Source: Massalongia carnosa (Eukaryota). Taken from it: a stretch of DNA of 64,000 bases. The position numbers and the translations under genes were made by a program. The DNA lies in NCBI GenBank assembly GCA_965645245.1, contig OZ287069.1, positions 124,001 to 188,000 of the forward strand, read 5' to 3'. The notes beneath the pieces were generated by a model. The model was not told the origin of the DNA, made no database searches, and saw only the letters and a program-made list of their open reading frames with translations. Shown here piece by piece: positions 1 to 64,000 of the stretch; positions within the stretch are counted from its first letter, which is position 1, and the number at the start of each line of letters is the position of its first letter.

Positions 1-269
1 TCTCTTCCTGTTTTTCAGAAAACCCATTCCACTGACTCAACGTTTTCGGGAAGTATTTCTTCGCAGGATTGGTAAGGCCTTTAGTCGTCAAACTTTTATC
101 GGTCTCGACGCGTAATGGTTTATGAAGATGTTCGTGGCAAGCCTGTAGAAATTCTTCGAAGGTTGTTCTCTGATTGCGCTGCCGCTCTTCTTGGGTTTCC
201 TCTTCCGCCTTCTGCCTGTCCTCTTCCGCCTTCTGCTTGTCCTCTTCCGCCTTCTGCTTGTCCTCTTCC
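1..269 (-). pseudogene. Fragment of a fungal protein with N-terminal coiled-coil repeats, cut by the Copia LTR; continues off the window
   Basis: Minus frame open 268->1: EEDKQKAEEDKQKAEEDRQKAEEETQEERQRNQRTTFEEFLQACHEHLHKPLRVETDKSLTTKGLTNPAKKYFPKTLSQWNGF. Resembles from memory a TE-associated fungal kinase-like family. Not in the ORF track (no start codon). Confidence 0.45.
199..269. repeat. 21-bp coding tandem repeat, about 3.4 copies
   Basis: cctcttccgccttctgc(c/t)tgt repeated; encodes EEDKQKA on the minus strand. Confidence 0.9.
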
Positions 270-461
270 TGTCAAATATATAAAGGTCAAAAGGCATAAT
301 CAGGGAATTGGGTAGATGTTGATTGTATTGTGGAGGATGTGGAAAAGTGGGAATCTATCTAAGGGGGGAGGCCACGTGTCTAGTCGGGCCGGAATAACCC
401 TTCGGATATATCATCCTGAGTTACCACTGATGTTTAGGATTAGTTATCCTATAATTTGACA
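270..461 (-). repeat. Copia 3' LTR (192 bp)
   Basis: TG...CA ends; direct repeat of 5484-5666/8862-8869 with about 4 differences; adjacent purine tract GAGGGGGTG on the minus strand. Confidence 0.95.
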
Positions 462-487
462 CACCCCCTCAGATCTAGAAACACCGT

Positions 488-3400
488 TTATAGATCTGGA
501 ATCAGTCCAGTATAATCCCTTATATTCCTTATCTTGATGCTTTGTCCTCTGAAACACGCCACCTGAACGCCCGATTGTGAATGCATTAGACGATTTTTCA
601 AACTTTCCATCTTTCGTATCGAGTCCAATCTTTCTGATATGTTCACCAATCCTATCAATCTTATGAATCCCTCATGCTTCTGCCTTGATAAGGCCTTCGT
701 CAATCCGTCCGCCGGCATCTTAGCTGTGGCCAACCATCTTATCGACACCCTACCGGCCTGATATTCCTGTCTCAACCAGTGATTATGTATGTCCACATGG
801 CGAAGCCGAGTTTGAAGCTTCATATCCTCACTAGTTATCAAGTTGATAGTCTGTTTGTTGTCGCAGTCGATGATCACCGGTTCCTCCAGTCTCACCTTGA
901 TGGCCTTTAACAGTCGTCTTAGATACATTGCTTCTTTGGTGGTGTCCGACAAGGCCAGCAATTCGGCCTCAGTGCTCGATGTGGTCACCGTCGCCTGTTT
1001 GCTTGCTTTCCATGCAACCGGTCCTCCGAACAGCGTCATTATATATCCTTGAGAACTTTTCCTATCCTTGTTGTCCGCGAAGGACGCGTCGCTAGCACAT
1101 AGGAACCGTTGTATCCCTTCCTCTTGTTTTCCTTCATATTGAATCGCCAGGGTTTTGGTGGCGTATAGGTATTCTAGGACTCGCATCGCTGCCTGGTGAT
1201 GTTCATCGGAAGGATTTATGGAGAATTGGGATAGTTTGGACACCGTGAATGCGATATCTGGTCTGGTGGTTATGGCTGCGAATAGGGCTGTTCCTATCCT
1301 TTGTTGATCTAAGTCAATGGACTGATGGGATGCTTTGTTTTCTGAGACTGTATATTGAGTTGATATCATAGGAGTATCTGGTAGTTTCTTATCTAGTTGA
1401 ACATCGAATTTATTAGCCATCTTATCAATATAGGCCTCTTGGGATAGCCATAGAAGTCGTTTAGACCTATCTCTTATGACTCTGATTCCTAAGAACCATT
1501 CGATTTCCCCCAGTGATTTCATGGTGTATATTGAACATAAATGCTCGATGGCTTTCAAGGCCTGACCCTCGATCGATTTGTGGTAACAAAATACCGTGTC
1601 ATCCACATAATAGAATGCTAGGATTCCGCCTCTCATCATTATACATGATTCTTGAGGTATGGCCCTAAATTCCATGGATTGAAATGTTTTTGACAGATGC
1701 TTCTGCCATAGATATGGTGACCGTCTCAGGCCGTAGAGTGCTTTTCTAAGTCTTAACACATATTTTTGTTTTAGACCACATCTCTGATTTAACCTCTTCC
1801 ACCTTTGAGCTTTACTGTCCGGAACTATACCGATTCAAGGGTGATCAGTCCTTGTCGACTAGTTCTCCAGAATGGTTTCTCACCTAGACTGGCCGCGTTT
1901 TCTCTTGGGTGTGAAGGCCTTCCTTTTACAGAAGTCATCATTTCACCAGGGGTCGCCGCTGTTTGGTCTTCTGATAGAGTCGTCCTCTTTTCAGTGCCCG
2001 CCCGCTCGACGGCGAATGCGAATGCCTACCTGTGAATGGATAATATGGTGGAATACGTATGTATACCACCTCGTCCAGCGGCCAGTTGACAAATGCATTT
2101 ACTGCATCGAGTTGTCTAGTTTCTAGATAATACTTCGCAACTAACGCCATCATGGACCTGAACGCTGAGCTGGCCAAAGTGGTCGCTCGTGTTGGTAGTT
2201 CCCCAACCTCTTGTTGATTCCCACATACTACTAATCTAGCTTTGCATTTTACCAAATAGCCATCACTGTCTGTCTTGTAGGTTAAAACCCACATGCAGTC
2301 CAGCACTTGATGTCTTATGGTATGCTTGCTTTCGACTAGTTCAAACGTCTCCATCTTCTCATGCTCACCGAGATGTTCTCTGATGGCATCGATGAAGTGA
2401 GACTCGAACATGTGACCCTCCAGGTCACGTATGGTTTTGGGAGGTGGGGGTAGATTCAACTTATGGAACTTACTGAACAACCGACCAGCGGCAAATGCCC
2501 CGAGTTCTGATTTTTGGATGCGTGGTGTTTCTTTATTGATATAGATATTATCGTCGAAGTCACATTGAGAGCAGCTTGCCTCATGTATATCTTCAATTTC
2601 TAACCGAGCATGAAGTGCCATGGCTAATTCGTCATCCTCATCTGGTGGTAGTGTTGGTAATCCACGTTCTTGTTCCTCTGCTTGGCGTAGATCCTCGATC
2701 AATTTGTCTGGTCTATCAAGCCTATCGACGTCAGATATATCCTCTGCTTCATCATTATGATACTCCAGTATCTCCACATCTTCCTCTAAGATACCTTCAT
2801 TTATTGCTTCAGCCACTGGCAACTCGATCCTATTTATGATGGTCTCTCTCTCTACTTCAGAGGTTCCTTCTTCGGGTAACTGTCCTTCGTAGAATCTGCA
2901 CTCATCGAATATCACGTCTCGTGTGGAGATGACACCATGTCTTTCTGGTATCCACACTCTAAAGATATTCGTCGATCGGTATCCTACCAGGTGTCCTATA
3001 TATGCACGGGGTTGGAGTTCCTGTCGTCTGTTCTTATGAAGTTGAGCGTCCTCAGTCATCGCATATGCTCTGCAGCCATAGGCCTTTAAATGGGCCAATT
3101 GAGGTTTGGTTTTGTAGAATGTTTCGTACGGTGATTTCCAGGACTGAGCCTCTCTAGGAGTCCTATTATGTAAATACGTTGACGCATCTATTACCTCCTT
3201 CCAGAGATTTGATGGTAACTTAGCTCCTATTGACATCGCCCTCGCCTTCGTCACTATCACACCCCCTGAACGTTCCGCTACACCATTTTGTGCTGCAGTT
3301 CTAGAAGCGGAAGGTTCGAATTCTATCCCTACCGATGACAACCACTTTTTGGTACGCTTTCTATTCAACTCCAAATCTGACCGTATCCTTTCTATCAGTA

Positions 3401-4346
3401 GGTTCCGTTGCTTGCACCAAGCCATTAGGTCTTTGAGAATCTTGAGGGTTTCTGACTCCTCTCCGTGTGTTGACATGAAATAAGGCATGACTAATCCAGT
3501 ATATTTGTCTGTGATAAACATTGTTCGTATAAAACCATCCATGGCCTTATCGAAATCCGTCCATCTATGTGCAGTTCCTGGAATGGCTTCGTCACTTTTC
3601 TATTTCCTGGCCGACGTGATATTTGTCTATGCATCTTTGCCAGACTACACGCCTCACACTGAGTGGTCGATGGCCCTAATAGTGTAACACCTAATGAGTT
3701 CTCTCCTAGTTTGTGAAGGCTTATTGGTCCAGGATGTCCCATACGACAATGCCAGATGAAGGCATCTATCTTCCTTTGAGGAGGATCTAGGTTTTCCTGA
3801 ACGCCGACGAAGTATTGGAGTTATTAGCAATGCGGCCTTACTAGATGAATCTGACCTTTGGAATGCAGGAAGTTCGTCAACTTGATGAATCAGACAAATT
3901 GTCCTTCGTCCTTTATTAGCCTTCTTGTATAGAACATTCCTTTCCGTGTCCCAGTATATATCTCTCTTTCTTAGTTGTTGAAACGACACTAGATTTACCA
4001 CGAAGTCCACACAATATGCCACGTTCGATAGTCTCATCACCCCCTCAGATTTATCTTCTCGGAGTATAGGTATTCTGACACTACCGTAACCAAGGATTAG
4101 AATCCTTGATGATCCGGCTTGTATGTATATGATCTTTGATGCTTTAGTGAAGTTCTGGAAACGAGCTATGTCATTGAAGACATGTATGGAGGCTCCGGAA
4201 TCTAGGATGTCGTCAGGCCATGAAGAAGGAAGTGATGTTTCTGATTGATGATTTAGAAGGAATGCAGCGTCTATTGATTCGTCTTGATTCTGATGATCCA
4301 CCGACGTTGATTCGTGAAGATCTTGGTGGTCCACCAACGATATTTG
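488..4346 (-). pseudogene. pol: Copia pol (protease, GAG-pre-integrase, integrase, RT, RNase H), in several frames
   Basis: ILDSGAS protease; GHPG...CEAC zinc finger; RSD...QNGVAER integrase; KARLV, QLDAVNAF, ALYGL, YVDD RT; SDASFAD, SSTEAE, DCDN, ADGLTK RNase H. Confidence 0.93.
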
Positions 4347-5399
4347 CTATGGTGGAATCTCCTCAACCTTCTTTTTATCCTTCCTTATCCTTTCGACTTC
4401 TTTTTTTAACTTCCTGTCCTTATCCACTCTATTGTTTACCTCTTTAGTTTTCCTTTTCCCTAGAGTGTAGTCATCTGGTTTACCTTCTGGGAATATAAAC
4501 CAACAGTTCTCGAGATCATGGCCTGGTCTTTCACACGCAGGGCATATCTTATCGTGCCTTTTCCCTCCACGGTGAGATTGTCCAGTTGTATTTGCCCTCT
4601 TTCTCTTAGTGGCTGTATTGGCTACTTCTTCTAGTAGGCCATCTTCGTCTTCGTCGTCCACTAACGTCTGGAACGCGGCTCCCCGGACCGTCTGCTTCAC
4701 TCCATCTCTCAAGTATTCTCGGATTTCTCTTAGGACTTCTGGATATTGCGATATGTCATTTCTTGCGGCGTCGTTGCCTCTGGATCGAAGTGCATAGGAT
4801 AGTTCTGGTGCGTGTGGTTTCATCCACGACGACATATTTCCAAGCCATATTCCGTGCTTGAACTCCGACAAATCGTGTTGTCGGGCCTTGGCTACTACCT
4901 TCTCCCACTTATCCAACCAGTCTAGTGGTTTCGCCTTCATCCTAAGCAACTTATCATATTTCTCCTTCGCCAACGCCATGGAATGTCCCGTCGGAGGTGC
5001 CATAAGGTTTCGTAAGATAATGAGACACTCCTTTACTGACATACTCGCTTTCAGGCTCGTTCGGTTTGTGATCGGAACTGTTTCTACTATGTGTTTTCTT
5101 ATCGTCGTCAACGAGGTTTCTTGTCTTATATAGTCTTTCTGATCCGACTCGTAATGTTTTCTTGCATTATCGAACATTCGCTGATTTGCGGCTGAGAGGT
5201 TTGTGTATAGTGTCTCTCCTTGTACTATGTCTGCTACTACCGACTTGTAGGGAGCTGCCGCAGGAAGCACAGTAGGTTGGTCTGGACCTGCCATATTCCA
5301 AAACTCGTTAGCTGATATCGTTTTCAATTCATCATACCACGTCTCCCTATCCTCTGATGTCTCGAGGATTGTCCTCATCGTTTTGGATTCTGCTGCCAT
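4347..5399 (-). CDS. gag: Copia Gag (350 aa)
   Basis: ORF after the PBS with CPACERPGHDLENC zinc knuckle; ends in a TAG in frame with pol. Confidence 0.88.
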   Translation of the reverse strand: MAAESKTMRTILETSEDRETWYDELKTISANEFWNMAGPDQPTVLPAAAPYKSVVADIVQGETLYTNLSAANQRMFDNARKHYESDQKDYIRQETSLTTIRKHIVETVPITNRTSLKASMSVKECLIILRNLMAPPTGHSMALAKEKYDKLLRMKAKPLDWLDKWEKVVAKARQHDLSEFKHGIWLGNMSSWMKPHAPELSYALRSRGNDAARNDISQYPEVLREIREYLRDGVKQTVRGAAFQTLVDDEDEDGLLEEVANTATKRKRANTTGQSHRGGKRHDKICPACERPGHDLENCWFIFPEGKPDDYTLGKRKTKEVNNRVDKDRKLKKEVERIRKDKKKVEEIPP

Positions 5400-5470
5400 T
5401 TTCGCGATTGCTGTCTCGTTGAATTTAAGAATCTAATGCTCTTGACGATTTGCGGTGTCTTTACGACTAT

Positions 5471-5483
5471 CCGGGCTCATAAC
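5471..5483 (-). promoter_or_regulatory. Primer-binding site complementary to the tRNA-iMet anticodon stem-loop (Ty5/copia-type half-tRNA priming)
   Basis: Minus strand reads LTR-CA then GTTATGAGCCCGG. Confidence 0.8.
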
Positions 5484-5811
5484 TGTCAAATATATAAGGG
5501 TCAAAGGCATAATCAGGGAATTGGGTAGATGTTGATTGTATTGTGGAGGATGTGGAAAAGTGGGAATCTATCTAAGGGGGGAGGCCACGTGTCTAGTCGG
5601 GCCGGAATAACCCTTCTGATATATCATCCTGAGTTACCACTGATGTTTAGGATTAGTTATCTTATAGAAGAGTTGCGGGGGTAACCGCCCAAAAGGGGCA
5701 ACCGCCCAAAAGGGGCAACCGCCCAAAAGGGGCAACCGCCCAAAAAGTACCCCATTGCTCCTTTTTCATAATTTACTCAACAACCACACCATATAAATCG
5801 TTATAAAAACA

Positions 5812-6267
5812 ATGGATCGAAGCCTAGGCTCTGGGAGAGCAGAGATTGTCTGTTAGTATATCCCTTTTTCAGCTCTGGCGAGTGCTAAAAATCCAGAAGT
5901 CGTCCCATTCAATATCCCCGATTCGGTTTGTTTTGCACTCAACCACTAATACATCCTCAAATATCGCGAACCTACCTCTTCACACCATAGAACCGGTATC
6001 TCTCTATGCGAGGTCGATTCTACAAGCCATTTTGGGTGGATTTTGGTTCGGGACAGCCCAAAAATCGACTCTTGGATGCGGGCTGGAGTGGATATTTGGT
6101 GCGAATCGGATTATAAAAGTGATGCTCTTTGGTCAGAGCATGGATGCAGAGAGTGGTGGACAGGGTGCGTCCTTTGGTGGTGCCAGGACGAAGGAACAAG
6201 TGGAGGGAGTACTACGGAAGGAGACAGCCAAGAAGGCGGGCAGGAGGGGGAGGGTTCAAAAGCTTAA
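5812..6267 (+). CDS. Candidate small spliced gene (113 aa, Trp/Cys-rich) inside the pogo element
   Basis: Hand-built model with exons 5812-5847, 5897-5925 and 5991-6267; GT-AG introns of 49 and 65 bp with CTAA-type branch sites; TATA-like sequence near 5790. Confidence 0.3.
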
Positions 6268-6978
6268 GGCGTACCGAAGCTTTTGAGTGGCATTTGCAAT
6301 TCACTCTTTTGAACGATGGCGGAGGTACTTTTGGGGAGCTTTCCTAAGGAATTTGGTGTGTTTTTATCCAGAAATACTTGTTCGCCGTGAACGTCTTATG
6401 GCCACTTTATCTACCTACCTTCGCTCCTTCCTAATTTGACTTAAAGTTGGTTTAAAGTCTCACACTTATTTGATGTATTAAACCCGAGTGATATTCCCCG
6501 TTTTAAATAACCATGAAAAGGTACAAAGCTTTTAGTACAACTACAGGCGAAATCTAAGTACTACTAGCATTACAATTTGAAAAACCCCCACCGCCCACAA
6601 CCATCAATTGCCTTGTTAATTGCCCTTTGGTTCCCGTATAACTCTGGCCTTAATAACTCTGCCACGCGTACTCTTGAGTGGTTCTTTTGGAGCTTCCTCT
6701 TGGCCACCTTGCGGAGGGTCCACCGGCCCTGCCTGTACTCCTTTGCCCTTTAAAACCTGCCTTTCTCGTTGATTCCTTGGCCTTGGAGGCTTGCCTAGGG
6801 TCTTTCTGATGGGTGAGAACTCAATTTCGAGGCGCTCTCAAGCCGTAAACGTCTCCGTATCGGTAGGGTTAAGGAAGAGCTTGGCGATAGAGTTGATTAT
6901 GTGGTTTTGAGTGCCAACTTGGGTCTTCTTTGGCGATGGTGGTAGTGTAACAGCCTCCCCTCCACATAGTCGAGGCGT

Positions 6979-8706
6979 TCACGAGAGGAACTGCTTCCAA
7001 AGAGTCTTCTCTTGACGTTGGTTCGCTTTCTTCCATGACTCCCAAGCTTTGGCCTTCTTGGCCTGTCGTTTCTCCTGCTTTTCGGCCTCGATTCGCTCCG
7101 CCGTCTCCTTGTCCATAGCCTTGGCCTCTCCGTAGGCCTCATGACTTCTCCCTTTCTTCTTCCCCTTTTGCTTTCCAGCCTCTACGAGCTCCGTAATAGT
7201 TTGCCCCTGAATCGTACTTAGAGCCATCTTCTGGCCACATGCTTTAGCAAGCTTAAGGGCAACTTGCTCCCAGTAGTCAAACTCCGCTTGAACGCTAGCT
7301 AGCTTTGCTCCGGCCAAAAGCTTGTCGATGTCCACGATATTAGCAGGAGTAGCGCCCGAAAGGGGTACGAGAGCAGTTCCATCTCTAGTTGTTGGCCAGC
7401 TTCCACTTGTAGACGTCGCCGAGGTTGAAAGGAGGATGACTTTAAATTCATAATTGAGGGTCCAGAGCTTAGTATCGAAGAGGGTATTTGTTGAAGGACG
7501 ACAGACGGGTTGTAGGGCATATGGCCAGTAGCGTGCCACGCTTTAATGAGATTCTCTGGTGTAATAGGCTTTACTCGAGCTTCTTGAATTAGCTCTAGGA
7601 AGTCGACTTTTGATATTTGATATGTAATATTGAATCGACTCCATTCTCGAACCGCTGTCTTGTAGTGGTGAGCTAAAAGCCTAAATACCCCGACGTCGAG
7701 AGGCTGTACGAGGTGAGTAACGTGAGCTGGCAAGCAAAGACAGAGATTCTTATGCTCTAAACAAAAACCGGTAGCTTTCCCTGTAAGATGAGACCCATGG
7801 CCGTCGAATATAAGGAGTCTCCACTTGCTAGGAGTCGTTGGACGAGTCTCTGGTTCAAAGCACCGCTTTAACCACTCAAAACAAAACTCATTATCTGTCC
7901 AATCATTCTCCGAGACTGATATATGGCCGGTTTTAAAGGCGTCCCACCAAGCTTTCATATGTTGTTTGCCCTTGAATATAACCCATGGTTTAAGAGACCT
8001 CCCACTAAGCCCAATAGCTTCAATAAGAGTCACCCACTCTCGATTCCCACAAGCAGTCATGTACTGAGATATCTCCTTTTTGGGTATTATAACCCTTGTC
8101 TTGCTAATGGCCCCAATTGCAACTCCTTTCTCATCTATATTGTATTGGTTTTCGGTGTCAATATCGTACTGATCCACAGTATTCTTATAGAGCTCGAGGT
8201 AGCGTAGAATTTTAGCGGGATCTGTAGCTAGACTACGCTCTTTTTCGATAGGACTGACGAATTTTGACTTAAGGCTTGGTGTGACGGTCCATAAACTGCT
8301 GGATCCAGGTGTGCCCTAGGGGGTTCATGTCGCCCTTCGCTTGAAGGAGCTCGTACGCCATCTTTAGGAGCTGTTGATGGGTGGGTGGATATCCCCAGCT
8401 AGCTAGAACGACGATATAACTGACAAGAACGTTTTCCTCTAGCGGAGTGAGCTTTTGCATGGCTTGGTTGGCTGCTTTTTTTCGATATAGCACCATTTTT
8501 CGATTCCGTAAAGTCTCCCATACCACCCCTTCAAGCCTAGCTACTTCACGAAGACTTATAGGCTTATTAGAAGCTTGCCCAGTGGTCCAAATCTCTAGGG
8601 CACGCTCCATTCGAGTGTCGTAGTCGACGTCTGGTGGGGGAGCTATATCGTCAGGGTCGTCAAAGTACTCGGGGTTTGGACGTTTCGGCTTATAATCTCG
8701 AACCAT
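6979..8706 (-). pseudogene. pogo/Fot1 DDE transposase, frameshifted
   Basis: HTH/CENP-B-like N-terminus (8706-8269); YNIDEKG, LLIFDGHGSH, HLVQPLDVGVF motifs (8177-7299); basic C-terminus in another frame. Confidence 0.9.
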
Positions 8707-9544
8707 GATGATAGCTAATGTTGATAGAAAATTGATCGAATTTTCACCTGCAAAATCGTATGGAGAGTTTTCGGAAGTGGTTGATTTTCTATGATTTATT
8801 CACGATGGGGCATGTTTTGGGCGGTTGCCCCTTTTGGGCGGTTGCCCCCGCAACTCTTCTAATTTGACAGATGCTCTACTAAGCGATACCTCCCGACACG
8901 CTAAATGTTTTAGGTATCGCGTTAGCCTTAGTGGGGAGCTAACCGCATTCAGGTAAGGAAATGGGTTCCGGGAGTTACATGGAAAATCTCTGCAGCAATT
9001 GATGCTTTCTTCCTTGTGTTCGTCTTGTCTATCTAGTATAGTCATAGCTAGCAATGCTACCACCTTCACCACCTGAATAGGCCCCCCCGTTGCCGCCTCG
9101 TCACACTCGAGCTAATCGAGCTGATCGAGGTGGTGGAGATGTGTCAGGGTCCTGGCCTGACCCGACATGCTCTGGTGGTCACGGGACAGCGTGACTCGCC
9201 TAAGCAGTAGCGCGCGTCGCTTGACTGGCTAGCGCACCCACGGTAGATTATGTTTAGGAGTTCAGCGATGATTATTCTTTTCTTTCCTTCCTTGTAGTTA
9301 AATTCTAGTTCATAGCTACTGAATAATATCAGGGCAAGCTGCCTGACATAATTTAACTACCTTTAATGCTTATTAGTACTCTTCCAGTCTTCTAGAACTT
9401 TCAGCACATTTAGAAAGGGACAACGACCTGCTCCTTTAGCTTTCCAGAACGACCACTCGTGAGAATTCGAGCTGGTCCTCACTCCAGAACCTTTAGAACT
9501 TCCAGAATCGAAAGACAGAGCTCTTTCCCCTCCAGAACACAGTC

Positions 9545-11149
9545 ATGAGTTCGAAACCTCCCCTGACTGCTCGAAAGGCCGGCGCTCCTCGCGAAGACGC
9601 TCAAGCAGGCCCTGCTTTTAACACTCGCGCCCGTTCCATGTCCCGTCATTCGGCTCGCTCTGATAGTATGCCAGGGACGTTCGAAGACTCCGAGCTTACA
9701 CCCGGTGAGCAGATGGGAGACGAGACAGAATGCACACTAGAAAAGACCCCGAAGGCTGGGTCAGGAAATGAGAAGGAAGGGGCTCGCGAGATTGACATCT
9801 CGGAACATCCATACTACGAACGAGAAACTCGGAAACATCCCGCACGATACAAAATTCGCAACCTAGAAGACTTCCGAAATGCTGTCCTAGACGAGAACGA
9901 AGGTCCTCGTTGGTATGAGTTTTTGTCCAGAGCAATTCCCTATGACAAAATACTGTACGAAAAAAGCTTCGGGCTTCATGAGAAGCTTATCAAGACCAAG
10001 AAGCATTTAGAACAATATAAGCAGATTAATGACCGTTTCGCTGACGAAAAGGATGAAGACGAACGCCAAATCCTTCTTGCTCAGGAAGAGCTTTGGCATA
10101 AAGAAATTGAGTTGGAAGAAGCCCTCCAGGCCCAACAGGACTTACAGAAAGAGAAGGAGAATCTTGAGCGACGGCTAGCAGCTCCCGACTCCTCTTGTGG
10201 CCAACGGGAGGACACTGCTACAACCCAGAGCACCACTATAAATCCCCAGAACTGGCGTCCACGTGGCATTCACCCCAGCAAGCCTCTGAAAGGCGAAGAC
10301 GCTGAGGAATATAGTCCTTGGCAATACTCACTCCGAAACAAGCTAAAGACCGATTCTCCGCTTTACGCCAACGAGGGCGAAAAGGTCAGTTATGCTCTAT
10401 CGCAAATGGAAGCGCCTATCTTTGGGGCTATGCACTCCTCGGTCGTCGACATGGGCGACTCTCTCACCATTGACGCTCTGTTCGACGAGATCGAACATTA
10501 TATGGGCATACATCTCCAGAGTCGAGATGCCAAGAAAGAACTCATCACCATCACAATGAAAAGTCGTGAAAGTGTAAGCGAGTACTATCATCGAATTTTT
10601 AAGCTTTGGCAAAAGGCCAAAACCCCCATCGACGAGAGGATAGAGAAGTTTCTTGTAACATTGAAGCCAAACATCTCTAATTCACTGATGGATTCAGTTT
10701 TCACCGACTTTCGTCCCGTGCTCGACGAAGCTAGGAGAATCGAAGATCGACGCAAGGATGTCGCTCACTACTTTCCTCGGCCAGAGAAGTCTGGTCCGTC
10801 AAAGAACTCTGGTCGCGAAGGCAAGTCCTCGAGTGGACAAACCTCCATTTCCGATTCTCGTCAATCGAGTGCAAAAGAGAAGAAGTCGGGTGATCATCCA
10901 AACTCCAAGTTCAGCGCCACGATAGTCAAACCCGCTGGTTGGATAGGGGTTTGGTACGATCCTGACCCCAACCCCAAAAAGTTGGAGAAGGAAGAGCGAG
11001 AGACATTGTCGCGTCAGGGACGCTGTTGGGCATGTTGGGGGTCAGGTCATCGAGGAAACGACTCGATCTGCCCTCAATTTAAAGAAAAGAAGCTTAACAC
11101 TAAAAGAATTGTTGAGATAGACTCTGACTCCGAGTCGGGAAAAGCTTAG
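9545..11149 (+). CDS. gag: Gypsy Gag (534 aa)
   Basis: Retrotransposon gag-like MKSRESVSEYYHRIFKL; CWACWGSGHRGNDSIC knuckle; GGGAAAA before the stop (candidate -1 slippery site). Confidence 0.9.
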   Translation: MSSKPPLTARKAGAPREDAQAGPAFNTRARSMSRHSARSDSMPGTFEDSELTPGEQMGDETECTLEKTPKAGSGNEKEGAREIDISEHPYYERETRKHPARYKIRNLEDFRNAVLDENEGPRWYEFLSRAIPYDKILYEKSFGLHEKLIKTKKHLEQYKQINDRFADEKDEDERQILLAQEELWHKEIELEEALQAQQDLQKEKENLERRLAAPDSSCGQREDTATTQSTTINPQNWRPRGIHPSKPLKGEDAEEYSPWQYSLRNKLKTDSPLYANEGEKVSYALSQMEAPIFGAMHSSVVDMGDSLTIDALFDEIEHYMGIHLQSRDAKKELITITMKSRESVSEYYHRIFKLWQKAKTPIDERIEKFLVTLKPNISNSLMDSVFTDFRPVLDEARRIEDRRKDVAHYFPRPEKSGPSKNSGREGKSSSGQTSISDSRQSSAKEKKSGDHPNSKFSATIVKPAGWIGVWYDPDPNPKKLEKEERETLSRQGRCWACWGSGHRGNDSICPQFKEKKLNTKRIVEIDSDSESGKA

Positions 11150-14100
11150 TCCTTGATCAAAATCGCGATCAAGGACGTCTTAAGAAAGATATCATTTGTG
11201 AAATTGGTAGCGCTGAAATGAAGACAGTAAGGGTCTCTAGTTGTGCTGTTCTCGATACTGAAAAGAAGATCGAGGGCAAGCATCTAGTATTTAAACTAGC
11301 ATAGCTGGAATTAAAACTCGTTTACTTGTTGATAATGGAAGTGAGGCTGAGCTCATTGATGAATCCTTCGCGCGTGTAAATAAACTGAACACCTCCAAAT
11401 TAGAAACGGGGGTTAAACTGACCCTTGGAAACGGAGAGGTTGCCCAACTTCTCACGAGGACCGCCCTAGTCGACGTCAAAATCGGGGATCATCAAGAACA
11501 AGTCCTTTGCTATGTAGCAAAACTGGACGTGTACGCGGTTATTCTAGGAGATGGATGGCTACAAACTCACAACCCCAGCATTGACTGGAAAGAGCGAATT
11601 ATGAAGTTTAACTCTGCCGATTGCTTGGAAATGGGATGCCTTGCGCGTGGAATAACCTGCACCGAATTTGCTGTTGGAAGTAGGGCAAAGAATAGGATCG
11701 GAACAAAAGACGATATCGAAGTCCTTCCGGTCAATGCGAAACATTTCTTTCGGATGGTTAGGAAGAAATATCACGAGGGATACTTATGGACTCCCCGAGA
11801 ACATAAGACCTTCTGTGCCACGACCACTGGGGCCGTCACCTCAAAGGATTACGACAAGTTTATGAAAGGCAAACCCGAGTACTCCCGCGAAGAATTGTTG
11901 AAGAAAATTCCCTCAGAGTATCATAGCATGATAGAAGTCTTTATGAAGCATAAAGCAGACGAACTACCGGAACATCGTAAGGAGGATCACGAGATCAACC
12001 TCATGGACGGAAAAGAACCCCCTTATGTCAGGAACTATAAGCCTATGTCAGAACAGGAGTTGGAAGCTGTCAAGAAGTATATTGACGAACATATGGGAAA
12101 GGGATTCATTCGTCCCAGTTCGTCGACAGCAGCTGCTCCAGTCCTTCTAGTTCGAAAACCAGGTGGTGGACTGAGATTTTGTGTGGACTATCGAGCCTTG
12201 AATGCCATCACAGTAAAGAATCGATATCCTATTCCCCTAATTAACGAGACGCTCGGAAAACTCTCGCAGGCAAAACGCTTCACGAAACTAGACGTTATTA
12301 CGGCATTCAATCGTCTTCGAGTAAAAGAAGGACATGAATGGCTTACCGCTTTTAACACAAGATATGGCCAGTTCGAATATCTGGTCATGCCTTTCGGTTT
12401 ATGCAATGCTCCAGGGACTTTTCAGAGTTATATAAATAATTCGGTTCGGGAATATTTAGACGTCTTTTGTACTACTTATCTGGATGACGTCTTGATCTAC
12501 AGTGATAATGAGGAAGAACATTCAGATCACGTCTTGAAGGTTCTTAAACGCTTGGGGGAACGAGGACTCCAAGTTGACATTGACAAATGTGAATTCTCGG
12601 TGACTAAAGTAAAGTACCTCGGACTTATAGTCACCACTGAAGGAATACAAATGGATTCCGAGAAGATTGAAGCGATTTTGAAATGGGAAACTCCGGAGTC
12701 CGTGAAGGACGTGCAAGCTTTTTTAGGCTTTGCAAACTTCTATCGACGATTCATATCAAAGTTCTCTCAGCGTACAAGGTCTCTGACGGAATTAACAAAA
12801 GGAGAACAAATAACGACCAAGTCGGGCAAGAAGAGAACCCGATATAACGTGTTCATCTGGACCGAAGATTGTAAAAAAGCTTTCGAAGATTTGAAAGAGG
12901 CCTTCACTACTGCACCAGTGTTAGCGCACTATGATCCTTCTCTAGAGACATGGATAGAAACAGACTCTTCGGATTTCGTCACTGCCGGAGTCTTATCTCA
13001 GATGCATGACGGAGTGCTCAAACCGGTAGCATATTTCTCCAAGAAGATGACACCGGCCGAATGTAATTACATGATATATGATAAGGAACTCCTTGCTATC
13101 ATAAAGAGCTTCGAGGTCTGGCGGCCCGAGGCAGCAAGTGCTGCGCCTGACCAGCCAATCAAAGTTTATACTGATCATAAAAACCTGGAACACTTTATGA
13201 CGACAAAGCAACTGAACCGCAGACAGGCCCGATGGGCTGAATTCCTTTCGGAGTTCAATTTCAAAATCATGTATCGACCGGGCAGACAAGGCGAAAAGCC
13301 GGACACACTTACTCGACGTTCTCAAGATCTTCCAAAAGGGTTTGACGACTCTCGACAACAACATCAATTCCAGACATTGCTACAGGAGCATCAACTAGAC
13401 GATGACGTAAAGAAGGCTTTATCAGTGATCTTCTGTGCAAACACAAGAACAAATGACACTAACGAAGAAGCTGAGGAACCTCAGGCCATCGAGGACGATG
13501 AAGAGGCTCAGGGTCAGATTTTAAATGAAAATCCGGTGAAAGAACTAGGCGACGATTCGGAAGAAGATCCATCAGCGAAACCTCTAGAAGAACTAATTGA
13601 AGAAGCTTATGAAAAAGATGAAGTAGTTCAAGACATAATCGCTGCCAAAACACGAGAACTTCGCAAGCTTCCATCGCATCTTATAAAGAAAGGGATCAAA
13701 TTAGCCATGGGAGATCTCAAAGTGAAAGATGAAAGACTATCTGTCAAAGAAAGGCTGTATGTCCCAGATCATGAACCCCTTCAATTATGCCTGTTGCAGA
13801 AACATCACGAACCTCCTCTGCAAGGACACCCGGGATATAAAAGCATGTATCAGTCACTGATGGAAAACTACTTCTGGTTCGACATGAAGGATCACTGCAA
13901 AAGATACGCAGTGAACTGCTCCATTTGTCGAAGGTCAAAATCATACAATGTCAAGAAACAGGGCTTACTGAATCCTCTACCCATACCGAACAGAAAATGG
14001 ACAGACGTCTCTTTAGATTTTGTGGAGTTTTTGCCGGAATGTCGGCGAAGGAATAGAGTGTATCAACACATATTAGTGATAGTAGACCGTCTAACAAAAA

Positions 14101-15209
14101 GACGATTATACGAACCGCTTACGTCACTCTCCACCGACGAATTAATGGACGCCATGTCTCGACGACTCTTCTCCTCGTATGGCTTTCCATTGTCAACGGT
14201 AAACGATCGAGGCAGTCAGCTGACTGCTCATCTGTGGAAAAGAATTTGTGAAAGATACGGAGTAAAGATAAAGTTCTCTTCAGCGCATCATCCAGAAACG
14301 GATGGTCAAAGTGAGAATGCAAATAAAGTAATGAAGAACTACCTTCGATCATACATCAATTATGCTCAGGACAACTGGGTCGACTATCTTTCAGATGCCG
14401 CGTTCGCCGTCAACAATCATGTTAACGTTTCGACAGGAATGACACCATTTTTCGCAGATCACGGCTTTCATCCTCGTTCGGGAATAGAGCCTCCAGGAAC
14501 ATATGAAGAAAAGGGAAAAGCCGAGATACTTCATGCTGACAAAATAGTCGCTCGCCAGGAAGCAATGCGAGAATGGTTAAGAAATCAGCTAACATGGGCC
14601 CAGGGAGAACAAACACGACATGCTAACAAAGATCGTCAACCGCACCCAGAATACAAAGTGGGCGATTTAGTGTACGTTAATGCTAAACATTTCGCATCAG
14701 AGCGTCCAAGTCGTTCCCTCGGGTTTAAAAACGTTGGTCCCTGGAAAATTGTTAGAATAATCGATAACAAGGCATATGAGCTTGACATACCACAGCATTT
14801 AAAGAATGTGGGACTCACCCCAATATTTCATCCATGGAAGTTGCATCTCGCTCCGTCCAATCCGTTCCCAGGGCAAGTACTGCCTCCCGGCCCACCTGTC
14901 TTGATCACCGAGAACGATAAGGAGGCAACACATGAAGAGTGGGAAATCTTAGAGATAGTGGACTGTCGAGAGACAAGGAAATTTGGGGTACAGTATAAGG
15001 CTACATATATTGGAAATTGGGACGAATGGAACGCTGACCCACCTTGGCAACCATGGACCGACTTCAGAAAGTCTATCGAAAAGGTTCTGCAATATCATAG
15101 AGAACATCCTCGAAAACCGAAGGCGCCAGAGGACCTCACAGGGATGGATCAGACGATCGATAACGTCAGACCATCTACGGAAAGCGTAGATGGACCCGAT
15201 GAGGCTTAG
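11139..15209 (+). CDS. pol: Gypsy Pol: protease, RT, RNase H, integrase, chromodomain; one apparent 1-bp indel near 11292
   Basis: LLVDNGSE protease (frame open from 11295); YLDD; ETDSSD/DKELLAI; HH-CC and DDE integrase; GPWKI; EEWEILEIVD...WQPWTDF chromodomain. Confidence 0.93.
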
Positions 15210-15862
15210 CTTCGAATAAGGGATTATTCGTTTCTTTAGGCAAGAATTGGTTGAACGGAGCGAATTATCCACGACTCCGAGACGTCGTCCATAGAAGGGG
15301 GAGTAGTGTCAGGGTCCTGGCCTGACCCGACATGCTCTGGTGGTCACGGGACAGCGTGACTCGCCTAAGCAGTAGCGCGCGTCGCTTGACTGGCTAGCGC
15401 ACCCACGGTAGATTATGTTTAGGAGTTCAGCGATGATTATTCTTTTCTTTCCTTCCTTGTAGTTAAATTCTAGTTCATAGCTACTGAATAATATCAGGGC
15501 AAGCTGCCTGACAAGATGCGCGGGGGACGCAGGATGCGCAGGAGACTCGAGGGACTCGATGAAGTGCTCGGAATGCGCGAGAGAATCAGGGAGGTGATTG
15601 AGATGTCAGAGATGGAGACGGCGAAAATGAGGTTGAATGAAGCAGCGATAGATCAGGCAGGAAATGAGGTAGCTAGTCTGCTTTAAGTTTAGTAGCTTGA
15701 AATCAAGGTGCGAATGGCCAACATGGTGCCAATCGACTCCGATTCCTGAGGTTCGAAAACATGGAATTTCTTCCTTCCCATCTCAGGCGACAGAATTTCG
15801 CACCGCTTACCCTACTCGAGAAAAGGGGGGCGGAAACTTTTCCTTTTGCGGTTACTTTTTCG

Positions 15863-15947
15863 GGGGTGTGAATTTATCCAAGTAGGGTGTGAAGGTAGCA
15901 AAGTAGGGTGTTAAGGTAGCTAATAGGGTGTGCCCGTATCCCGACCC
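15863..15947 (-). repeat. Subterminal repeats and probable end of an unclassified DNA transposon that hosts the Gypsy (remnant 8870-9141 plus 15514-15947)
   Basis: tagggtgt(g/t)aaggtagc repeated 2-3 times, ending ...cccgaccc next to ttaa; partner end not found. Confidence 0.35.
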
Positions 15948-18900
15948 TTAATTGAAGGGGGTTATTTGGGGGTTATTTGGAATATTGCGACCGCACGATT
16001 AAATGACAAGCACGAGGAAAAGCGACTAGATACCTATACAAAAATATACAGAAAACATCACAATACAGTATCATGATCTAGTTTTCCATCCCTAGACTAT
16101 CATGTTTCGATATATCATTCCTTCATAAAAAAAATCGCCTCCGAAGAAGAGGCACATGAAACACCGGCAGATGCTCTGTCACTTCATGGCAGAAAACACG
16201 ACTGCTTATCCTTTCTCTCTATAAGGATAATCTCTAGACCCATCTATTGACTCGGCTTTGTCCCCTGCCTTTGTCGTTTTCGAGGGGGTGACTTGTTTAT
16301 TAAGTCAGTCAATGACACTTCTCTAGAGCTTTCTAAAGCTGCCTTCGCTAAGTTGGCATGCTTTGTGTGTAAAGCTTCTTGCGCTCTCACAGTAGGTTTC
16401 AATATCCGTCCAGATCTAGATTTACCAGGTGAGATCAGTGCCCGGTCACGTTCTTTACCTTTCTCTAGCATGCTCCAAATTTGCTCCTCCGCTAGTATAT
16501 TATCAGCTTCCTGTCGCTCATCCACTGATGTATTCTCGACTTCTTGTCGCTCTTGTCACGGTGCGAGGTCAGGTAGAAATTCAGATGGTGCCAACGTATT
16601 ACTTGATTGTCTAGCTAGGTGGACAAGACGTTCGACAAGGAGAAAAGAAACAGAAAATCAAACGTGGGCGAGTATAAGACTGCCGAGTGGAACTAGTCCC
16701 AATCCGGATGTTGATCCAATTTCCACCCGAGTCCCTATCATGACACTATTGGCACTTACGGTTGCCCTAACTGAATCGGATTAGGCTTAGTCCAGGTGCC
16801 CAGTCACTCCATGAGAGCTCTTCCGCTAATGTATTCTCGACTTCCTCTCTTTCTTCCGATAATGCATCGTCTTTTTCGTACGGAAAGTCATCAGAATCAT
16901 AGCACACTGGTGTTCTCTCCCCTTCCGAAAGTGGTGTTAGCTCTCCTAATAGAATGCGTAGAGGAAGAGGACATCGTCTTTGAGGATACGTCCATAATGG
17001 GCGGGTGAACAACTTTCTAAGAACTGAAGTATGCGACGATGGAGCTGGAGCTATACGCTCGAAATGAGGAACGATACTTTGATACTGTCGCTCTGTCAGA
17101 TATCTTCGACCCTGCTCTCAATGATTAGCCATGAATTAATCTTAAGGTGAGTACGTACCTGTTTAGCATAAAGTATTCGTTTTTTGCGAGCATCTTCTTC
17201 GGCCGCCTTTGGAAAGCGACGTTTGTAATTTCTATGTCCCTGTAGTGTTCCAGCAAACGTCTGATTCATATCAAACCTTTGAAATTGTTGTAACTGTGCC
17301 TCGTCCATGTCTAACCATCTAATAGCCCAACGATCATAGTTCTTCTGCTCTTCCTTAGTCTCTTCCGATGAGTCTGTTACAATTGGCGACGATTGAGATC
17401 GAGATGAGGGATCCATCTCACTCTCGAGTGTAATACTTTTGTCGCGATAAGATGTAAAACTCTTGTCAGTCTCGGTCGCAATATCTTCATCGTTTTGAGC
17501 CGAGAATCTGCGAGACATAAAAACAAAAGAACGATCACTGAATCCATTCCAGTCACTTATGTCAGTATGAAAACTCATATTGTCGCTCTCGCCGTCATGA
17601 TTGCTGTCGCTATTATTGTCATTAGAGTCATTGTCATTCTCTTTATCAACTTCATCTTCGTTGTGACTAGATTGAGAGACAGAAGGCAGTTTTGAAACGT
17701 CACTCGCGGAAGGTCCCGAGTGATCACATGTACGCCTGTTATGCTTGAAACTCGTGCAGATTGAGCACCTCATTCTCTGCTTTGATAAATCAAATCGTTT
17801 TCTTCTCTCACGTCTGATTTTTGGGCGACCAGCCTGGACTACAAATTCTGGTGGTTTCACATCGGCCGCTGCGAGAACATTGAGATCAATAGGACGTAAA
17901 AATGACTGGTATGTTGCCTTGTACTGTACTCAGCGATTGTAAAGATGGGACTGACAAAATCCTCTGGTTCTCTTTCTTGCTTCATACATAACGCAACGGC
18001 CTGATCACATGGCATCTCATAATCCTGAAAATCATGACAAGTACACGTCTTGGCTTCCAGATCCACGATGTGATGACTTCCAGTACCAGTAGTGACGATA
18101 CCGCAGAAAGGACGAGAATTTTGAACAGTATACTCGGCCGATTGTTTCCGTCCATCTTGAATCCATCTCCAGGCATAATCAGTGACTCTATCTGTCTTGT
18201 GTTCAAGCTTGTGCCGTTCATAAAGTTTGTCCATGTATTGGTTCCAAATCTGATGGAGACGAAGCAATGCGGGCATGTGACGTGCCTCCAGCCAAATATT
18301 ATTTTGCGAATCTTGAGCATTAGAACATAATTGACCATATCGAGGACGAGGAAAAGCATATACAGCCCACTGCTCTGGAGGTATGTCTTCAATATAACCT
18401 GCGCAATTAGGTCTCGTCGCTCTAATTCTGTTGAGTATAGTGTTGAATTTTGCCTGTGTTTTAGCTTGGCCGCATCCCAGAAAAGATTCCGATATGTCTT
18501 CTTCCATTTTTATCGACATTGTCTCCGAGATGTTTGCAACAATGAGCACTTGAAGCGACAGGAAAATGATCAGTTACTGCATGTTTGATACCTTTGTTGC
18601 GATCACTAATAATCACCGCTTGTCGTCCCGAGCGAAATTGAATATATAATGCCATTGCCCGTAAAAATAGATCCAGTTATCTTTGTTCTCGATTGGGACC
18701 AATGCCCACGCCAGTTCCAATACCTGGTTATTACCGTCTTGAGTAACAAGAGATAAGATCACAAGGCCGTCCGATGTCTTGCAAGCGGTACCATCACACT
18801 GAAGCACCGAATGACAATGACGAAAAGCACGCTCAGTCGCCTTTGGCAGTACCCAACATCGTTTGAAACAACCATTCTCATCTAGCTCCAGATTTTTCCA

Positions 18901-20241
18901 TGCTGTTCGTGTATTGTTTTGTTCTTCGCATGCTGACAAGAATGCAGGTATATATTGAAAGCTTTGCTTAATATTGCCAAACCGTTTAATCTTGAGAAAC
19001 TCTTTTGTGCGCCACATCGCCATATAGTTTGTGTTGTTTCCTCGACTGGAAGTCTCGACGGTCATTAAATGCCTCGATTTAACCCGATGATCAGATTGCA
19101 CAAGCGCTTGATTTGTCTTGTTGGTGGCTAAATACTGAACAGCATTGCTACCTGAATGGCCGGAGTGGTTCGATATGGCACAGGTATTGTGATAGGGTGA
19201 ATAGGGACAAGGGCAGGTGCTGAGGGGAGGGGGGGGGATTGGTGTGGACGGAGCGGAGGGGAGGTTTTTCCGGGGCTGAGGCGCCCATTTTTCTATAGAT
19301 ATGGGAAGTTTCACCCTCTAGACAGACAGGCAATCAACATTTTTCTTTCCTTCAGAGTCAGTATTCGTGTCCGAGTGACAGTGTCAGAATGGCCGAGTCG
19401 TCACCGCCAACGTTCTGTTTGTTGTTTTCACGTGTGTTCCTTGTTTGCTTTCTGCCGGTCTTCTCTCCTTGAGGTCATCACTTATGCACCACCCACGACT
19501 CCCCCTCTTCATTGGCGACCACGGTGCGATGACCTTTTGAGGCTATTCGGTAAAAGCAAGAGTCCAGAGAGACCAACGAGTGCAGATTCGAACGAAAAGA
19601 GAAAAAGAGAGTGGGAACGCGTTTGACCCTGAAAAAGCCAAGAGTTCAAAAGGGGTGGGGCACGGATCGTGAACTAACCTTCAGAGTGTTTCTTATTTCT
19701 TTGTTTGATAGTGGGAGCGAGTTCGACCTTGATGTTCTAGACCGAAGGCGGTGAGCTGAAAGATAATTGGAAGTCTAAGAAGCAATCCGCGGGACGACGC
19801 AAGCCATACTTTACCCTTTTTGGAAGCTTCGGCGGGTTTTAGCGAGTGGCGAATCCCGAAAAACCTCAATACTGGTGGCAGCGGCCTATGCGACGGCGCG
19901 TCTCGACTAACGAAAAATGGTTACTATTTTGCTACAAGTTCCCGATTCCATGCTGTTATGGCTCGGCAAAAAATATCTCCAAGAGGTCCGAGACATGGAG
20001 CCATTGTTCCGAGAGTACTATAAGACTGAGCCTTTCGGTCGCGTAAAGAAGAGAGGCGACAAAAAGACAGAGAAAAATCAGAGAGTGAGCAGAAAAGAAA
20101 ATTCGAAAAAAAGTTCATCGTTCTGTTATTAGAAAATCGAGATCCCGAAATTTTCCTTGTGTTTCTTACCCCCCCAGTTTAGTGCCTCATTCCTTGGAGC
20201 AATTGGGTACAGTATACGACAAGTCTTACAGTGAGCTGATC

Positions 20242-22793
20242 ATGTCCAATAGTGACCCTTTTAGCCTGCGACCGGAGACACTCGAACAAAAATCCGAAGA
20301 CTCTACTCCTGACGCCTCCATACGTTCAGAAAAAGCTCCTGCCGGTGAGCCTGTGTACCAACCGACGGCGGAATTGCCACCACCTCCTGCTATAGGACCG
20401 TTCCCGATGGACCCGCGTTTTTATATGGCCTTACCTCACCCTGGTTCCCCTGGAACGCCCTTTTTCACGGGAGGAAATGACACCGATTTCCTGGATCGCT
20501 ATCTTCTTATGTGTCGCGACTACCGACTCGCCGAAGATCAAATTATTCCACGTTTGCCCTGGTACTGTGAGAACCTGATAGCCCAGAACGTCAAGTCTAT
20601 GATCCAGTTTACCTCTGGTGATTGGGACAGCCTAGCCAAGGCAATGCGCAAGGAATACCGTCATAATGACACCTCGCAACAAGTCAACTCTCGAGCTTTT
20701 CTGGAAGCACTAAAGAATAAGCCTCGCATGGAGGAGGATGACATACCGCTATATTGTCGTCGTTTTTTGGCTATTTGCAGGCAGCTTCCTGGCGGCCAAA
20801 GGCTTGACAATTTCACTCAATGTTCATGGTTTGTTCAAGGTTTACCGGAGAATTATGTTCGGAGCTATTCATGCGATATGATATTGACCTAGAAGGCGAC
20901 GAACCCCTGATGCTCGATACTTTGGTCCAGTACACTATAACTCTGGCTACCTCAAGTCAGCGCCTGAGAGATCTAGTACGAGGAGATAAGGAACAAGATA
21001 AGATTAGTGCCTTGGTGGATGATTATGGACGGGCAGCGAGCAAGCAAAAAGCCTCTCCTCCTAGTTCTTCTCTTACACAAGCGCCTATAGCCCCTCCGGT
21101 GATAGATATCAGGGCTATTATGAATAGCGCTATCGAGGAAATTACCCACGGTGTTAAAGATATGATGTTGTCCACTGTGACTGCGGTAACCTCTAACATA
21201 CAGAGCAATGTGATGCAAGCGCCCCTACCGGGCCCACGACTTTACCGACCGTATCAGCCTCCTCCACTTCAGCAAAATTTCCAATCTGCCCCTACTGTAG
21301 TGCCAGAACAAACGACGTCGCAGCCTAGAAATGCACAGCCATCTTCTTCTCTGATCCCTCCCCAGGCACAAACGAACTCTGCTGGTGGCAATTACTCATC
21401 TTCGAACCCTCAACGTTGCAACTATTGTTGGTCTACTGATCATAGAGGCCGCTGGCAGTGCTCTGATTATAGGGCTGACCTCTCCAGCAATCGTATACAT
21501 TTAAACTTCGAGGGTCGGATATGTGTAGGACCTCCGAACCCAGGCGCACGTCCCGTACAGATGAGGCTGGACCGTTCTCAAAGACAGTGTGTGGCAGAGT
21601 CCGAACGGCTTCGCTATTCTGCCCCTGCTACCACAGTTGAAGCTAATACGGTGCGTGTTGGAGAGCTCGAACCTGATGAGTTGTCTAGTGAAGATGAGAG
21701 TTGGGACGACAAAGATTTTGGCCTTTGCATTGTGGAACATCGCACGGATAGTACCAAGGAGGCAATAGTAAACGCCGCCCGAGTCAATGAGAAGCCGAAG
21801 AGTACCGCCAATTTTCATGAGCCAGTTCGCCGGATATTGAAACGAAAAGTTGAGAAAGAGGAAAAGCTTCCTACTCCAAAGAATACGAGATTTGGTAGTT
21901 GGCAGCAAGTGACTGTGGAAGATGCGACAGAAGATACTGACATGGAAGAAGTTGAGCAGTTTGTGACTTATCCAAATGGAACACCGGAGGTTTCTTCTAC
22001 GAAGAAAAACGGGACTTTTGCGGACAATAAGAAGAAAGCTATAGCCGATAAGAAGGAGACTTCGTCTGAGCCTAAAGTAGTGGAAATTGATGAGGCCAAG
22101 GAGAAGCCTCCTCGAGCTCTCCGTTTGCCAGAGCTGACAAAAATCGACATGGATGATGAAACACTGATGAAAAAGGTGACTCAAATACCGATAACCATGC
22201 CCTTATCCGAGTTATGGTCCATATCCCCTCGGGTGCGAGAGCTCTTTTCCAAGCCTATAAAGCATCCTAAACCTCTGACGGCGCATGTTAGTTCACTGGG
22301 CGTTAGCGATGATGCGATGATGGGTAGCGGACAGATTCCGAAGCTTTTGTATTCCTTATCCACTCCTAAGGCTCCTGTTCGATTAGAAGGCTTTCTCAAA
22401 AGTGTGGCTCTTCTAGATTCTGGCGGGGAAGTCAATGTGATGACCTCTAAGCTTATGCATCAAGCTGGACTATCCTGGAGACCGGCTCCTCACTTGGGTT
22501 TGGTTTCTCACACCGGGCACCGAAAACACTTCGATGGAGTATGCGAGAATGTTGAGATAAACATTGGGGGTCTAAAGAGTTTTCAACAGGTGTTTGTAGT
22601 GGACTCCGCGGATCATCAACTAGTCCTGGGTGCGCCTTTCTTGTTTATGGTGGAGCTGCAGTATGAGTACCGTCCTCAGGGAGCTTTTGCGGTCATCAAG
22701 AACTGTACTGGTCATAAGTCCGTCGTGTTCCGAGCTATTGATTATCAAGACGAAGGCAACCGGTAGGAGGAGGACATTTTTCCTTTAAACTAG
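20242..22793 (+). pseudogene. gag: Gag-protease ORF1, with a frameshift near 20870 and a premature TAG at 22764
   Basis: PFFTGGNDTDFLDRY gag-like start; CNYCWSTDHRGRWQC; LLDSGGEVN and LVLGAPF protease; ends T TTA AAC TAG (slippery heptamer 22784-22790). Confidence 0.85.
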
Positions 22794-25700
22794 AATGCAG
22801 GCGAGCTGTCGGGGGTTTGTCTGCGGCGTGGAGTTCGAATAGCCCGAGGAAGAAAGAAAAGCGCGCTAGTCCCAATGCGTCACTTAATCTTGGATTAAGT
22901 AACCGATTAGGCCTAGTGCGCCGTTCTGACGCTAAATCCAAAGTAGCTGCAGCTTGCATCCTTAGCGGCAGGCTTAGGGTTGGAACATCCACTAGTCCGC
23001 ATTGGGAGTTTGTACCCAGTTTTGATATTGGGCAGGAGTTTCGGTTATCACGCAAGTTTGATTTATTTTCGGTTTCGCAAGCAAGAGATAGAGATAGGGA
23101 GTTTGTTCGGGTTGATGGAGCATACAAGAGAAAGGGTGATAAGGTGCGCCCGGCGGAAAGATGGCTTTCTGACGGTTCAATGCCTGGGTGATGCCTGATT
23201 GGAGAGAAAGAGCTTTGGAGAGGGAAAGAGCGATGCCTAGGTTGCCCAACGAAAAATATCCAGGGTATTTGATACCGAAATTCTCACGTATGGCGCAAGG
23301 AGCACGATTGACTCCAGAAAGATTGCAAAAGATTCGAGTAGGGGATGGGTTGTCCATGGAAGAGAGAGACCTTTTGGCCGAAGTCCTACACGGTAGGGAA
23401 GCTGCACTCGCTTGGGACTGTTCAGAGATGGGACTGGTCCGACCAGAAGTGGCGCCTCCGCAGGAGATCCGTACGATCGAGCATAAGCCTTGGCAGCATC
23501 CTGGTTTCGCTATTCCAAAATCACTACAGGAGAAGACCATCGAAATGGTAAAAGAGCGCCTTGCGATCGGAGCAATAGAACCTTGCCATGGTCATTATCG
23601 CAATCCTTGGTATGTCATAGGGAAAAAGGAGAAGGGAAAATATAGGCTCATCAATGCCTGCACGGAAATGAACAGAGTTACCTTGCGGGACGCCACTTTA
23701 CCTCCTATGGCGGACGATTTTGCTGAGAACTTCGCGGGATGTTCGGTAGCGTCGTTGGTGGACTGGTTTTCCGGATATGATCAAATTTCGCTAGACCTCA
23801 AGAGCAGAGACTATACAGCTTTTCAGACGGCACTAGGACTCATGAGGATAACTCGACTTCCTCAAGGAGCCACCTGTTCCGTGGGACAATTTGTTAGATA
23901 AATAATCAAATCCTGCAGGCTCAGAGAGCTCATAATGCGGAACCTTTCGTGGATGATGTGGGAGTCAAAGGGCCCGAGACAAAGTATGACAATGAAATGG
24001 TCGCCCCTGGCATCCGCCGATTTATAAAGGAACATCTTCAGGCGCTGGACGAGGTTCTAGCCGATTATGAGAGAGCTGGTGTGACTATCTCGGGGGCAAA
24101 ATCACAATTTGCCATGCCTGGGATCCGTATTGTTGGTTATATTTGTGACTATGACGGTCGACATCCGGATACTGCCAAGGTCATAAAAATTGTTGATTGG
24201 CCTCCTTGTCAGGATGCTACCGGTGCACGAGCTTTCATCGGTGTTTGCGTGTACTATCGTATATGGATCTTTGAGTTTGCCATCGTCGCTGAGCCTATCT
24301 ACCGTCTGTTCAAAAAGAAGATCCTTTTTGTTTGGGGAGTAGAGCAACAGGAAGCCATGGATAAGCTGAAACTTGCGTTGACTACCTCTCCGGCACTGCG
24401 GTCGCTGGATTATTCGATAGGAGCTGGGCTCATCATTTTGGGAGTGGACTCGAGTGGTAAGGGATGGGGTGCCGTCTTGATGCAGGAGTGGGAGGGCAAG
24501 CGACACCCTTCGCGATATGAAAGTGGTAATTGGTCCGACACCGAAAAGTCCTATGATGCGACGAAGAGAGAGTGTAGAGGGGTCTTGAAGGCTCTCAAGA
24601 AGGTCCGCAACTATCTTTATGGAGTACATTTCTTGTTGGAGACAGATTCTTCGGTGCTTGTGGCTCAATTAAATCGTGGAGGGACGGATTTGCCAGGTGC
24701 GCTTGTTACCAGATGGATAGCTTGGATTCAGCTCTTCGACTTCGACGTGAAGCACGTTGCGGGTAAAAAGCATACAGCAGCAGATGGACTGTCTCGTAAA
24801 CCCCCTACCGAAGACGATATACGGGAGAGAGAGATAGAAGATGACATAGAAGATTTTATTGATGCAGAATTAGGCTCTCTAAGAGTTGCCCCTATTTCCG
24901 TTACAGACGAACTGCCCTTAGAGGAGAGTTATTCAGAAAAATCTCAACAAATCGCTGCCTATCTTACGAGTTTACAGAGACCGGCCGGCATGGTAAGGAA
25001 AGAGTTTTACAAGTTCAAGAAAGAAACGATGAGATACTGTGTGCAGGGGAGAAAGCTGTTTCGACGAAACAACAAAAATGTCCCCATACGAAGAGTTGTA
25101 GATGACGACAAGGAGAGACAGGAGATTATGGAGAAACTACATGATGATAGTGGTCACAAGGGAGAGAAGGGACCTGCCGTAGGATTGCTGACCGCTACTG
25201 GTGGGAAGACCTTCATGCTCATGTCAAGGCCTACGTACGAAGTTGCGAGAGATGTCAAATGCGGGACCCTAAACGGCAGGAAGAAGCTCTACATCCTACC
25301 TGGATAAGTCTTTGTTGGGCCAAAGTAGGTCTGGATGTTGTGTACATGCCTTCAAGGGAGGGCAAGAAGTTCCTGGTGGCTGCTAGAGATGATCTTTCAG
25401 GCTGGGTAGAAGCTCGGGCAATAGGAAATGCCAATTCGTTTTCGGTCGCTAGGTTCCTTTGGGAAGATGTCATCTGCCGTCATGGTTGTTTTGGCCGCTT
25501 GATTGTAGATGGAGGGCCGGAAAACAAGGATTTAGTTGAAGAACTCACAGCGCGATACGGAATTAAGAGGGTCCAGGTGTCTTCTTATCACCCACAGGCC
25601 AATGGTATGATCGAGAGGGGCCATAGACCCATTGTTGATGCACTGTCCAAGATGACCGATGGAGGGTTGGGAAATTGGGTCGAGAACCTACCCGCTGTAT

Positions 25701-26314
25701 TATGGGCTGACCGTTCCACTGTCAAGAGTACCACCGGCTTATCCCCATATTATGTGACCTGTGGCAGTGAACCTGTTCTACCGATTGAGTTGGAGGTAGC
25801 TACCTAGCGTATTCTTCCTTAGAGTGAGGTTCATACAACTGCCGAGCTATTAGCTATGAGAGCTCGTCAGCTTCAGAGGCGGGAGGAGGATCTTGAGGAA
25901 GCTGTGCATCATTTACAGCGCATGAGGATGGAAGGAAAAGAGGAGTTTGATGATGCGCACCTAATTAGAGCCAAAGAGCTAAAGAAAGGAGACTTAGTAC
26001 TGCTCCATGACACCAAGAGAGATGCGGTGATGTCTACCTCCGTCAAACTGGCCTATCGATGGCTGGGACCATACAGGATACATGAAGCTAAACCCGAGAA
26101 GAGGACATACCTTCCAGCAGAATTGGACGGGACGGTCTTGGCTAACACCTTTGCGGGCAATCGGTTGAAAGAATTCCACCCCAGACAAGACCTTACTCGT
26201 ATTACGACTCCGGAGCATGACACAGAAGAAGTCAACATTGATCCCAGACAGCATGCAATTCCCGAAGGTTGGCCGTTAGCGGTAGTTGTTCCTCCGATCT
26301 CCGGCATAGCATAG
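22784..26314 (+). pseudogene. pol: Pol (RT, RNase H, integrase) with frameshifts and in-frame stops
   Basis: DWFSGYDQ, LPQGA, FVDDVGVKGP; VDSSGKGWG, KRECRG; LDVV...VDGGPEN...NGMIERGH; WLGPYRI. Confidence 0.9.
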
Positions 26315-26594
26315 ACCGAGTGTGTGTGTGTTTCTGACTGTAGTCGCTCTTTCATGATGATTTTCCTTTGTATGAGTGAAGAAGTGAGAGTTTCCTTGGA
26401 TTTTGAACTTCACGTATTGACCAATTTCCTCCCTCACCTAAAGACGTAGCCATAAGAACTCCTCACCTCTTGTGTTCTCTCCTTCCTCAGCTTTCATCTT
26501 TCATCAATCATCAGCAAAACTTTTACACCTAGTACAACTCCTCTCTTCTCATATTTACATCTGCCTTTCCATAACCTGATTGTGTGTTCCCATC

Positions 26595-28086
26595 ATGTCC
26601 TTCCCTGAGTTCCAGGTGGTGAAGATACGGGCCGGGGATAGAGAGTTCCCCACCCTGGATAGTGCGATTGCCTACATGGGCACATTACCACCACCAGTAC
26701 GCCTTCAGGCACAGGAGTTAGTGGCCGGGTCGCTAGAAGAAATGGGCGCACATTTTGAGGACACTGTAGCAAAATTCTGGGACTACTTAGAGTCCGATAG
26801 AACCATGAATGAACTGGTTACGGGGCGGAGTGGCCTGAGGGAGAGATTCGGATATGTGAAGACGGTGGCCGGGAAGGTGCGCGACAGAAAGAAAAAGAGG
26901 GAAGATATGCTGAAAGCAATAGCCAAAATTTGGAAAAATGTAAACCTGGACTTCTGCACCACCTATGGGGATAATGCACTGTCGATGGTGCGGAAGTGCG
27001 CCACGAGGTACAAATATGAGCATACAATTGCGGCCGTTAATCAAGCTATTGTAGAGAGACTCACTATGACTGGAAAGAAATTGCTATTCGAGGGAGCATC
27101 AAATGTGGATTGGAGTACTGCGAGCGAGGACTCGAATACATATGAAAAGATTCCGAGGCCAATTTTAGCAAGATTAGGGATGCACTATGGGCCACATGGC
27201 CCTCTGGTTCCTGGATCGCCTGCACCGGAGGTGCCTGGTCGGGTGGAGGAAGAAGGGGACGAGCAAACCGAACAAAATAGGCCTACTCGTCGCCCCCAAC
27301 CCCCTCCAGAAGATGCTCCTACTAGTAGTGCACAAGCTGAGAGAGAGATTCCTGGTCGTGTTCCGCCGTCTGCTGCTGCGGGTCCGTCAGTGCCCTCTAG
27401 CTCAGGTACTAGTTCTAGTCTAAAAGGGTCACTTAATCCTAGATTAAGTGACCGCGGAAGATCTATTGTTCCAGGCACCGAGCCTTCTGTTACTGCGCCT
27501 ATCCGATCGGTCACACCCGCCAGTCGGCGAGCTACTCCTACACTATTCTCTGAACATTCATCGCCGTTGATAGAGTTTTCTAATACGCCGCCTTTCAATC
27601 GTTCACCAAACTCACCGCGTGTGGTCACTCCTCCTGTGGGGGGGTTGAGTTTACGCCGGCGAGAAGGCAAGTATTGGGACACAGGTCCCGTCATTCTATT
27701 GGGTCACCACTGAGGCCGGGGAGTTGTGCGCCGGACACGGGGGGAAAGATACTGGGGGGAGCGAAGGGACAAGAAGAGGACGAGAGATGCGCATGCACGG
27801 CACCAGAATAGTGGGTAGCAGACCTGGAGGGGGAGGGGGAATCGAGCTCCTCTCCTTCCATCAGTATGGATCCATAGGTTTGTGTGTTCGTCACGTGAAT
27901 ATGCTTGCTGCCCTATTCGGACTAAAAACTCCTATCGAACCTAGGGAACAGGTGAGGCTGTTAGCAAGGTTGTGGGCAGAAAGGAAGAGAGGGGTGGACC
28001 GCTTGCGGTCCATGCCTGAGACGGACACGTGGTGGGACTTGGGAGCGCCGCCGACTGGGTGGGCGGATAGTACAGGCAGACATTAA
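26595..28086 (+). CDS. ORF3 of unknown function between pol and the 3' LTR (372 aa open to 27713; probable frameshifted tail to 28086)
   Basis: ATG at 26595 after a CT-rich leader; helical-looking N-terminal half, Pro/Ser-rich linker; downstream frames give RCAC and LCVRH motifs. Confidence 0.65.
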
Positions 28087-28127
28087 TGCCAGGGGACGGC
28101 ATCAATGGGGGTCTGTGGGTGTGTGAT

Positions 28128-28471
28128 TATTGTAATAGAAGCTCTGCTGGCATAGTAAAAAGCTCACTTTTGAAACGATTGATATTTCTATCTACCTATC
28201 TAAGGACCGTGTTTATATAGATAGAAAAACATGCCGAAAACCGTTCTCCCTATGACTCACCTTCCTGCTTCCTAGAAATCTAAGATTGGTGATTGACTCA
28301 TATCCAATTTATGACTCGATGGGAATGTTCATAGAAGTTTTGCGGTGCTTCTCGAGGTCGTTATGTGTTGCCTAATGTTCTTACCAACGCACTAACTTAA
28401 TCCCAATGCGGTACCATGTGACTCTGAACACTTTACTAGGCATCAGCCGGGTGACTTTGCACATTACAACA
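28128..28471. mobile_element. Solo LTR (344 bp) inserted 6 bp into the Ylt1-like 3' LTR
   Basis: Ends TATTGTAAT...ATTACAACA flanked by the 5-bp TSD GTGAT (28123-28127, 28472-28476). Confidence 0.85.
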
Positions 28472-28874
28472 GTGATAGGGTGAATAGGGACAAGGGCAGG
28501 TGTTGAGGGGAGAGGGGGGGGATTGGTGTGGACGGAGCGGAGGGGAGGTTTTTCCGGGGCTGAGGCGCCCATTTTTCTATAGATAGGGGAAGTTTCACCC
28601 TCTAGACAGACAGGCAATCAACATTTTTCTTTCCTTCAGAGTCAGTATTCGTGTCCGAGTGACAGTGTCAGAGTGGCCGAGTCGTCACCGCCAACGTTCT
28701 GTTTGTTGTTTTCACGTGTGTTCCTTGTTTGCTTTCTGCCGGTCTTCTCTCCTTGAGGTTATTACGTATGCACCACCCACGACTACCCATCTTCAGTATG
28801 AGGGATCATTTTAGTGAGTTTCCCTGAGCTAATGTCAGTCTTTCTTTGTCTTAGCTCTTATACATTTAAGTATT

Positions 28875-28988
28875 ACATCTCCCAGTTCTGTTGGACAAGC
28901 TGGCTCTAATTCGAAAGTCACAATGATCGCACATCTCCCAGTTCTGTTGGACAAGCTGGCTCTGATTCGAAAGTCACAATGATCGCAC
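28875..28988. repeat. 56-bp tandem duplication in the MULE transposase 5' region
   Basis: acatctcccagttctgttggacaagctggctct(a/g)attcgaaagtcacaatgatcgc twice. Confidence 0.92.
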
Positions 28989-29520
28989 TTAACTAGATAT
29001 CTATTCTTCTCGGCCTTCTCAACACGCCATGACTCGCCCTTGCCTGCAAGCCAATTAGTGATCGCCTGTCTTGTCTCATATTTATCGTCCCACTCTTGAC
29101 CGACATAAAGCGACATTGTTGATTCGGCCATAGTGAGATTGAACGAGACATAAGTATGCAGAAATGATGGACGAAGGTATGCACAAATAAGTCCCGAGTT
29201 AATGCTAGATAGCCCGAGTGCCACGTAGTCCAAATGCCTTGTTTAAGCATTCTATGGAGTTTCATTGGCCTATAGCACTTAAAGCAGAAAGTTATAGAGC
29301 TGTAATTGGTAGGTTCAGTCACTTTACCTATGATTGCCCCCCCGATATCGCACGATCATCGGGCTACAGATATCTAGTCGCTCGATTTTATCGCTGTAAT
29401 CATGTCTTCTTTCTTGGAGTAGCAAAGCTTTCATCGGGTAGCCGATGCTCAATGACTTTTCCTCGTGCGTGCGATTTAACTGTGCGGTCGCAATATTCCA
29501 AATGACCCCAAATGACCCCC

Positions 29521-30701
29521 TTCAATTAATTACAGTTTGGGGGTCATCGTGACAGCACCAGAAGCAAAATTACGTGTATATTACGGTAATTGACCCCCAA
29601 ATAACCCCCAGGCAAGATGGGGGGGTTATTTGGGGGTCATCTCAGTACCTTAAGGGCGGTTGGGGGTATTCGGATATGGTCTTGAGATGGTCTCAAGATA
29701 TAATCCACTAGAACGTTCTTGTCTTAGTCTATCTATATAGTGATTACGTCAGTCAAGAAAGCAAATAGTGTTCAGATATTTTGTTTTCAAGACAATCTCG
29801 TGACTTTGTTATATATAAGATATCTTATGACGTGGAATGCATGTTTCTAACAACATCATCTCAGCACGATCTTCGTTTGAAGAATTTCATCAGATTAGCT
29901 CAAGATTCTTTTGAATCAGGAGTGCTATGAAACAGTGTGATATTTGGTTGACAAGATTTCAAGTTTCAGTTTGTGTTAGAGCCAAGTGAAAGCAAAACAT
30001 TTTCTTCGGTCAAGCTATGAGAAGCTAAATAGGATTGCACCAACAACTTCAAGCAAAACATCTTTTCTTCATACCAGTACAAAAAAAGCAAAGCGTTCAC
30101 GAGCTAAACTGATCCTTCCGAATACAACTCAGCTGTAACGAGGTTGCATAAACGTGATATCTCTTTTATAAGATTGTTTTCTGATCGTTTTATCCGGAAC
30201 ACGATCTTGAAGGTCTTAAGATCTTGTCAAAACTGAGATAATCTCCAAATCATTGCCAGATGCTTTTTCACTGCAAGCACTATTCATACCAATATGAATG
30301 TTCACTAAGATATATCCTTTTCAAGACTATAATATTTTCAAAATGATTTCAGACTCTATATTATCCGCAGATATTTCTCATCAGACACAAGCAGAATTTT
30401 AAGCTATCTTATACGTGCAGGACAATGTTGAGTCATCTCAATCAGGAAAGCGCTCAAAAAAACATTCAAACCGGGAACCTGCCGGTGTACCCATTTTAGC
30501 GAAGACATGTCCGGGATCTTGAGACCATTCCATTACCATGTCCGAAAACCCCTAACCGTCCTTAAGGTAATTTGCCGTTCAATTAATTACAGTTCTTGGG
30601 GGTCATCGTGACGGCGCCAGAAGCAAAATTACGTGTATGTTACGGTAATTGACCCCCAAATACCCCCCCATATTCCCTGGGGGTCATTTGGGGGTCATCT
30701 C
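29521..30701. repeat. Two copies of a ~125-bp unit (29521-29643, 30578-30701) containing a hairpin mini-element, separated by a MITE
   Basis: ttcaattaattacagtt...gggggtcatcgtgac...tacggtaattgacccccaaata...tttgggggtcatctc in both copies. Confidence 0.85.
29648..30567. mobile_element. 920-bp non-autonomous TIR element (MITE-like) with TA duplication
   Basis: About 50-bp imperfect TIRs CCTTAAGG(G/A)CGGTT(G/A)GGGGT(A/T)TTCGGA(T/C)ATGGT...ATGGTCTCAAGAT; TA at 29646-29647 and 30568-30569; AT-rich interior with no ORF. Confidence 0.85.
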
Positions 30702-30705
30702 TAGG

Positions 30706-30850
30706 ATGGAAACGTATCGTGGCACGTACGGGACGTTTATGCCTCCTATTTGCATAGAAGATCTTCATTGTTCCTCCGATTGTCCTGCTCCTCTGATTCG
30801 TCGAAAATCTGGTCGTCTCAAAAAGAAGAGGCGGGAGAAAAAGAAGAAAC
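30706..30850 (+). pseudogene. Short C-terminal MULE transposase remnant
   Basis: ETYRGTYGTFMPPICIEDL...PLIRRKSGRLKKKR resembles the post-SWIM region of MULE transposases. Confidence 0.5.
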
Positions 30851-31114
30851 ATCTTTGCATGAAACGCTATTCTATGACCCTTATCGATGCCGTTACCTTC
30901 GCTTGCGCTGGGGGGGGGCTTTTAATTGGATGAATTGATTTGAATGCTTGAATTTGATTGGGCATGGGAACGACACAGGTCAGCCCGGGCAGGCCTAGGC
31001 ACGTGACTCGGGGTCGGTGCTGAGGTGAGAACCTCATCTTCTAGGCCCGAGGCGTCTGCTGACGCTCAACGATCCGCTAGATGATGCCCGACGGCAGTGC
31101 CCGACGGCGATGAT

Positions 31115-32279
31115 CTAGATGGAGGTGCCCGGCGGCGCTCCGGATCGATGCCCTGGTTGACCTGTACGCCCAATGGAATGCCCAATTGAGTAGGGGTAGG
31201 AGTTTGTAGGATTCGTCTCGGCGACGACAGCACGTGGGACTGCCAGAGGGATGCCTTTTTGAAAATTGAGGTTCAAATTGAATAGTGAGGCCTGGGACGT
31301 CTGAAAGTATAGCTGAAACGCGTTTGATGACCATCTTCCGAGTCTCTGAATACTCTCATCCAGCATCCCGTGGTCGGCGGCGTGTTGTGCTGCTCCTTTT
31401 CTGAAGCTGTGTCCCGAGTATGCCGAGTCGTTGATGCCGGCGGCTATCAGTCTCTTTTTCAGGGATGCTATGACGGAGGCTCTGGTGAATGCGGTGCCGA
31501 GACGAAAAAGCGGGGATGTAGATGGCTGAGGATCATTTCTGAAAAAGACGCCGTAGTGCTGTCACGGGGCAAGTGCTCTCATTAGTCGCTGCCAGCACTA
31601 TCTGAACTCCTGAGTGATTTGTGTCTGTTTTGCTTCTTTTGAGACGTAATGTCGCGTATTGATCGTTCTCGGCGAATGAGATGTCACCTCGTGTAGGTTT
31701 CAATCTCTGAAAAGATGTCTTCTTACGATCGGCGACAGTGTAGGTGATTTCCCCGAGTCTGAGGAACCCTGCCCATGCAACTTTGAATGTCGCGTCGATG
31801 TTGAGGTCTTCGGCCGAATGAGCGGGAATACTGGTGATTTTTGTCAGTAATTCTTTTGAAATGGGTAGGCGTCTTCTTTTTGTCTGAGAAAAGATCCTTT
31901 TTCCCCCTTTCAGCATCAATTGAAGTCTCGGCCCCTCGAATGGGGTGAGGCCGTATCCTCGGTCTACATGGTATGATCTGAGGCCGGCGAGGTAGCTCGC
32001 TGCCGTCTCTGGTTTTATCTTTCCCTGCTTGGGTGTGCCGCCCCCGTATAGTCGACCGGCTAGCCATTCCTCGAGGGACTCGGTTGTTGCAGGCCACGAC
32101 GTGCGTCCCGTCGTTGCGCAGAATGCCTCGTATGAGTCGATCGCCGTCCCGTACCCTTTTCTCGTGTCCGCCGAGTGTCCGTGCCAGACGAGGCGTTTTA
32201 CCAGGGCTGACCCTGGTGTGGAGGATACGTAGGTGGAGGGAGGTTCATCGAATTGTATGGGTTCTGCCAATGAGGGCAA
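31115..32279 (-). pseudogene. Ngaro-1 tyrosine recombinase, frameshift near 31540
   Basis: GFLRLGE, RSKTD, then in the next frame YSGHSFRKGAA...LGRWSSNAFQLY. Confidence 0.9.
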
Positions 32280-33901
32280 AAGTTAGCCAATCTTTCATCA
32301 TCAAAACGTGACAGGGCATCTGCTAGTCCATTGGAAGTGCCACTGATCCATTGACAACGTAGTACGATGTCCCACTTTGCAGCTATGGACAGTATTTCTC
32401 GTAGAGGCGCGTTGGCCGGTCCCTTGAGGGTTAGATTCGTGAATCCTGTGTATGCTGTGTTGCTGTCGGTAAAGACAAGGATCTGTCGATGTCGCCATGT
32501 CGGCGCCCATTTCTGAAGGATTAGAAGGATAGCCTCGACTTCTCGGACGTTTATGCTCGGTGATTCTTCCTGATTGAGGACTAGGACTCGGGCCCTACAT
32601 GCGTTTTTTTGATTCACGAGCTCGTTGTCTTGTTGAAAATAGCCTCCGAGACCCGTGAGGCATGCATCCGTATGCACCTTGATCGTGTCTCGTGTTGACG
32701 TCTCGAAGAAGACAATACCGTTGAAGTCCACTAAAAGTTTGTTCCACCAGATGAGATCCTGTCTGACCCATGTGGAAATTCTTCTTTTGACCCGACGATG
32801 ACTGCCCGAGGGAAATGAGGCTATAAAATTCCAGAATAATCGTAAGAAGACTCGGCCCAATTTGACTGCCTGTGCGCAGAAGCTTAGGAAGCCCGCTATT
32901 GATTGCATGTCGCCGAGGCTGATTGTCGTCTCGTTTAGTGCCTTTGTAGTGATGATTCTCGCTTTTTCCAGCTTGTCCGCTGGCAGACGAATAAGACTGT
33001 TGATGGTGTCGACCTCGAGTCCGAAGACTGTCGCTGTCGTTCCCTCGGCGTCTTTTGAGTCGTTTCTCGGGATGCCGAGAATGTCGGTGAGAATGTTGTA
33101 GGCTTTTGTTTCTTGGTGCAATCGTTCTGACGATGTCTCGGATGGGAAAATTGCAACGAAGTCGTCTAGATAGTGATGTAATCTCCATTGTAGAAAGGAT
33201 TCCAAAATCCAATGAAAGCCTTCCGCAAAAAGATTGAAGATGAACGGGGCCGTCGACAGTCCGAACGAAAGGCATGTCTCGGTGTAGAATTCGTCATTCC
33301 ATCCGAAACCCAGAAGCCATTGATGATGAGGTGCGACGGGAACGTTTCGAAAGGCGTCTTTGACGTCTCTTTTCACTATGACAGCACCTTTGCCCTCTGA
33401 CAGAATCAATTGAATAATGTCGTCGAGTCTAGCGTATTGTAATTTGGATGCCTCTTCTGGAATGTTGTCGTTGACTGATGTTTGATTGGGATGAGACAGA
33501 TGATGAATGCGTCGCCATCCTCCGTCATGTTTCGGGACCAAGCCGAGGAGGGAGGCCACAAATGGCTGACTCGGGGCGGCTATTCGTCTGACTCGGCCCT
33601 TCCTGAGGTCCTCTTGAAGCTTATTCTCGATCGTTTCCGGGTCCTCATTCGCTGATGTCAGATTTTTTTCGATCCGAAGGATGTCTGTGGGGCCTTCGTA
33701 TCCGATTTGTACTCCGAAACGAAGGATCATGGGCAGATGGACTCGGAGGGGGCCCGGATACTCTTGAAGTAGGGTTGCCCATGCGGACGGTACGAGGGGA
33801 GATGGGCTGTCTTTCAAACGCTGACGAGATGCGTCTACGAGTTGAAACGAAGGGATTGTATTTGGTCTGATTGGTGCAGGTAAGCAGGGATGGGACGTCA
33901 T
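32198..33901 (-). CDS. Ngaro-1 reverse transcriptase-RNase H
   Basis: GLVPK, WRRIHHLS, KRDVKDAFR, LSFGL, HYLDDF; HTDAC, INVREV, FTDS, NGLADALSR. Confidence 0.93.
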   Translation of the reverse strand: MTSHPCLPAPIRPNTIPSFQLVDASRQRLKDSPSPLVPSAWATLLQEYPGPLRVHLPMILRFGVQIGYEGPTDILRIEKNLTSANEDPETIENKLQEDLRKGRVRRIAAPSQPFVASLLGLVPKHDGGWRRIHHLSHPNQTSVNDNIPEEASKLQYARLDDIIQLILSEGKGAVIVKRDVKDAFRNVPVAPHHQWLLGFGWNDEFYTETCLSFGLSTAPFIFNLFAEGFHWILESFLQWRLHHYLDDFVAIFPSETSSERLHQETKAYNILTDILGIPRNDSKDAEGTTATVFGLEVDTINSLIRLPADKLEKARIITTKALNETTISLGDMQSIAGFLSFCAQAVKLGRVFLRLFWNFIASFPSGSHRRVKRRISTWVRQDLIWWNKLLVDFNGIVFFETSTRDTIKVHTDACLTGLGGYFQQDNELVNQKNACRARVLVLNQEESPSINVREVEAILLILQKWAPTWRHRQILVFTDSNTAYTGFTNLTLKGPANAPLREILSIAAKWDIVLRCQWISGTSNGLADALSRFDDERLANFCPHWQNPYNSMNLPPPTYPPHQGQPW

Positions 33902-33946
33902 GAATTCAGCTATTGAAGCTATTCTACTGCCTCCTACACCAACCCC

Positions 33947-34960
33947 CTATTTCTTCGTTGGGCATGTCTTCTGGCCATGCCCAGCCGCGCCGCACGATTT
34001 GCATTTGTGCTGTCGGTAGCACGACGGCCAGGTGCAGGTGCCGCTGTTGTACTTGTCGCAGATTTCCCCCGCTGCCTTCTCGGCCCTCTCGGCCCTGTCT
34101 CCTCTCGGGGTCGGTCGTCGGGACGGCGGGGATCGTGAGCGGCGACGGCGTAGGACTGTGAGGGGGGTGCAGAATCGAGCTTGGAATTCGTCGGGCATTT
34201 TCCATTGGGATGCGTCGGATGGCTGAGACGCGATGACGTGGGTGTGGGTTTCGATGGCGAGGGGGAGGACTGCTTCCTGCCACTCGTACACCTTGGCCAG
34301 CGTGAGGATTTTTCCGTGGAATGCCGACATGGTGGCGTGAAGCTGTTGACTCGATTTCCCGAAAAGACTGACCATGATCGAGGTGTAGTTGATGAAGCTC
34401 TCGGTCCAGACGTCATGAACTGTCTTTCCGAAATCTTTGTAGGTCCCGGATGCCTTTCTCAACCTCAAGGCGCCGTCTTCGATGCCGATGCGGTCTTGAT
34501 CCTTGTATGACTCGTATTGCATGCCGCGCATGTGTCGGAGGCGGGAGAGGTTGATGGCTTTGAATTTATTTGAAAAGATCTTGATGATCTCGTCCTGTGG
34601 TAGGCCCGCGAAACGGGGTGCTATGCTTCTTACTTCGAGAGGGATCTCACCTAGGTCCTCGTCGTCATCGCCGACGACACGACTCGGCTTGCCAGCAGGA
34701 ATGACGGCCGCTATTCGGGCGTCAGAGTCTCGGCGCATGCAGTCGATTTCTAGCTGCATTTTTTCCACCTCCTTCTCGGCGACCAATGCCTTGGACTCGG
34801 CAATTCTAGCCTCAGCCTCGGCCGCCTTCGCTTCCGCCTCGGCTTTCTTCTTTTGTAGGGCGAAGATTTGATTGGATTGGGCCTACGTCAATCCGACAAT
34901 CTCCTGGGGGTCGGGGACTATGTCGTCCATCAAGGTGCTTTGGGAACGGGTGTTCGTCAT
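33947..34960 (-). pseudogene. gag: Ngaro-1 Gag-like ORF1; ATG at 34960, one internal TAG at 34885-34883
   Basis: C-terminal CDKYNSGTCTWPSCYRQHKCKSCGAAGHGQKTC zinc fingers. Confidence 0.8.
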
Positions 34961-34963
34961 TGG

Positions 34964-35086
34964 GAGGTAGGGGCACCGAGACAACGTGAGGTCGACGACG
35001 AGTCAGTGAGATTGGAAAAGCAGCAAGCACTGACAGCGAGGTAGGGGCACCGAGACAACGTGGGGTCGACGACGAGTCAGTGAGAT
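34964..35086. repeat. 49-bp direct repeat x2 in the Ngaro-1 leader
   Basis: gaggtaggggcaccgagacaacgtg(a/g)ggtcgacgacgagtcagtgagat at 34964 and 35038. Confidence 0.9.
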
Positions 35087-35189
35087 GGATGAGGCCGAGT
35101 GAGAAGAAGTGAATGAGGAAAGAATTTTCAGAGGGTGATTCTTAATTTACTTTGACTCAGGGGCCTCACGTGACATAGAATCATCTCAT

Positions 35190-36954
35190 CTATATTCCAT
35201 TTGTGTGCCGTAGCGTAAATACAATTGTGCTCTTTCTCCCTTTCTCCCTACCTATGTGATAAGGTTTTCGCTCTGGAGCCCATCTCACTGGAGACATTGA
35301 TATCCGTCCACTCCGTGTCTTGATAATTTCATGGGCAGGCTGCTGTCGCCGTGGGGCCGGCCGCCGCTTAGACCGTGCTTGGTCTAGAGATCGAGGCGGC
35401 CCCGTGCCGCGGCGTTGTCTATCTGACAGTGATTTCACGCTGGCATTTGAGAAGCGTTTTGCCTTAGACACCCTCTGCGGACGAGATTGATGGAGTGACG
35501 TCTCTTCCTCCTTGGTCAGCCGAGGCGTTGTCTCTTGACGCATCGGTGCCTGCCGGATGGCATCCAAATCCTGGATGGTGGTGCGAATTCGGGCTGCCTG
35601 GGCTTCTGGATCAGCGTGTTCCGCTTCTTCGACTTGACCTTCATGACCTTGGCCTGACCGAGGACCGCAGAAACCTTTGCTCTTCGCTTCCGACCGCCAC
35701 AAGCCGAGGTCCTCGGGCCGGCCTTGAAAAGAATAGCCTGATCGTTATTGTCTTCTTGGAGAGAGGGTGTCGGATGTCCCGGATCCATCGTCTGTCGTTG
35801 TTGCTCGATCCAGTTCAGCAGAGCCTTGTGCCGTTCTAGGTCCCGTTCACCGCACTCCAGGATGTGCTCAAGGGCTTCTACGTTCCCTGCTGCGCGTTTA
35901 GAACCTGAGGCGTTCGTGTCGCTAGCTAGCTTCCAAGTGTCATATAAACTTTGTTTCGACTTGTCCTGTTCCGCTTCAAACCGCTCAAGTTGTATGAGAT
36001 GGTAGTTTTGAAACTCAATCCATTTTTCCAGCTGACGCTGCTGCCTTAGGTCCGACAGGAGGCGGACATCACCACTCAGGCCATGTCTTCGCCGACGCTC
36101 ACGAACCTCGTCCACAAACTCGTCGAAGCTATCGTTTCGAAAACGGCGCTGGCGCAGCTGATCCGCGCGGAATTTCCGCCAGTCCGATGCTTGGGCGCAA
36201 AGAACAACATCGTTTTTCCGTAGTAACGATAGCCAATACCGCACGATTGCCTGGAACATCTGGGGGATATTTCGCAGAGTGATGTCGAGGTCCGACGGGT
36301 AGCAGGGAGGACAGCCAGGGTCTTCCAGTTCCTTCCGCGCCTTGGCCTCAAGTTGGCGAGAATATTCATTTTTCTCGTCCTCGTCTGTAAGGAAGCTGTC
36401 GTCGATTCTAATCAACCGCTATTAAACTAAAATTTATCTACAAAAGAAGAAAAGAAACATTGTGCGCGACTCGCTAGAAATATCTGCACCGAGTGTCGCG
36501 CTAGCCTCGCGTGCTCCCCCCTTCCATCTCAGCCCTATGTCAGGCTAGGACCCTGACATCGTCCACCGGCGGTGTCATAGACCTACGTTGTCACAGTATT
36601 AGTATAGGGACGAAACGTAGGGATGTTTGGACGAACTGTAGTCTCGACGCGAGAGCATTTGCCGCCTGCAGTTGTCTAAGAAGCAACGTTAGCTTGGCTC
36701 TTCAGGGCCATTTTAATATATCTCAGCCTGTACTGTGCTTTATTGAGAACTACGGTCTGCTGCGATTCTGATAGTGTCGAGACTTCCGGGATTGTGACCA
36801 TCCTGTGCACCGAAGGCAAGCGTTAGTACTGCCGTCTGCGATTGTTGTTTGGTTGGTGAGCGATCACATATCTGAAATCATGGTAGTCTTGAATGATGGT
36901 ACGGGCAGCTAAATCATCAATTAAAGACTTAGTCGAAGTGGAGGAAGAAGCCAT
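35190..36954 (-). pseudogene. Multi-exon fungal hypothetical gene disrupted by a solo LTR and a frameshift
   Basis: GCPPCYP...LCAQASDWRKFR...VRERRRRHGL...WIEFQNYHL looks like a conserved fungal hypothetical family; ATG at 36954 followed by short GT-CTAA-AG introns. Confidence 0.55.
36386..36558 (-). mobile_element. Solo LTR (173 bp), same family as 48349-48529
   Basis: TGTAAGG...CCCTGACA with 5-bp TSD TCGTC (36381-36385, 36559-36563). Confidence 0.93.
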
Positions 36955-37142
36955 GACGGAGAAAGAAATGCGTTATAGGGCATTAGTGATCGACGATCTG
37001 GAGGGCGGAACTGGAGAAACATGCACCCCGGCGGGCCCCATAATATCATGACCGTAGGGCTGGGCTGGGTTATATGGGTGTTCGGCACTCAGTCCAGTGG
37101 ACTGAGTGCTAGCTACGCGGCACGGATAGTGGAAGTTCTCTG

Positions 37143-37387
37143 AAAAGTATACACTCGGAAAGTAGATGCACTCGGAAAGTAGATGCACTTGGAAAGTAGA
37201 TGCACTTGGAAAGTAGATGCACTTGGAAAGTAGATGCACTGGGAAGGTAGATACACTGGGAAGGTATATGCACTGGGAAAGTATATGCACTTGAAAGTAT
37301 ATGTACTGGGAAGGTATATACACTGGGAAAGTATATACACTTGAAAAGTATATGCACTCGGAAGGTATATACACTGAGAAAGTATAT
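37143..37387. repeat. 17-bp minisatellite, about 14 copies
   Basis: Unit ggaa(a/g)gta(g/t)at(g/a)cact(c/t/g). Confidence 0.92.
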
Positions 37388-38064
37388 AACTTCCATCCCT
37401 GCGTGGCGGAAAACCCTACGTGCCGGAACGACTTTATGATTTGGGAGTCTCAAATCTCTACCAAATAAATATTTCAAAGTTACAATTAGTTTGCTATTGT
37501 TCTTTAACTATTTCTCTACAAGGGTTCGGTTTGCAGTAAGAAAATACTATGATTATGGTCATGTTATCAATTGTCCCGTTGGTAGTGTTGATAGTCATTT
37601 CGGCTGTTCCTCCCTGCTCTATCATGACTATTGGCCTATCTCCAAATTTCGGGACCGTAGCACGAAGCTCCTATCAAGAAATAATATTGCTCCAAGTTTT
37701 CACGATACCCGGCTATCAGAAACTAATGTTCCGAGTTTGGCCGGGCGAATGTGGGGTACATGAAAGTGACTCGTCTGAGCGGGGTAATCTAGCGTCCTTA
37801 CATTATACTGTATTTTCAGACTGAACTAGCTATACTTGTTATGCCCTATATCATATATAGTTAAAGTGTGGCGCATGTTTCCAGAAGATTCCATTAGTGC
37901 AACGTGTCCTTTGACAGCGCCGGCCGGGGATCGCGCTTCTTGCGCTCGCAAGAGCTGGCCTACTCCTCGTAACCTCAATATTATTACTTCGTTAACGTAA
38001 AGCCGATTCAAATCGACTTCCTAAAATTGCATTAAAAAAACCCTAGAAGATACATACGGATTTG

Positions 38065-40095
38065 ATGAATCAATCTTATAAGTACAATCCACTCGATCGC
38101 ACGAAGAGGGAGATCAGGCTTGTCCGTATCAAGGGTTTTGTCGAAGTCACCGCTTTCATTCGGAATCCTATCGCGTCCGATCTACTTGAAAGAGATGATG
38201 TCTTCCGAGCAATGATCGAAAAAGACTTTCCTATGCAATGCTCCATTGAACATGCGTCTTTGGACGACAAGCCTCCGTATATTGCTTTGTCATATACTTG
38301 GGGCGACCCCACTAACAAGAAACCAATCCATGTCACGAATGAGGATGGCACGGTCACAACACTCCAAGTTACGCAAAACCTCTAAGCCGCTTTAAGACAT
38401 ATTCGTCCAGATCTCTTGCCAAATATAGAAGACGATGCTCTGCTCTGGATCGACGCCATCTGCATCAACCAGACCGATGAATACGAAAAGAGTTGGCAGG
38501 TACAACAAATGTTGTACATCTATCGCAACGCACTCAACCTTCTGGTTTTTCTTGGATCCAGAACAGACGGTAGCGCCGAATTCATGGACGAGATGGATGC
38601 CTCCTTCAACAAGTACACAACTTGGGTTCGTGGGCATCAAAATGTCGACATAAATCATTGGGATCTTAATAAAGAAGTTAATAATCTCCTTGGTGCGGCG
38701 TCGTTCGTTCATCAACCCTATTGGCGACGTGTGTGGATTCAGCAGGAGATCTATGCTAAGCCCTTCGTTAATGAGTGGCTGCAATGGGGTCAAAAAATCA
38801 TCAACCTAACAAAAGTGTATGTTTTCATGGTTGGCCTGAAAAACCTATACACTACGCTTCGTCGACAAGAACTGCAATCCCTAGTATCCAGTTCCCTCAC
38901 TGCTGCAGATCTACGTCTGGTCATGGAAAGCCATGAGTACGAAATGGTGCTCCAGACTATCTACCGCACACACGATTCTGATGAAGCACACGACTCACTT
39001 ACCCTGGTAAATCTCTTAGGTATTATCCATGTCGTAGGCTACGGCCTCCAAGCTTTCGATCCCCGCGACCACATATTTGGTGTTCTGAATATGGCTGCGG
39101 ATGTTGAATCCCTTGGATTAGTCCCGGATTACACACAGTCCTCTGAGAAAGTATTCATTGAGGCTGCAACGGCATTAATCAAGAAGGGAGAGATTGTAAT
39201 CTTGGGATGGGCAAATGCTTTCGGTTCGGGGCCGCCCAGTATTGAGTCTACAGTTTCCAAATTGCCGTCATGGGTACCAGACTGGCGATTACCGATTTCT
39301 TCGTCTATTGGTGCTTTCACGCAGTTCTTCACAACGGTGCAGATTCAATACCGTGCCGGTCGTCAAAGAAGTTTTTGCACAGCTCGCTTTGTAGATTCTA
39401 AGAAAGAGAGCGATGTACCAACAATGAGCTCCTATGGGGTTGAGATCGATACAGTCCTCTCACTCAGCAAGGTTTTGACCAGGGAAAGGAGCCAATCTTC
39501 GAATAGTAGCACAGACGAGTCTCAGAGTAGCCTAGAGAAGTCTGACCAAATTACAGGATCCCCAAGAGGTGACCAGCTTCTCCGCTCACAACCTCAAGGA
39601 CACTGGTTCGAGGAACTAGAAAATCTTATCAGTCTCGACGAAACCACCCAGGAGTCTCCATGGGACCTCAGAGATACTGTATGGCGAGTACCGGTTGGTG
39701 ACATTGAGCTCACCGCAGAAGGCGAGTATAAAAGAGCTAGTCACGCATTCAAAAACGGCTACTCACTTCTCCACGACCGCTTCATGCAACCTGATACTAC
39801 AAAGTGTCACACAAATGAAGAGAAGTTGCTAGCTTCGCGGTTCTGGGAAATCATGGACGCTCAAAGCCTGGGGAGGCGGTACTTCATAACCAAGAAAGGC
39901 TATATCGGACTCGGCCCGGAAGCATTGGCTCCTGGAGACCTCGCCGTGGTTCTCCTGGCGCTGAACACACCCCTGATCCTGAGACCAGTGGAAGAAGGCC
40001 ACTGTCGCATTGTTGGGGAAGCATACGTGAACGGTATGATGGATGGGCAAGCCTTCGAGGGCGACTACAAATTGCGAGAGTTTCTGATTGATTAG
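38065..40095 (+). pseudogene. HET-domain (HET-6-like) protein with a single in-frame TAA at 38383-38385
   Basis: EIRLV, YIALSYTWG, VTQNL*AALRHIR, LWIDAICINQ, QVQQM..IY, YWRRVWIQQE, DPRDHIFG, LPSWVPDW, GYIGLGP, VGEAYVNGMMDG, all in one frame. Confidence 0.9.
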
Positions 40096-40172
40096 ATGCT
40101 TGCGAGAAGGGAAAGGGCCAAGAGCGAGTACGACGACTGCTGATCGACAAGCAAGTACGCGAGACCTCGTAG

Positions 40173-40879
40173 ATTTGACCTTGATATCTACCAGTATGAT
40201 GCGGTCAGTGCTTTCATAAATAGCCCGATTGATGAGGAAATCTTTTGTGAGTGTCCAGAAGGTTTTGACAAGCCCGGATACTGTTGGAAGCTTAGAAAAG
40301 CTCTGTACGGATTAAAACATGCACCGATTCTATGGTATAAGCTCCTAACCATGGCCCTAGAGGAACTCGGACTAGCGCAGTCCCAGGGGTCAACTGTCTA
40401 TTTGCCAATGAGTGGATTATCCTATTCTTCTATGTCGATGACATTGTGGTCATACGCAGGAAGCATAAGTCGGACAAATTTTAAGAATTTGAGAAAGCTC
40501 TCCTGAAACGATTCGAAATGCATGCTCTAGGGGAATTGAAATGGTTTCTCGGTATAAGGATTACCCGAGACCGAGCAAATAAGAAGATATGGTTATGTCA
40601 GGACTCATACATTACCAAAATGGCTGCGAAATTTAATCAGCACGGGGAAACCGCGAAAACACCACTGACAGTGGTGTCTCCAGCCTATGAAAAGGAGCAA
40701 AAAGCAGACAGTCAACGTATATATGCGTACCAGCAACGGGTAGGTTCATTGAACTTCCCAGCGGTAATATCCCGGCCCGATATAGCATTTGCAACTGCAA
40801 AATTAGCTTAATTCTTACAAAACCCGTGCCCGGATAATCTGTCTGCGGCCGATCGGGTTATTGCTTTTCTAAATGGGAC
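40173..40879 (+). mobile_element. Degenerate Copia RT fragment
   Basis: QYDAVSAFIN, KALYGLK, FYVDDIV, WFLGIRI, SRPDIAF; cut by Ngaro-2. Confidence 0.88.
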
Positions 40880-41606
40880 CTAGTTCGTGTCAATCTCGTT
40901 ATATTGCTACTAAGTATGTTTGGGCTATTGCTCACAGCCCCCGGCCTCGAGAGGGGGACTCGATAAGGGCCTTGCTGTCTACTAATGTAAGACCCTCTCG
41001 CAGGCCTTGGGCTGTGAACAGACTCCCTCTATCTAAGCGACAGAAGAACTGGAGTGGGTGGGTGGGAAAGAAAACGTTGCAAACAGTGCTATCAAAATGC
41101 TATGCTTTTTGATTGTCTTGAGATGTGAGATGATGAGGGATACCGTCTGGGACCTCCTCTTTATATATCTTCTTCCTATTCTCCTTGTCCTACTCTACCA
41201 TCCCAGTATGCCCCATCAACGCGGCCCATAGCAAGGCATACACAAATCCGAAACCTAACTGTCGTCCGAAGGATCGATGCGGTGCTAAGATCTCTATGCC
41301 GTGCTGAGACATCCTTATGGTGCTGAGACATCTATGCCGTCCGAGAGATCCATGCGGTGCCGAAATCAAAGCGGGAGCTGTCTCGATTAACGACGCACTA
41401 GCTCTCAGCATAGCCGAACTAGCTAGTTCGTGTCAATCTCGTTATATTGCTACTAAGTATGTTTGGGCTATTGCTCACAGCCCCCGGCCTCGAGAGGGGG
41501 ACTCGATAAGGGCCTTGCTGTCTACTAATGTAAGACCCTCTCGCAGGCCTTGGGCTGTGAACAGACTCCCAATCCCCAACATGGAACGACCCGCTTGCGG
41601 TGTTGT

Positions 41607-42643
41607 TCAGGACCTAGTGACTGGATTGTGAGGTTCCGTGGGTAATGTTTGAAGGCGTTTTGAGGCGTTAAGAAGGTAAGTGGGGTGGGTTTGTATGTAA
41701 AGCTTGTATGCGTCTGACTTCCATCTTCCTAGCATCTGAATCTCGTCTTCGGTGAGTCCTGCCCGTCGCGCTGTTGTTGCCGCACCTCTTCTGAACGAGT
41801 GGCCAGAGAAATTTCCTATATAGCCCAAGTTCCTTAAGGTGGATTTCATCGCTGTTGTAATGTAGTCTCGAGTGAAGGACTGACCGTTTTTAAAGAGTGG
41901 TGCGGCCGGAGAACTTGGGAATCGCCTATATAAATTTGTAAGAGAAGCTAGTGCACAAGCAACATCGTTGGTAGCCGCAATTGTCAGTGTTATGCCTCGG
42001 CGAAAGGGATCGGTTTTGGAGACTGGTAGAGAGAGCTGTAGGTGATCTGCTTCGAACCTAATAGATTTTCTGGTGAGGTGCCATTGATCAAAGCTTGGGT
42101 CTAGTACATCTTGCGTTGTGTAAGTAAATTCTCCGGCTCGTAAGAAGCCTGCAAACGCTAAGCAGTACGCCGCATGTAAATTTGCGCCTTTCTCTTTCGT
42201 TTGATCAAGACGACTTAGCAATTTGATTAAGATCTCTCTAGTAATTGGTAACCTTTCACGTTTCTCGGCTTCACCGTTCTTTCGCTTTATGCCAGTAAGG
42301 ATGCGATCTAACACCGGGTGATGAAATACGTCGAGATTACCGAGGCCCATATCTATCTGGCATGATCTTATGCCCGTCAAGTAGCTCTTAATAGTTTTTG
42401 GTTGCAGGCGTCGTTCACCCAACGCTGCGATCCACGAAGACAGCGTCCGGATGTTGGCTGGAAATGGTGGCGCGTTGAGGTTTACCCTACAGTAAAGAAC
42501 GTATCCCTTTCTTGCCGTTGTGTATAAAGATCTTGTCTTAGTGGCCAGGCCCCACCAGAGGTATCGTGCTGCGATTTCGTCTAGAGGTACCTCACTGTAC
42601 CAAGATGGGGGTGGATCGCGTCCTATATTGCTGAGGGTAGAGC
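41607..42643 (-). CDS. Ngaro-2 tyrosine recombinase; frame open from about 42662 with no AUG start
   Basis: GFLRAGE, SKTDPFR, GHSFRRGAA, LGRWKSDAYKLY catalytic residues all present. Confidence 0.93.
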
Positions 42644-44239
42644 CTGAAACTGAGGGATTTTGTCAGCCAGTTTCTTCAAAAGTCCTCTAGACAAGAGATC
42701 AGCAATATAATTTTCTTTGGATGATATCCATCGCGCTTCTATCTGGATATCATGTAATGCAGCTAGCATTGTAATTGCCCGCAGGGCATGCATTGCTTGG
42801 CCTCGTATAGAGGTTTTATTCACTCCTTTCGTGACAGCGTAGCTATCACAATAGAGGATTAAATGACTACCCTTGCATATAGGTAGCCACTTTTTCATAG
42901 CTTGAAGAATTGCTGTCATTTCTTTGACGTTGATATGCTTTGCCCTAAGGCGCGTAGTAAAGCGTGTGCTAAAAGCCTGCCGGGCTGCTTGTATATTATG
43001 CAAATTTTGATCCTCGCTGAGGATAAAGCCGCCCATACCATATGAGCCGGACGCATCTGTCCATATTCTCATAGTATGTCTAGTACGGTTGAGCAGATGT
43101 ATGCCATTCCATTTAGGTAGGAAATGATGCCACCATAGAAGATCAGCCCTCATGTCCTTGTTAAGATGGATTAGTTTAGAGGTTACGCTTGCCGTAGCAT
43201 TGAAAAGACGGCGTAGAAAGGCTCTTCCTGGTTTTACCACTCTGGCTGCAAAGCATAAGAATCCTAGAAGAGAGTCGAGTTCCTTCCTGGGTATGGCTTT
43301 TTTATTCAAAGCTGCCGATACTAGGGTCTTTGCTTTTAGTAACTTTTCGGAAGGCAAGCGTGCTTCCATGAGCGCGGTATCGATTTCAATGCCGAGGAAA
43401 TCGCAAGTCGTTCCAGTTCTGTTCTTTTCGAGCTTGATTTTCATGCCAAGATCTTTACAAATGTTGTGGAAAACTTGATCAAACTTTTCAGCATCTGGTC
43501 CGGTGCTGACTATTATTAAAAAATCATCCAAGTAATGAATAGCGTCTTTCCAACCACAGTTGTACAATATCCAGTTGATACCCTTCGCGAACAGATCAAA
43601 AAGGAACGGCGACGTTCTCAGCCCAAAGGGTAAGTATTTATCCATCCAAAAGGAATCCTGCCACTTGAAACCTAGTAACCACCAATCGCTTTTTGCTACT
43701 GGTATGTGGCGAAAAGCGTCCGCAAAGTCTCTTTTAATAAGAATACACCCTGGCCCGCGTTGCTCAATCAACCTAATGGCTTCGTCGAAGCTGGTATATT
43801 CCAGGGAGCCCCAGTCTTCCGGTATGTGGTCGTTGACTGAGCTACTCTCCGGATACGATAGATGATGGATTCGCCGCCAACCACCGTTAGCCTTTGGTAC
43901 AAGGCCTAATGGGGAACATATAAAGCAAGAAGGAATGTTGTTGACTTTCTCCAACCGATTACTAGCTATTTGTTCTTCGAGGTCATTGGTAAGAACTTCC
44001 GGTGCCTCATTTGCAGAGGCAAGATTATCGCTAATAATGAGTTGATGTGGTCCTGTATAACCAACTTTGGCACCGTAGGTGATGATATCGATAATTGTTT
44101 GTGTGTAAGTGCGATCCGGGTGATTGGCCAAATGTTTCTCCCAGCCTTCTTTCTTCAATGGGCCCGGTGGGATCTTTGTTAGATTGTCCGTCAAGGTGTA
44201 TGGAAAGGACTCCGCGATGGATAAGAATGGGGCGGTTAG
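42623..44239 (-). CDS. Ngaro-2 RT-RNase H, in frame with gag, no usable AUG
   Basis: PLGLVPK, KRDFADAFR, LPFGL, HYLDDF; WTDASG, INVKEM, YCDS, NYIADLLSR. Confidence 0.93.
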   Translation of the reverse strand, partial: LTAPFLSIAESFPYTLTDNLTKIPPGPLKKEGWEKHLANHPDRTYTQTIIDIITYGAKVGYTGPHQLIISDNLASANEAPEVLTNDLEEQIASNRLEKVNNIPSCFICSPLGLVPKANGGWRRIHHLSYPESSSVNDHIPEDWGSLEYTSFDEAIRLIEQRGPGCILIKRDFADAFRHIPVAKSDWWLLGFKWQDSFWMDKYLPFGLRTSPFLFDLFAKGINWILYNCGWKDAIHYLDDFLIIVSTGPDAEKFDQVFHNICKDLGMKIKLEKNRTGTTCDFLGIEIDTALMEARLPSEKLLKAKTLVSAALNKKAIPRKELDSLLGFLCFAARVVKPGRAFLRRLFNATASVTSKLIHLNKDMRADLLWWHHFLPKWNGIHLLNRTRHTMRIWTDASGSYGMGGFILSEDQNLHNIQAARQAFSTRFTTRLRAKHINVKEMTAILQAMKKWLPICKGSHLILYCDSYAVTKGVNKTSIRGQAMHALRAITMLAALHDIQIEARWISSKENYIADLLSRGLLKKLADKIPQFQALPSAI

Positions 44240-45394
44240 TCATTGCCTTGATGGGAGAGGCATCGAATTTGGGTTAGAGGGTTGATTTTTTCCATTTGTA
44301 CAGTCCATCGCCCGATGTTGCTTTCCACATTTCTCACACACATGTTGGAATCTACAATATACGGGACAGTCTTTGCCATAGTTGTATTTCTTACAGATAA
44401 TCTTTTCGCCTGAGGTTTTGAAAGCCGTAGAATTATCGTCCGGTTTTGCAAAGTAAGCGGACGGTTTCCGCACAAGATGCCTTTCCAAGGAATGGTCCAT
44501 TTCTTTCCATCCATCCGGGTTGTCAATCCCGCGAAAGGCTCGAGATTTGTGGAAATTCAAATGAAAGATGCGAACCGAGTCCCAGGTGTAGAAGGCGTAT
44601 AATGATAGAAGATGGTCCTGATAAGCCATGAAGGCTCTCATCAGGTTTATCTGGAGACCGGGGTGTGCAAAGTGTAGTAGTATCATCCAATATACCCCGA
44701 GACATCGTATCAAATGAACTATCCCTTTGATATCTTTTAAGGAGCCATCTTCTTCTCTCGTGGCGATTTCCAGACCTTCTCCGAGTTTGACGTATCTAGA
44801 GTTGGTTTGAACTCCGTCGATGTCGGTACATAGCTTGGTAATGTTGATTGGGTCAAACGTATTCTCGGAGATTTGCTTTATCCATATGGGCTTGATAGTG
44901 GGATATTCGTTCATAAGAGAAACAAAACGAGGATCCATACCTTCTGTATACAATGAGTTTGGTCGATGCGGTGGAAATGATGTCGGAAATAATAGGGAAG
45001 GCTGTTGAGCTGAGGCTACTGGCCCAGGGACCACGTCTCGGGCACGTGCTTGTTGGGTTTCGATATCCCGCCTAAGACTTACTCTTTCTCTTTCCTCGGC
45101 TTCCCTGCGGGACATTTCGCGTTGTGCTCTAAGTTCAATAATGTCATCAGGGGTGCGAGAACGGGTTTCCGGTATAACAGGCCCTTGTGAGGAGGAATTA
45201 AACGCTGAAGATGGAAGAGGAGAAGGTTGAGGATGGCTTTGAAGGGTTGCCGTGCTGTCTTGTGAGTCGGGTACTTCGACGTCTGGGTTGGAGTTGGCTA
45301 GATTTGCCCTAGCTCTAGTTCTAGTACGGGCTAGAGTGCTGCCTTGTGTGCGGGAGGTAGGCTTGGTGATTCTGTTGGAGATGCGGGTGGCCAT
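44240..45394 (-). CDS. gag: Ngaro-2 Gag-like ORF1
   Basis: ATG at 45394; YTWDSVRIFHLNFH; CKKYNYGKDCPVYCRFQHVCEKCGKQHRAMDC. Confidence 0.85.
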   Translation of the reverse strand: MATRISNRITKPTSRTQGSTLARTRTRARANLANSNPDVEVPDSQDSTATLQSHPQPSPLPSSAFNSSSQGPVIPETRSRTPDDIIELRAQREMSRREAEERERVSLRRDIETQQARARDVVPGPVASAQQPSLLFPTSFPPHRPNSLYTEGMDPRFVSLMNEYPTIKPIWIKQISENTFDPINITKLCTDIDGVQTNSRYVKLGEGLEIATREEDGSLKDIKGIVHLIRCLGVYWMILLHFAHPGLQINLMRAFMAYQDHLLSLYAFYTWDSVRIFHLNFHKSRAFRGIDNPDGWKEMDHSLERHLVRKPSAYFAKPDDNSTAFKTSGEKIICKKYNYGKDCPVYCRFQHVCEKCGKQHRAMDCTNGKNQPSNPNSMPLPSRQ

Positions 45395-45818
45395 TTTTGG
45401 AGGAGAGGGATTTGAATAGAGTAAATTTAAGTGTAGTGGTTGTATAAATTTGAATTGGGTGAAAAGAAAACGTTGCAAACAGTGCTATCAAAATGCTATG
45501 CTTTTTGATTGTCTTGAGATGTGAGATGATGAGGGATACCGTCTGGGACCTCCTCTTTATATATCTTCTTCCTATTCTCCTTGTCCTACTCTACCATCCC
45601 AGTATGCCCCATCAACGCGGCCCATAGCAAGGCATACACAAATCCGAAACCTAACTGTCGTCCGAAGGATCGATGCGGTGCTAAGATCTCTATGCCGTGC
45701 TGAGACATCCTTATGGTGCTGAGACATCTATGCCGTCCGAGAGATCCATGCGGTGCCGAAATCAAAGCGGGAGCTGTCTCGATTAACGACGCACTAGCTC
45801 TCAGCATAGCCGAACTAG

Positions 45819-47640
45819 ATAGTAGCTTTGCTCGATAGCCTGATGGCCCATCGGGTGTCTTTTCTTAGGCGTTCCGTGTCTGAGGCGTTGTTGACTATTA
45901 CCTGTAGGTCTCCGCTAGGGAGGACCCTTGCTGCTATTGCTACGGCTGCTGCCTTGGCTGTGCCATTGGAAATAGGGGGGGCGGGAGCGTTTTGATTGGT
46001 CGGAATTCTCGTGTTGTTATGATCCTTTAACGCGTTAGATATTGCCGCGTTGATTCTGTCTTTGAGCGCTGAGGAGGCCAGTTTGGCCAGATCCTTTGCT
46101 ATGGCTTCGTTGTTCAGTTTGACGACGATTTCACGAGCTTTCTCTTCTAGTATAGGAGCGGGGATGGACGTCCCCGAAAGCGTAGAGATCGTTGGGGCCG
46201 AGGCAGCAAAGGCTGCCCGTTCTGCCCAGGTTATCGTCCTCTTGTAGCCAGTATGTTAAATAAACAGTTGACGGCATAATGTTGAAATTACTACGGAGGT
46301 GACTGCTTATAGCAGTCATGGCAGCCTGCAGGGCAGAGCTAGAACCAATGGGGCTAAGCGAGTATTCCAACACTCCCCTTCGAGCGTGGCTCCCCTTTCG
46401 CCTCCAAAATTGAAACTATCCAGCTTTTATCACTCCCCTTGCGAAGTGATTCATCCAGCTGTGTCCGATTCGCTCCCCTTGCGGAACGAATCTAGCTCCC
46501 TCTGACTCCATTTTCCCTGAGCACGTAGTTCCTTCTTATGTCTTTTGTTGTCCTGCTTTGTAACCTCATTAAACCCATAACCATCTCTCGAAACGTAGCT
46601 TTTGTGAGTGTATGGGTGGATGGGAAGAGTACTATGGACGTGTTTTGTTGATGGCCTGAGCAGGGCTTTTCTCGATGTCTCTGTTAGATATTTTCCCGCA
46701 GACCATTGACGTTGGTGGCCTGATCGCAGGGCTTTTATCTCCCCTTGCTGATCTGACCAGTATTGCAAGATGTGAAGTCTTCGAGGCACCGCCCGTTGTA
46801 GATGTCCTCCTCAGCACGTTTCGTACGTACACCACTTTCGATGACGTTTCCGCTTCGTTTCCGCTTCGTTTCTCATCCCTTTCGATGTCGTTTCCGCTTC
46901 GTTTTCGCGCTTTCCACGTCTGAACTTTCACCTCACCATCTTCTTGATACGACATGATAGTACGTAGTCTATGCATGAAGGATGCCGTCGGAGTGGCGCA
47001 AAGCACAAACCCGGGACTCATAACCTGTTAAATAAACAGTTGACGGCATAATGTTTATTTTACTACGGAGGTGACTGCTTATAGCAGTCATGGCAGCCTG
47101 CAGGGCAGAGCTAGAACTAATGGGGCTAAGCGAGTATTCCAACACAGTAGTGGCCGCGGAGGAGGTAGTGGGTGTTGTGCGGGCGGTGTCTTGCTTGCGC
47201 TCGACATAGGTGACTTTAGTGAGCGTTTGCTCTGTAGTGTTCTTTATTTGGTTGATGGTAGCTTGGAGCTGATCCATTGTTGGCTGGTTGCGCATCTTCT
47301 CCAGTAGGCTGAGCATACTGGAGAGTAACGGGGTGTAAGACTGAACCTTCATAGGTCTTTGCTTCTGATATGCCTCGCAGTTAGTTAAGTTATTAAGCAC
47401 ATTGGTGAGGAAGTGACGATGCTCGTCTAGTGAATCGGGGGGGGCGTCGTTGGGCACGACAAAAGAGCTCCCCATGGTTGCCACAATGCAGCCACAACAG
47501 AAGGGACGATATAACTTTCGGCCAAGATAGCTACAGAGTCGGGGAGCAATTCTACGTGATCACAATGACTATTGAGGGCTTGTATGGGTAACGAATGCAA
47601 TTTCTAGTGCTAGCTAAAAAAGTGCGAAAGTTTTTTTGAC
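45819..47640 (-). mobile_element. 5' part of a LINE (Tad1-like ORF1), interrupted by a TRIM and cut by Ngaro-2
   Basis: ORF from 47484 rejoins across the TRIM: ...SSAATTGYKRTITWAERAA...REIVVKL...AARVLPSGDL...RWAIRL. Confidence 0.65.
46254..47144 (-). mobile_element. TRIM-like miniature non-autonomous LTR element (891 bp)
   Basis: 119-bp LTRs at 46254-46372 and 47026-47144 (TG...CA); TSD CAGTA; PBS GGTTATGAGTCCC; PPT GAAGGGGAG; no pol domains. Confidence 0.92.
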
Positions 47641-48529
47641 GTTCATGTACTTGTTTGTAACGTCTGTTGATCTTTTTGGCCTCGCCAGGCTTCTCCAGGT
47701 CGCCCTGCAAGGAGATGTATTTGTTGAATAGGGTCTTGTCGTATTCGAGCGCTCTCGCGAGGAAGTCATACCATCGGGGTCCTTCTTTCTCGTCTCGCAA
47801 GATGCTCTGCAATTCCTTCAAATTGTGTGCTGCAACGTGGGACGGATGTTCCGCGGCTTCCTTCTCGTAATATGGATGATCGGAGACATCGATCTTCTGA
47901 AAAAACTTCTTTTCTTTTTCACGTCCTGCTCTTGGGGTTTTTTTCCACCTCCCCTCCGTGGTTTCTTTAATCTGTTCGTTCTGAGGTAATTCGGAGTCTT
48001 CAAACGTTCCCGGCATGCTGCTATCCGAGCGAGACGAATGATGGGAGACGGAACGAGCGCGGGTGTTAAATGCTGGGCCGGTCTGGGCCTCTGCGGGAGG
48101 GGCTACGGCCTTTCTTGCCGTCATGGGCGTTTTTGAGCTCATGACTGGATTCTGACAATGGGAAAGCTTGATTCCCTGATTCTAAAAGTTCTGGAAGTTC
48201 TGGAATTTGGATCGGTTTGGATTCGCACAAACGATCAGTGTGGAAAGTTACTGGAACGGGTTTTCACCCTATCTGGAAGAAAGTTGCTGGAACGGGACCT
48301 CGTCCCTGGAAGTTCTGGAAGAAAGAATACTAATAGGTAGATAAATTATGTAAGGAAGCTGTCGTCGATTCTAATCAACCGCTATTAAACTAAAATTTAT
48401 CTACAAAAGAAGAAAAGAAACATTGTGCGCGACTCGCTAGAAATATCTGCACCGAGTGTCGCGCTAGCCTCGCGTGCTCGCGTGCTCCCCCCTTCCATCT
48501 CAGCCTTATGTCAGGCTAGGACCCTGACA
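47641..48529 (-). mobile_element. Truncated Gypsy (5' LTR 48349-48529 and gag N-terminus), a relative of the element at 9142
   Basis: MSSKTPMTARKA...GPAFNTRARS...SMPGTFEDSEL matches Gag at 9545; LTR begins TGTCAGGGTCCT(A/G)GCCTGAC in both. Confidence 0.9.
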
Positions 48530-48849
48530 ATGTCAATGGCATAATGCGTAATTTCTCAATGAGTAGAGTAAAAGAATTTCTATCTATCAATCTAGGGTTG
48601 CGTATTCGCTGTTGATTGCACAAAATCTCCTGATCTATTTTTTTTCCGCACCTCATCATATATTTTCTACACCGATTGTCTTATAGGAGTGTTTCTATCA
48701 GTCACATTTTTAATCAATGAATGCGGACCTTCTGAACGCTTTGTGCTGTGTGCGCCTACATTAGGAAGTTTAGTAGTATATGCATGCACGAATTGATTTT
48801 CTTGACGTTAATAGAAATTCATGAGATAATTCTGCGAAAGAGCTAGCGT

Positions 48850-49914
48850 TAGCAGTAGCCCTAACTCGCTTGAAATTTAATTTGATATATCACTACTAAT
48901 CTTTTCTGCGGGATGAAGTTCATTCAGCAAATTTCTTCGTCTCTCATCCAACTCATCAATAATGGGGGATTTTATATAATCCCAAATCATAGACTCCAGC
49001 TTTTTACGCACTTCTTGGGGATAATTTCCTGCCTTGATCATCGTTTTTTATTTCCTCGGCCGCATGCCACGTGTAAAGCTGCAAAACGCATCTCTCCTCC
49101 CCCGCTTTCATCATTAATTGATTCAGATTTTCGGCGATCTCTCTTGCTATAGTCAATGCAGTTGTCATAGAATTACCTCGCACCCTCCCACGTTTCCTGA
49201 TCGGGTTAGTATTTAACAGGCTCTCTTGCCGTGAAACCTGCCCTGCATGTTGAATAGAACCGTGGCCCGTTATTCCGAACTATCCTGAAACCTCGCCCCA
49301 TGTGTTCAGACGTTCTTCCGCTGCCTTCAGTGCACTCCCAAACTCTTATATCCCGAATCCAATCTCAACGTCTCCACTATCCAAGCCTACGACTGGGATT
49401 GCCCAGCAGAGAGAGATTGCTTCGGCATGGAGAAAGGCGGAACAGGTCAAAGCGATCATGGTTAGGAAATTAGAACAGGAACAGAGATGAGGGCAAGTCA
49501 ATAATAGGGGAGTTGGAAGCCATGGCTATAAAACCTATGTGGTTTCTCAGGTGTTTGGAGCTCTTCGTCGGACGTCTTGTAAACTATCCCTAGACCTAGC
49601 TTTCTAAATAGTAACTCTTGTATATCTCCCTATCTGGACCTTGTCCGTGACAGCAGTATCGAGATCAATTGCCGGAGCTCTAGGTTTTCTTTGCATGGCT
49701 ACAGTCAACCCAGCTGCAAAATCCTCGAGAATCACCCCAGGCCCGGGGCAATCATCATGAAAAATCAACTCTTTCATACATTCGAAAATAAAAGTGAAAT
49801 ACTCGGCCGGTTCGAAAGTTATATAGTAATAAGCGACGGGAAATGAGAGGTTCGGTTTTAATGTGTTGAGCTGAATGTATGATAACAATGAGCTCTATGG
49901 TAAATTTATATTTA
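48850..49914 (-). pseudogene. Degenerate MULE transposase fragment containing a solo LTR
   Basis: SFPVAYYYI...GPGVILEDFAAGL, and after the solo LTR, VLQLYTWHAAE...MIWDYIKS. Confidence 0.7.
49163..49652. mobile_element. Solo LTR (490 bp)
   Basis: TGTCATAGA...TCCGTGACA with 5-bp TSD GCAGT; removal restores DLDTA-LTIAR in the host frame. Confidence 0.85.
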
Positions 49915-50638
49915 CGTCAGAAGAATATCTCCTGATAGTAAAATAGATGATTGATTTTTTGATAGATCCATGATGAATCCTCTAAGCATAAATTTACAAG
50001 AAGAGAATTTTGTATGAGCCTGTCTCGCTTGTTACATAATCTCTGCCGTTAGTCCGACACACCCCTTTGATGAAGGTCTTCTTTCACTTGAATGAGAATA
50101 GAATCTTCATCAATCTTTTCCATTTCTAGGCCTAGTAGCCGTAATAATTCTTTGTGACGCGGGGGTGGAAGGGCCTTGGTTAGTCCATCAGCTAGAATAT
50201 TAATAGTATCTAAGTTGATTTTCCCAATAGCTATCTCTTGACGTAGCCAATGTTTGTGGATATCGACGTGCCTTAATTTGGTGATAAGCCTATTGGTGGT
50301 GAGCGCTCGAATGGTCTGCATATTATCGCATTGAATGCTAGCTGTTTAGGTTAAATGAAAGTTAATGGATTGAAAAAATCGGGTCCACCATATCAACTCT
50401 ATCCCTGCAGCTGATATAGCTAGCAATTCAGCCTCAATTGAGCTAGTGGTCACAGTACGTTGCTTTGATACTTTCCAGTCTATCATACTATTGTACAATT
50501 TGAAAGCATAGCCTTGAGAGCTATATCGAGTGCTCGTATCGTCAGCGAATGAAGTATCGCTGCTAGCCACGAAGATGGTGTGTGAGTTGACTAGCGAGCT
50601 GAATACGATGGCTAGGTGTTTAGTGTAGGCTAGATATT
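49915..50638 (-). mobile_element. 3' end of a Copia element (RNase H, PPT, ~145-bp LTR at 49915-50059)
   Basis: SSDTSFADD, TTSSIEAE, HVDIHKHWLRQ, ADGLTKAL; AAAGGGGTG then TGTCGGA...TCTGACG. Confidence 0.85.
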
Positions 50639-51541
50639 TGTCATGAAACGGCTTCGAACCAAAAGGATCTCGGCCTTATCCGTAGTTGCCCCCTCTATCC
50701 TGTCGTACCGCAGGTTCATTGGAGCTACCGCGGGTTCATTGGACCTAGCCGTGAACTCTATATGGAATCTACTGGCCTACTCGGAGCTACTCGATCTCTT
50801 GATGGATCAAGAGTTGTAGCAGAGGCACGGCTAGCTGGACGCATCTTGAGCTCGGCCTCCCCGGTGTAAACTTCAGCTTCAACCTTTATTGCTACGTTGG
50901 TAGTGATGTCGGCTGAATCAACCTCCATGACCTTGTGGTCTAGACCTTGTGTCTAGAGGCAGGTCCGCAGTGTAGATAGAGATTCAGTCGGAGGTAACCT
51001 TCCATCGCTACGTTGGTAGTGGTGACGGCGAAATGAAGCTACATAGCCTCGGCGTCTAGACTTTATGTTTAGAGGTAGGCTAGCAATGTAGTGAGGGATC
51101 TAGCCGGAGGTAGAAGTGTTCTACCTTGCAAGGGAAGGTCTAGAAGGCTGCTCGAGGCTGACTAGATGATCCAGCGAACGCCGAGTTCGTAGATGGATCC
51201 TGAGGGATGGTTAGATGTAAGGCGATAAGGTCAGAAGTGGGTTACAAGGCTCCTAAGGTTCCAAGGCTCCCAAGGCTATAGGCTTGGGGTGAGTAGGATA
51301 AATACCAGAACGAATCCTGTAATATTCGTTAGCAATTAGTCTTTATTCTATGAACAACCTACGTTTGGGTCTCGGACGAGATCTCTTGGTCTAAGCACTT
51401 CCACATCCATTAGTTCTTTGGATCACGTATACTCTCGGAGACCAGCACGTAGTAGCTATCTTCCACCTCTCACGCTGAGCATTTCCCCTTTCGAGATCAG
51501 TGTCGCTCGTGATTAGCTTACTGGTCTCGTAGCCCATTACA
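50639..51541 (+). mobile_element. Long solo Gypsy LTR (903 bp) without matching TSD
   Basis: TG...CA ends; 50747-51541 nearly identical to 56497-57292. Confidence 0.88.
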
Positions 51542-51963
51542 CCTGATCGCAGGGCTTTATCTCCCCTTGCTGATCTGACCAGTAATGCAAGATGTGAAGT
51601 CTTCGAGGCACCGCCCGTTGTAGATGTCCTCCTCAGCACGTTTTGTACGTACAGCACTTTTGATGACGTTTCCGCTTCGTTTCCGCTTCGTTTCTCATCC
51701 CTTTCGATGTCGTTTCTGCTTCGTTTTCGCGCTGTCCACATCTGAACTTTCACCTCATCATCTTCTTGATACGACATGAAAGTACGTAGTCTATGCATGA
51801 AGGATGCCGTCGGAGTGGCGCAAAGCACAAACCCGGGACTCATAACCTGTTAAATGAACAGTTGACGGCATAATGTTGAAATTACTACGGAGGTGACTGC
51901 TTATAGCAGTCATGGCAGCCTGCAGGGCTGAGCTAGAACTAATGGGGCTAAGCGAGTATTCCA
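51542..51963 (-). mobile_element. Second, truncated copy of the TRIM
   Basis: Matches 46719-47141, including the PBS and an LTR at 51848-51963. Confidence 0.92.
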
Positions 51964-52034
51964 GTCGGTCATTCACCCTTCTCCCAAGAATCTCATTGCT
52001 ACTGTTCCTCAAGTCAAATAACCCATAGTCTACA

Positions 52035-54554
52035 ATGGACCATCTCCCACGTCCCTTCGGCATCGAGCTCACCGAAGCAGATGATGTTCCGTATGTGGCT
52101 CTCAATGATTATCACAGTGTTCCCTTCCTCGAATACGTGAAACTCAATGAGGCCTATCAAGTTGCCCCGGATATGCTAGATGCAAGTTTCATGTCACTCT
52201 ATGATTCTAGGCCGAAGATATCTGAGCTCGAGCGCTTTCTTCAGACATGGCTCTTCTTTGGACTCCTTCAGGAGACGTTGGGTGAAATTTTCAATCATCA
52301 TGACTTCGTGCATGCTAAAGGCTCCAAAGTGGTCATTTCGACAAAGCGACTTTCAGAGAAACTCAAGCAATGGATGAGTGACCCGAACCTTGATCAACAG
52401 CGTCTCACCCACCTTCATCAGTGCTTGCACATGGCTTCGGTAGCTCTTGTTGCCACACCTGGAATGTTCGATACTAAGCTGAAGATTGGCATTGCTGCCA
52501 CAGTCGAGGTCATTGACACTGCTCTAATCCTAGTCGCGAAGGCCAAGAATATAAGCACAAGCCTCCCCTCCGCGGTAAGGTGCTGGGGTGACTTGGATGA
52601 ATCAAATTTGCGAGTAGCGGAGATGCATGAGCTACACGGGTGGTGTCCTGCCCAAGCCTCGTTCACGCTTAGAAAATTTTATTCACTACAAGCCAAAATA
52701 TTTTTCTCCAAAATCACGAAACCTCACCAAACCGGCATTCATGATTCCTGTTCAGTTGAAAATTGCCGTGCACCCTTGATATACAAATCGTTACATCGTC
52801 ATCCGGGTATCTGCAAAGTCGTTAAGACGAATCAAGAAGAGGTGATCAAGGCGCTGAAAGATGGCAAGAATGCCCTCTTAGATCTCACATTGAACCCGAC
52901 ATTCGATGAAATCTCTGTCGCTATTGTCGCCGCACAACCGAAATCTTGGTACATCGCACTTTCTCATGTCTGGGCAGATGGACTCGGCAACGCGAAAGAA
53001 AATTCTCTGCCTCAATGTCAACTTCGGCGTATTTACGATCTCCTCACAAGCTTCTGCAAAGAAGAATTCATTGTAGGGGATCAGAAGAGGCCTTACCTAT
53101 GGCTCGATACACTCTGCTGCCCGGTAGATCCGGAGGGTAAGCTCCTCGCCCTAGCAAAAATGCCAGAGGTTTACCGAAATGCGTCGCAAGTACTTGTTTT
53201 GGACTCATCTCTGACCGAGATCGATTGTAGGCGCCTTCAACCGATAGAGGTGTTATCGAGGGTGTTCTCGTCAGGTTGGATATTCAGGTTGTGGACCCTC
53301 AACGAGGCCAACTTAGCGTTAAGACTCTGGATCCAATTTCAGGATGGAATCATTGAGTTAGGCCAAGTCTTTAGCGCCATGTCTACGATGACGAAACCTG
53401 AAACATACCACTTCACCAGCGAACTTGCTAGCGAGTATGGAAAGCTTCGAATCGAAGACTCGAAGCACACTGGAGGGAAGCTCTGGTATCTCACGGAAGC
53501 ACTAAGATATCGATCCGTTAGTGAAGTTTCTGACGAGCCGATTTGTGTCGGGGCTTTGCTGCGATTGGATGTTGGTGTCATTACTGGGAAAGAGAAACTC
53601 TTACCATCCGCAAATCAGGAGGACAGAAATAGGCTTAGGGACGCAAGGATGGCCGTTTTATGGGAATCATCTTCTCAGCGCCAACTGTTGATCCCCAAGG
53701 CCTCAATTTACCACGTTGGGGATAGACTCACAAAACCAGGACTGAGATGGGCGCCATCAACACTGCTCAACATAGAGAGTACCTCTCACTTCTTCTGTTC
53801 AACAGAAACGGATTTTGCGCTTCCATCACCAAATGGGTTGATTCTCTCCTCTGCAGCATATTCGATCTCGGTGCCTGAGCGCGTAGACAGCATTCTCAGT
53901 CGCGCCTCGACAGCGGCTTCTAGCATGCTTGATCTTCTAAAATACGATGAGCTTCAATGGCTTACGATTTTCAGCACCTCTGGGCAGAAGAAATATCCAT
54001 TGGGTTGCAATCATATGGCGTTTTATGACATCATGATAGAAACAGGAAGAGACGCAGATTTTGAGATCTTAATCGAAAACTCTGCGAGACTCTTGCAAGA
54101 CTCATACAAAAGCACGAATTGTCTCCTCGTAGAAAATTTCACCAAAGACAGTCAAAACCCTGACTCAAAGATGAAGAATGCTCATTTTGTCCGGCAGGGG
54201 TGGATTACGAACCACGATCGAGCCACATGTGCTTTCCTCAATTCATTACTCGGACAGGCTCAAGCGCTTCAAAACGACAACATCACTCGAGAGATTCGAG
54301 AGCTGAGTGAACACGGCGATCAGGATCAGCGGTACCTCGATGCCTATCAACGACTGCTCAAAAAAGTTGAGACAATCGTGACTCAGCTTGAAGCAGAACT
54401 GGACGCGGAAGACAAAAAACTTCCCGATAGTGGGCTTGGGCTCATGCATAATCGACGAAAGTCGATTTTTTCATTGCTCTCGCGTTTTTATCGAAACCGT
54501 TATCTTGTAAAAGAACGGGATTTTTCTATTTCACAGAAGTATTGTATTGATTAA
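52035..54554 (+). CDS. HET-domain protein (839 aa), intact and intronless
   Basis: FLQTWLFFGLL; YIALSHVWADGLGN; LWLDTLCCP; VYRNASQVLVLDS; WIFRLWTLNE. Confidence 0.9.
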   Translation: MDHLPRPFGIELTEADDVPYVALNDYHSVPFLEYVKLNEAYQVAPDMLDASFMSLYDSRPKISELERFLQTWLFFGLLQETLGEIFNHHDFVHAKGSKVVISTKRLSEKLKQWMSDPNLDQQRLTHLHQCLHMASVALVATPGMFDTKLKIGIAATVEVIDTALILVAKAKNISTSLPSAVRCWGDLDESNLRVAEMHELHGWCPAQASFTLRKFYSLQAKIFFSKITKPHQTGIHDSCSVENCRAPLIYKSLHRHPGICKVVKTNQEEVIKALKDGKNALLDLTLNPTFDEISVAIVAAQPKSWYIALSHVWADGLGNAKENSLPQCQLRRIYDLLTSFCKEEFIVGDQKRPYLWLDTLCCPVDPEGKLLALAKMPEVYRNASQVLVLDSSLTEIDCRRLQPIEVLSRVFSSGWIFRLWTLNEANLALRLWIQFQDGIIELGQVFSAMSTMTKPETYHFTSELASEYGKLRIEDSKHTGGKLWYLTEALRYRSVSEVSDEPICVGALLRLDVGVITGKEKLLPSANQEDRNRLRDARMAVLWESSSQRQLLIPKASIYHVGDRLTKPGLRWAPSTLLNIESTSHFFCSTETDFALPSPNGLILSSAAYSISVPERVDSILSRASTAASSMLDLLKYDELQWLTIFSTSGQKKYPLGCNHMAFYDIMIETGRDADFEILIENSARLLQDSYKSTNCLLVENFTKDSQNPDSKMKNAHFVRQGWITNHDRATCAFLNSLLGQAQALQNDNITREIRELSEHGDQDQRYLDAYQRLLKKVETIVTQLEAELDAEDKKLPDSGLGLMHNRRKSIFSLLSRFYRNRYLVKERDFSISQKYCID

Positions 54555-54816
54555 CAATACAAATATCGTTATTAATCAAATTAAATAACATATTTACAAA
54601 ATCGGAAATACTGCAATTGATATATTTGAATCTATAGTTCTAAAGTGTGGCTGCTTTCCAACGCGCTGCAGCATTTGACTAAGAAAGCAGAGTCTAGAAA
54701 AGAATCATGATATCATTCAGAGAAGCTATCATCATCCATGGAAAGTATATATAACGAGCCAGCAGCTGACGGTGACAACAAATTGAAATCTCCGTGCCCA
54801 AGTCTACTCTCAAATC

Positions 54817-55096
54817 AATGGTATCAATGGTGCTAATGGTGCTAATAGTGCTAATGGTGCTAATGGTGCTAATGGTGCTAATGGTGCTAATGGTGCTAAT
54901 GGTGCTAATGGTGCTAATGGTGCTAATGGTGCTAATGGTGCTAATGGTGCTAATGGTGCTAATGGTGCTAATGGTGCTAATGGTGCTAATGGTGCTAATG
55001 GTGCTAATGGTGCTAATGGTGCTAATGGTGCTAATGGTGCTAATGGTGCTAATGGTGCTAATGGTGCTAATGGTGCTAATGGTGCCAATGGTGCCA
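54817..55096. repeat. 9-bp tandem repeat (AATGGTGCT), about 31 copies
   Basis: Near-perfect array. Confidence 0.97.
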
Positions 55097-55506
55097 GCAG
55101 CTCGAGTCCGGGAAGCCACCAAGGAACGTTTCCAGGACCGTGTTTTACACTGCTGAACCCGAGATGCTCGCATCCAACCCCGATATTGTTTTCGATCTCG
55201 TCGCAGCAATAGAAGTATTGCTCCAGAATGCACTATTCGCAGAATGCACTATTCGTAGGTGTCGTCAAGATATTTTACACAGAAGTTCAGGTCGTTTTCG
55301 TAGCAGCAGGAGAGCGTTTTCGAGCCGCAGTCGGGAAAGGATAGTCCTCTTCACCGTCGCCGCCCTCTTTGAAGGCGAGATTGGTTGGGGCGTGTAGGGC
55401 ACTGTTTTCAGATCCGTGATCAACATTGTCGGTGGAAGCTTCTGATATCATCGAAATTAGTAGATATAATAGTACTGCTATGATTGATCATCGATGTCAG
55501 AAGCTA

Positions 55507-56109
55507 CGGGATTTCCCGGTGAAACGCCGAACCCGGTGACAACGCCGAATTTTAGAAAATTACTCCGCACCACCTTACCCTCTTCAACCATGAATAACAC
55601 TACCACCACCGCCCCAATTGACCAAGCAATTGCTAATTTAGAATCGCAAGAGCGACCAAATATACTTGCAACTGCTAAGAAATTTGGCCTAGTCGAAAGT
55701 ACTCTTCGGCGGCGATGGAAAGGCCAATCGGTCTCCCGACGGGAGGCTTCATCCACACATAAGCAACGCCTCACAACGGTCCAAGAAGAGGCTCTAATCT
55801 CACAAATCAATCGATTAACCGACAGAGGAATACCTCCTACCCCTACAATTGTGCGCAATTTGGCAGAAGCAATGATCCAGTCGTCAGTAGGTAGGAACTG
55901 GGCGGGAGAATTCACTAAGCGAAATCAAGATAGACTTAAAAGTCTATATTTACGCAACATGGACAGTCTACGCATAAAGTCTGAGTATGCACCTACATTC
56001 AAGCAATTCTATGATCAGGTCCGTAGTTTTGACAATATAAATGCCCCTAATTGCGTCGCATTTGTGCCTAATAGTCAACATTTCTTCTAGTTGACCGCGG
56101 GCATCGAAA
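55507..56109 (+). mobile_element. 5' end of a second pogo/Fot1 element, with a probable 72-bp intron in the transposase
   Basis: TA|CGGGATTTCCCGGTGAAACGCCGAACCCGGTGACAACGCCGAA end; ATG at 55590 with HTH/CENP-B motifs; GT 56019 to TAG 56090. Confidence 0.8.
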
Positions 56110-56185
56110 AACGGCAAATTACTGAGATGACACCCAAATAACCCCCCCATCTTGCCTGGGGGTTATTTGGGGGTCAATTACCGTA
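56110..56185 (-). mobile_element. ~76-bp hairpin mini-element
   Basis: Reverse complement of 29582-29647 joined to 30570-30579. Confidence 0.75.
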
Positions 56186-56265
56186 CAGTCCTGTGTCAAA
56201 AGTTTCCGACTCTACCCGCCATTTTCGTGATTTCGCGTTTTAACCTACCAACCCATCAACTTTGA
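56186..56265 (+). mobile_element. Possible Tc1/impala-like left end, cut by a Gypsy LTR
   Basis: TA|CAGTCCTGTGTCAAAAGTTT resembles Tc1-family termini; partner end not in the window. Confidence 0.4.
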
Positions 56266-57371
56266 TGTAATACGAATGGCGCTAGAAGGATACGTGATCG
56301 CCTACGGCGGTTGCGGGATTAACTAGCATGAGCCAGGCCGTAGTACTTAGTCGCACAGCCGTCGAGGTTGACACGACACCACCTTGCCACACAACTCCGA
56401 ATTAGTTGTTACTACGTTCTAGACTGCTTATAGATCAAACACCTGTCGAGGCTGTGGTGGTAGATTGCCATGGAGTAAGGCGAACTCCTGTGGAGAAGCC
56501 GTGAACTCTATATGGAATCTACTGGCCTACTCGGAGCTACTCGATCTCTTGATGGATCAAGAGTTGTAGCAGGAGGCACGGCTAGCTGGACGCAGCTTGA
56601 GCTCGGCCTCCCCGGTGTAAACTTCAGCTTCAACCTTTATTGCTACGTTGGTAGTGATGTCAGCTGAATCAACCTACATGACCTTGTGGTCTAGACCTTG
56701 TGTCTAGAGGCAGGTCCGCAGTGTAGACAGAGATTCAGTCGGAGGTAATCTTCCACCGCTACGTTGGTAGTGGTGACGGCGAAATGAAGCTACATAGCCT
56801 CGGCGTCTAGACTTTAGGTTTAGAGGCAGGCTAGCAATGTAGTGAGGGATCTAGCCGGAGGTAGAAGTGTTCTACCTTGCAAGGGAAGGTCTAGAAGGCT
56901 GCTCGAGGCTGACTAGATGATCCAGCGAACGCCGAGTTCGTAGATGGATCCTGAGGGATGGTTAGATGTAAGGCGATAAGGTCAGAAGTGGGTTGCAAGG
57001 CTCCTAAGGTTCCAAGGCTCCCAAGGCTATAGGCTTGGGGTGAGTAGGATAAATACCAGAACGAATCCTGTAGTATTCGTTAGCAATTAGTCTTTATTCT
57101 ATGAACAACCTACGTTTGGGTCTCGGACGAGATCTCTTGGTCTAAGCACTTCCAAATCTATTAGTTCTTTGGATCACATAAACTCTCGGAGACTAGCACG
57201 TGGTAGCTATCTTCCACCTCTCACGCTGAGCATTTCCCCTTTCGAGGTCAGTATCGCTCGTGATAAGCTTACTGGTCTCGTAGCCCATTACAATTCTAAT
57301 TGCTCTCATACCCTACGGGTCAGCCAGCCCGTTTGGAGGAAGCTTAGCTAGTGGAGCCATCTGTTTTAACG

Positions 57372-58523
57372 ATGTCATCAAATTCTCGCCCTCGCAGGAA
57401 TGTTCGGCAAGGTCCAATAAGATCTCCCCAGGCAGAAGATATTTCAAGGCCCGCGGAAGATACGCCGACACCAAGTACTGAGGAAGCTATGGGTCCTGCC
57501 AAGTACACAGAGGAAGATCTGCAGAGAATCACAGAGCTCTGCATGGAGTCGTTCCTCCAGGTACAAGGTAGCCGACATGAAGGCCCCCGAGAAGGTCAGT
57601 TGAAAGCTCGGTTCCCGGATCTCCACTACAGAAAGTCCCATATGGAGTGTTACCATTTCTGCCAACAATGCGAAGACCACTTTGACACCGCCGGCGCCAC
57701 CGGGTCAAACCGTACACCTTTTGCGGCATCTTTCCTTCGTGGCCGGATTAGCTTTCGTTGGCACCAGCACAAACGTCGAAGCCAAGGCGAAGAGGTAGGA
57801 CCTTTGTCTTGGACCGAGTTCAAGGCTTTCCTTCGGAAGAATCTTGGAGACTCCAGGGCTTTTGTGGACGCAACCTGGAGTAGGATCAAGCGGGACTCCC
57901 AGTATCAACAAGAAGAAGTTCAGGATTTGGCTTCTCACCTGGAACATCTGCAATCTATACTCCTGGAGTTTAATGCTGAGGGAGCTCCAGAGGAGTCGGA
58001 CCTTATCCGGTTCTTTCGTGAAGGCCTCAAGCCTTCGATAAAGGCCCAGATGGAACAACGAGGAAGGGAACTAGACAGTTGGGAGGAGCTGGTCGAAAAA
58101 GCGATCGATGCTGAGGCAAAAGCTAGCCTGCAGTCGCAATCGATCCTTCGTGAGATGGATCAGCGTTTTCCACATGGAAACCGGCCCGCTCATGCCACTG
58201 TGGCCAAACCCCACACCTCTACTCGAGACCCTCGAGACGAGCCTAGCGAAAAGCCCAAACCGTCGGGTCCGAAGCAATCAAACTCCTCGCGCCCAGAGAA
58301 CAGCGAGATTGATGACAAGAAAGCTCGGAGAGAAAAGAAAAGGCAGCGACGTCTTGATCAAGGTCGAGATCGGAAAGGCTCGGAGTCCACTCCGGCCACC
58401 GGTGCCAACACTTCCAGCGGCACCAGCAAGGACTTGTCCCAAATCACCTGCTTCAACTGCAACAAGAAGGGACACTACTCAAGTACTTGTCGCGAGTCCA
58501 AGAAGGACGCTTCAAAAAACTAG
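57372..58523 (+). CDS. gag: Gypsy Gag
   Basis: WTEFKAFLR, FFREGLKPSIK, CFNCNKKGHYSSTC. Confidence 0.9.
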   Translation: MSSNSRPRRNVRQGPIRSPQAEDISRPAEDTPTPSTEEAMGPAKYTEEDLQRITELCMESFLQVQGSRHEGPREGQLKARFPDLHYRKSHMECYHFCQQCEDHFDTAGATGSNRTPFAASFLRGRISFRWHQHKRRSQGEEVGPLSWTEFKAFLRKNLGDSRAFVDATWSRIKRDSQYQQEEVQDLASHLEHLQSILLEFNAEGAPEESDLIRFFREGLKPSIKAQMEQRGRELDSWEELVEKAIDAEAKASLQSQSILREMDQRFPHGNRPAHATVAKPHTSTRDPRDEPSEKPKPSGPKQSNSSRPENSEIDDKKARREKKRQRRLDQGRDRKGSESTPATGANTSSGTSKDLSQITCFNCNKKGHYSSTCRESKKDASKN

Positions 58524-61500
58524 TATCGGTCTTGGCAACCTCCGCGCCTTTGACTGAAACAAGTAAGGAGGCTAATCTTGAGCGGGTTCCTTGTATTAGA
58601 TATCCGGTCCGTTTGAGGAAGGATCAAGACGAGATACAGGCTTTGATAGATTCGGGCAGCGAGGTCAACACAATGCACCCCGCTTATGCCGCGAAACTAG
58701 GCCTTCGTGTTAGGGAAACAGATGTTGGGGCGCAAAAGATTGATGGATCTCACCTGGATACCTTCGTTATGGTTATCGCAGGGTTCGCGGTCAAGGACAA
58801 GCTAGGGAAGGTTCGAGTCTTCCAGGAAACCTTCTTGTTGGCTAATATTAGCCTGGAGGTGGTCCTGGGGATGCCTTTTCTTACACTCAGCAGTGTGGAT
58901 ATACGATTCGCAGAGCGAGAGCTCGCCTGAGAGCTCGCCTGGAGAACCTACACAGCTGCCGAGGCTTTACCAACAACCAGACGTGTGGAGATCATCGATA
59001 AGGAAGAATTCGCGGCGGCGGTCCTTGGAGGAGACGACGAGGCATATGTGGTGCATGTAATGGCCGTAAGCAAGCTATCGTCCATGCCGATCCACTCCTC
59101 TCGTCAGGCCCAAGTAGCCTCGCTAGTGAGCGAGGAGGCCAAGATCCCCGTTGAATATTCCGACTTCTCTGACTTCTTCTCCCCTGACTCTGCAGTAGAG
59201 CTACCGGAGCACACCGGCATTAACGACCATCCTATCGACCTAGTAGATGGTAAGCAGCCACCTTATGGCCCAATCTACAGCCTAGGTCCTGTGGAACTAG
59301 AGACACTGAAAACCTATATCGAAACCAACCTAGCCAGCGGTTTTATTAGGCCTTCCCAGTCTCCGGCTGGTGCTCCGATACTGTTCATCCGCAAGAAGGA
59401 CGGTAGTCTCCGCCTGTGTGTGGATTATCGAGGACTCAACACCCTGACGATCAAGAATCGGTACCCGTTACCCTTGATCGGAGAGTCGCTTGATCGACTA
59501 GGCCGTGCCAAGCGATTTACCCATCTGGATCTCACGAATGCGTATCATCGGATGCGAATTCGAGAAGGTGACGAATGGAAGACGGCCTTCAGGACTCGAT
59601 ATGGCCATTTTGAGTATCAGGTTATGCCCTTCGGCCTTTCCAATGCCCCAGCTAGTTTTCAGGGCTATATCAAGAAAATTCTAGCAGAGAAACTCGACAT
59701 CTTCGTCATCGTATACTTGGATGACATCCTGATCTATACCGAGGACTCAGGCCAAGGCCACGTTGAGGCTGTTAAGTGGGTCTTGGAGAACCTCCGAAAA
59801 AACGGACTTTTTGCCAATCTAAAGAAGTGCCGTTTTCATCAGGATGAGGTTCGCTTCCTAGGCTACGTTGTCTCTGGCCGAGGAATTCGTATGGAAGAGG
59901 AAAGGATTGAAGCTGTCAAGAACTGGCCAGAACCAAAGTCAGTACGAGACGTCCAGGTGTTTATGGGATTCGCCAACTTCTACCGGCGGTTCATCCGGGG
60001 GTTCAGCAAGATTGCTGCTCCACTCACCTCGATGCTCAAAACAAACTTGGTAGCCAATACTGGGCCACCAAAGGCAAGGCGCGGAGAGGAAGAATGTTGT
60101 TTCCTAACTCCTGCCGCTAAGTTAGCCTTTGCCCAATTAAAGCAGGCGTTCACTGAAGTACCGATCCTCCGACATTTTGACCCTGAGCGCCACATCCGAC
60201 TTGAGACGGACGCCTCGGGTTACGCCATAGGTGGCGTTCTTAGCCAGTTGGACATCGAAACCGGCCAATGGCACCCAGTAGCGTATTTTTCTCGGAAAAT
60301 GATTCCTGCAGAAACTCGTTACGAAACTCACGATGGGGAACTACTGGCCATCGTTGAAGCCTTTAAGAATTGGAGACATTATCTCGAAGGTTGTAAGCAT
60401 GAAGTTCTCGTGCTTACGGACCACAACAACCTGCGGCGATTTATGGACACGAAGAGTTTAAGCTCCCGCCAGGTTCGCTGGGCGCAAGAACTCTCTCGTT
60501 ACACTTTCCGCATCGATTATCGTCAAGGCAAGGCTAATGGAGCTGCCGATGCTTTATCTCGCTATCCTCAGAGGAGCCAAGGCGAAGAGGAAGTGCTTCG
60601 AGCTGAGAATACTCGAATCCTTCACCGATTGCAGTCCTCGCTGACCAGCGCCAGCATCTCTGGTATCACTAGTACTCAGCATCTCACCCCTCCACACCAC
60701 GTCATCATCTGCGGAACGCACGTCTTCCCTCAACTACGTCAGTTTTGGGATACGCTCCGCCAAGACTTGACCTCTGAAGGTCCTTACAAAGTCAGCATTG
60801 GTGGCATGAGGTTGAGGTTGCAGGAGTTGCAGGAGGAAGATACCCAAGCTCAGATGATCAGAGCAGAGAAGCTTGGAAAAGATGGCTGGGAAGACACCGA
60901 TGGGATTTTGCATTATCAAAGCTTGCCTTATGTCCCTGAGATCCTCAGAACTGAGCTAATCAGTAGGCATCATGATGATCCATTAGCAGGACATTTCGGC
61001 ATCGAAAAGACGCGAGAACTCATTGCGAGAAAGTACTTCTGGGAGACTCTCCGCCGCGACGTCGAGAGCTATGTCAAGGGCTGCGACGTCTGCTTATCTT
61101 CTAAAGCGGTCAGACACAAGCCTTACGGAGACCTACAGTCACTGCCAGTGCCTACTCATCGCTGGAAAGACTTGTCTATGGATTTCGTGACAGGGTTGCC
61201 TGAATCTGCGGATTGGAAGCGCGACAGTTACGATTCGATCCTGGTTATCGTCGACCGGCTTACGAAGATGGTGCACTATGAGCCAGTGCTGACAACGATA
61301 ACAGCACCATGGCTAGCAGAGGTAATCATAGACGTGGTAGTTCGTCACCACGGCTTGCCAGACTCTATTGTCAGCGACCGCGGCTCAGTTTTCACTTCCA
61401 AGTTCTGGTCTTCCTTGTGCTACTTTTTAGGCATCAAGCGACGCCTCTCTACCGCGTTCCATCCACAGACCGATGGGCAGACCGAACGCCAGAACAGCAC

Positions 61501-62383
61501 CATGGAAGCCTACCTTAGGGCGTTCGTCAACTACGAACAAGACGACTGGGCGCGCCTGCTTCCAATGGCTGAGTTTGCGTACAACAATGCGAAAAACGCG
61601 AGCACTGGGCATACGCCGTTCGAGCTCAACTGTGGTTACCACCCCCGTGTCTCATATGAGGAAGACATCGACCCCCGCTCCAGGTCCAAGTCAGCAGACG
61701 AACTAGCTGCAGAACTAAAGGACTTGATGACTATCTGTAAGGAAAACCTTCAGCACGCACAAGAATGGCAGACAAAGGCCCACAACAAAGGAACCAAGCC
61801 ACGGAGCTATGCACCTGGCGATAAAGTTTGGTTGAACAGCAAGTATATTAAGACCAAACGCAATCGCAAGCTAGAGGCTAAGTTCTTTGGGCCATTCCGT
61901 GTCTTGCAACCAGTGGGCAAGCAAGCCTACAAGCTGGAGCTTCCAAAGCGGTGGCGCATCCATGATGTCTTTCATGTATCACTGCTGGAGCAGGACACCA
62001 CAAGGAAGGGGCGGGTGGACGAGAAGATCGCGGAGCAGCTGGAATTCGAAGCTGGTAACGATGAGGAGTACGAGGTTGAAGGCATTTTGTATAGCGCGGG
62101 TTACGCCAAGGAGTCAGAAGCTGGCCACCTACCAGGCCTCTACTATCTGGTCTCCTGGAAGGGCTATCCAGAAGATGAAAGTACGTGGGAACCGGCGGCA
62201 GCGATCAAACACCTTCGGAAGATCGTCAAAGCCTACCATGAGAGTAACCCCACCAAGCCGACAGCAACCTCTCCTCCTATCGACACCGCACCGCCAATGG
62301 CTAAGCCGACCGTTAAGCCTAAAAGCAAGCGGAAACGCGGCCAACCAGCTACCAGTACTCGGAGCAAGAAGGCGAAGAAGTAG
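58514..62383 (+). pseudogene. pol: Gypsy Pol with an in-frame TGA created by a 12-bp duplication (58917-58940)
   Basis: LIDSGSE; YLDD; ETDASG; integrase; GPFRV; EEYEVEGIL...YLVSWKGYPEDESTWEP chromodomain; gagagctcgcct twice. Confidence 0.93.
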
Positions 62384-62599
62384 AAGCCTCGACCTGCTAT
62401 GGAATCGGGAGGCTGTAAAACTCAGAGGTTTTCTATTTTCCATACCATTTAGCTGCCGCAGCCAATTAGTAAGCTGGCACATGACCAAATCTCGTAAATA
62501 TTAATGTCGCGTCTTCCAACCATAATTCTCATCCCCTGGTTACCCCTTATTATCACATTTCTCATACCTCGCTGCTCTCATTTATTGAGGCTATTCAAG

Positions 62600-64000
62600 A
62601 TGTCTTCGTACTTGGATACCACCAAGCCCGAAAGCGACGTCGACAGTCAGCTAGATAGTCAGCTGGATAGTCAGCTCACCGTCGCCAGAGGATCTTCTCG
62701 CTCCGCTTCGACCCCTATTTCCACTGTCTTGGCTCTACCTTCTCATCTGGTCTCGATGCGTCAGCTTGTCTTTGCATTAGATGCACCAATAACTTGGACT
62801 GCGGATAATTATGCTTCATACTGGCCGTTTATGGACAACATCTGGGTGCATAATCACACGGAGCCTATTACCAAGAAGAGAACTCAAAAATCATATTGGT
62901 TTTGCAGACTTTGGAAGCAAGATGCTGACATTAAAAGTCAAGGTTCAGGACGACGTGCTAAACGAATGCGGTTAACTGATGCTTGCTCTATAAAGCTGGC
63001 TATGATCAAACAATTTGATGAGATCAATGAATTGTTGACGGTGACTTTGAGTCGTCACGTCAACAAGAAGCTTGACGACTCAGTTAATCAGCTGCAACAT
63101 AATCACATTTTGGAGGTTGTGGACAATATCAAAATCAACTCCGCCATCAGACTGACGGCTGGTAAAGAGGTGGCAAAAGGATATACCCCGGGAGACATCA
63201 ATCGAAACATGCAGGGCGTTAGATGGGAAGGGAATCTTGAAGTTTTGAAACAGGCCGGGGGGTCGAATTTCAACTTTCAAACCGTATACAATGCTGGAAG
63301 AAGCTTTAAAAAGCAGAATCCTGATGCACGAATTCAGGGAGCTAGGGAGTCATGGATTAATCAATTGAATAGCTGTTTTGATGCATTGCAGGCATTGGGT
63401 GAAGATGTTCTAGCTGCAAAGCTTGAAATAACTCGTCTCATTGATAGAGAAAGATCACATGCAATAGCATTTGCAAAAAGATCTCGGTTATCAGTATTGA
63501 TGAAACGTGGACATCTGACATTGATGGACAGTACTCATAACACCAATCAGCTAAAATGGAAGTTATTTACATTGATGATTCGTGACGAATGTGGAAGCTG
63601 GATTCCCGGAGCCCACATGCTGAGTAGTAACGAGGACGGTGACATTATAGGAGAGTTTCTTCGTCAGATTAAGCGATGGTCTAGAGCTTGGAGACTTCGA
63701 TACATTATCACCGACGATTCTGCAGCTGAACAGCGAGGGGTCAGTCTTGCATTTCGAGGGTTGATCGACGGGGAGATGGAGGTTACTCATCTACTTTGTC
63801 GGACTCACTCCGAGCGTACCCTGAATCGAAAATTGGTCGGTCCCAATTGCAAAAATGCAAAAAAGCATTTGTATGATGCTCTATATTTCAGAAAAACGGA
63901 GCTCGGATGCGATGATAGTCTCAAAAAGGCATTGGCAGCTGCCCCTGAAGAAAAACGTCAATATATAGATCGAGAATGGGTGCAGACTAAATCCAAATGG
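62600..64000 (+). CDS. MULE/Mutator transposase, open to the window edge (467 codons seen)
   Basis: Translated by hand: YWFCRL, HNH, LMDSTHNTN, YIITDDSAAE, HLLCRTHSER; missing from the ORF track because there is no stop in the window. Confidence 0.88.
   Translation, partial: MSSYLDTTKPESDVDSQLDSQLDSQLTVARGSSRSASTPISTVLALPSHLVSMRQLVFALDAPITWTADNYASYWPFMDNIWVHNHTEPITKKRTQKSYWFCRLWKQDADIKSQGSGRRAKRMRLTDACSIKLAMIKQFDEINELLTVTLSRHVNKKLDDSVNQLQHNHILEVVDNIKINSAIRLTAGKEVAKGYTPGDINRNMQGVRWEGNLEVLKQAGGSNFNFQTVYNAGRSFKKQNPDARIQGARESWINQLNSCFDALQALGEDVLAAKLEITRLIDRERSHAIAFAKRSRLSVLMKRGHLTLMDSTHNTNQLKWKLFTLMIRDECGSWIPGAHMLSSNEDGDIIGEFLRQIKRWSRAWRLRYIITDDSAAEQRGVSLAFRGLIDGEMEVTHLLCRTHSERTLNRKLVGPNCKNAKKHLYDALYFRKTELGCDDSLKKALAAAPEEKRQYIDREWVQTKSKW

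Follow-up and report, generated by a model that had tools for sequence, protein, structure and literature searches.

A conserved putative intron may supply the start of the tyrosine recombinase in fungal Ngaro retrotransposons

In avian sarcoma/leukosis viruses, the env mRNA arises by a splice that places the AUG of gag, with a few codons that follow it, in frame onto env. In Drosophila copia, pol is spliced out, and the resulting spliced gag mRNA of this Ty1/copia element yields more Gag. Plant Ty1/Copia elements and BARE belong to the same comparison (PMC5580714, PMC3735527). With respect to the DIRS and Ngaro groups, the articles read leave open how a tyrosine recombinase (YR) is expressed from an ORF that overlaps RT/RH and has no start codon of its own. 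Fungal Ngaro elements with gag, RT/RH, YR and split direct repeats, which belong to the same family as the one considered here, were described by Muszewska et al. in 2013 (PMC3783388). The main text of that article contains neither the word "intron" nor any word beginning with "splic-", and a donor, a branch point, an acceptor or a fusion of the Gag N-terminus (Gag-N) to YR are not described there. For DIRS-1, the splicing treated in the relevant passages of PMC7192593 concerns only an artificial marker intron. A natural intron in DIRS or Ngaro elements is described nowhere in the literature searched, a body of work to which the founding Ngaro description does not belong. A conserved intron would offer a concrete and testable mechanism for the expression of YR.

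The window, i.e., the whole stretch of 64,000 nucleotides from Massalongia carnosa that was analysed, carries two relevant elements, both read on the minus strand (Table 1). Element 2 (40880-45762) is a young tyrosine-recombinase retrotransposon of the Ngaro type. It has split direct repeats (A, 300 nt; B, 148 nt) that are 100% identical within each pair and are arranged as A1 ... B1-A2-B2, as expected for the Ngaro group, and the protein order in the ORF map (gag-like, RT/RNase H, tyrosine recombinase) matches this group as well. Pfam detects RVT_1 (2.9e-14) and RT_RNaseH (1.4e-7), and the recombinase matches Phage_integrase at 4.6e-4 with 20.4 bits, which is under the Pfam cut-off of 27.1; a protein search returned 1474 YR homologs at E<=1e-10. 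In neither element did Pfam find a methyltransferase domain, a protease or a DDE integrase among the three ORFs, and viral contigs scanned with the YR alignment yielded no relatives. Element 1 is a decayed copy; terminal repeats were looked for in this element, and none were found.

Table 1. Positions in the window of the features of elements 2 and 1; a slash marks the proposed cut
Feature	Positions	Strand	Details
Element 2 terminal repeat A1	45463..45762	-	300 nt, 100% identical to A2
Element 2 3' split direct repeats	40880..41570	-	B1 41423-41570, A2 41067-41366, B2 40880-41027
Element 2 gag ORF	44240..45394	-	384 aa; ATG 45394, TGA 44242-44240; in frame with RT/RH
Element 2 RT/RH ORF	42623..44239	-	RVT_1, RT_RNaseH; coding 44239-42626, TAG 42625-42623; same frame as gag
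Proposed exon 1, coding part	44941..45394	-	gag ATG, Gag residues 1-151 and first base of the Gly152 codon
Putative 5' splice site G/GTATGG	44935..44940	-	phase 1 in gag; context GAA G/GTATGG, G at 44940; cuts after first base of the Gly codon
Proposed intron	42650..44940	-	2,291 nt to the first CAG; 42644-44940, 2,297 nt to the second
Branch-point motif GCTGAC	42662..42667	-	branch A 42663; its TGA is the last YR-frame stop
First CAG	42650..42652	-	13 nt past branch A; family-homologous putative 3' splice site; phase 1 in YR frame
Second CAG	42644..42646	-	19 nt past branch A; acceptor of the earlier note; phase 1; possible alternative
Proposed exon 2 (tyrosine recombinase coding region)	41607..42649	-	to TGA 41609-41607; conserved N-terminal domain not preceded by an ATG
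Element 1 proposed exon 1	34651..34960	-	103 codons + 1 nt; in-frame TAG 34885-34883 in Gag-N
Element 1 putative donor G/GTGAGA	34645..34650	-	phase 1; context CTA G/GTGAGA, G at 34650
Element 1 putative branch point and acceptor	32264..32287	-	GCTAAC 32287-32282, CAG 32266-32264, phase 1
Element 1 YR coding region	31115..32263	-	broken by a frameshift near 31540

The YR frame of element 2 is in -1 relative to RT and open from 42662 to the TGA at 41609-41607, with its first methionine about 105 codons in, and the YR frame of element 1 has no ATG ahead of the conserved N-terminus either. An earlier note on this DNA had claimed both the -1 relation and the missing AUG for the two elements, which agrees with our reading of the element 1 N-terminus and the element 2 frame. 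The putative splice sites that it had named are likewise all present on the minus strand of both elements, at the coordinates given there, and every one of them is in phase 1.

We consider it likely that the YR of element 2 and its relatives would be made from a spliced mRNA in which Gag-N is fused to YR and RT is removed. Expression of a recombinase without a start codon would then be possible because a conserved intron joins the Gag start to YR in frame. The full-length transcript of element 2 would have two fates. Unspliced RNA would be the message for gag and gag-RT/RH and, if other retroelements are a guide, would be reverse-transcribed as well. A fraction of the RNA would be spliced by the host spliceosome from G/GTATGG (44940) via the branch point GCTGAC (42667-42662) to one of the two CAGs, which end at 42650 and 42644, with loss of a 2.29-kb intron comprising the Gag core and RT/RH. 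Translation of the spliced mRNA from the gag AUG would give a protein of ~498 aa, in which Gag residues 1-151 (basic disordered tail, long helix and linker) precede the whole recombinase. We infer that the splice sites are actually used and that splicing is partial, and the shared N-terminal module may target or tether the recombinase, for instance to the nucleus or to Gag assemblies.

Inside the proposed intron of element 2 lie the Gag core, which includes a zinc knuckle, the TGA that ends gag and all but a small part of RT/RH. In a structural model of Gag (mean pLDDT 62.8), a disordered basic N-terminus is followed by a long helix at residues 82-119, a disordered linker at 120-154 and a folded core from residue 155, and the donor falls on the boundary between the disordered linker and this core. 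The donor hexamers GTATGG of element 2 and GTGAGA of element 1 both fit a fungal-type 5' site (GT, purine at +3, G at +5). That the two donors sit in a homologous Gly codon, as had been claimed, is right only approximately, as the linker cannot be aligned with confidence. The acceptor also needs a correction. The CAG ending at 42644, which had originally been put forward, is present and in phase 1, and exon 2 would begin after it with base two of a YR codon, hence the in-frame junction; the acceptor whose position is homologous to that of most relatives, however, is the CAG ending at 42650. This first CAG gives a product of 498 aa, and the second one, by arithmetic, a product of 496 aa. Taken by itself, element 2 has eight GTRNG sites from the gag ATG up to where YR begins, four of them in phase 1, as well as four CTRAY..YAG sites in 3.8 kb. 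The configuration in a single element is thus not beyond chance, and its significance comes from comparative data only.

The comparative set consists of 80 related loci taken from metagenome contigs, with subsets defined by region and redundancy: 63 loci cover the end of RT as well as the start of YR, 42 non-redundant loci were used for the acceptor side and the search for a YR start codon, and 27 for the donor side and the in-silico splicing. The loci are related by descent, most of them coming from one large family, such that binomial figures overstate their independence. Across these diverged relatives, the places, the phase and the nucleotides of the putative splice sites are conserved far beyond coding constraint. 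The conservation test set beforehand, which covered donor, branch point, acceptor and phase, came out positive for all four among the 80 loci.

On the acceptor side, a CT[AG]A[CT] motif encloses the final stop codon of the YR frame in 37/42 non-redundant loci, compared with 69/784 of the other -1-frame stops in RT. In the loci bearing CTRAY, the distance from the branch A to YAG is 13-25 nt; the first YAG follows after 13 nt in 30 of the 37 and is in phase 1 in 36 of them. A spacing of 13 nt is short, which counts against splicing. With respect to nucleotide usage, the branch-point T is provided in one register by the wobble base of an Ala or Thr codon, and it is T in 35/35 loci (background T at Ala/Thr codons, 0.226). 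Anchoring on the stop forces this T, yet none of the 42 loci shows that register without it. Furthermore, the Asn/Asp codon ends in C in 29/35 (background 0.556), and the third base at the Gln position is G in 31/35, with 31 loci encoding Gln (background G, 0.445), whereas control Ala codons at -12, -10 and +3 have mixed third bases. Three divergent loci (L001, L055 and L064) carry GCTGA[CT]...TTTCAG at a shifted place, in an "IAD-ALSRF" motif.

On the donor side, the relatives have a phase-1 G/GTA[TC]GT about 25 codons ahead of the Gag core. Among the 27 non-redundant loci, GTRNGT within a 48-codon window is in phase 1 in 18, in phase 0 in one and in phase 2 in one. The split codon is GGT in 19/21 loci and AGT in 2/21 (background GGT, 40/240), the donor-side Thr codon is ACG in 8/11 (background 28/265), and the base next along the donor is T in 20/21. 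In L003, the split codon encodes Arg (C/GTACGT), which argues that nucleotides are kept rather than the residue. At donor and acceptor alike, the signals are thus conserved past what the overlapping coding sequence needs, with wobbles fixed at the sites and variable at neighbouring or control codons. Strong donor-like hexamers have a density of 5.28 per kb in the donor window as opposed to 0.32 per kb elsewhere, and the intron body contains 21 on the sense strand, against 49 +/- 7 in triplet shuffles and 160 on the antisense strand. A second recurrent phase-1 sequence in the main family, the GTGAGA of a "GES" motif, was considered as a donor and rejected: it lies within a conserved protein motif and is missing in L009 and L014 among others. 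Several points count against splicing. The GTATGG of element 2 is without the +6 T of its relatives, and a strong GTRNGT is absent at the donor place in 9/27 loci, several of which are visibly decayed copies. The intron would be 2.3-3.1 kb long, far above ordinary fungal introns, which are mostly under 100 nt.

When the loci are spliced in silico, an uninterrupted ORF from the gag ATG to the YR end results in 12/27, including element 2 at 498 aa, and it is intact in three divergent lineages (L064, 486 aa; L043, 549 aa; L003, 475 aa). Phase 1 is found at both ends in element 2, element 1, L003, L041, L043, L064 and the main family, despite differing local sequence. The annotated beginning of the YR entries in databases is arbitrary and falls on an internal or alternative start. 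Many called homologs have an "M" at -3 of DPP, which was considered as a start of the recombinase's own, but was rejected, as most fetched loci have no ATG there in the DNA. One entry, P0018 (NCBI and Logan), is 513 aa long and has a YR part 51% identical to that of element 2. Near its N-terminus, residues 32-110 match residues 78-150 of the element 2 Gag with 38% identity (pairwise E 6e-7), and the match stops one residue ahead of the codon that carries the donor. Judged by these alignments, P0018 is a database protein with the same Gag-N+YR architecture, and it may be an ab initio gene model relying on the same signals. The in-frame union of Gag-N and YR proposed in the earlier note is indirectly supported by the intact joined ORF of element 2 and by P0018, which has the predicted architecture.

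An exhaustive protein search with P0018 gave no second fused protein with Gag-N homology, and searches with residues 1-151 of the element 2 Gag alone and with P0018 residues 1-137 alone each matched only the query itself. P0142, P0240 and P0226 have N-terminal extensions of 95-110 residues that match no fetched locus. No RT-less, already spliced DNA copies were seen among the 80 loci. Six sequencing data sets from four studies, none of them recorded as RNA, were listed for this DNA. Contigs from four of them, which are of unrecorded kind, showed no differing letters and contained neither the joint 44941^42649 nor 44941^42643; as contigs drop rare forms, this absence carries little weight. Three other joints in the contigs (42293>42912, 42949>43101 and 43135>43359) have sides of 29-35 nt, are without CT..AC ends and occur in one diverged contig, and they speak neither for nor against splicing.

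An alternative that we regard as unlikely is that YR is translated from unspliced RNA by recoding, be it -1 frameshifting, termination-reinitiation or a non-AUG start, for which the conserved ATA three codons ahead of "DPP" is a candidate, with the splice-like motifs being incidental. YR is in -1 relative to RT in 58/63 loci, as frameshifting or an overlapping stop/start would give, but an equally good account of this relation is that the acceptor CAG is an in-frame RT Gln codon. Recoding would also be in line with the ATA that both elements show where many called homologs begin with M, which in element 2 overlaps the RT stop as ATAG, and with the literature, where passages of PMC3783388 say of the YR ORF only that it is in frame with RT-RH or frameshifted. 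However, only 2/42 loci have a canonical slippery heptamer (X XXY YYZ) in the RT frame close to where YR opens; the two are at different places and not conserved, and neither element 2 nor element 1 has one. In the commonest arrangement (17/42), the RT stop falls 85 nt into the YR frame. Conserved YR residues are encoded upstream of it and would be missing from a product reinitiated at this stop. An in-frame AUG for YR in homologs, to which the earlier note had given weight against splicing, is mostly lacking: 32/42 non-redundant loci have no ATG between the opening of the YR frame and the conserved N-terminal motif, and the ATAG of element 2 offers ATA, not ATG. The remaining 10/42 do have a YR-frame ATG upstream of the motif, which counts against our proposal. 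Finally, the fixed wobbles in CTRAC and in CAG are left unexplained by recoding, as are the presence of GTAYGT within gag, the matching phase and P0018.

It is less probable still that the splice sites are real while the fusion protein is not the point, with splicing serving to down-regulate the genomic RNA or gag-pol message or to mark it for host silencing, and YR starting elsewhere on the spliced RNA. The depletion of cryptic donor-like and acceptor-like motifs on the sense strand would fit this, since it speaks for general exposure to the spliceosome and for no particular product, as would the 10/42 loci in which an ATG stands just before the conserved YR motif. Such a role would not call for phase 1 at both ends across differing lineages or for intact joined ORFs, nor for the Gag-N homology that P0018 has in frame with YR. 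The least probable explanation, in our judgement a remote one, is a separate YR transcript from an internal promoter near the RT/RH end: it would still be without an AUG before the conserved N-terminus in 32/42 loci, and the conserved gag donor and the matching phases would be left unexplained.

Returning to splicing of Gag-N onto YR as the preferred reading, it predicts a Gag-N-YR fusion of ~55 kDa and would provide the element with a built-in means to hold the recombinase low relative to Gag and RT. ORF-by-ORF pipelines for transposable elements and gene callers would miss such a fusion or call it truncated. More tentatively, and with the odds somewhat against it, partial splicing that fuses Gag-N to the recombinase could be the ancestral and general way of expressing YR in fungal Ngaro elements, and perhaps in other DIRS-order elements with a start-less YR. 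The shared module of basic tail and long helix would then place the recombinase where Gag and the cDNA are, and spliced RNAs might occasionally be copied back into the genome to give RT-less, free-standing "Gag-N+YR" genes such as P0018. If so, retrotransposon recombinases could by this route give rise to Crypton-like or domesticated recombinase genes.

In comparison with known systems, DIRS-1 of Dictyostelium and other DIRS-order elements resemble the Ngaro element in having gag-like, RT/RH and YR proteins and a YR ORF that is overlapping or out of frame and whose expression is unexplained. DIRS-1 differs by its inverted terminal repeats, internal complementary region, methyltransferase domain and other gene order. 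With Ty1/copia, the proposed scheme would share the partial splicing of a full-length RNA into a second message, which sets a protein ratio; in the Ngaro case, however, the Gag core and RT/RH would be removed, a 3' ORF without a start would be opened, and a fusion would be made. The closest case is the subgenomic mRNA of the avian sarcoma/leukosis viruses. There, too, a single primary transcript serves unspliced as genome and as gag/gag-pol message, the donor lies at or inside the gag start and the acceptor before the last gene, and the start codon of gag is borrowed. In the Ngaro element, by contrast, about 150 Gag residues with a structured helix would be moved rather than a few codons. The last gene is a recombinase needed for integration, not an envelope, and the element has the DIRS/Ngaro order and split direct repeats and neither a protease nor a DDE integrase. 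Our proposal would extend a retrovirus-like use of splicing to the third major class of retrotransposons.

We consider it quite probable, on comparison of related sequences, that the Ngaro-type elements of the window carry a real intron of about 2.3 kb, and that its removal, together with the Gag core and RT/RH, would join the N-terminus of Gag (Gag-N) to the tyrosine recombinase (YR) in a Gag-N-YR fusion. Two such elements were found, both on the minus strand. Element 2 has the gag-RT/RH-YR order and the split direct repeats that define Ngaro, and neither a methyltransferase, a protease nor a DDE integrase was found in it; since its repeat pairs A and B are each 100% identical, it is a young copy. 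Element 1, with 24-40% protein identity to element 2, is decayed: its YR is frameshifted, the N-terminal part of its gag is interrupted by an in-frame TAG, and a search for its terminal repeats found none. Shortly before its gag ATG stand two direct copies of a 49-nt sequence (98% identical, spacing 74).

Positions of the elements, their putative splice signals and neighbouring features in the window (a slash marks the splice site; phase 1, after the first base of a codon)
Feature	Position	Strand	Remark
Element 2, A1 repeat	45762-45463	minus	
Element 2, gag	45394-44243	minus	TGA 44242-44240
Element 2, RT/RH	44239-42626	minus	same frame as gag
Element 2, YR frame	open 42662 to TGA 41609-41607	minus	-1 to RT
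Element 2, B1, A2, B2 repeats	41570-40880	minus	
Element 2, donor G/GTATGG	44940	minus	phase 1
Element 2, branch point GCTGAC	42667-42662	minus	
Element 2, first CAG	ends 42650	minus	phase 1; 13 nt after branch A
Element 2, second CAG	ends 42644	minus	phase 1; named in the earlier note
Element 2, GCTGAT...CTAG in IAD-LLSR	42687-42702	minus	
Element 2, gag stop context	44236-44245	minus	
ATA (Ile) codon, element 2	42624-42626	minus	
ATA (Ile) codon, element 1	32254-32256	minus	
Element 1	about 31115-34960	minus	
Element 1, donor G/GTGAGA	34650	minus	phase 1
Element 1, branch point GCTAAC	32287-32282	minus	
Element 1, CAG	ends 32264	minus	phase 1
Direct repeat, 49 nt	34964-35012, 35038-35086		
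ORF preceding first HET ORF	38047-38385		
HET-domain ORFs	38386-40095, 52029-54554	plus	
RVT_2 fragment, copia type	40144-40503	plus	7.7e-15
Ty3/gypsy pol ORFs	11295-15209, 58931-62383	plus	uninterrupted over 1304 and 1150 codons; one with a chromodomain
Interval cited with the Ty3/gypsy and copia transposons	488-3599	minus	

The gag TGA of element 2 is followed directly by RT/RH in the same frame, as in L001 (at 3349) and L007 (at 3400), two related loci from metagenome contigs. The stop stands in the context TGA-CTA in element 2 and TGA-C in the other two, which looks like stop-codon readthrough as a putative route to Gag-RT/RH. Gag and RT share one frame in 13 of 24 loci examined; the frames differ in the remaining 11, with 230-300 nt from the gag stop to the RT match. 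Contigs identical to element 2 have a very high word depth in the sequencing-run contig sets X1 (~7,400) and X2 (~130-470), and parts of it occur at a depth of ~2 in X5 and X6, from other coded organisms, none of which reads as copy number or expression.

The window as a whole is a transposon-rich part of a genome like that of a filamentous fungus, with Ty3/gypsy and copia ORFs and copia fragments, and the long intact Ty3/gypsy ORFs suggest that transposons are active, or recently were, in this genome. Amid them lie two HET-domain (heterokaryon incompatibility) ORFs, the first preceded in the same frame by a further ORF, with one stop between. A copia-type RVT_2 fragment sits beside repeat B2, some 380 nt beyond the terminus of element 2; insertion of element 2 may have taken place within an older copia element or next to one.

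All splice sites that the earlier note had placed in the two elements are present, with their phases correctly assigned, and neither YR frame has an ATG ahead of its conserved N-terminal domain, as had been claimed. One element on its own proves little: upstream of YR, element 2 alone holds 8 GTRNG sites, of which 4 are in phase 1, as well as 4 CTRAY..YAG sites. A protein search returned 1474 proteins at E<=1e-10; an alignment of YR homologs from it served as the query that fetched 80 related loci from metagenome contigs (YR identity 35-55%). Of these, 63 include the end of RT as well as the start of YR, and in 58 of the 63 YR lies in the -1 frame of RT. In the non-redundant set of 42 loci, the two window elements counted in, the stretch from where the YR frame opens to the conserved motif contains no ATG in 32; the missing start codon is therefore a trait of the family and not damage to the element 2 copy. 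Three codons ahead of the YR motif D-[PE]-P-P, both elements have an ATA (Ile) codon, which in element 2 shares two bases with the RT stop (ATAG), and in many YR proteins of the database this position has been called as M ('MxRDPP').

On the acceptor side, 37 of 42 loci have the last stop of their YR frame within the branch-point word of fungi, CT[AG]A[CT]; of the other -1-frame stops in RT, only 69 of 784 are so placed. Among the 37 loci, the first YAG comes 13 nt after the branch A in 30 and is in phase 1 in 36. RT encodes the peptide '[IV]-[AT]-[ND]-L-A-P-Q-L' here, and wobble bases were counted in 35 loci that share one register. The Ala/Thr codon ends in T in 35/35 (background 0.226); this T is forced by anchoring on the stop, yet the register is never seen without it in the 42 loci, and three nearby control Ala codons have mixed wobble bases. 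The Asn/Asp codon ends in C in 29/35 (background 0.556), and the third base at the Gln position is G in 31/35 loci, with Gln encoded in 31 (background G 0.445); the wobble bases from branch point to AG vary freely. Protein constraint does not explain the acceptor nucleotides. The divergent loci L001, L055 and L064 carry GCTGA[CT]...TTTCAG some codons earlier, in an 'IAD-ALSRF' motif, and their recurrence at a displaced position speaks in favour of function over shared inheritance. Element 2 has GCTGAT...CTAG at the place these three appear to use ('IAD-LLSR'), after which a downstream CTGAC stop shuts its YR frame.

On the donor side, most loci belong to one main family, in which the peptide G-[MT]-[YFS], encoded as G/GTA[TC]GT, lies ~25 codons ahead of the conserved Gag core. 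Within a 48-codon window in 27 non-redundant loci, GTRNGT occurs in phase 1 in 18 and in phases 0 and 2 in one each, the phase-2 case being this very site in a dead copy with a frameshift. The split codon is GGT in 19/21 and AGT in 2/21 (background GGT 40/240), the Thr codon is ACG in 8/11 (background 28/265), and the next base is T in 20/21. In L003 the split codon is Arg (C/GTACGT, phase 1), and other lineages have G/GTAGGT (L041), CAG/GTATGT (L064) and AAC/GTATGC (L043), all in phase 1. Donor-like hexamers number 5.28 per kb in the donor window versus 0.32 per kb over the remainder of the proposed intron, whose body holds 21 in sense versus 49 +/- 7 in triplet shuffles, and 160 in antisense. 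A second recurrent phase-1 GTGAGA, within the peptide 'GES', lies ~13 codons past the main donor in the main family (L010, L022, L030, L035, L037, L039, L044, L062 and L075); it could serve as another donor site or simply reflect conservation of a protein motif. The GTGAGA donor of element 1 resembles it.

When donor and acceptor are joined in silico, 12 of 27 loci have an ORF that runs without interruption from a gag ATG through the whole of YR; of the 15 remaining, 11 are broken by internal stops or frameshifts once joined and 4 have no gag ATG upstream. Element 2 would yield 498 aa with an intron of 2,291 nt, and three divergent lineages also have intact joined ORFs (486, 549 and 475 aa); the proposed introns span 2.25-3.5 kb. 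A database protein with both parts, P0018 (513 aa; sources NCBI and Logan), has a YR 51% identical to that of element 2, and its residues 32-110 align to element 2 Gag residues 78-150 (38% identity, pairwise E 6e-7), stopping one residue short of the donor codon. P0018 may represent a transcript, a gene model that includes an intron, or a copy that lacks RT. Protein searches returned no second fused protein with demonstrable Gag-N homology, and the proposed exon joint is absent from the sequencing-run contigs, which are a weak test. Tblastn matches to the Gag of element 2 start at residues 154-164 in 22 of 32 matching loci; in the remaining ten they start at 85-141 or 221-264. In an AlphaFold model of this Gag (13-sequence alignment, mean pLDDT 62.8), residues 1-81 are disordered, a single long confident helix spans 82-119, and a disordered linker (120-154) leads to a folded core from 155. 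With the donor at residue 151/152, an N-terminal module would pass to the recombinase, leaving out the core and zinc knuckle.

YR might instead be produced by -1 frameshifting in its overlap with RT, but a canonical slippery heptamer occurs in only 2 of 42 loci, at differing places; the conserved -1 relation is equally expected if the acceptor CAG also serves RT as an in-frame Gln codon. Reinitiation after termination on RT would have to contend with an RT stop that mostly lies 85 nt within the YR frame, beyond conserved YR residues, and with the usual lack of an ATG. Initiation at a non-AUG codon or an internal promoter could each yield YR, but neither would account for P0018 or for the conserved signals and their phase.

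The loci are kin by descent, mostly of one family, such that the statistics overstate their independence, and what carries the argument for the intron is the saturation of the wobble sites nearby, together with several divergent lineages. Across the related loci, donor, branch point, acceptor and phase are conserved beyond amino-acid constraint, as the earlier note had proposed to examine by alignment, and its interpretation that YR would be made from a spliced mRNA has gained strong comparative evidence.

Full-text searches, which did not take in the founding Ngaro paper, turned up no account of a DIRS or Ngaro element that expresses its YR through natural splicing. The words 'intron' and 'splic' are absent from the main text of Muszewska 2013 (PMC3783388), and where the DIRS-1 paper deals with splicing, it is that of an artificial marker only (PMC7192593). 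By fungal standards the proposed intron is very long, and from branch A to AG there are just 13 nt, a short distance; both would fit inefficient, partial splicing; the element would presumably need such partial splicing to retain genomic RNA. Retroviral subgenomic mRNAs and the spliced gag mRNA of copia are known mechanisms that resemble the one proposed here.

Follow-up and report, generated by a model that had tools for sequence, protein, structure and literature searches.

Layout of the Ngaro-2 element

The window analysed here, a 64,000-nt stretch of Massalongia carnosa DNA, carries on its minus strand a tyrosine-recombinase (YR) retrotransposon, Ngaro-2, and a second element, Ngaro-1 (Table 1). 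The gag-like ORF of Ngaro-2 had no Pfam match; it encodes a CCHC knuckle (CEKCGKQHRAMDC, 44338-44300) 19 codons before its stop codon. When the C-termini of P0036-P0040 were inspected (the gag cluster P0035 has 18 members), the homologues P0036 and P0037 were found to terminate at a place equivalent to the Ngaro-2 gag stop. The RT-RNase H ORF gave two matches above the Pfam cutoff, to RVT_1 (residues 153-286, E 2.9e-14) and RT_RNaseH (residues 388-476, E 1.4e-7), and the catalytic aspartate motif KRDFADAF occupies its residues 169-176 (43735-43712). The match of the YR ORF to Phage_integrase (E 4.6e-4, 20.4 bits) lay under the Pfam cutoff of 27.1 bits, and blastp matched this ORF to the YR part of predicted protein P0001 (E 1.6e-74) and to 20 other proteins.

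The Pfam scan of the three Ngaro-2 ORFs gave RT, RNase H and integrase-family matches only, with no methyltransferase, protease or DDE integrase domain. Absence of a methyltransferase separates Ngaro from DIRS elements, according to a passage of PMC3783388, and the order of the split direct repeats on the minus strand, A1 - ORFs - B1 A2 B2, is given in a passage of PMC6681497 as a defining feature of Ngaro-type elements. Judged by its RT-RNase H ORF, the YR ORF downstream, the split direct repeats and these domain absences, Ngaro-2 is an Ngaro-type element. The copy is young, the A and B repeat pairs matching at 99.2% and 100%, respectively, and all three ORFs are open and, apart from the gag stop, apparently intact.

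Table 1. Features of the Ngaro-2 and Ngaro-1 elements, in window coordinates.
Feature	Position	Strand	Remarks
Ngaro-2 element, whole	40880-45823	-	Ngaro-type tyrosine-recombinase retrotransposon
Split direct repeat A1, Ngaro-2 5' end	45456-45823	-	369-nt blastn match, 99.2% identity to 41059-41427
Ngaro-2 gag-like ORF	44243-45394	-	384 codons from ATG 45394
Ngaro-2 gag TGA stop	44240-44242	-	Proposed readthrough site; context CAA TGA CTA ACC
First 25 codons past Ngaro-2 gag stop	44165-44239	-	AUG-free; SIAESFPYTL from codon 7
Ngaro-2 RT-RNase H ORF	42626-44239	-	538 codons, gag frame; terminal TAG 42625-42623
Ngaro-2 tyrosine recombinase (YR) ORF	41607-42662	-	351 codons stop to stop
Split direct repeat B1, Ngaro-2	41423-41570	-	148 nt, 100% identity to 40880-41027
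Split direct repeat A2, Ngaro-2	41059-41427	-	blastn pair of A1
Split direct repeat B2, Ngaro-2 3' end	40880-41027	-	Pair of B1
Ngaro-1 gag-like ORF	33947-34882	-	Ends ...CKSCGAAGHGQKTCPTKK, then TAG (33949-33947)
Ngaro-1 RT-RNase H ORF	32198-33946	-	582 codons, gag frame, directly after TAG GGG GTT
Predicted 18-bp stem-loop, Ngaro-1	33869-33944	-	Begins 3 nt past TAG

The gag/RT junction of Ngaro-2

As an earlier note on this DNA had described, gag and RT of Ngaro-2 share one frame that is split by a single TGA (CAA TGA CTA ACC GCC CCA). Past the stop, 538 codons are open. The same note had claimed that no intact RT could be initiated at an AUG in the RT frame, and this held on inspection: there is no methionine ahead of KRDFADAF, the first being residue 199 (43645), beyond the motif, so that no AUG-started product of the frame can contain it. 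The ATG that overlaps the gag stop (44243-44241) lies in a different frame, whose stop-to-stop ORF has 80 codons (44031-44273), and this ATG cannot give RT.

Near-identical contigs from two further runs, X2 (record 7, 44171-44935) and X5 (record 12, 44051-44321), which are labelled as two organisms other than the source of the window, had no differences from Ngaro-2 across the gag stop and carry the same TGA. The codon at the stop was compared in these two of the four runs; the contig from X6 ends short of it, and X7 represents a variant with approximately 5% divergence. Among the differences listed for the four runs over 41326-44408 there was no indel by which the ATG at the stop would come into frame with RT. 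Thus neither of the two outcomes that the earlier note had named as counting against stop suppression was found, the X2 and X5 copies having no sense codon at this position and no indel restoring the RT frame for the ATG at 44243.

Conservation of the junction in relatives

The relatives found here were metagenome loci and hypothetical proteins; a scan of viral contigs found none. The metagenome set comprised 79 loci with 36-55% identity, of which 69 were assessable, and in 53 of these 69 a search of the 1.5 kb upstream of RT gave a CCHC knuckle. Of these 53 loci, 43 had the knuckle in frame with RT, against an expectation of one third, and the other 10 had it in another frame. Exactly one stop lay between knuckle and RT in 36 of the 43 in-frame loci, two or more in six, and none in one (L046). 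What the more distant relatives have retained at the junction is a stop and not a sense codon (one stop in 36/53, none in 1/53), in line with what the earlier note would lead one to expect. Two predicted proteins, P0008 and P0011, differ in that gag runs into RT without a stop.

Junction sequences were compared in a set of 36 elements that largely overlaps the 36 one-stop relatives. Here the RT frame is open for a median of 127 codons from the gag stop to the RT homology. Over the 4,062 codons of this interval the RT frame contains no stop and the other two frames contain 76 and 134; as the elements were chosen for having no further stop, the real test is the frequency of the layout, 36 of the 53 knuckle-bearing relatives. 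A YR match was present downstream in 29 of the 34 metagenome elements in this set, which indicates that they are elements of the same kind as Ngaro-2. In the RT tree the junction stop persists in deep, well-supported clades while the identity of the codon and the +4 base change at least nine times, which argues that the position is kept as a stop and does not reflect one inherited lesion.

Context and sequence around the stop

The junction stop was TGA in 27, TAA in five and TAG in four of the 36 elements. Compared with the 27 terminal stops of RT ORFs from the same loci, the junctions were enriched in C at +4 (30/36 versus 7/27, Fisher p 6e-6) and in TGA-C (25/36 versus 2/27, Fisher p 5e-7), tests in which the rows are related by phylogeny and are not independent. 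TGA CTN accounted for 18 of the 27 TGA junctions, with TGA CTC in nine and TGA CTA in seven. The earlier note had stated that an upstream CAA favours readthrough in yeast, a point on which the evidence here bears only indirectly. Adenine occupied position -1 in 16 and position -2 in 18 of the 36 junctions; two adjacent adenines are reportedly the subject of a 2004 study by Tork et al., going by its title.

Readthrough contexts have been sorted into type I (UAG-CAA-UYA), type II (UGA-CUA and UGA-CGG) and type III (UAG-G plus structure), as set out in a passage of PMC3159437. On this scheme the seven TGA CTA junctions and a single TGA CGG junction have type II contexts, three have TAG-G as in type III, and one, TAG CAA, matches the opening half of type I. 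The earlier note had described UGA-CUA as an established readthrough context, and this agrees with work in a basidiomycete fungus: according to passages of PMC4207609, a CU or CUA directly after UGA is enough to cause efficient readthrough both in Ustilago maydis and in HeLa cells.

No significant RNA structure was predicted past the Ngaro-2 stop (z +0.49 for 99 nt, -1.38 for 59 nt), so any readthrough there would depend on the short context alone, and its rate may be low. The TGA elements as a group were less structured downstream of the stop than over the remainder of each element (mean z +1.16), and on these z scores, from pseudoknot-free folds, downstream structure was ruled out as a general stimulator in the TGA group. 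Ngaro-1, whose RT is 39% identical to that of Ngaro-2, has the layout gag-TAG-GGG-RT in a single frame, and a 106-nt segment containing its predicted stem-loop gave an MFE of -33.4 kcal/mol (z -3.14; none of 200 shuffles was equally stable). The other TAG-G elements that were folded, L002 and L006 (TAG GGA), had no structure there (z -0.59 and -0.74), and the downstream fold of L002 compared with shuffles gave z +0.87.

In alignment, a peptide S(I/V)(A/S)E(S/G)FPY.L starts six to eight codons past the stop in Ngaro-2, L001 and L003; a more divergent version, LEFPFTL, lies further downstream in L002 and L008, and a Peltigera gene model (P0038) contains TSIAETFPYLL. The conserved peptide precedes the first methionine in Ngaro-2, L001, L002 and L003. 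The spacer past the stop showed little third-position bias, with weak constraint further downstream. About half of the 36 elements have a methionine 12-60 codons past the stop (codon 16 in Ngaro-1), and in such relatives RT may be started at an AUG. There is no methionine before the catalytic aspartate motif in Ngaro-2, L002, L032 and L034, and none in the whole L006 ORF.

Readthrough and its alternatives

The layout of the junction, its conservation in relatives, the leaky stop contexts and the conserved peptide directly past the stop are established here. Programmed readthrough of the gag stop is in our view the best reading of how the RT of Ngaro-2 would be made, with a probability of roughly 0.75, because the stop is kept in relatives and UGA-CU(A) suffices for readthrough in a basidiomycete. 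Translation of the genomic RNA would start at the gag AUG, and most ribosomes would terminate at the UGA and release Gag. Termination at UGA is weak when CUA comes next, and in a minority of ribosomes a near-cognate tRNA would therefore decode the codon; these ribosomes would continue in the same frame to give a Gag-RT-RNase H fusion; readthrough would in this way set a low Pol:Gag ratio, as in gammaretroviruses. That ribosomes read through this stop, how often they do so and which residue they insert is what we infer. Points against readthrough are the 10 of 53 relatives with the knuckle in another frame, the six with extra stops, the stopless L046 and the continuous frames of P0008 and P0011. 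To these are added the lack of significant predicted structure past the Ngaro-2 stop, the early methionines in about half of the relatives, the low third-position bias of the spacer and the Tca2 junction, which by itself gave no readthrough in S. cerevisiae.

It is improbable, in our estimation, that RT is instead made without reading the stop at all, whether from an internal promoter at the gag-pol junction, by internal, non-AUG or reinitiating translation, or by a non-canonical bypass like the one concluded for Tca2. The methionines found shortly past the stop in roughly half of the 36 elements, including Ngaro-1, are what one would look for in a separately made RT, yet such a product needs neither a frame shared with gag, although most knuckle-bearing loci have the two in frame, nor an open frame reaching back to the gag stop, although one is present over a median of more than a hundred codons. 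Ngaro-2 and the four other elements named above as Met-free up to the catalytic motif or throughout offer no suitable start, the conserved peptide comes before the first methionine, and the strong TGA-C bias would be left unexplained. A short intron that spans the stop and is spliced from a fraction of transcripts would also join gag to RT, and we regard this as very improbable. The sequence TGACTAAC around the Ngaro-2 stop resembles a fungal branch-point motif, and NCBI gene models of related elements, P0014 and P0016 among them, leave out both the second knuckle and the junction, much as an intron call would. Against this, neither Ngaro-2 nor Ngaro-1 has a frame-keeping GT..YAG candidate of 40-200 nt across the stop, and a spanning intron was rejected in this search. 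Such candidates, with or without a branch motif, were found in eight of the 36 elements and candidates with a branch motif in none, compared with 110/1,080 and 21/1,080 control positions; moreover, AC continues none of the other TGA CTA junctions, and the sequence right past the stop is conserved as protein.

Hardly credible, finally, is the view that a dead copy simply acquired a nonsense mutation and that similar relatives have likewise decayed. The continuous gag-RT frames of L046, P0008 and P0011 fit such an origin, as does the visible degeneration of many metagenome copies, among them the six with extra stops. Yet all three Ngaro-2 ORFs are otherwise open between repeats that are 99-100% identical, and the same stop is present in the contigs of two other runs. 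A stop also recurs at the junction in 36 of 53 relatives, with its codon identity changing across deep branches, and a preference for TGA-C is not expected of random lesions.

Comparison with known systems

Gag-pol readthrough is a textbook mechanism of gammaretroviruses, and some LTR retrotransposons are also known to use it. In murine leukemia virus a single stop divides the frame that gag and pol share, and its occasional suppression yields Pol, exclusively in the form of Gag-Pol (a passage of PMC3159437). The Ngaro elements resemble this type III gag-UAG-pol arrangement in that gag and RT share a frame with one stop between them, and in Ngaro-1 a stable stem-loop is predicted just past the UAG-G, which makes it a candidate type III signal. 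In contrast to the gammaretroviruses, Ngaro-2 and most relatives have UGA-C without downstream structure detectable in pseudoknot-free folds, and Ngaro-2 is a YR retrotransposon without protease or integrase. Type II viruses, such as the alphaviruses and tobraviruses, likewise have a UGA-CUA or UGA-CGG hexanucleotide ahead of a polymerase gene (described in part of PMC3159437), but many of them have the extended 3' stem-loop of Firth et al., whereas the Ngaro TGA elements are on average less structured downstream than in their other parts.

The cellular genes described by Stiebler et al. 2014 share with the Ngaro junctions the same minimal UGA CU(A) signal, and differ, as far as the passages of PMC4207609 describe them, in that readthrough adds a short peroxisomal targeting tail to metabolic enzymes; the Ngaro extension would be a mobile-element polymerase exceeding 500 residues. 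The one fungal retrotransposon in which a gag-UGA-pol junction has been put to the test is Tca2 (pCal), a Ty1/copia element of Candida albicans, which like Ngaro-2 has an in-frame UGA between gag and polymerase. Passages of PMC2194720 report that its pol is translated from the gag-pol RNA and that the junction sequence alone gave no readthrough in S. cerevisiae, and Tca2 shows that gag-UGA-pol junctions can behave non-canonically. Tca2 differs from the Ngaro elements in having LTRs and a pseudoknot that has been proposed for it, whereas the Ngaro junctions contain UGA-CU, a motif shown by experiment to suffice in another fungus.

In the literature searched, gag-pol readthrough was described for no YR retrotransposon, whether DIRS, Ngaro or other. 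The search covered papers other than those that founded the Ngaro group (Goodwin and Poulter 2004, 2005; Poulter and Butler 2015), in which the layout may already be noted. In the portions of PMC3783388, PMC9210276 and PMC6681497 covered by a term search there was nothing on Ngaro readthrough. If the proposal is true, it would explain how Ngaro elements set a Gag:Pol ratio without a protease, and would give annotators a rule, namely neither to call an intron nor to split the gene at the gag/RT stop. It would also provide dozens of natural, diverged UGA-CUN junctions for studies of short-motif readthrough in fungi.

The RT/YR overlap and related gene models

The YR ORF of Ngaro-2 is in the -1 frame relative to RT and overlaps it by 40 nt. 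Inspection of the overlap by eye gave no canonical X XXY YYZ slippery heptamer, and its fold was unremarkable (z +0.27). YR, too, has no usable AUG in its frame, the first ATG occurring only at 42350. A broader reading would join the two junctions: a whole lineage of YR retrotransposons would make its polymerase by readthrough, freely swapping UGA-CUN, UAG-CAA and UAG-G plus structure at a kept site, and in Ngaro-2 a -1 shift in the overlap would add the recombinase, so that one mRNA would yield graded levels of three products, Gag, Gag-RT-RNase H and Gag-RT-RNase H-YR. Taken as a whole, we consider this joint reading unlikely.

We also noted that approximately 5-10 residues past the knuckle of the predicted proteins P0001, P0007 and P0018 a tryptophan is followed by a leucine (RRRWLQDF, AKWLIEAF and AKWLIDAF, respectively), and this tryptophan may be a TGA that the gene caller decoded as W.

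Structure of Ngaro-2 and of its gag/RT junction

The order of the split direct repeats, the three ORFs and the Pfam domain content identify Ngaro-2 as a Ngaro-type tyrosine-recombinase (YR) retrotransposon. RVT_1 and RT_RNaseH were matched above cutoffs and Phage_integrase weakly, and the Pfam scan of the ORFs found no protease, integrase or methyltransferase.

Features of Ngaro-2 and position of the second Ngaro-like element, Ngaro-1
Feature	Position in window	Strand	Remarks
Ngaro-2, complete element with split direct repeats	40880-45823	-	order A1, ORFs, B1, A2, B2
Repeat A1	45823-45456	-	A copies 99.2% identical
Gag-like ORF	ATG 45394 to TGA 44242-44240	-	384 codons; CCHC knuckle 44338-44300
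RT-RNase H ORF	44239-42626	-	538 codons; gag frame, directly after stop
Tyrosine-recombinase ORF	42662-41607	-	-1 frame
Repeat B1	41570-41423	-	B copies 100% identical
Repeat A2	41427-41059	-	99.2% identical to A1
Repeat B2	41027-40880	-	100% identical to B1
Ngaro-1	about 31115-34882	-	tblastn with three Ngaro-2 proteins; RT 39% identical

The earlier note had described an RT frame that continues directly past the gag TGA, with its first Met beyond the first catalytic Asp, and this description proved correct on every checkable point. The junction reads CAA TGA CTA ACC GCC CCA, the same frame remains open for 538 codons beyond the stop, translating as LTAPFLSIAESFPYTL..., and the first Met is residue 199, past the KRDFADAF motif at residues 169-176. 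The ATG that overlaps the stop, raised as another route to RT, lies in a different frame within a stop-to-stop ORF of only 80 codons. Two gag homologues (P0036 and P0037) terminate in ...RRE 18-21 residues past the knuckle, comparable to ...SRQ in Ngaro-2.

Ngaro-2 was also matched by public sequencing runs, six of them at half or more of the sampled words and under four coded organism labels. Four runs (X2, X5, X6 and X7) were compared base by base with Ngaro-2, of which X6 stops short of the junction. The contigs from X2 (44171-44935, word depth 247) and X5 (44051-44321) showed 0 differences across the stop, which is therefore real and common to near-identical copies elsewhere; neither has the sense codon that a simple nonsense mutation in Ngaro-2 would predict, and both are too similar to Ngaro-2 to reveal selection. 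Run X7, a freshwater metagenome, contains a relative approximately 5% diverged, for which the indels listed within gag were +9 nt, +3 nt and the loss of 1 nt at 45394, where the gag ATG begins, with none among those listed in 41326-44408. The nearly word-for-word presence of Ngaro-2 under four differing labels may stem from close relatives, wrong labels or a recent spread among hosts.

The junction in distant relatives

A search with RT alignment A1 yielded 79 metagenome loci 36-55% identical to the Ngaro-2 RT; ten loci whose RT frame runs off the contig were left out and 69 were assessed. In 37 of these, a same-frame ORF, either of at least 100 codons or reaching the contig edge with a knuckle, had its end precisely at the stop codon from which the RT ORF opens. 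Removing L004 (a duplicate) and L017 and L022 (knuckle in another frame) and adding Ngaro-2 and Ngaro-1 gave a set of 36 elements. A YR match was found downstream in 29 of its 34 metagenome members, the contigs of the other five ending too early. A pattern search up to 1.5 kb upstream of RT located a CCHC knuckle in 53 of the 69 loci, with no pattern match in the other 16; the knuckle was in the RT frame in 43 and in another frame in 10. Between in-frame knuckle and RT there was exactly one stop in 36 of the 43 loci, two or more in six and none in one (L046).

Fused gag-RT variants exist, since L046 and the predicted proteins P0008 and P0011, all of one sub-clade, run from knuckle to RT uninterrupted by any stop; in L019, L044 and L072, which neighbour them, the corresponding position is a stop with L or P next to it, and there are additional stops. 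In three further predicted gag-RT(-YR) fusions (P0001, P0007 and P0018) W then L occurs approximately 5-10 residues past the knuckle, where Ngaro-2 has a stop then L, and this W looks like a TGA called as Trp by the gene caller. NCBI fungal gene models of related elements (P0012, P0014, P0016 and others) join gag, RT and YR with the second knuckle and the junction absent, as if gene finders had put an intron over the stop; the missing junction is likely to be a systematic annotation artefact for this element family.

Across the 36 elements the junction stop is TGA in 27, TAA in 5 and TAG in 4, compared with 9, 11 and 7, respectively, at 27 terminal stops of RT ORFs from the same loci. The base after the stop is C at 30/36 junctions versus 7/27 terminal stops (Fisher p = 6e-6), and TGA-C accounts for 25/36 versus 2/27 (p = 5e-7), although the rows are related and these values overstate their independence. 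The stop is followed by a CTN codon in 20 of the 36 (TGA CTC 9, TGA CTA 7, TAA CTA 2, TGA CTT 1, TGA CTG 1), and three of the four TAG junctions are TAG-G. Because a stop occurs in each deep, well-supported clade of an IQ-TREE RT tree (37 rows), on which the label of stop and following base needs at least 9 changes, the site is maintained as a stop while codon identity turns over. The opposite would be expected of a one-off nonsense lesion.

The spacer between junction stop and RT homology is 25-212 codons long (median 127). Its 4,062 codons in total hold 0 stops in the RT frame, a zero partly by construction, whereas the two alternative frames hold 76 and 134. Change in close pairs is about equal at the three codon positions, so the spacer is a poorly constrained linker. 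At its start, the Ngaro-2 clade has a conserved peptide (SIAESFPYTL in Ngaro-2, SISESFPYQL in L001, HISEGFPYAL in L003 and LEFPFTL in L002 and L008), which begins 6-8 codons past the stop in Ngaro-2 and L001 and comes before any in-frame Met in Ngaro-2, L001, L002 and L003; a Peltigera gene model has TSIAETFPYLL. In Ngaro-2, L002, L032 and L034 the first Met is not reached until after the catalytic Asp motif; it precedes the motif by 2 codons in L047 and L051 and by 12 codons in L036. The RT ORF of L006 is without any Met.

Proposed readthrough and alternative explanations

By comparison among these elements, readthrough at the Ngaro junction is strongly supported as a prediction. Ribosomes translating gag would reach UGA-CUA, where we infer that a minority would insert a near-cognate residue and go on into RT-RNase H. 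Trp, Arg or Cys is known to be inserted at UGA. That UGA-CUA is a known readthrough context, as the earlier note held, agrees with two papers: UGA followed by CU, or CUA, is enough to give efficient readthrough both in Ustilago maydis and in HeLa cells, and the level falls when UAG or UAA replaces UGA (Stiebler et al., PMC4207609), and UGA-CUA belongs with UGA-CGG to type II, type I being UAG-CAA-UYA and type III UAG-G plus structure (Firth et al., PMC3159437). Judged from sequence, the junction would be alike in function to murine leukemia virus gag-pol readthrough and to type II and short-motif signals, although the element is not a member of the virus families that use gag-pol or type II readthrough. 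In the literature searched, readthrough was not described for YR retrotransposons; the founding Ngaro papers lay outside that set and may mention it.

A frame-keeping intron across the stop, which would join gag to RT by splicing, found no support: neither Ngaro-2 nor Ngaro-1 has a candidate, and among the 36 elements any candidate occurred in 8 and one with a branch motif in 0, compared with 110 and 21 of 1,080 control positions. The CTAAC that follows the Ngaro-2 TGA is absent from the other TGA CTA junctions. RT may instead be initiated separately from gag, and Tca2 counsels caution here, as it has a gag-UGA-pol arrangement whose junction by itself was reportedly insufficient in yeast (PMC2194720); separate initiation, however, leaves the shared frame, the open linker and the TGA-C bias unexplained. 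Downstream RNA structure was rejected as a general junction feature (mean z +1.16 for TGA elements versus windows of their own element). The fold after the Ngaro-2 stop showed no notable structure (z +0.49 over 99 nt), those of L002, L032 and L012 were unremarkable and that of L074 was borderline (z -1.73).

Ngaro-1, YR expression and flanking sequences

The gag-like ORF of Ngaro-1 ends in ...CKSCGAAGHGQKTCPTKK, followed by TAG at 33949-33947 (junction AAA TAG GGG GTT) and by an RT ORF of 582 codons in the same frame. A long stem-loop is predicted 3′ of the TAG (33944-33869), and the 106-nt segment folds at -33.4 kcal/mol (z -3.14, 0/200 shuffles equally stable). Its YR is divided between two frames (32282-31533 and 31561-31115). 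A search for split direct repeats of at least 40 nt around Ngaro-1 found none, so this element may be old or truncated.

In Ngaro-2, the YR ORF (minus strand) uses the -1 frame with respect to RT and overlaps RT by 40 nt (42662-42623); 104 codons precede its first ATG, at 42350. Yet homology to YR proteins of several relatives already begins within residues 2-19 of this ORF as read from stop to stop, and the X7 variant has 11 differences across 42351-42622, 10 of them synonymous in the YR frame, so the YR start would also need recoding, splicing or a non-AUG start. Neither a canonical slippery heptamer nor notable structure was seen in the RT/YR overlap.

The surroundings of Ngaro-2 (46254-47145 and 51542-51963) are repeat-rich DNA, with a 423-nt repeat at 46719-47141 and 51542-51963 (96.5% identity) and a 120-nt internal repeat at 46254-46373 and 47026-47145. 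Repeat B2 is adjoined by an ORF at 40518-40811 (+) reading MHALGELKWFLGIRITRD...SYITKM..., presumably a copia-type polymerase fragment. Two more weak RT-like matches, at 12279-13127 (+) and 59528-60415 (+) with 22-23% identity to the Ngaro-2 RT, probably belong to other retroelement classes.
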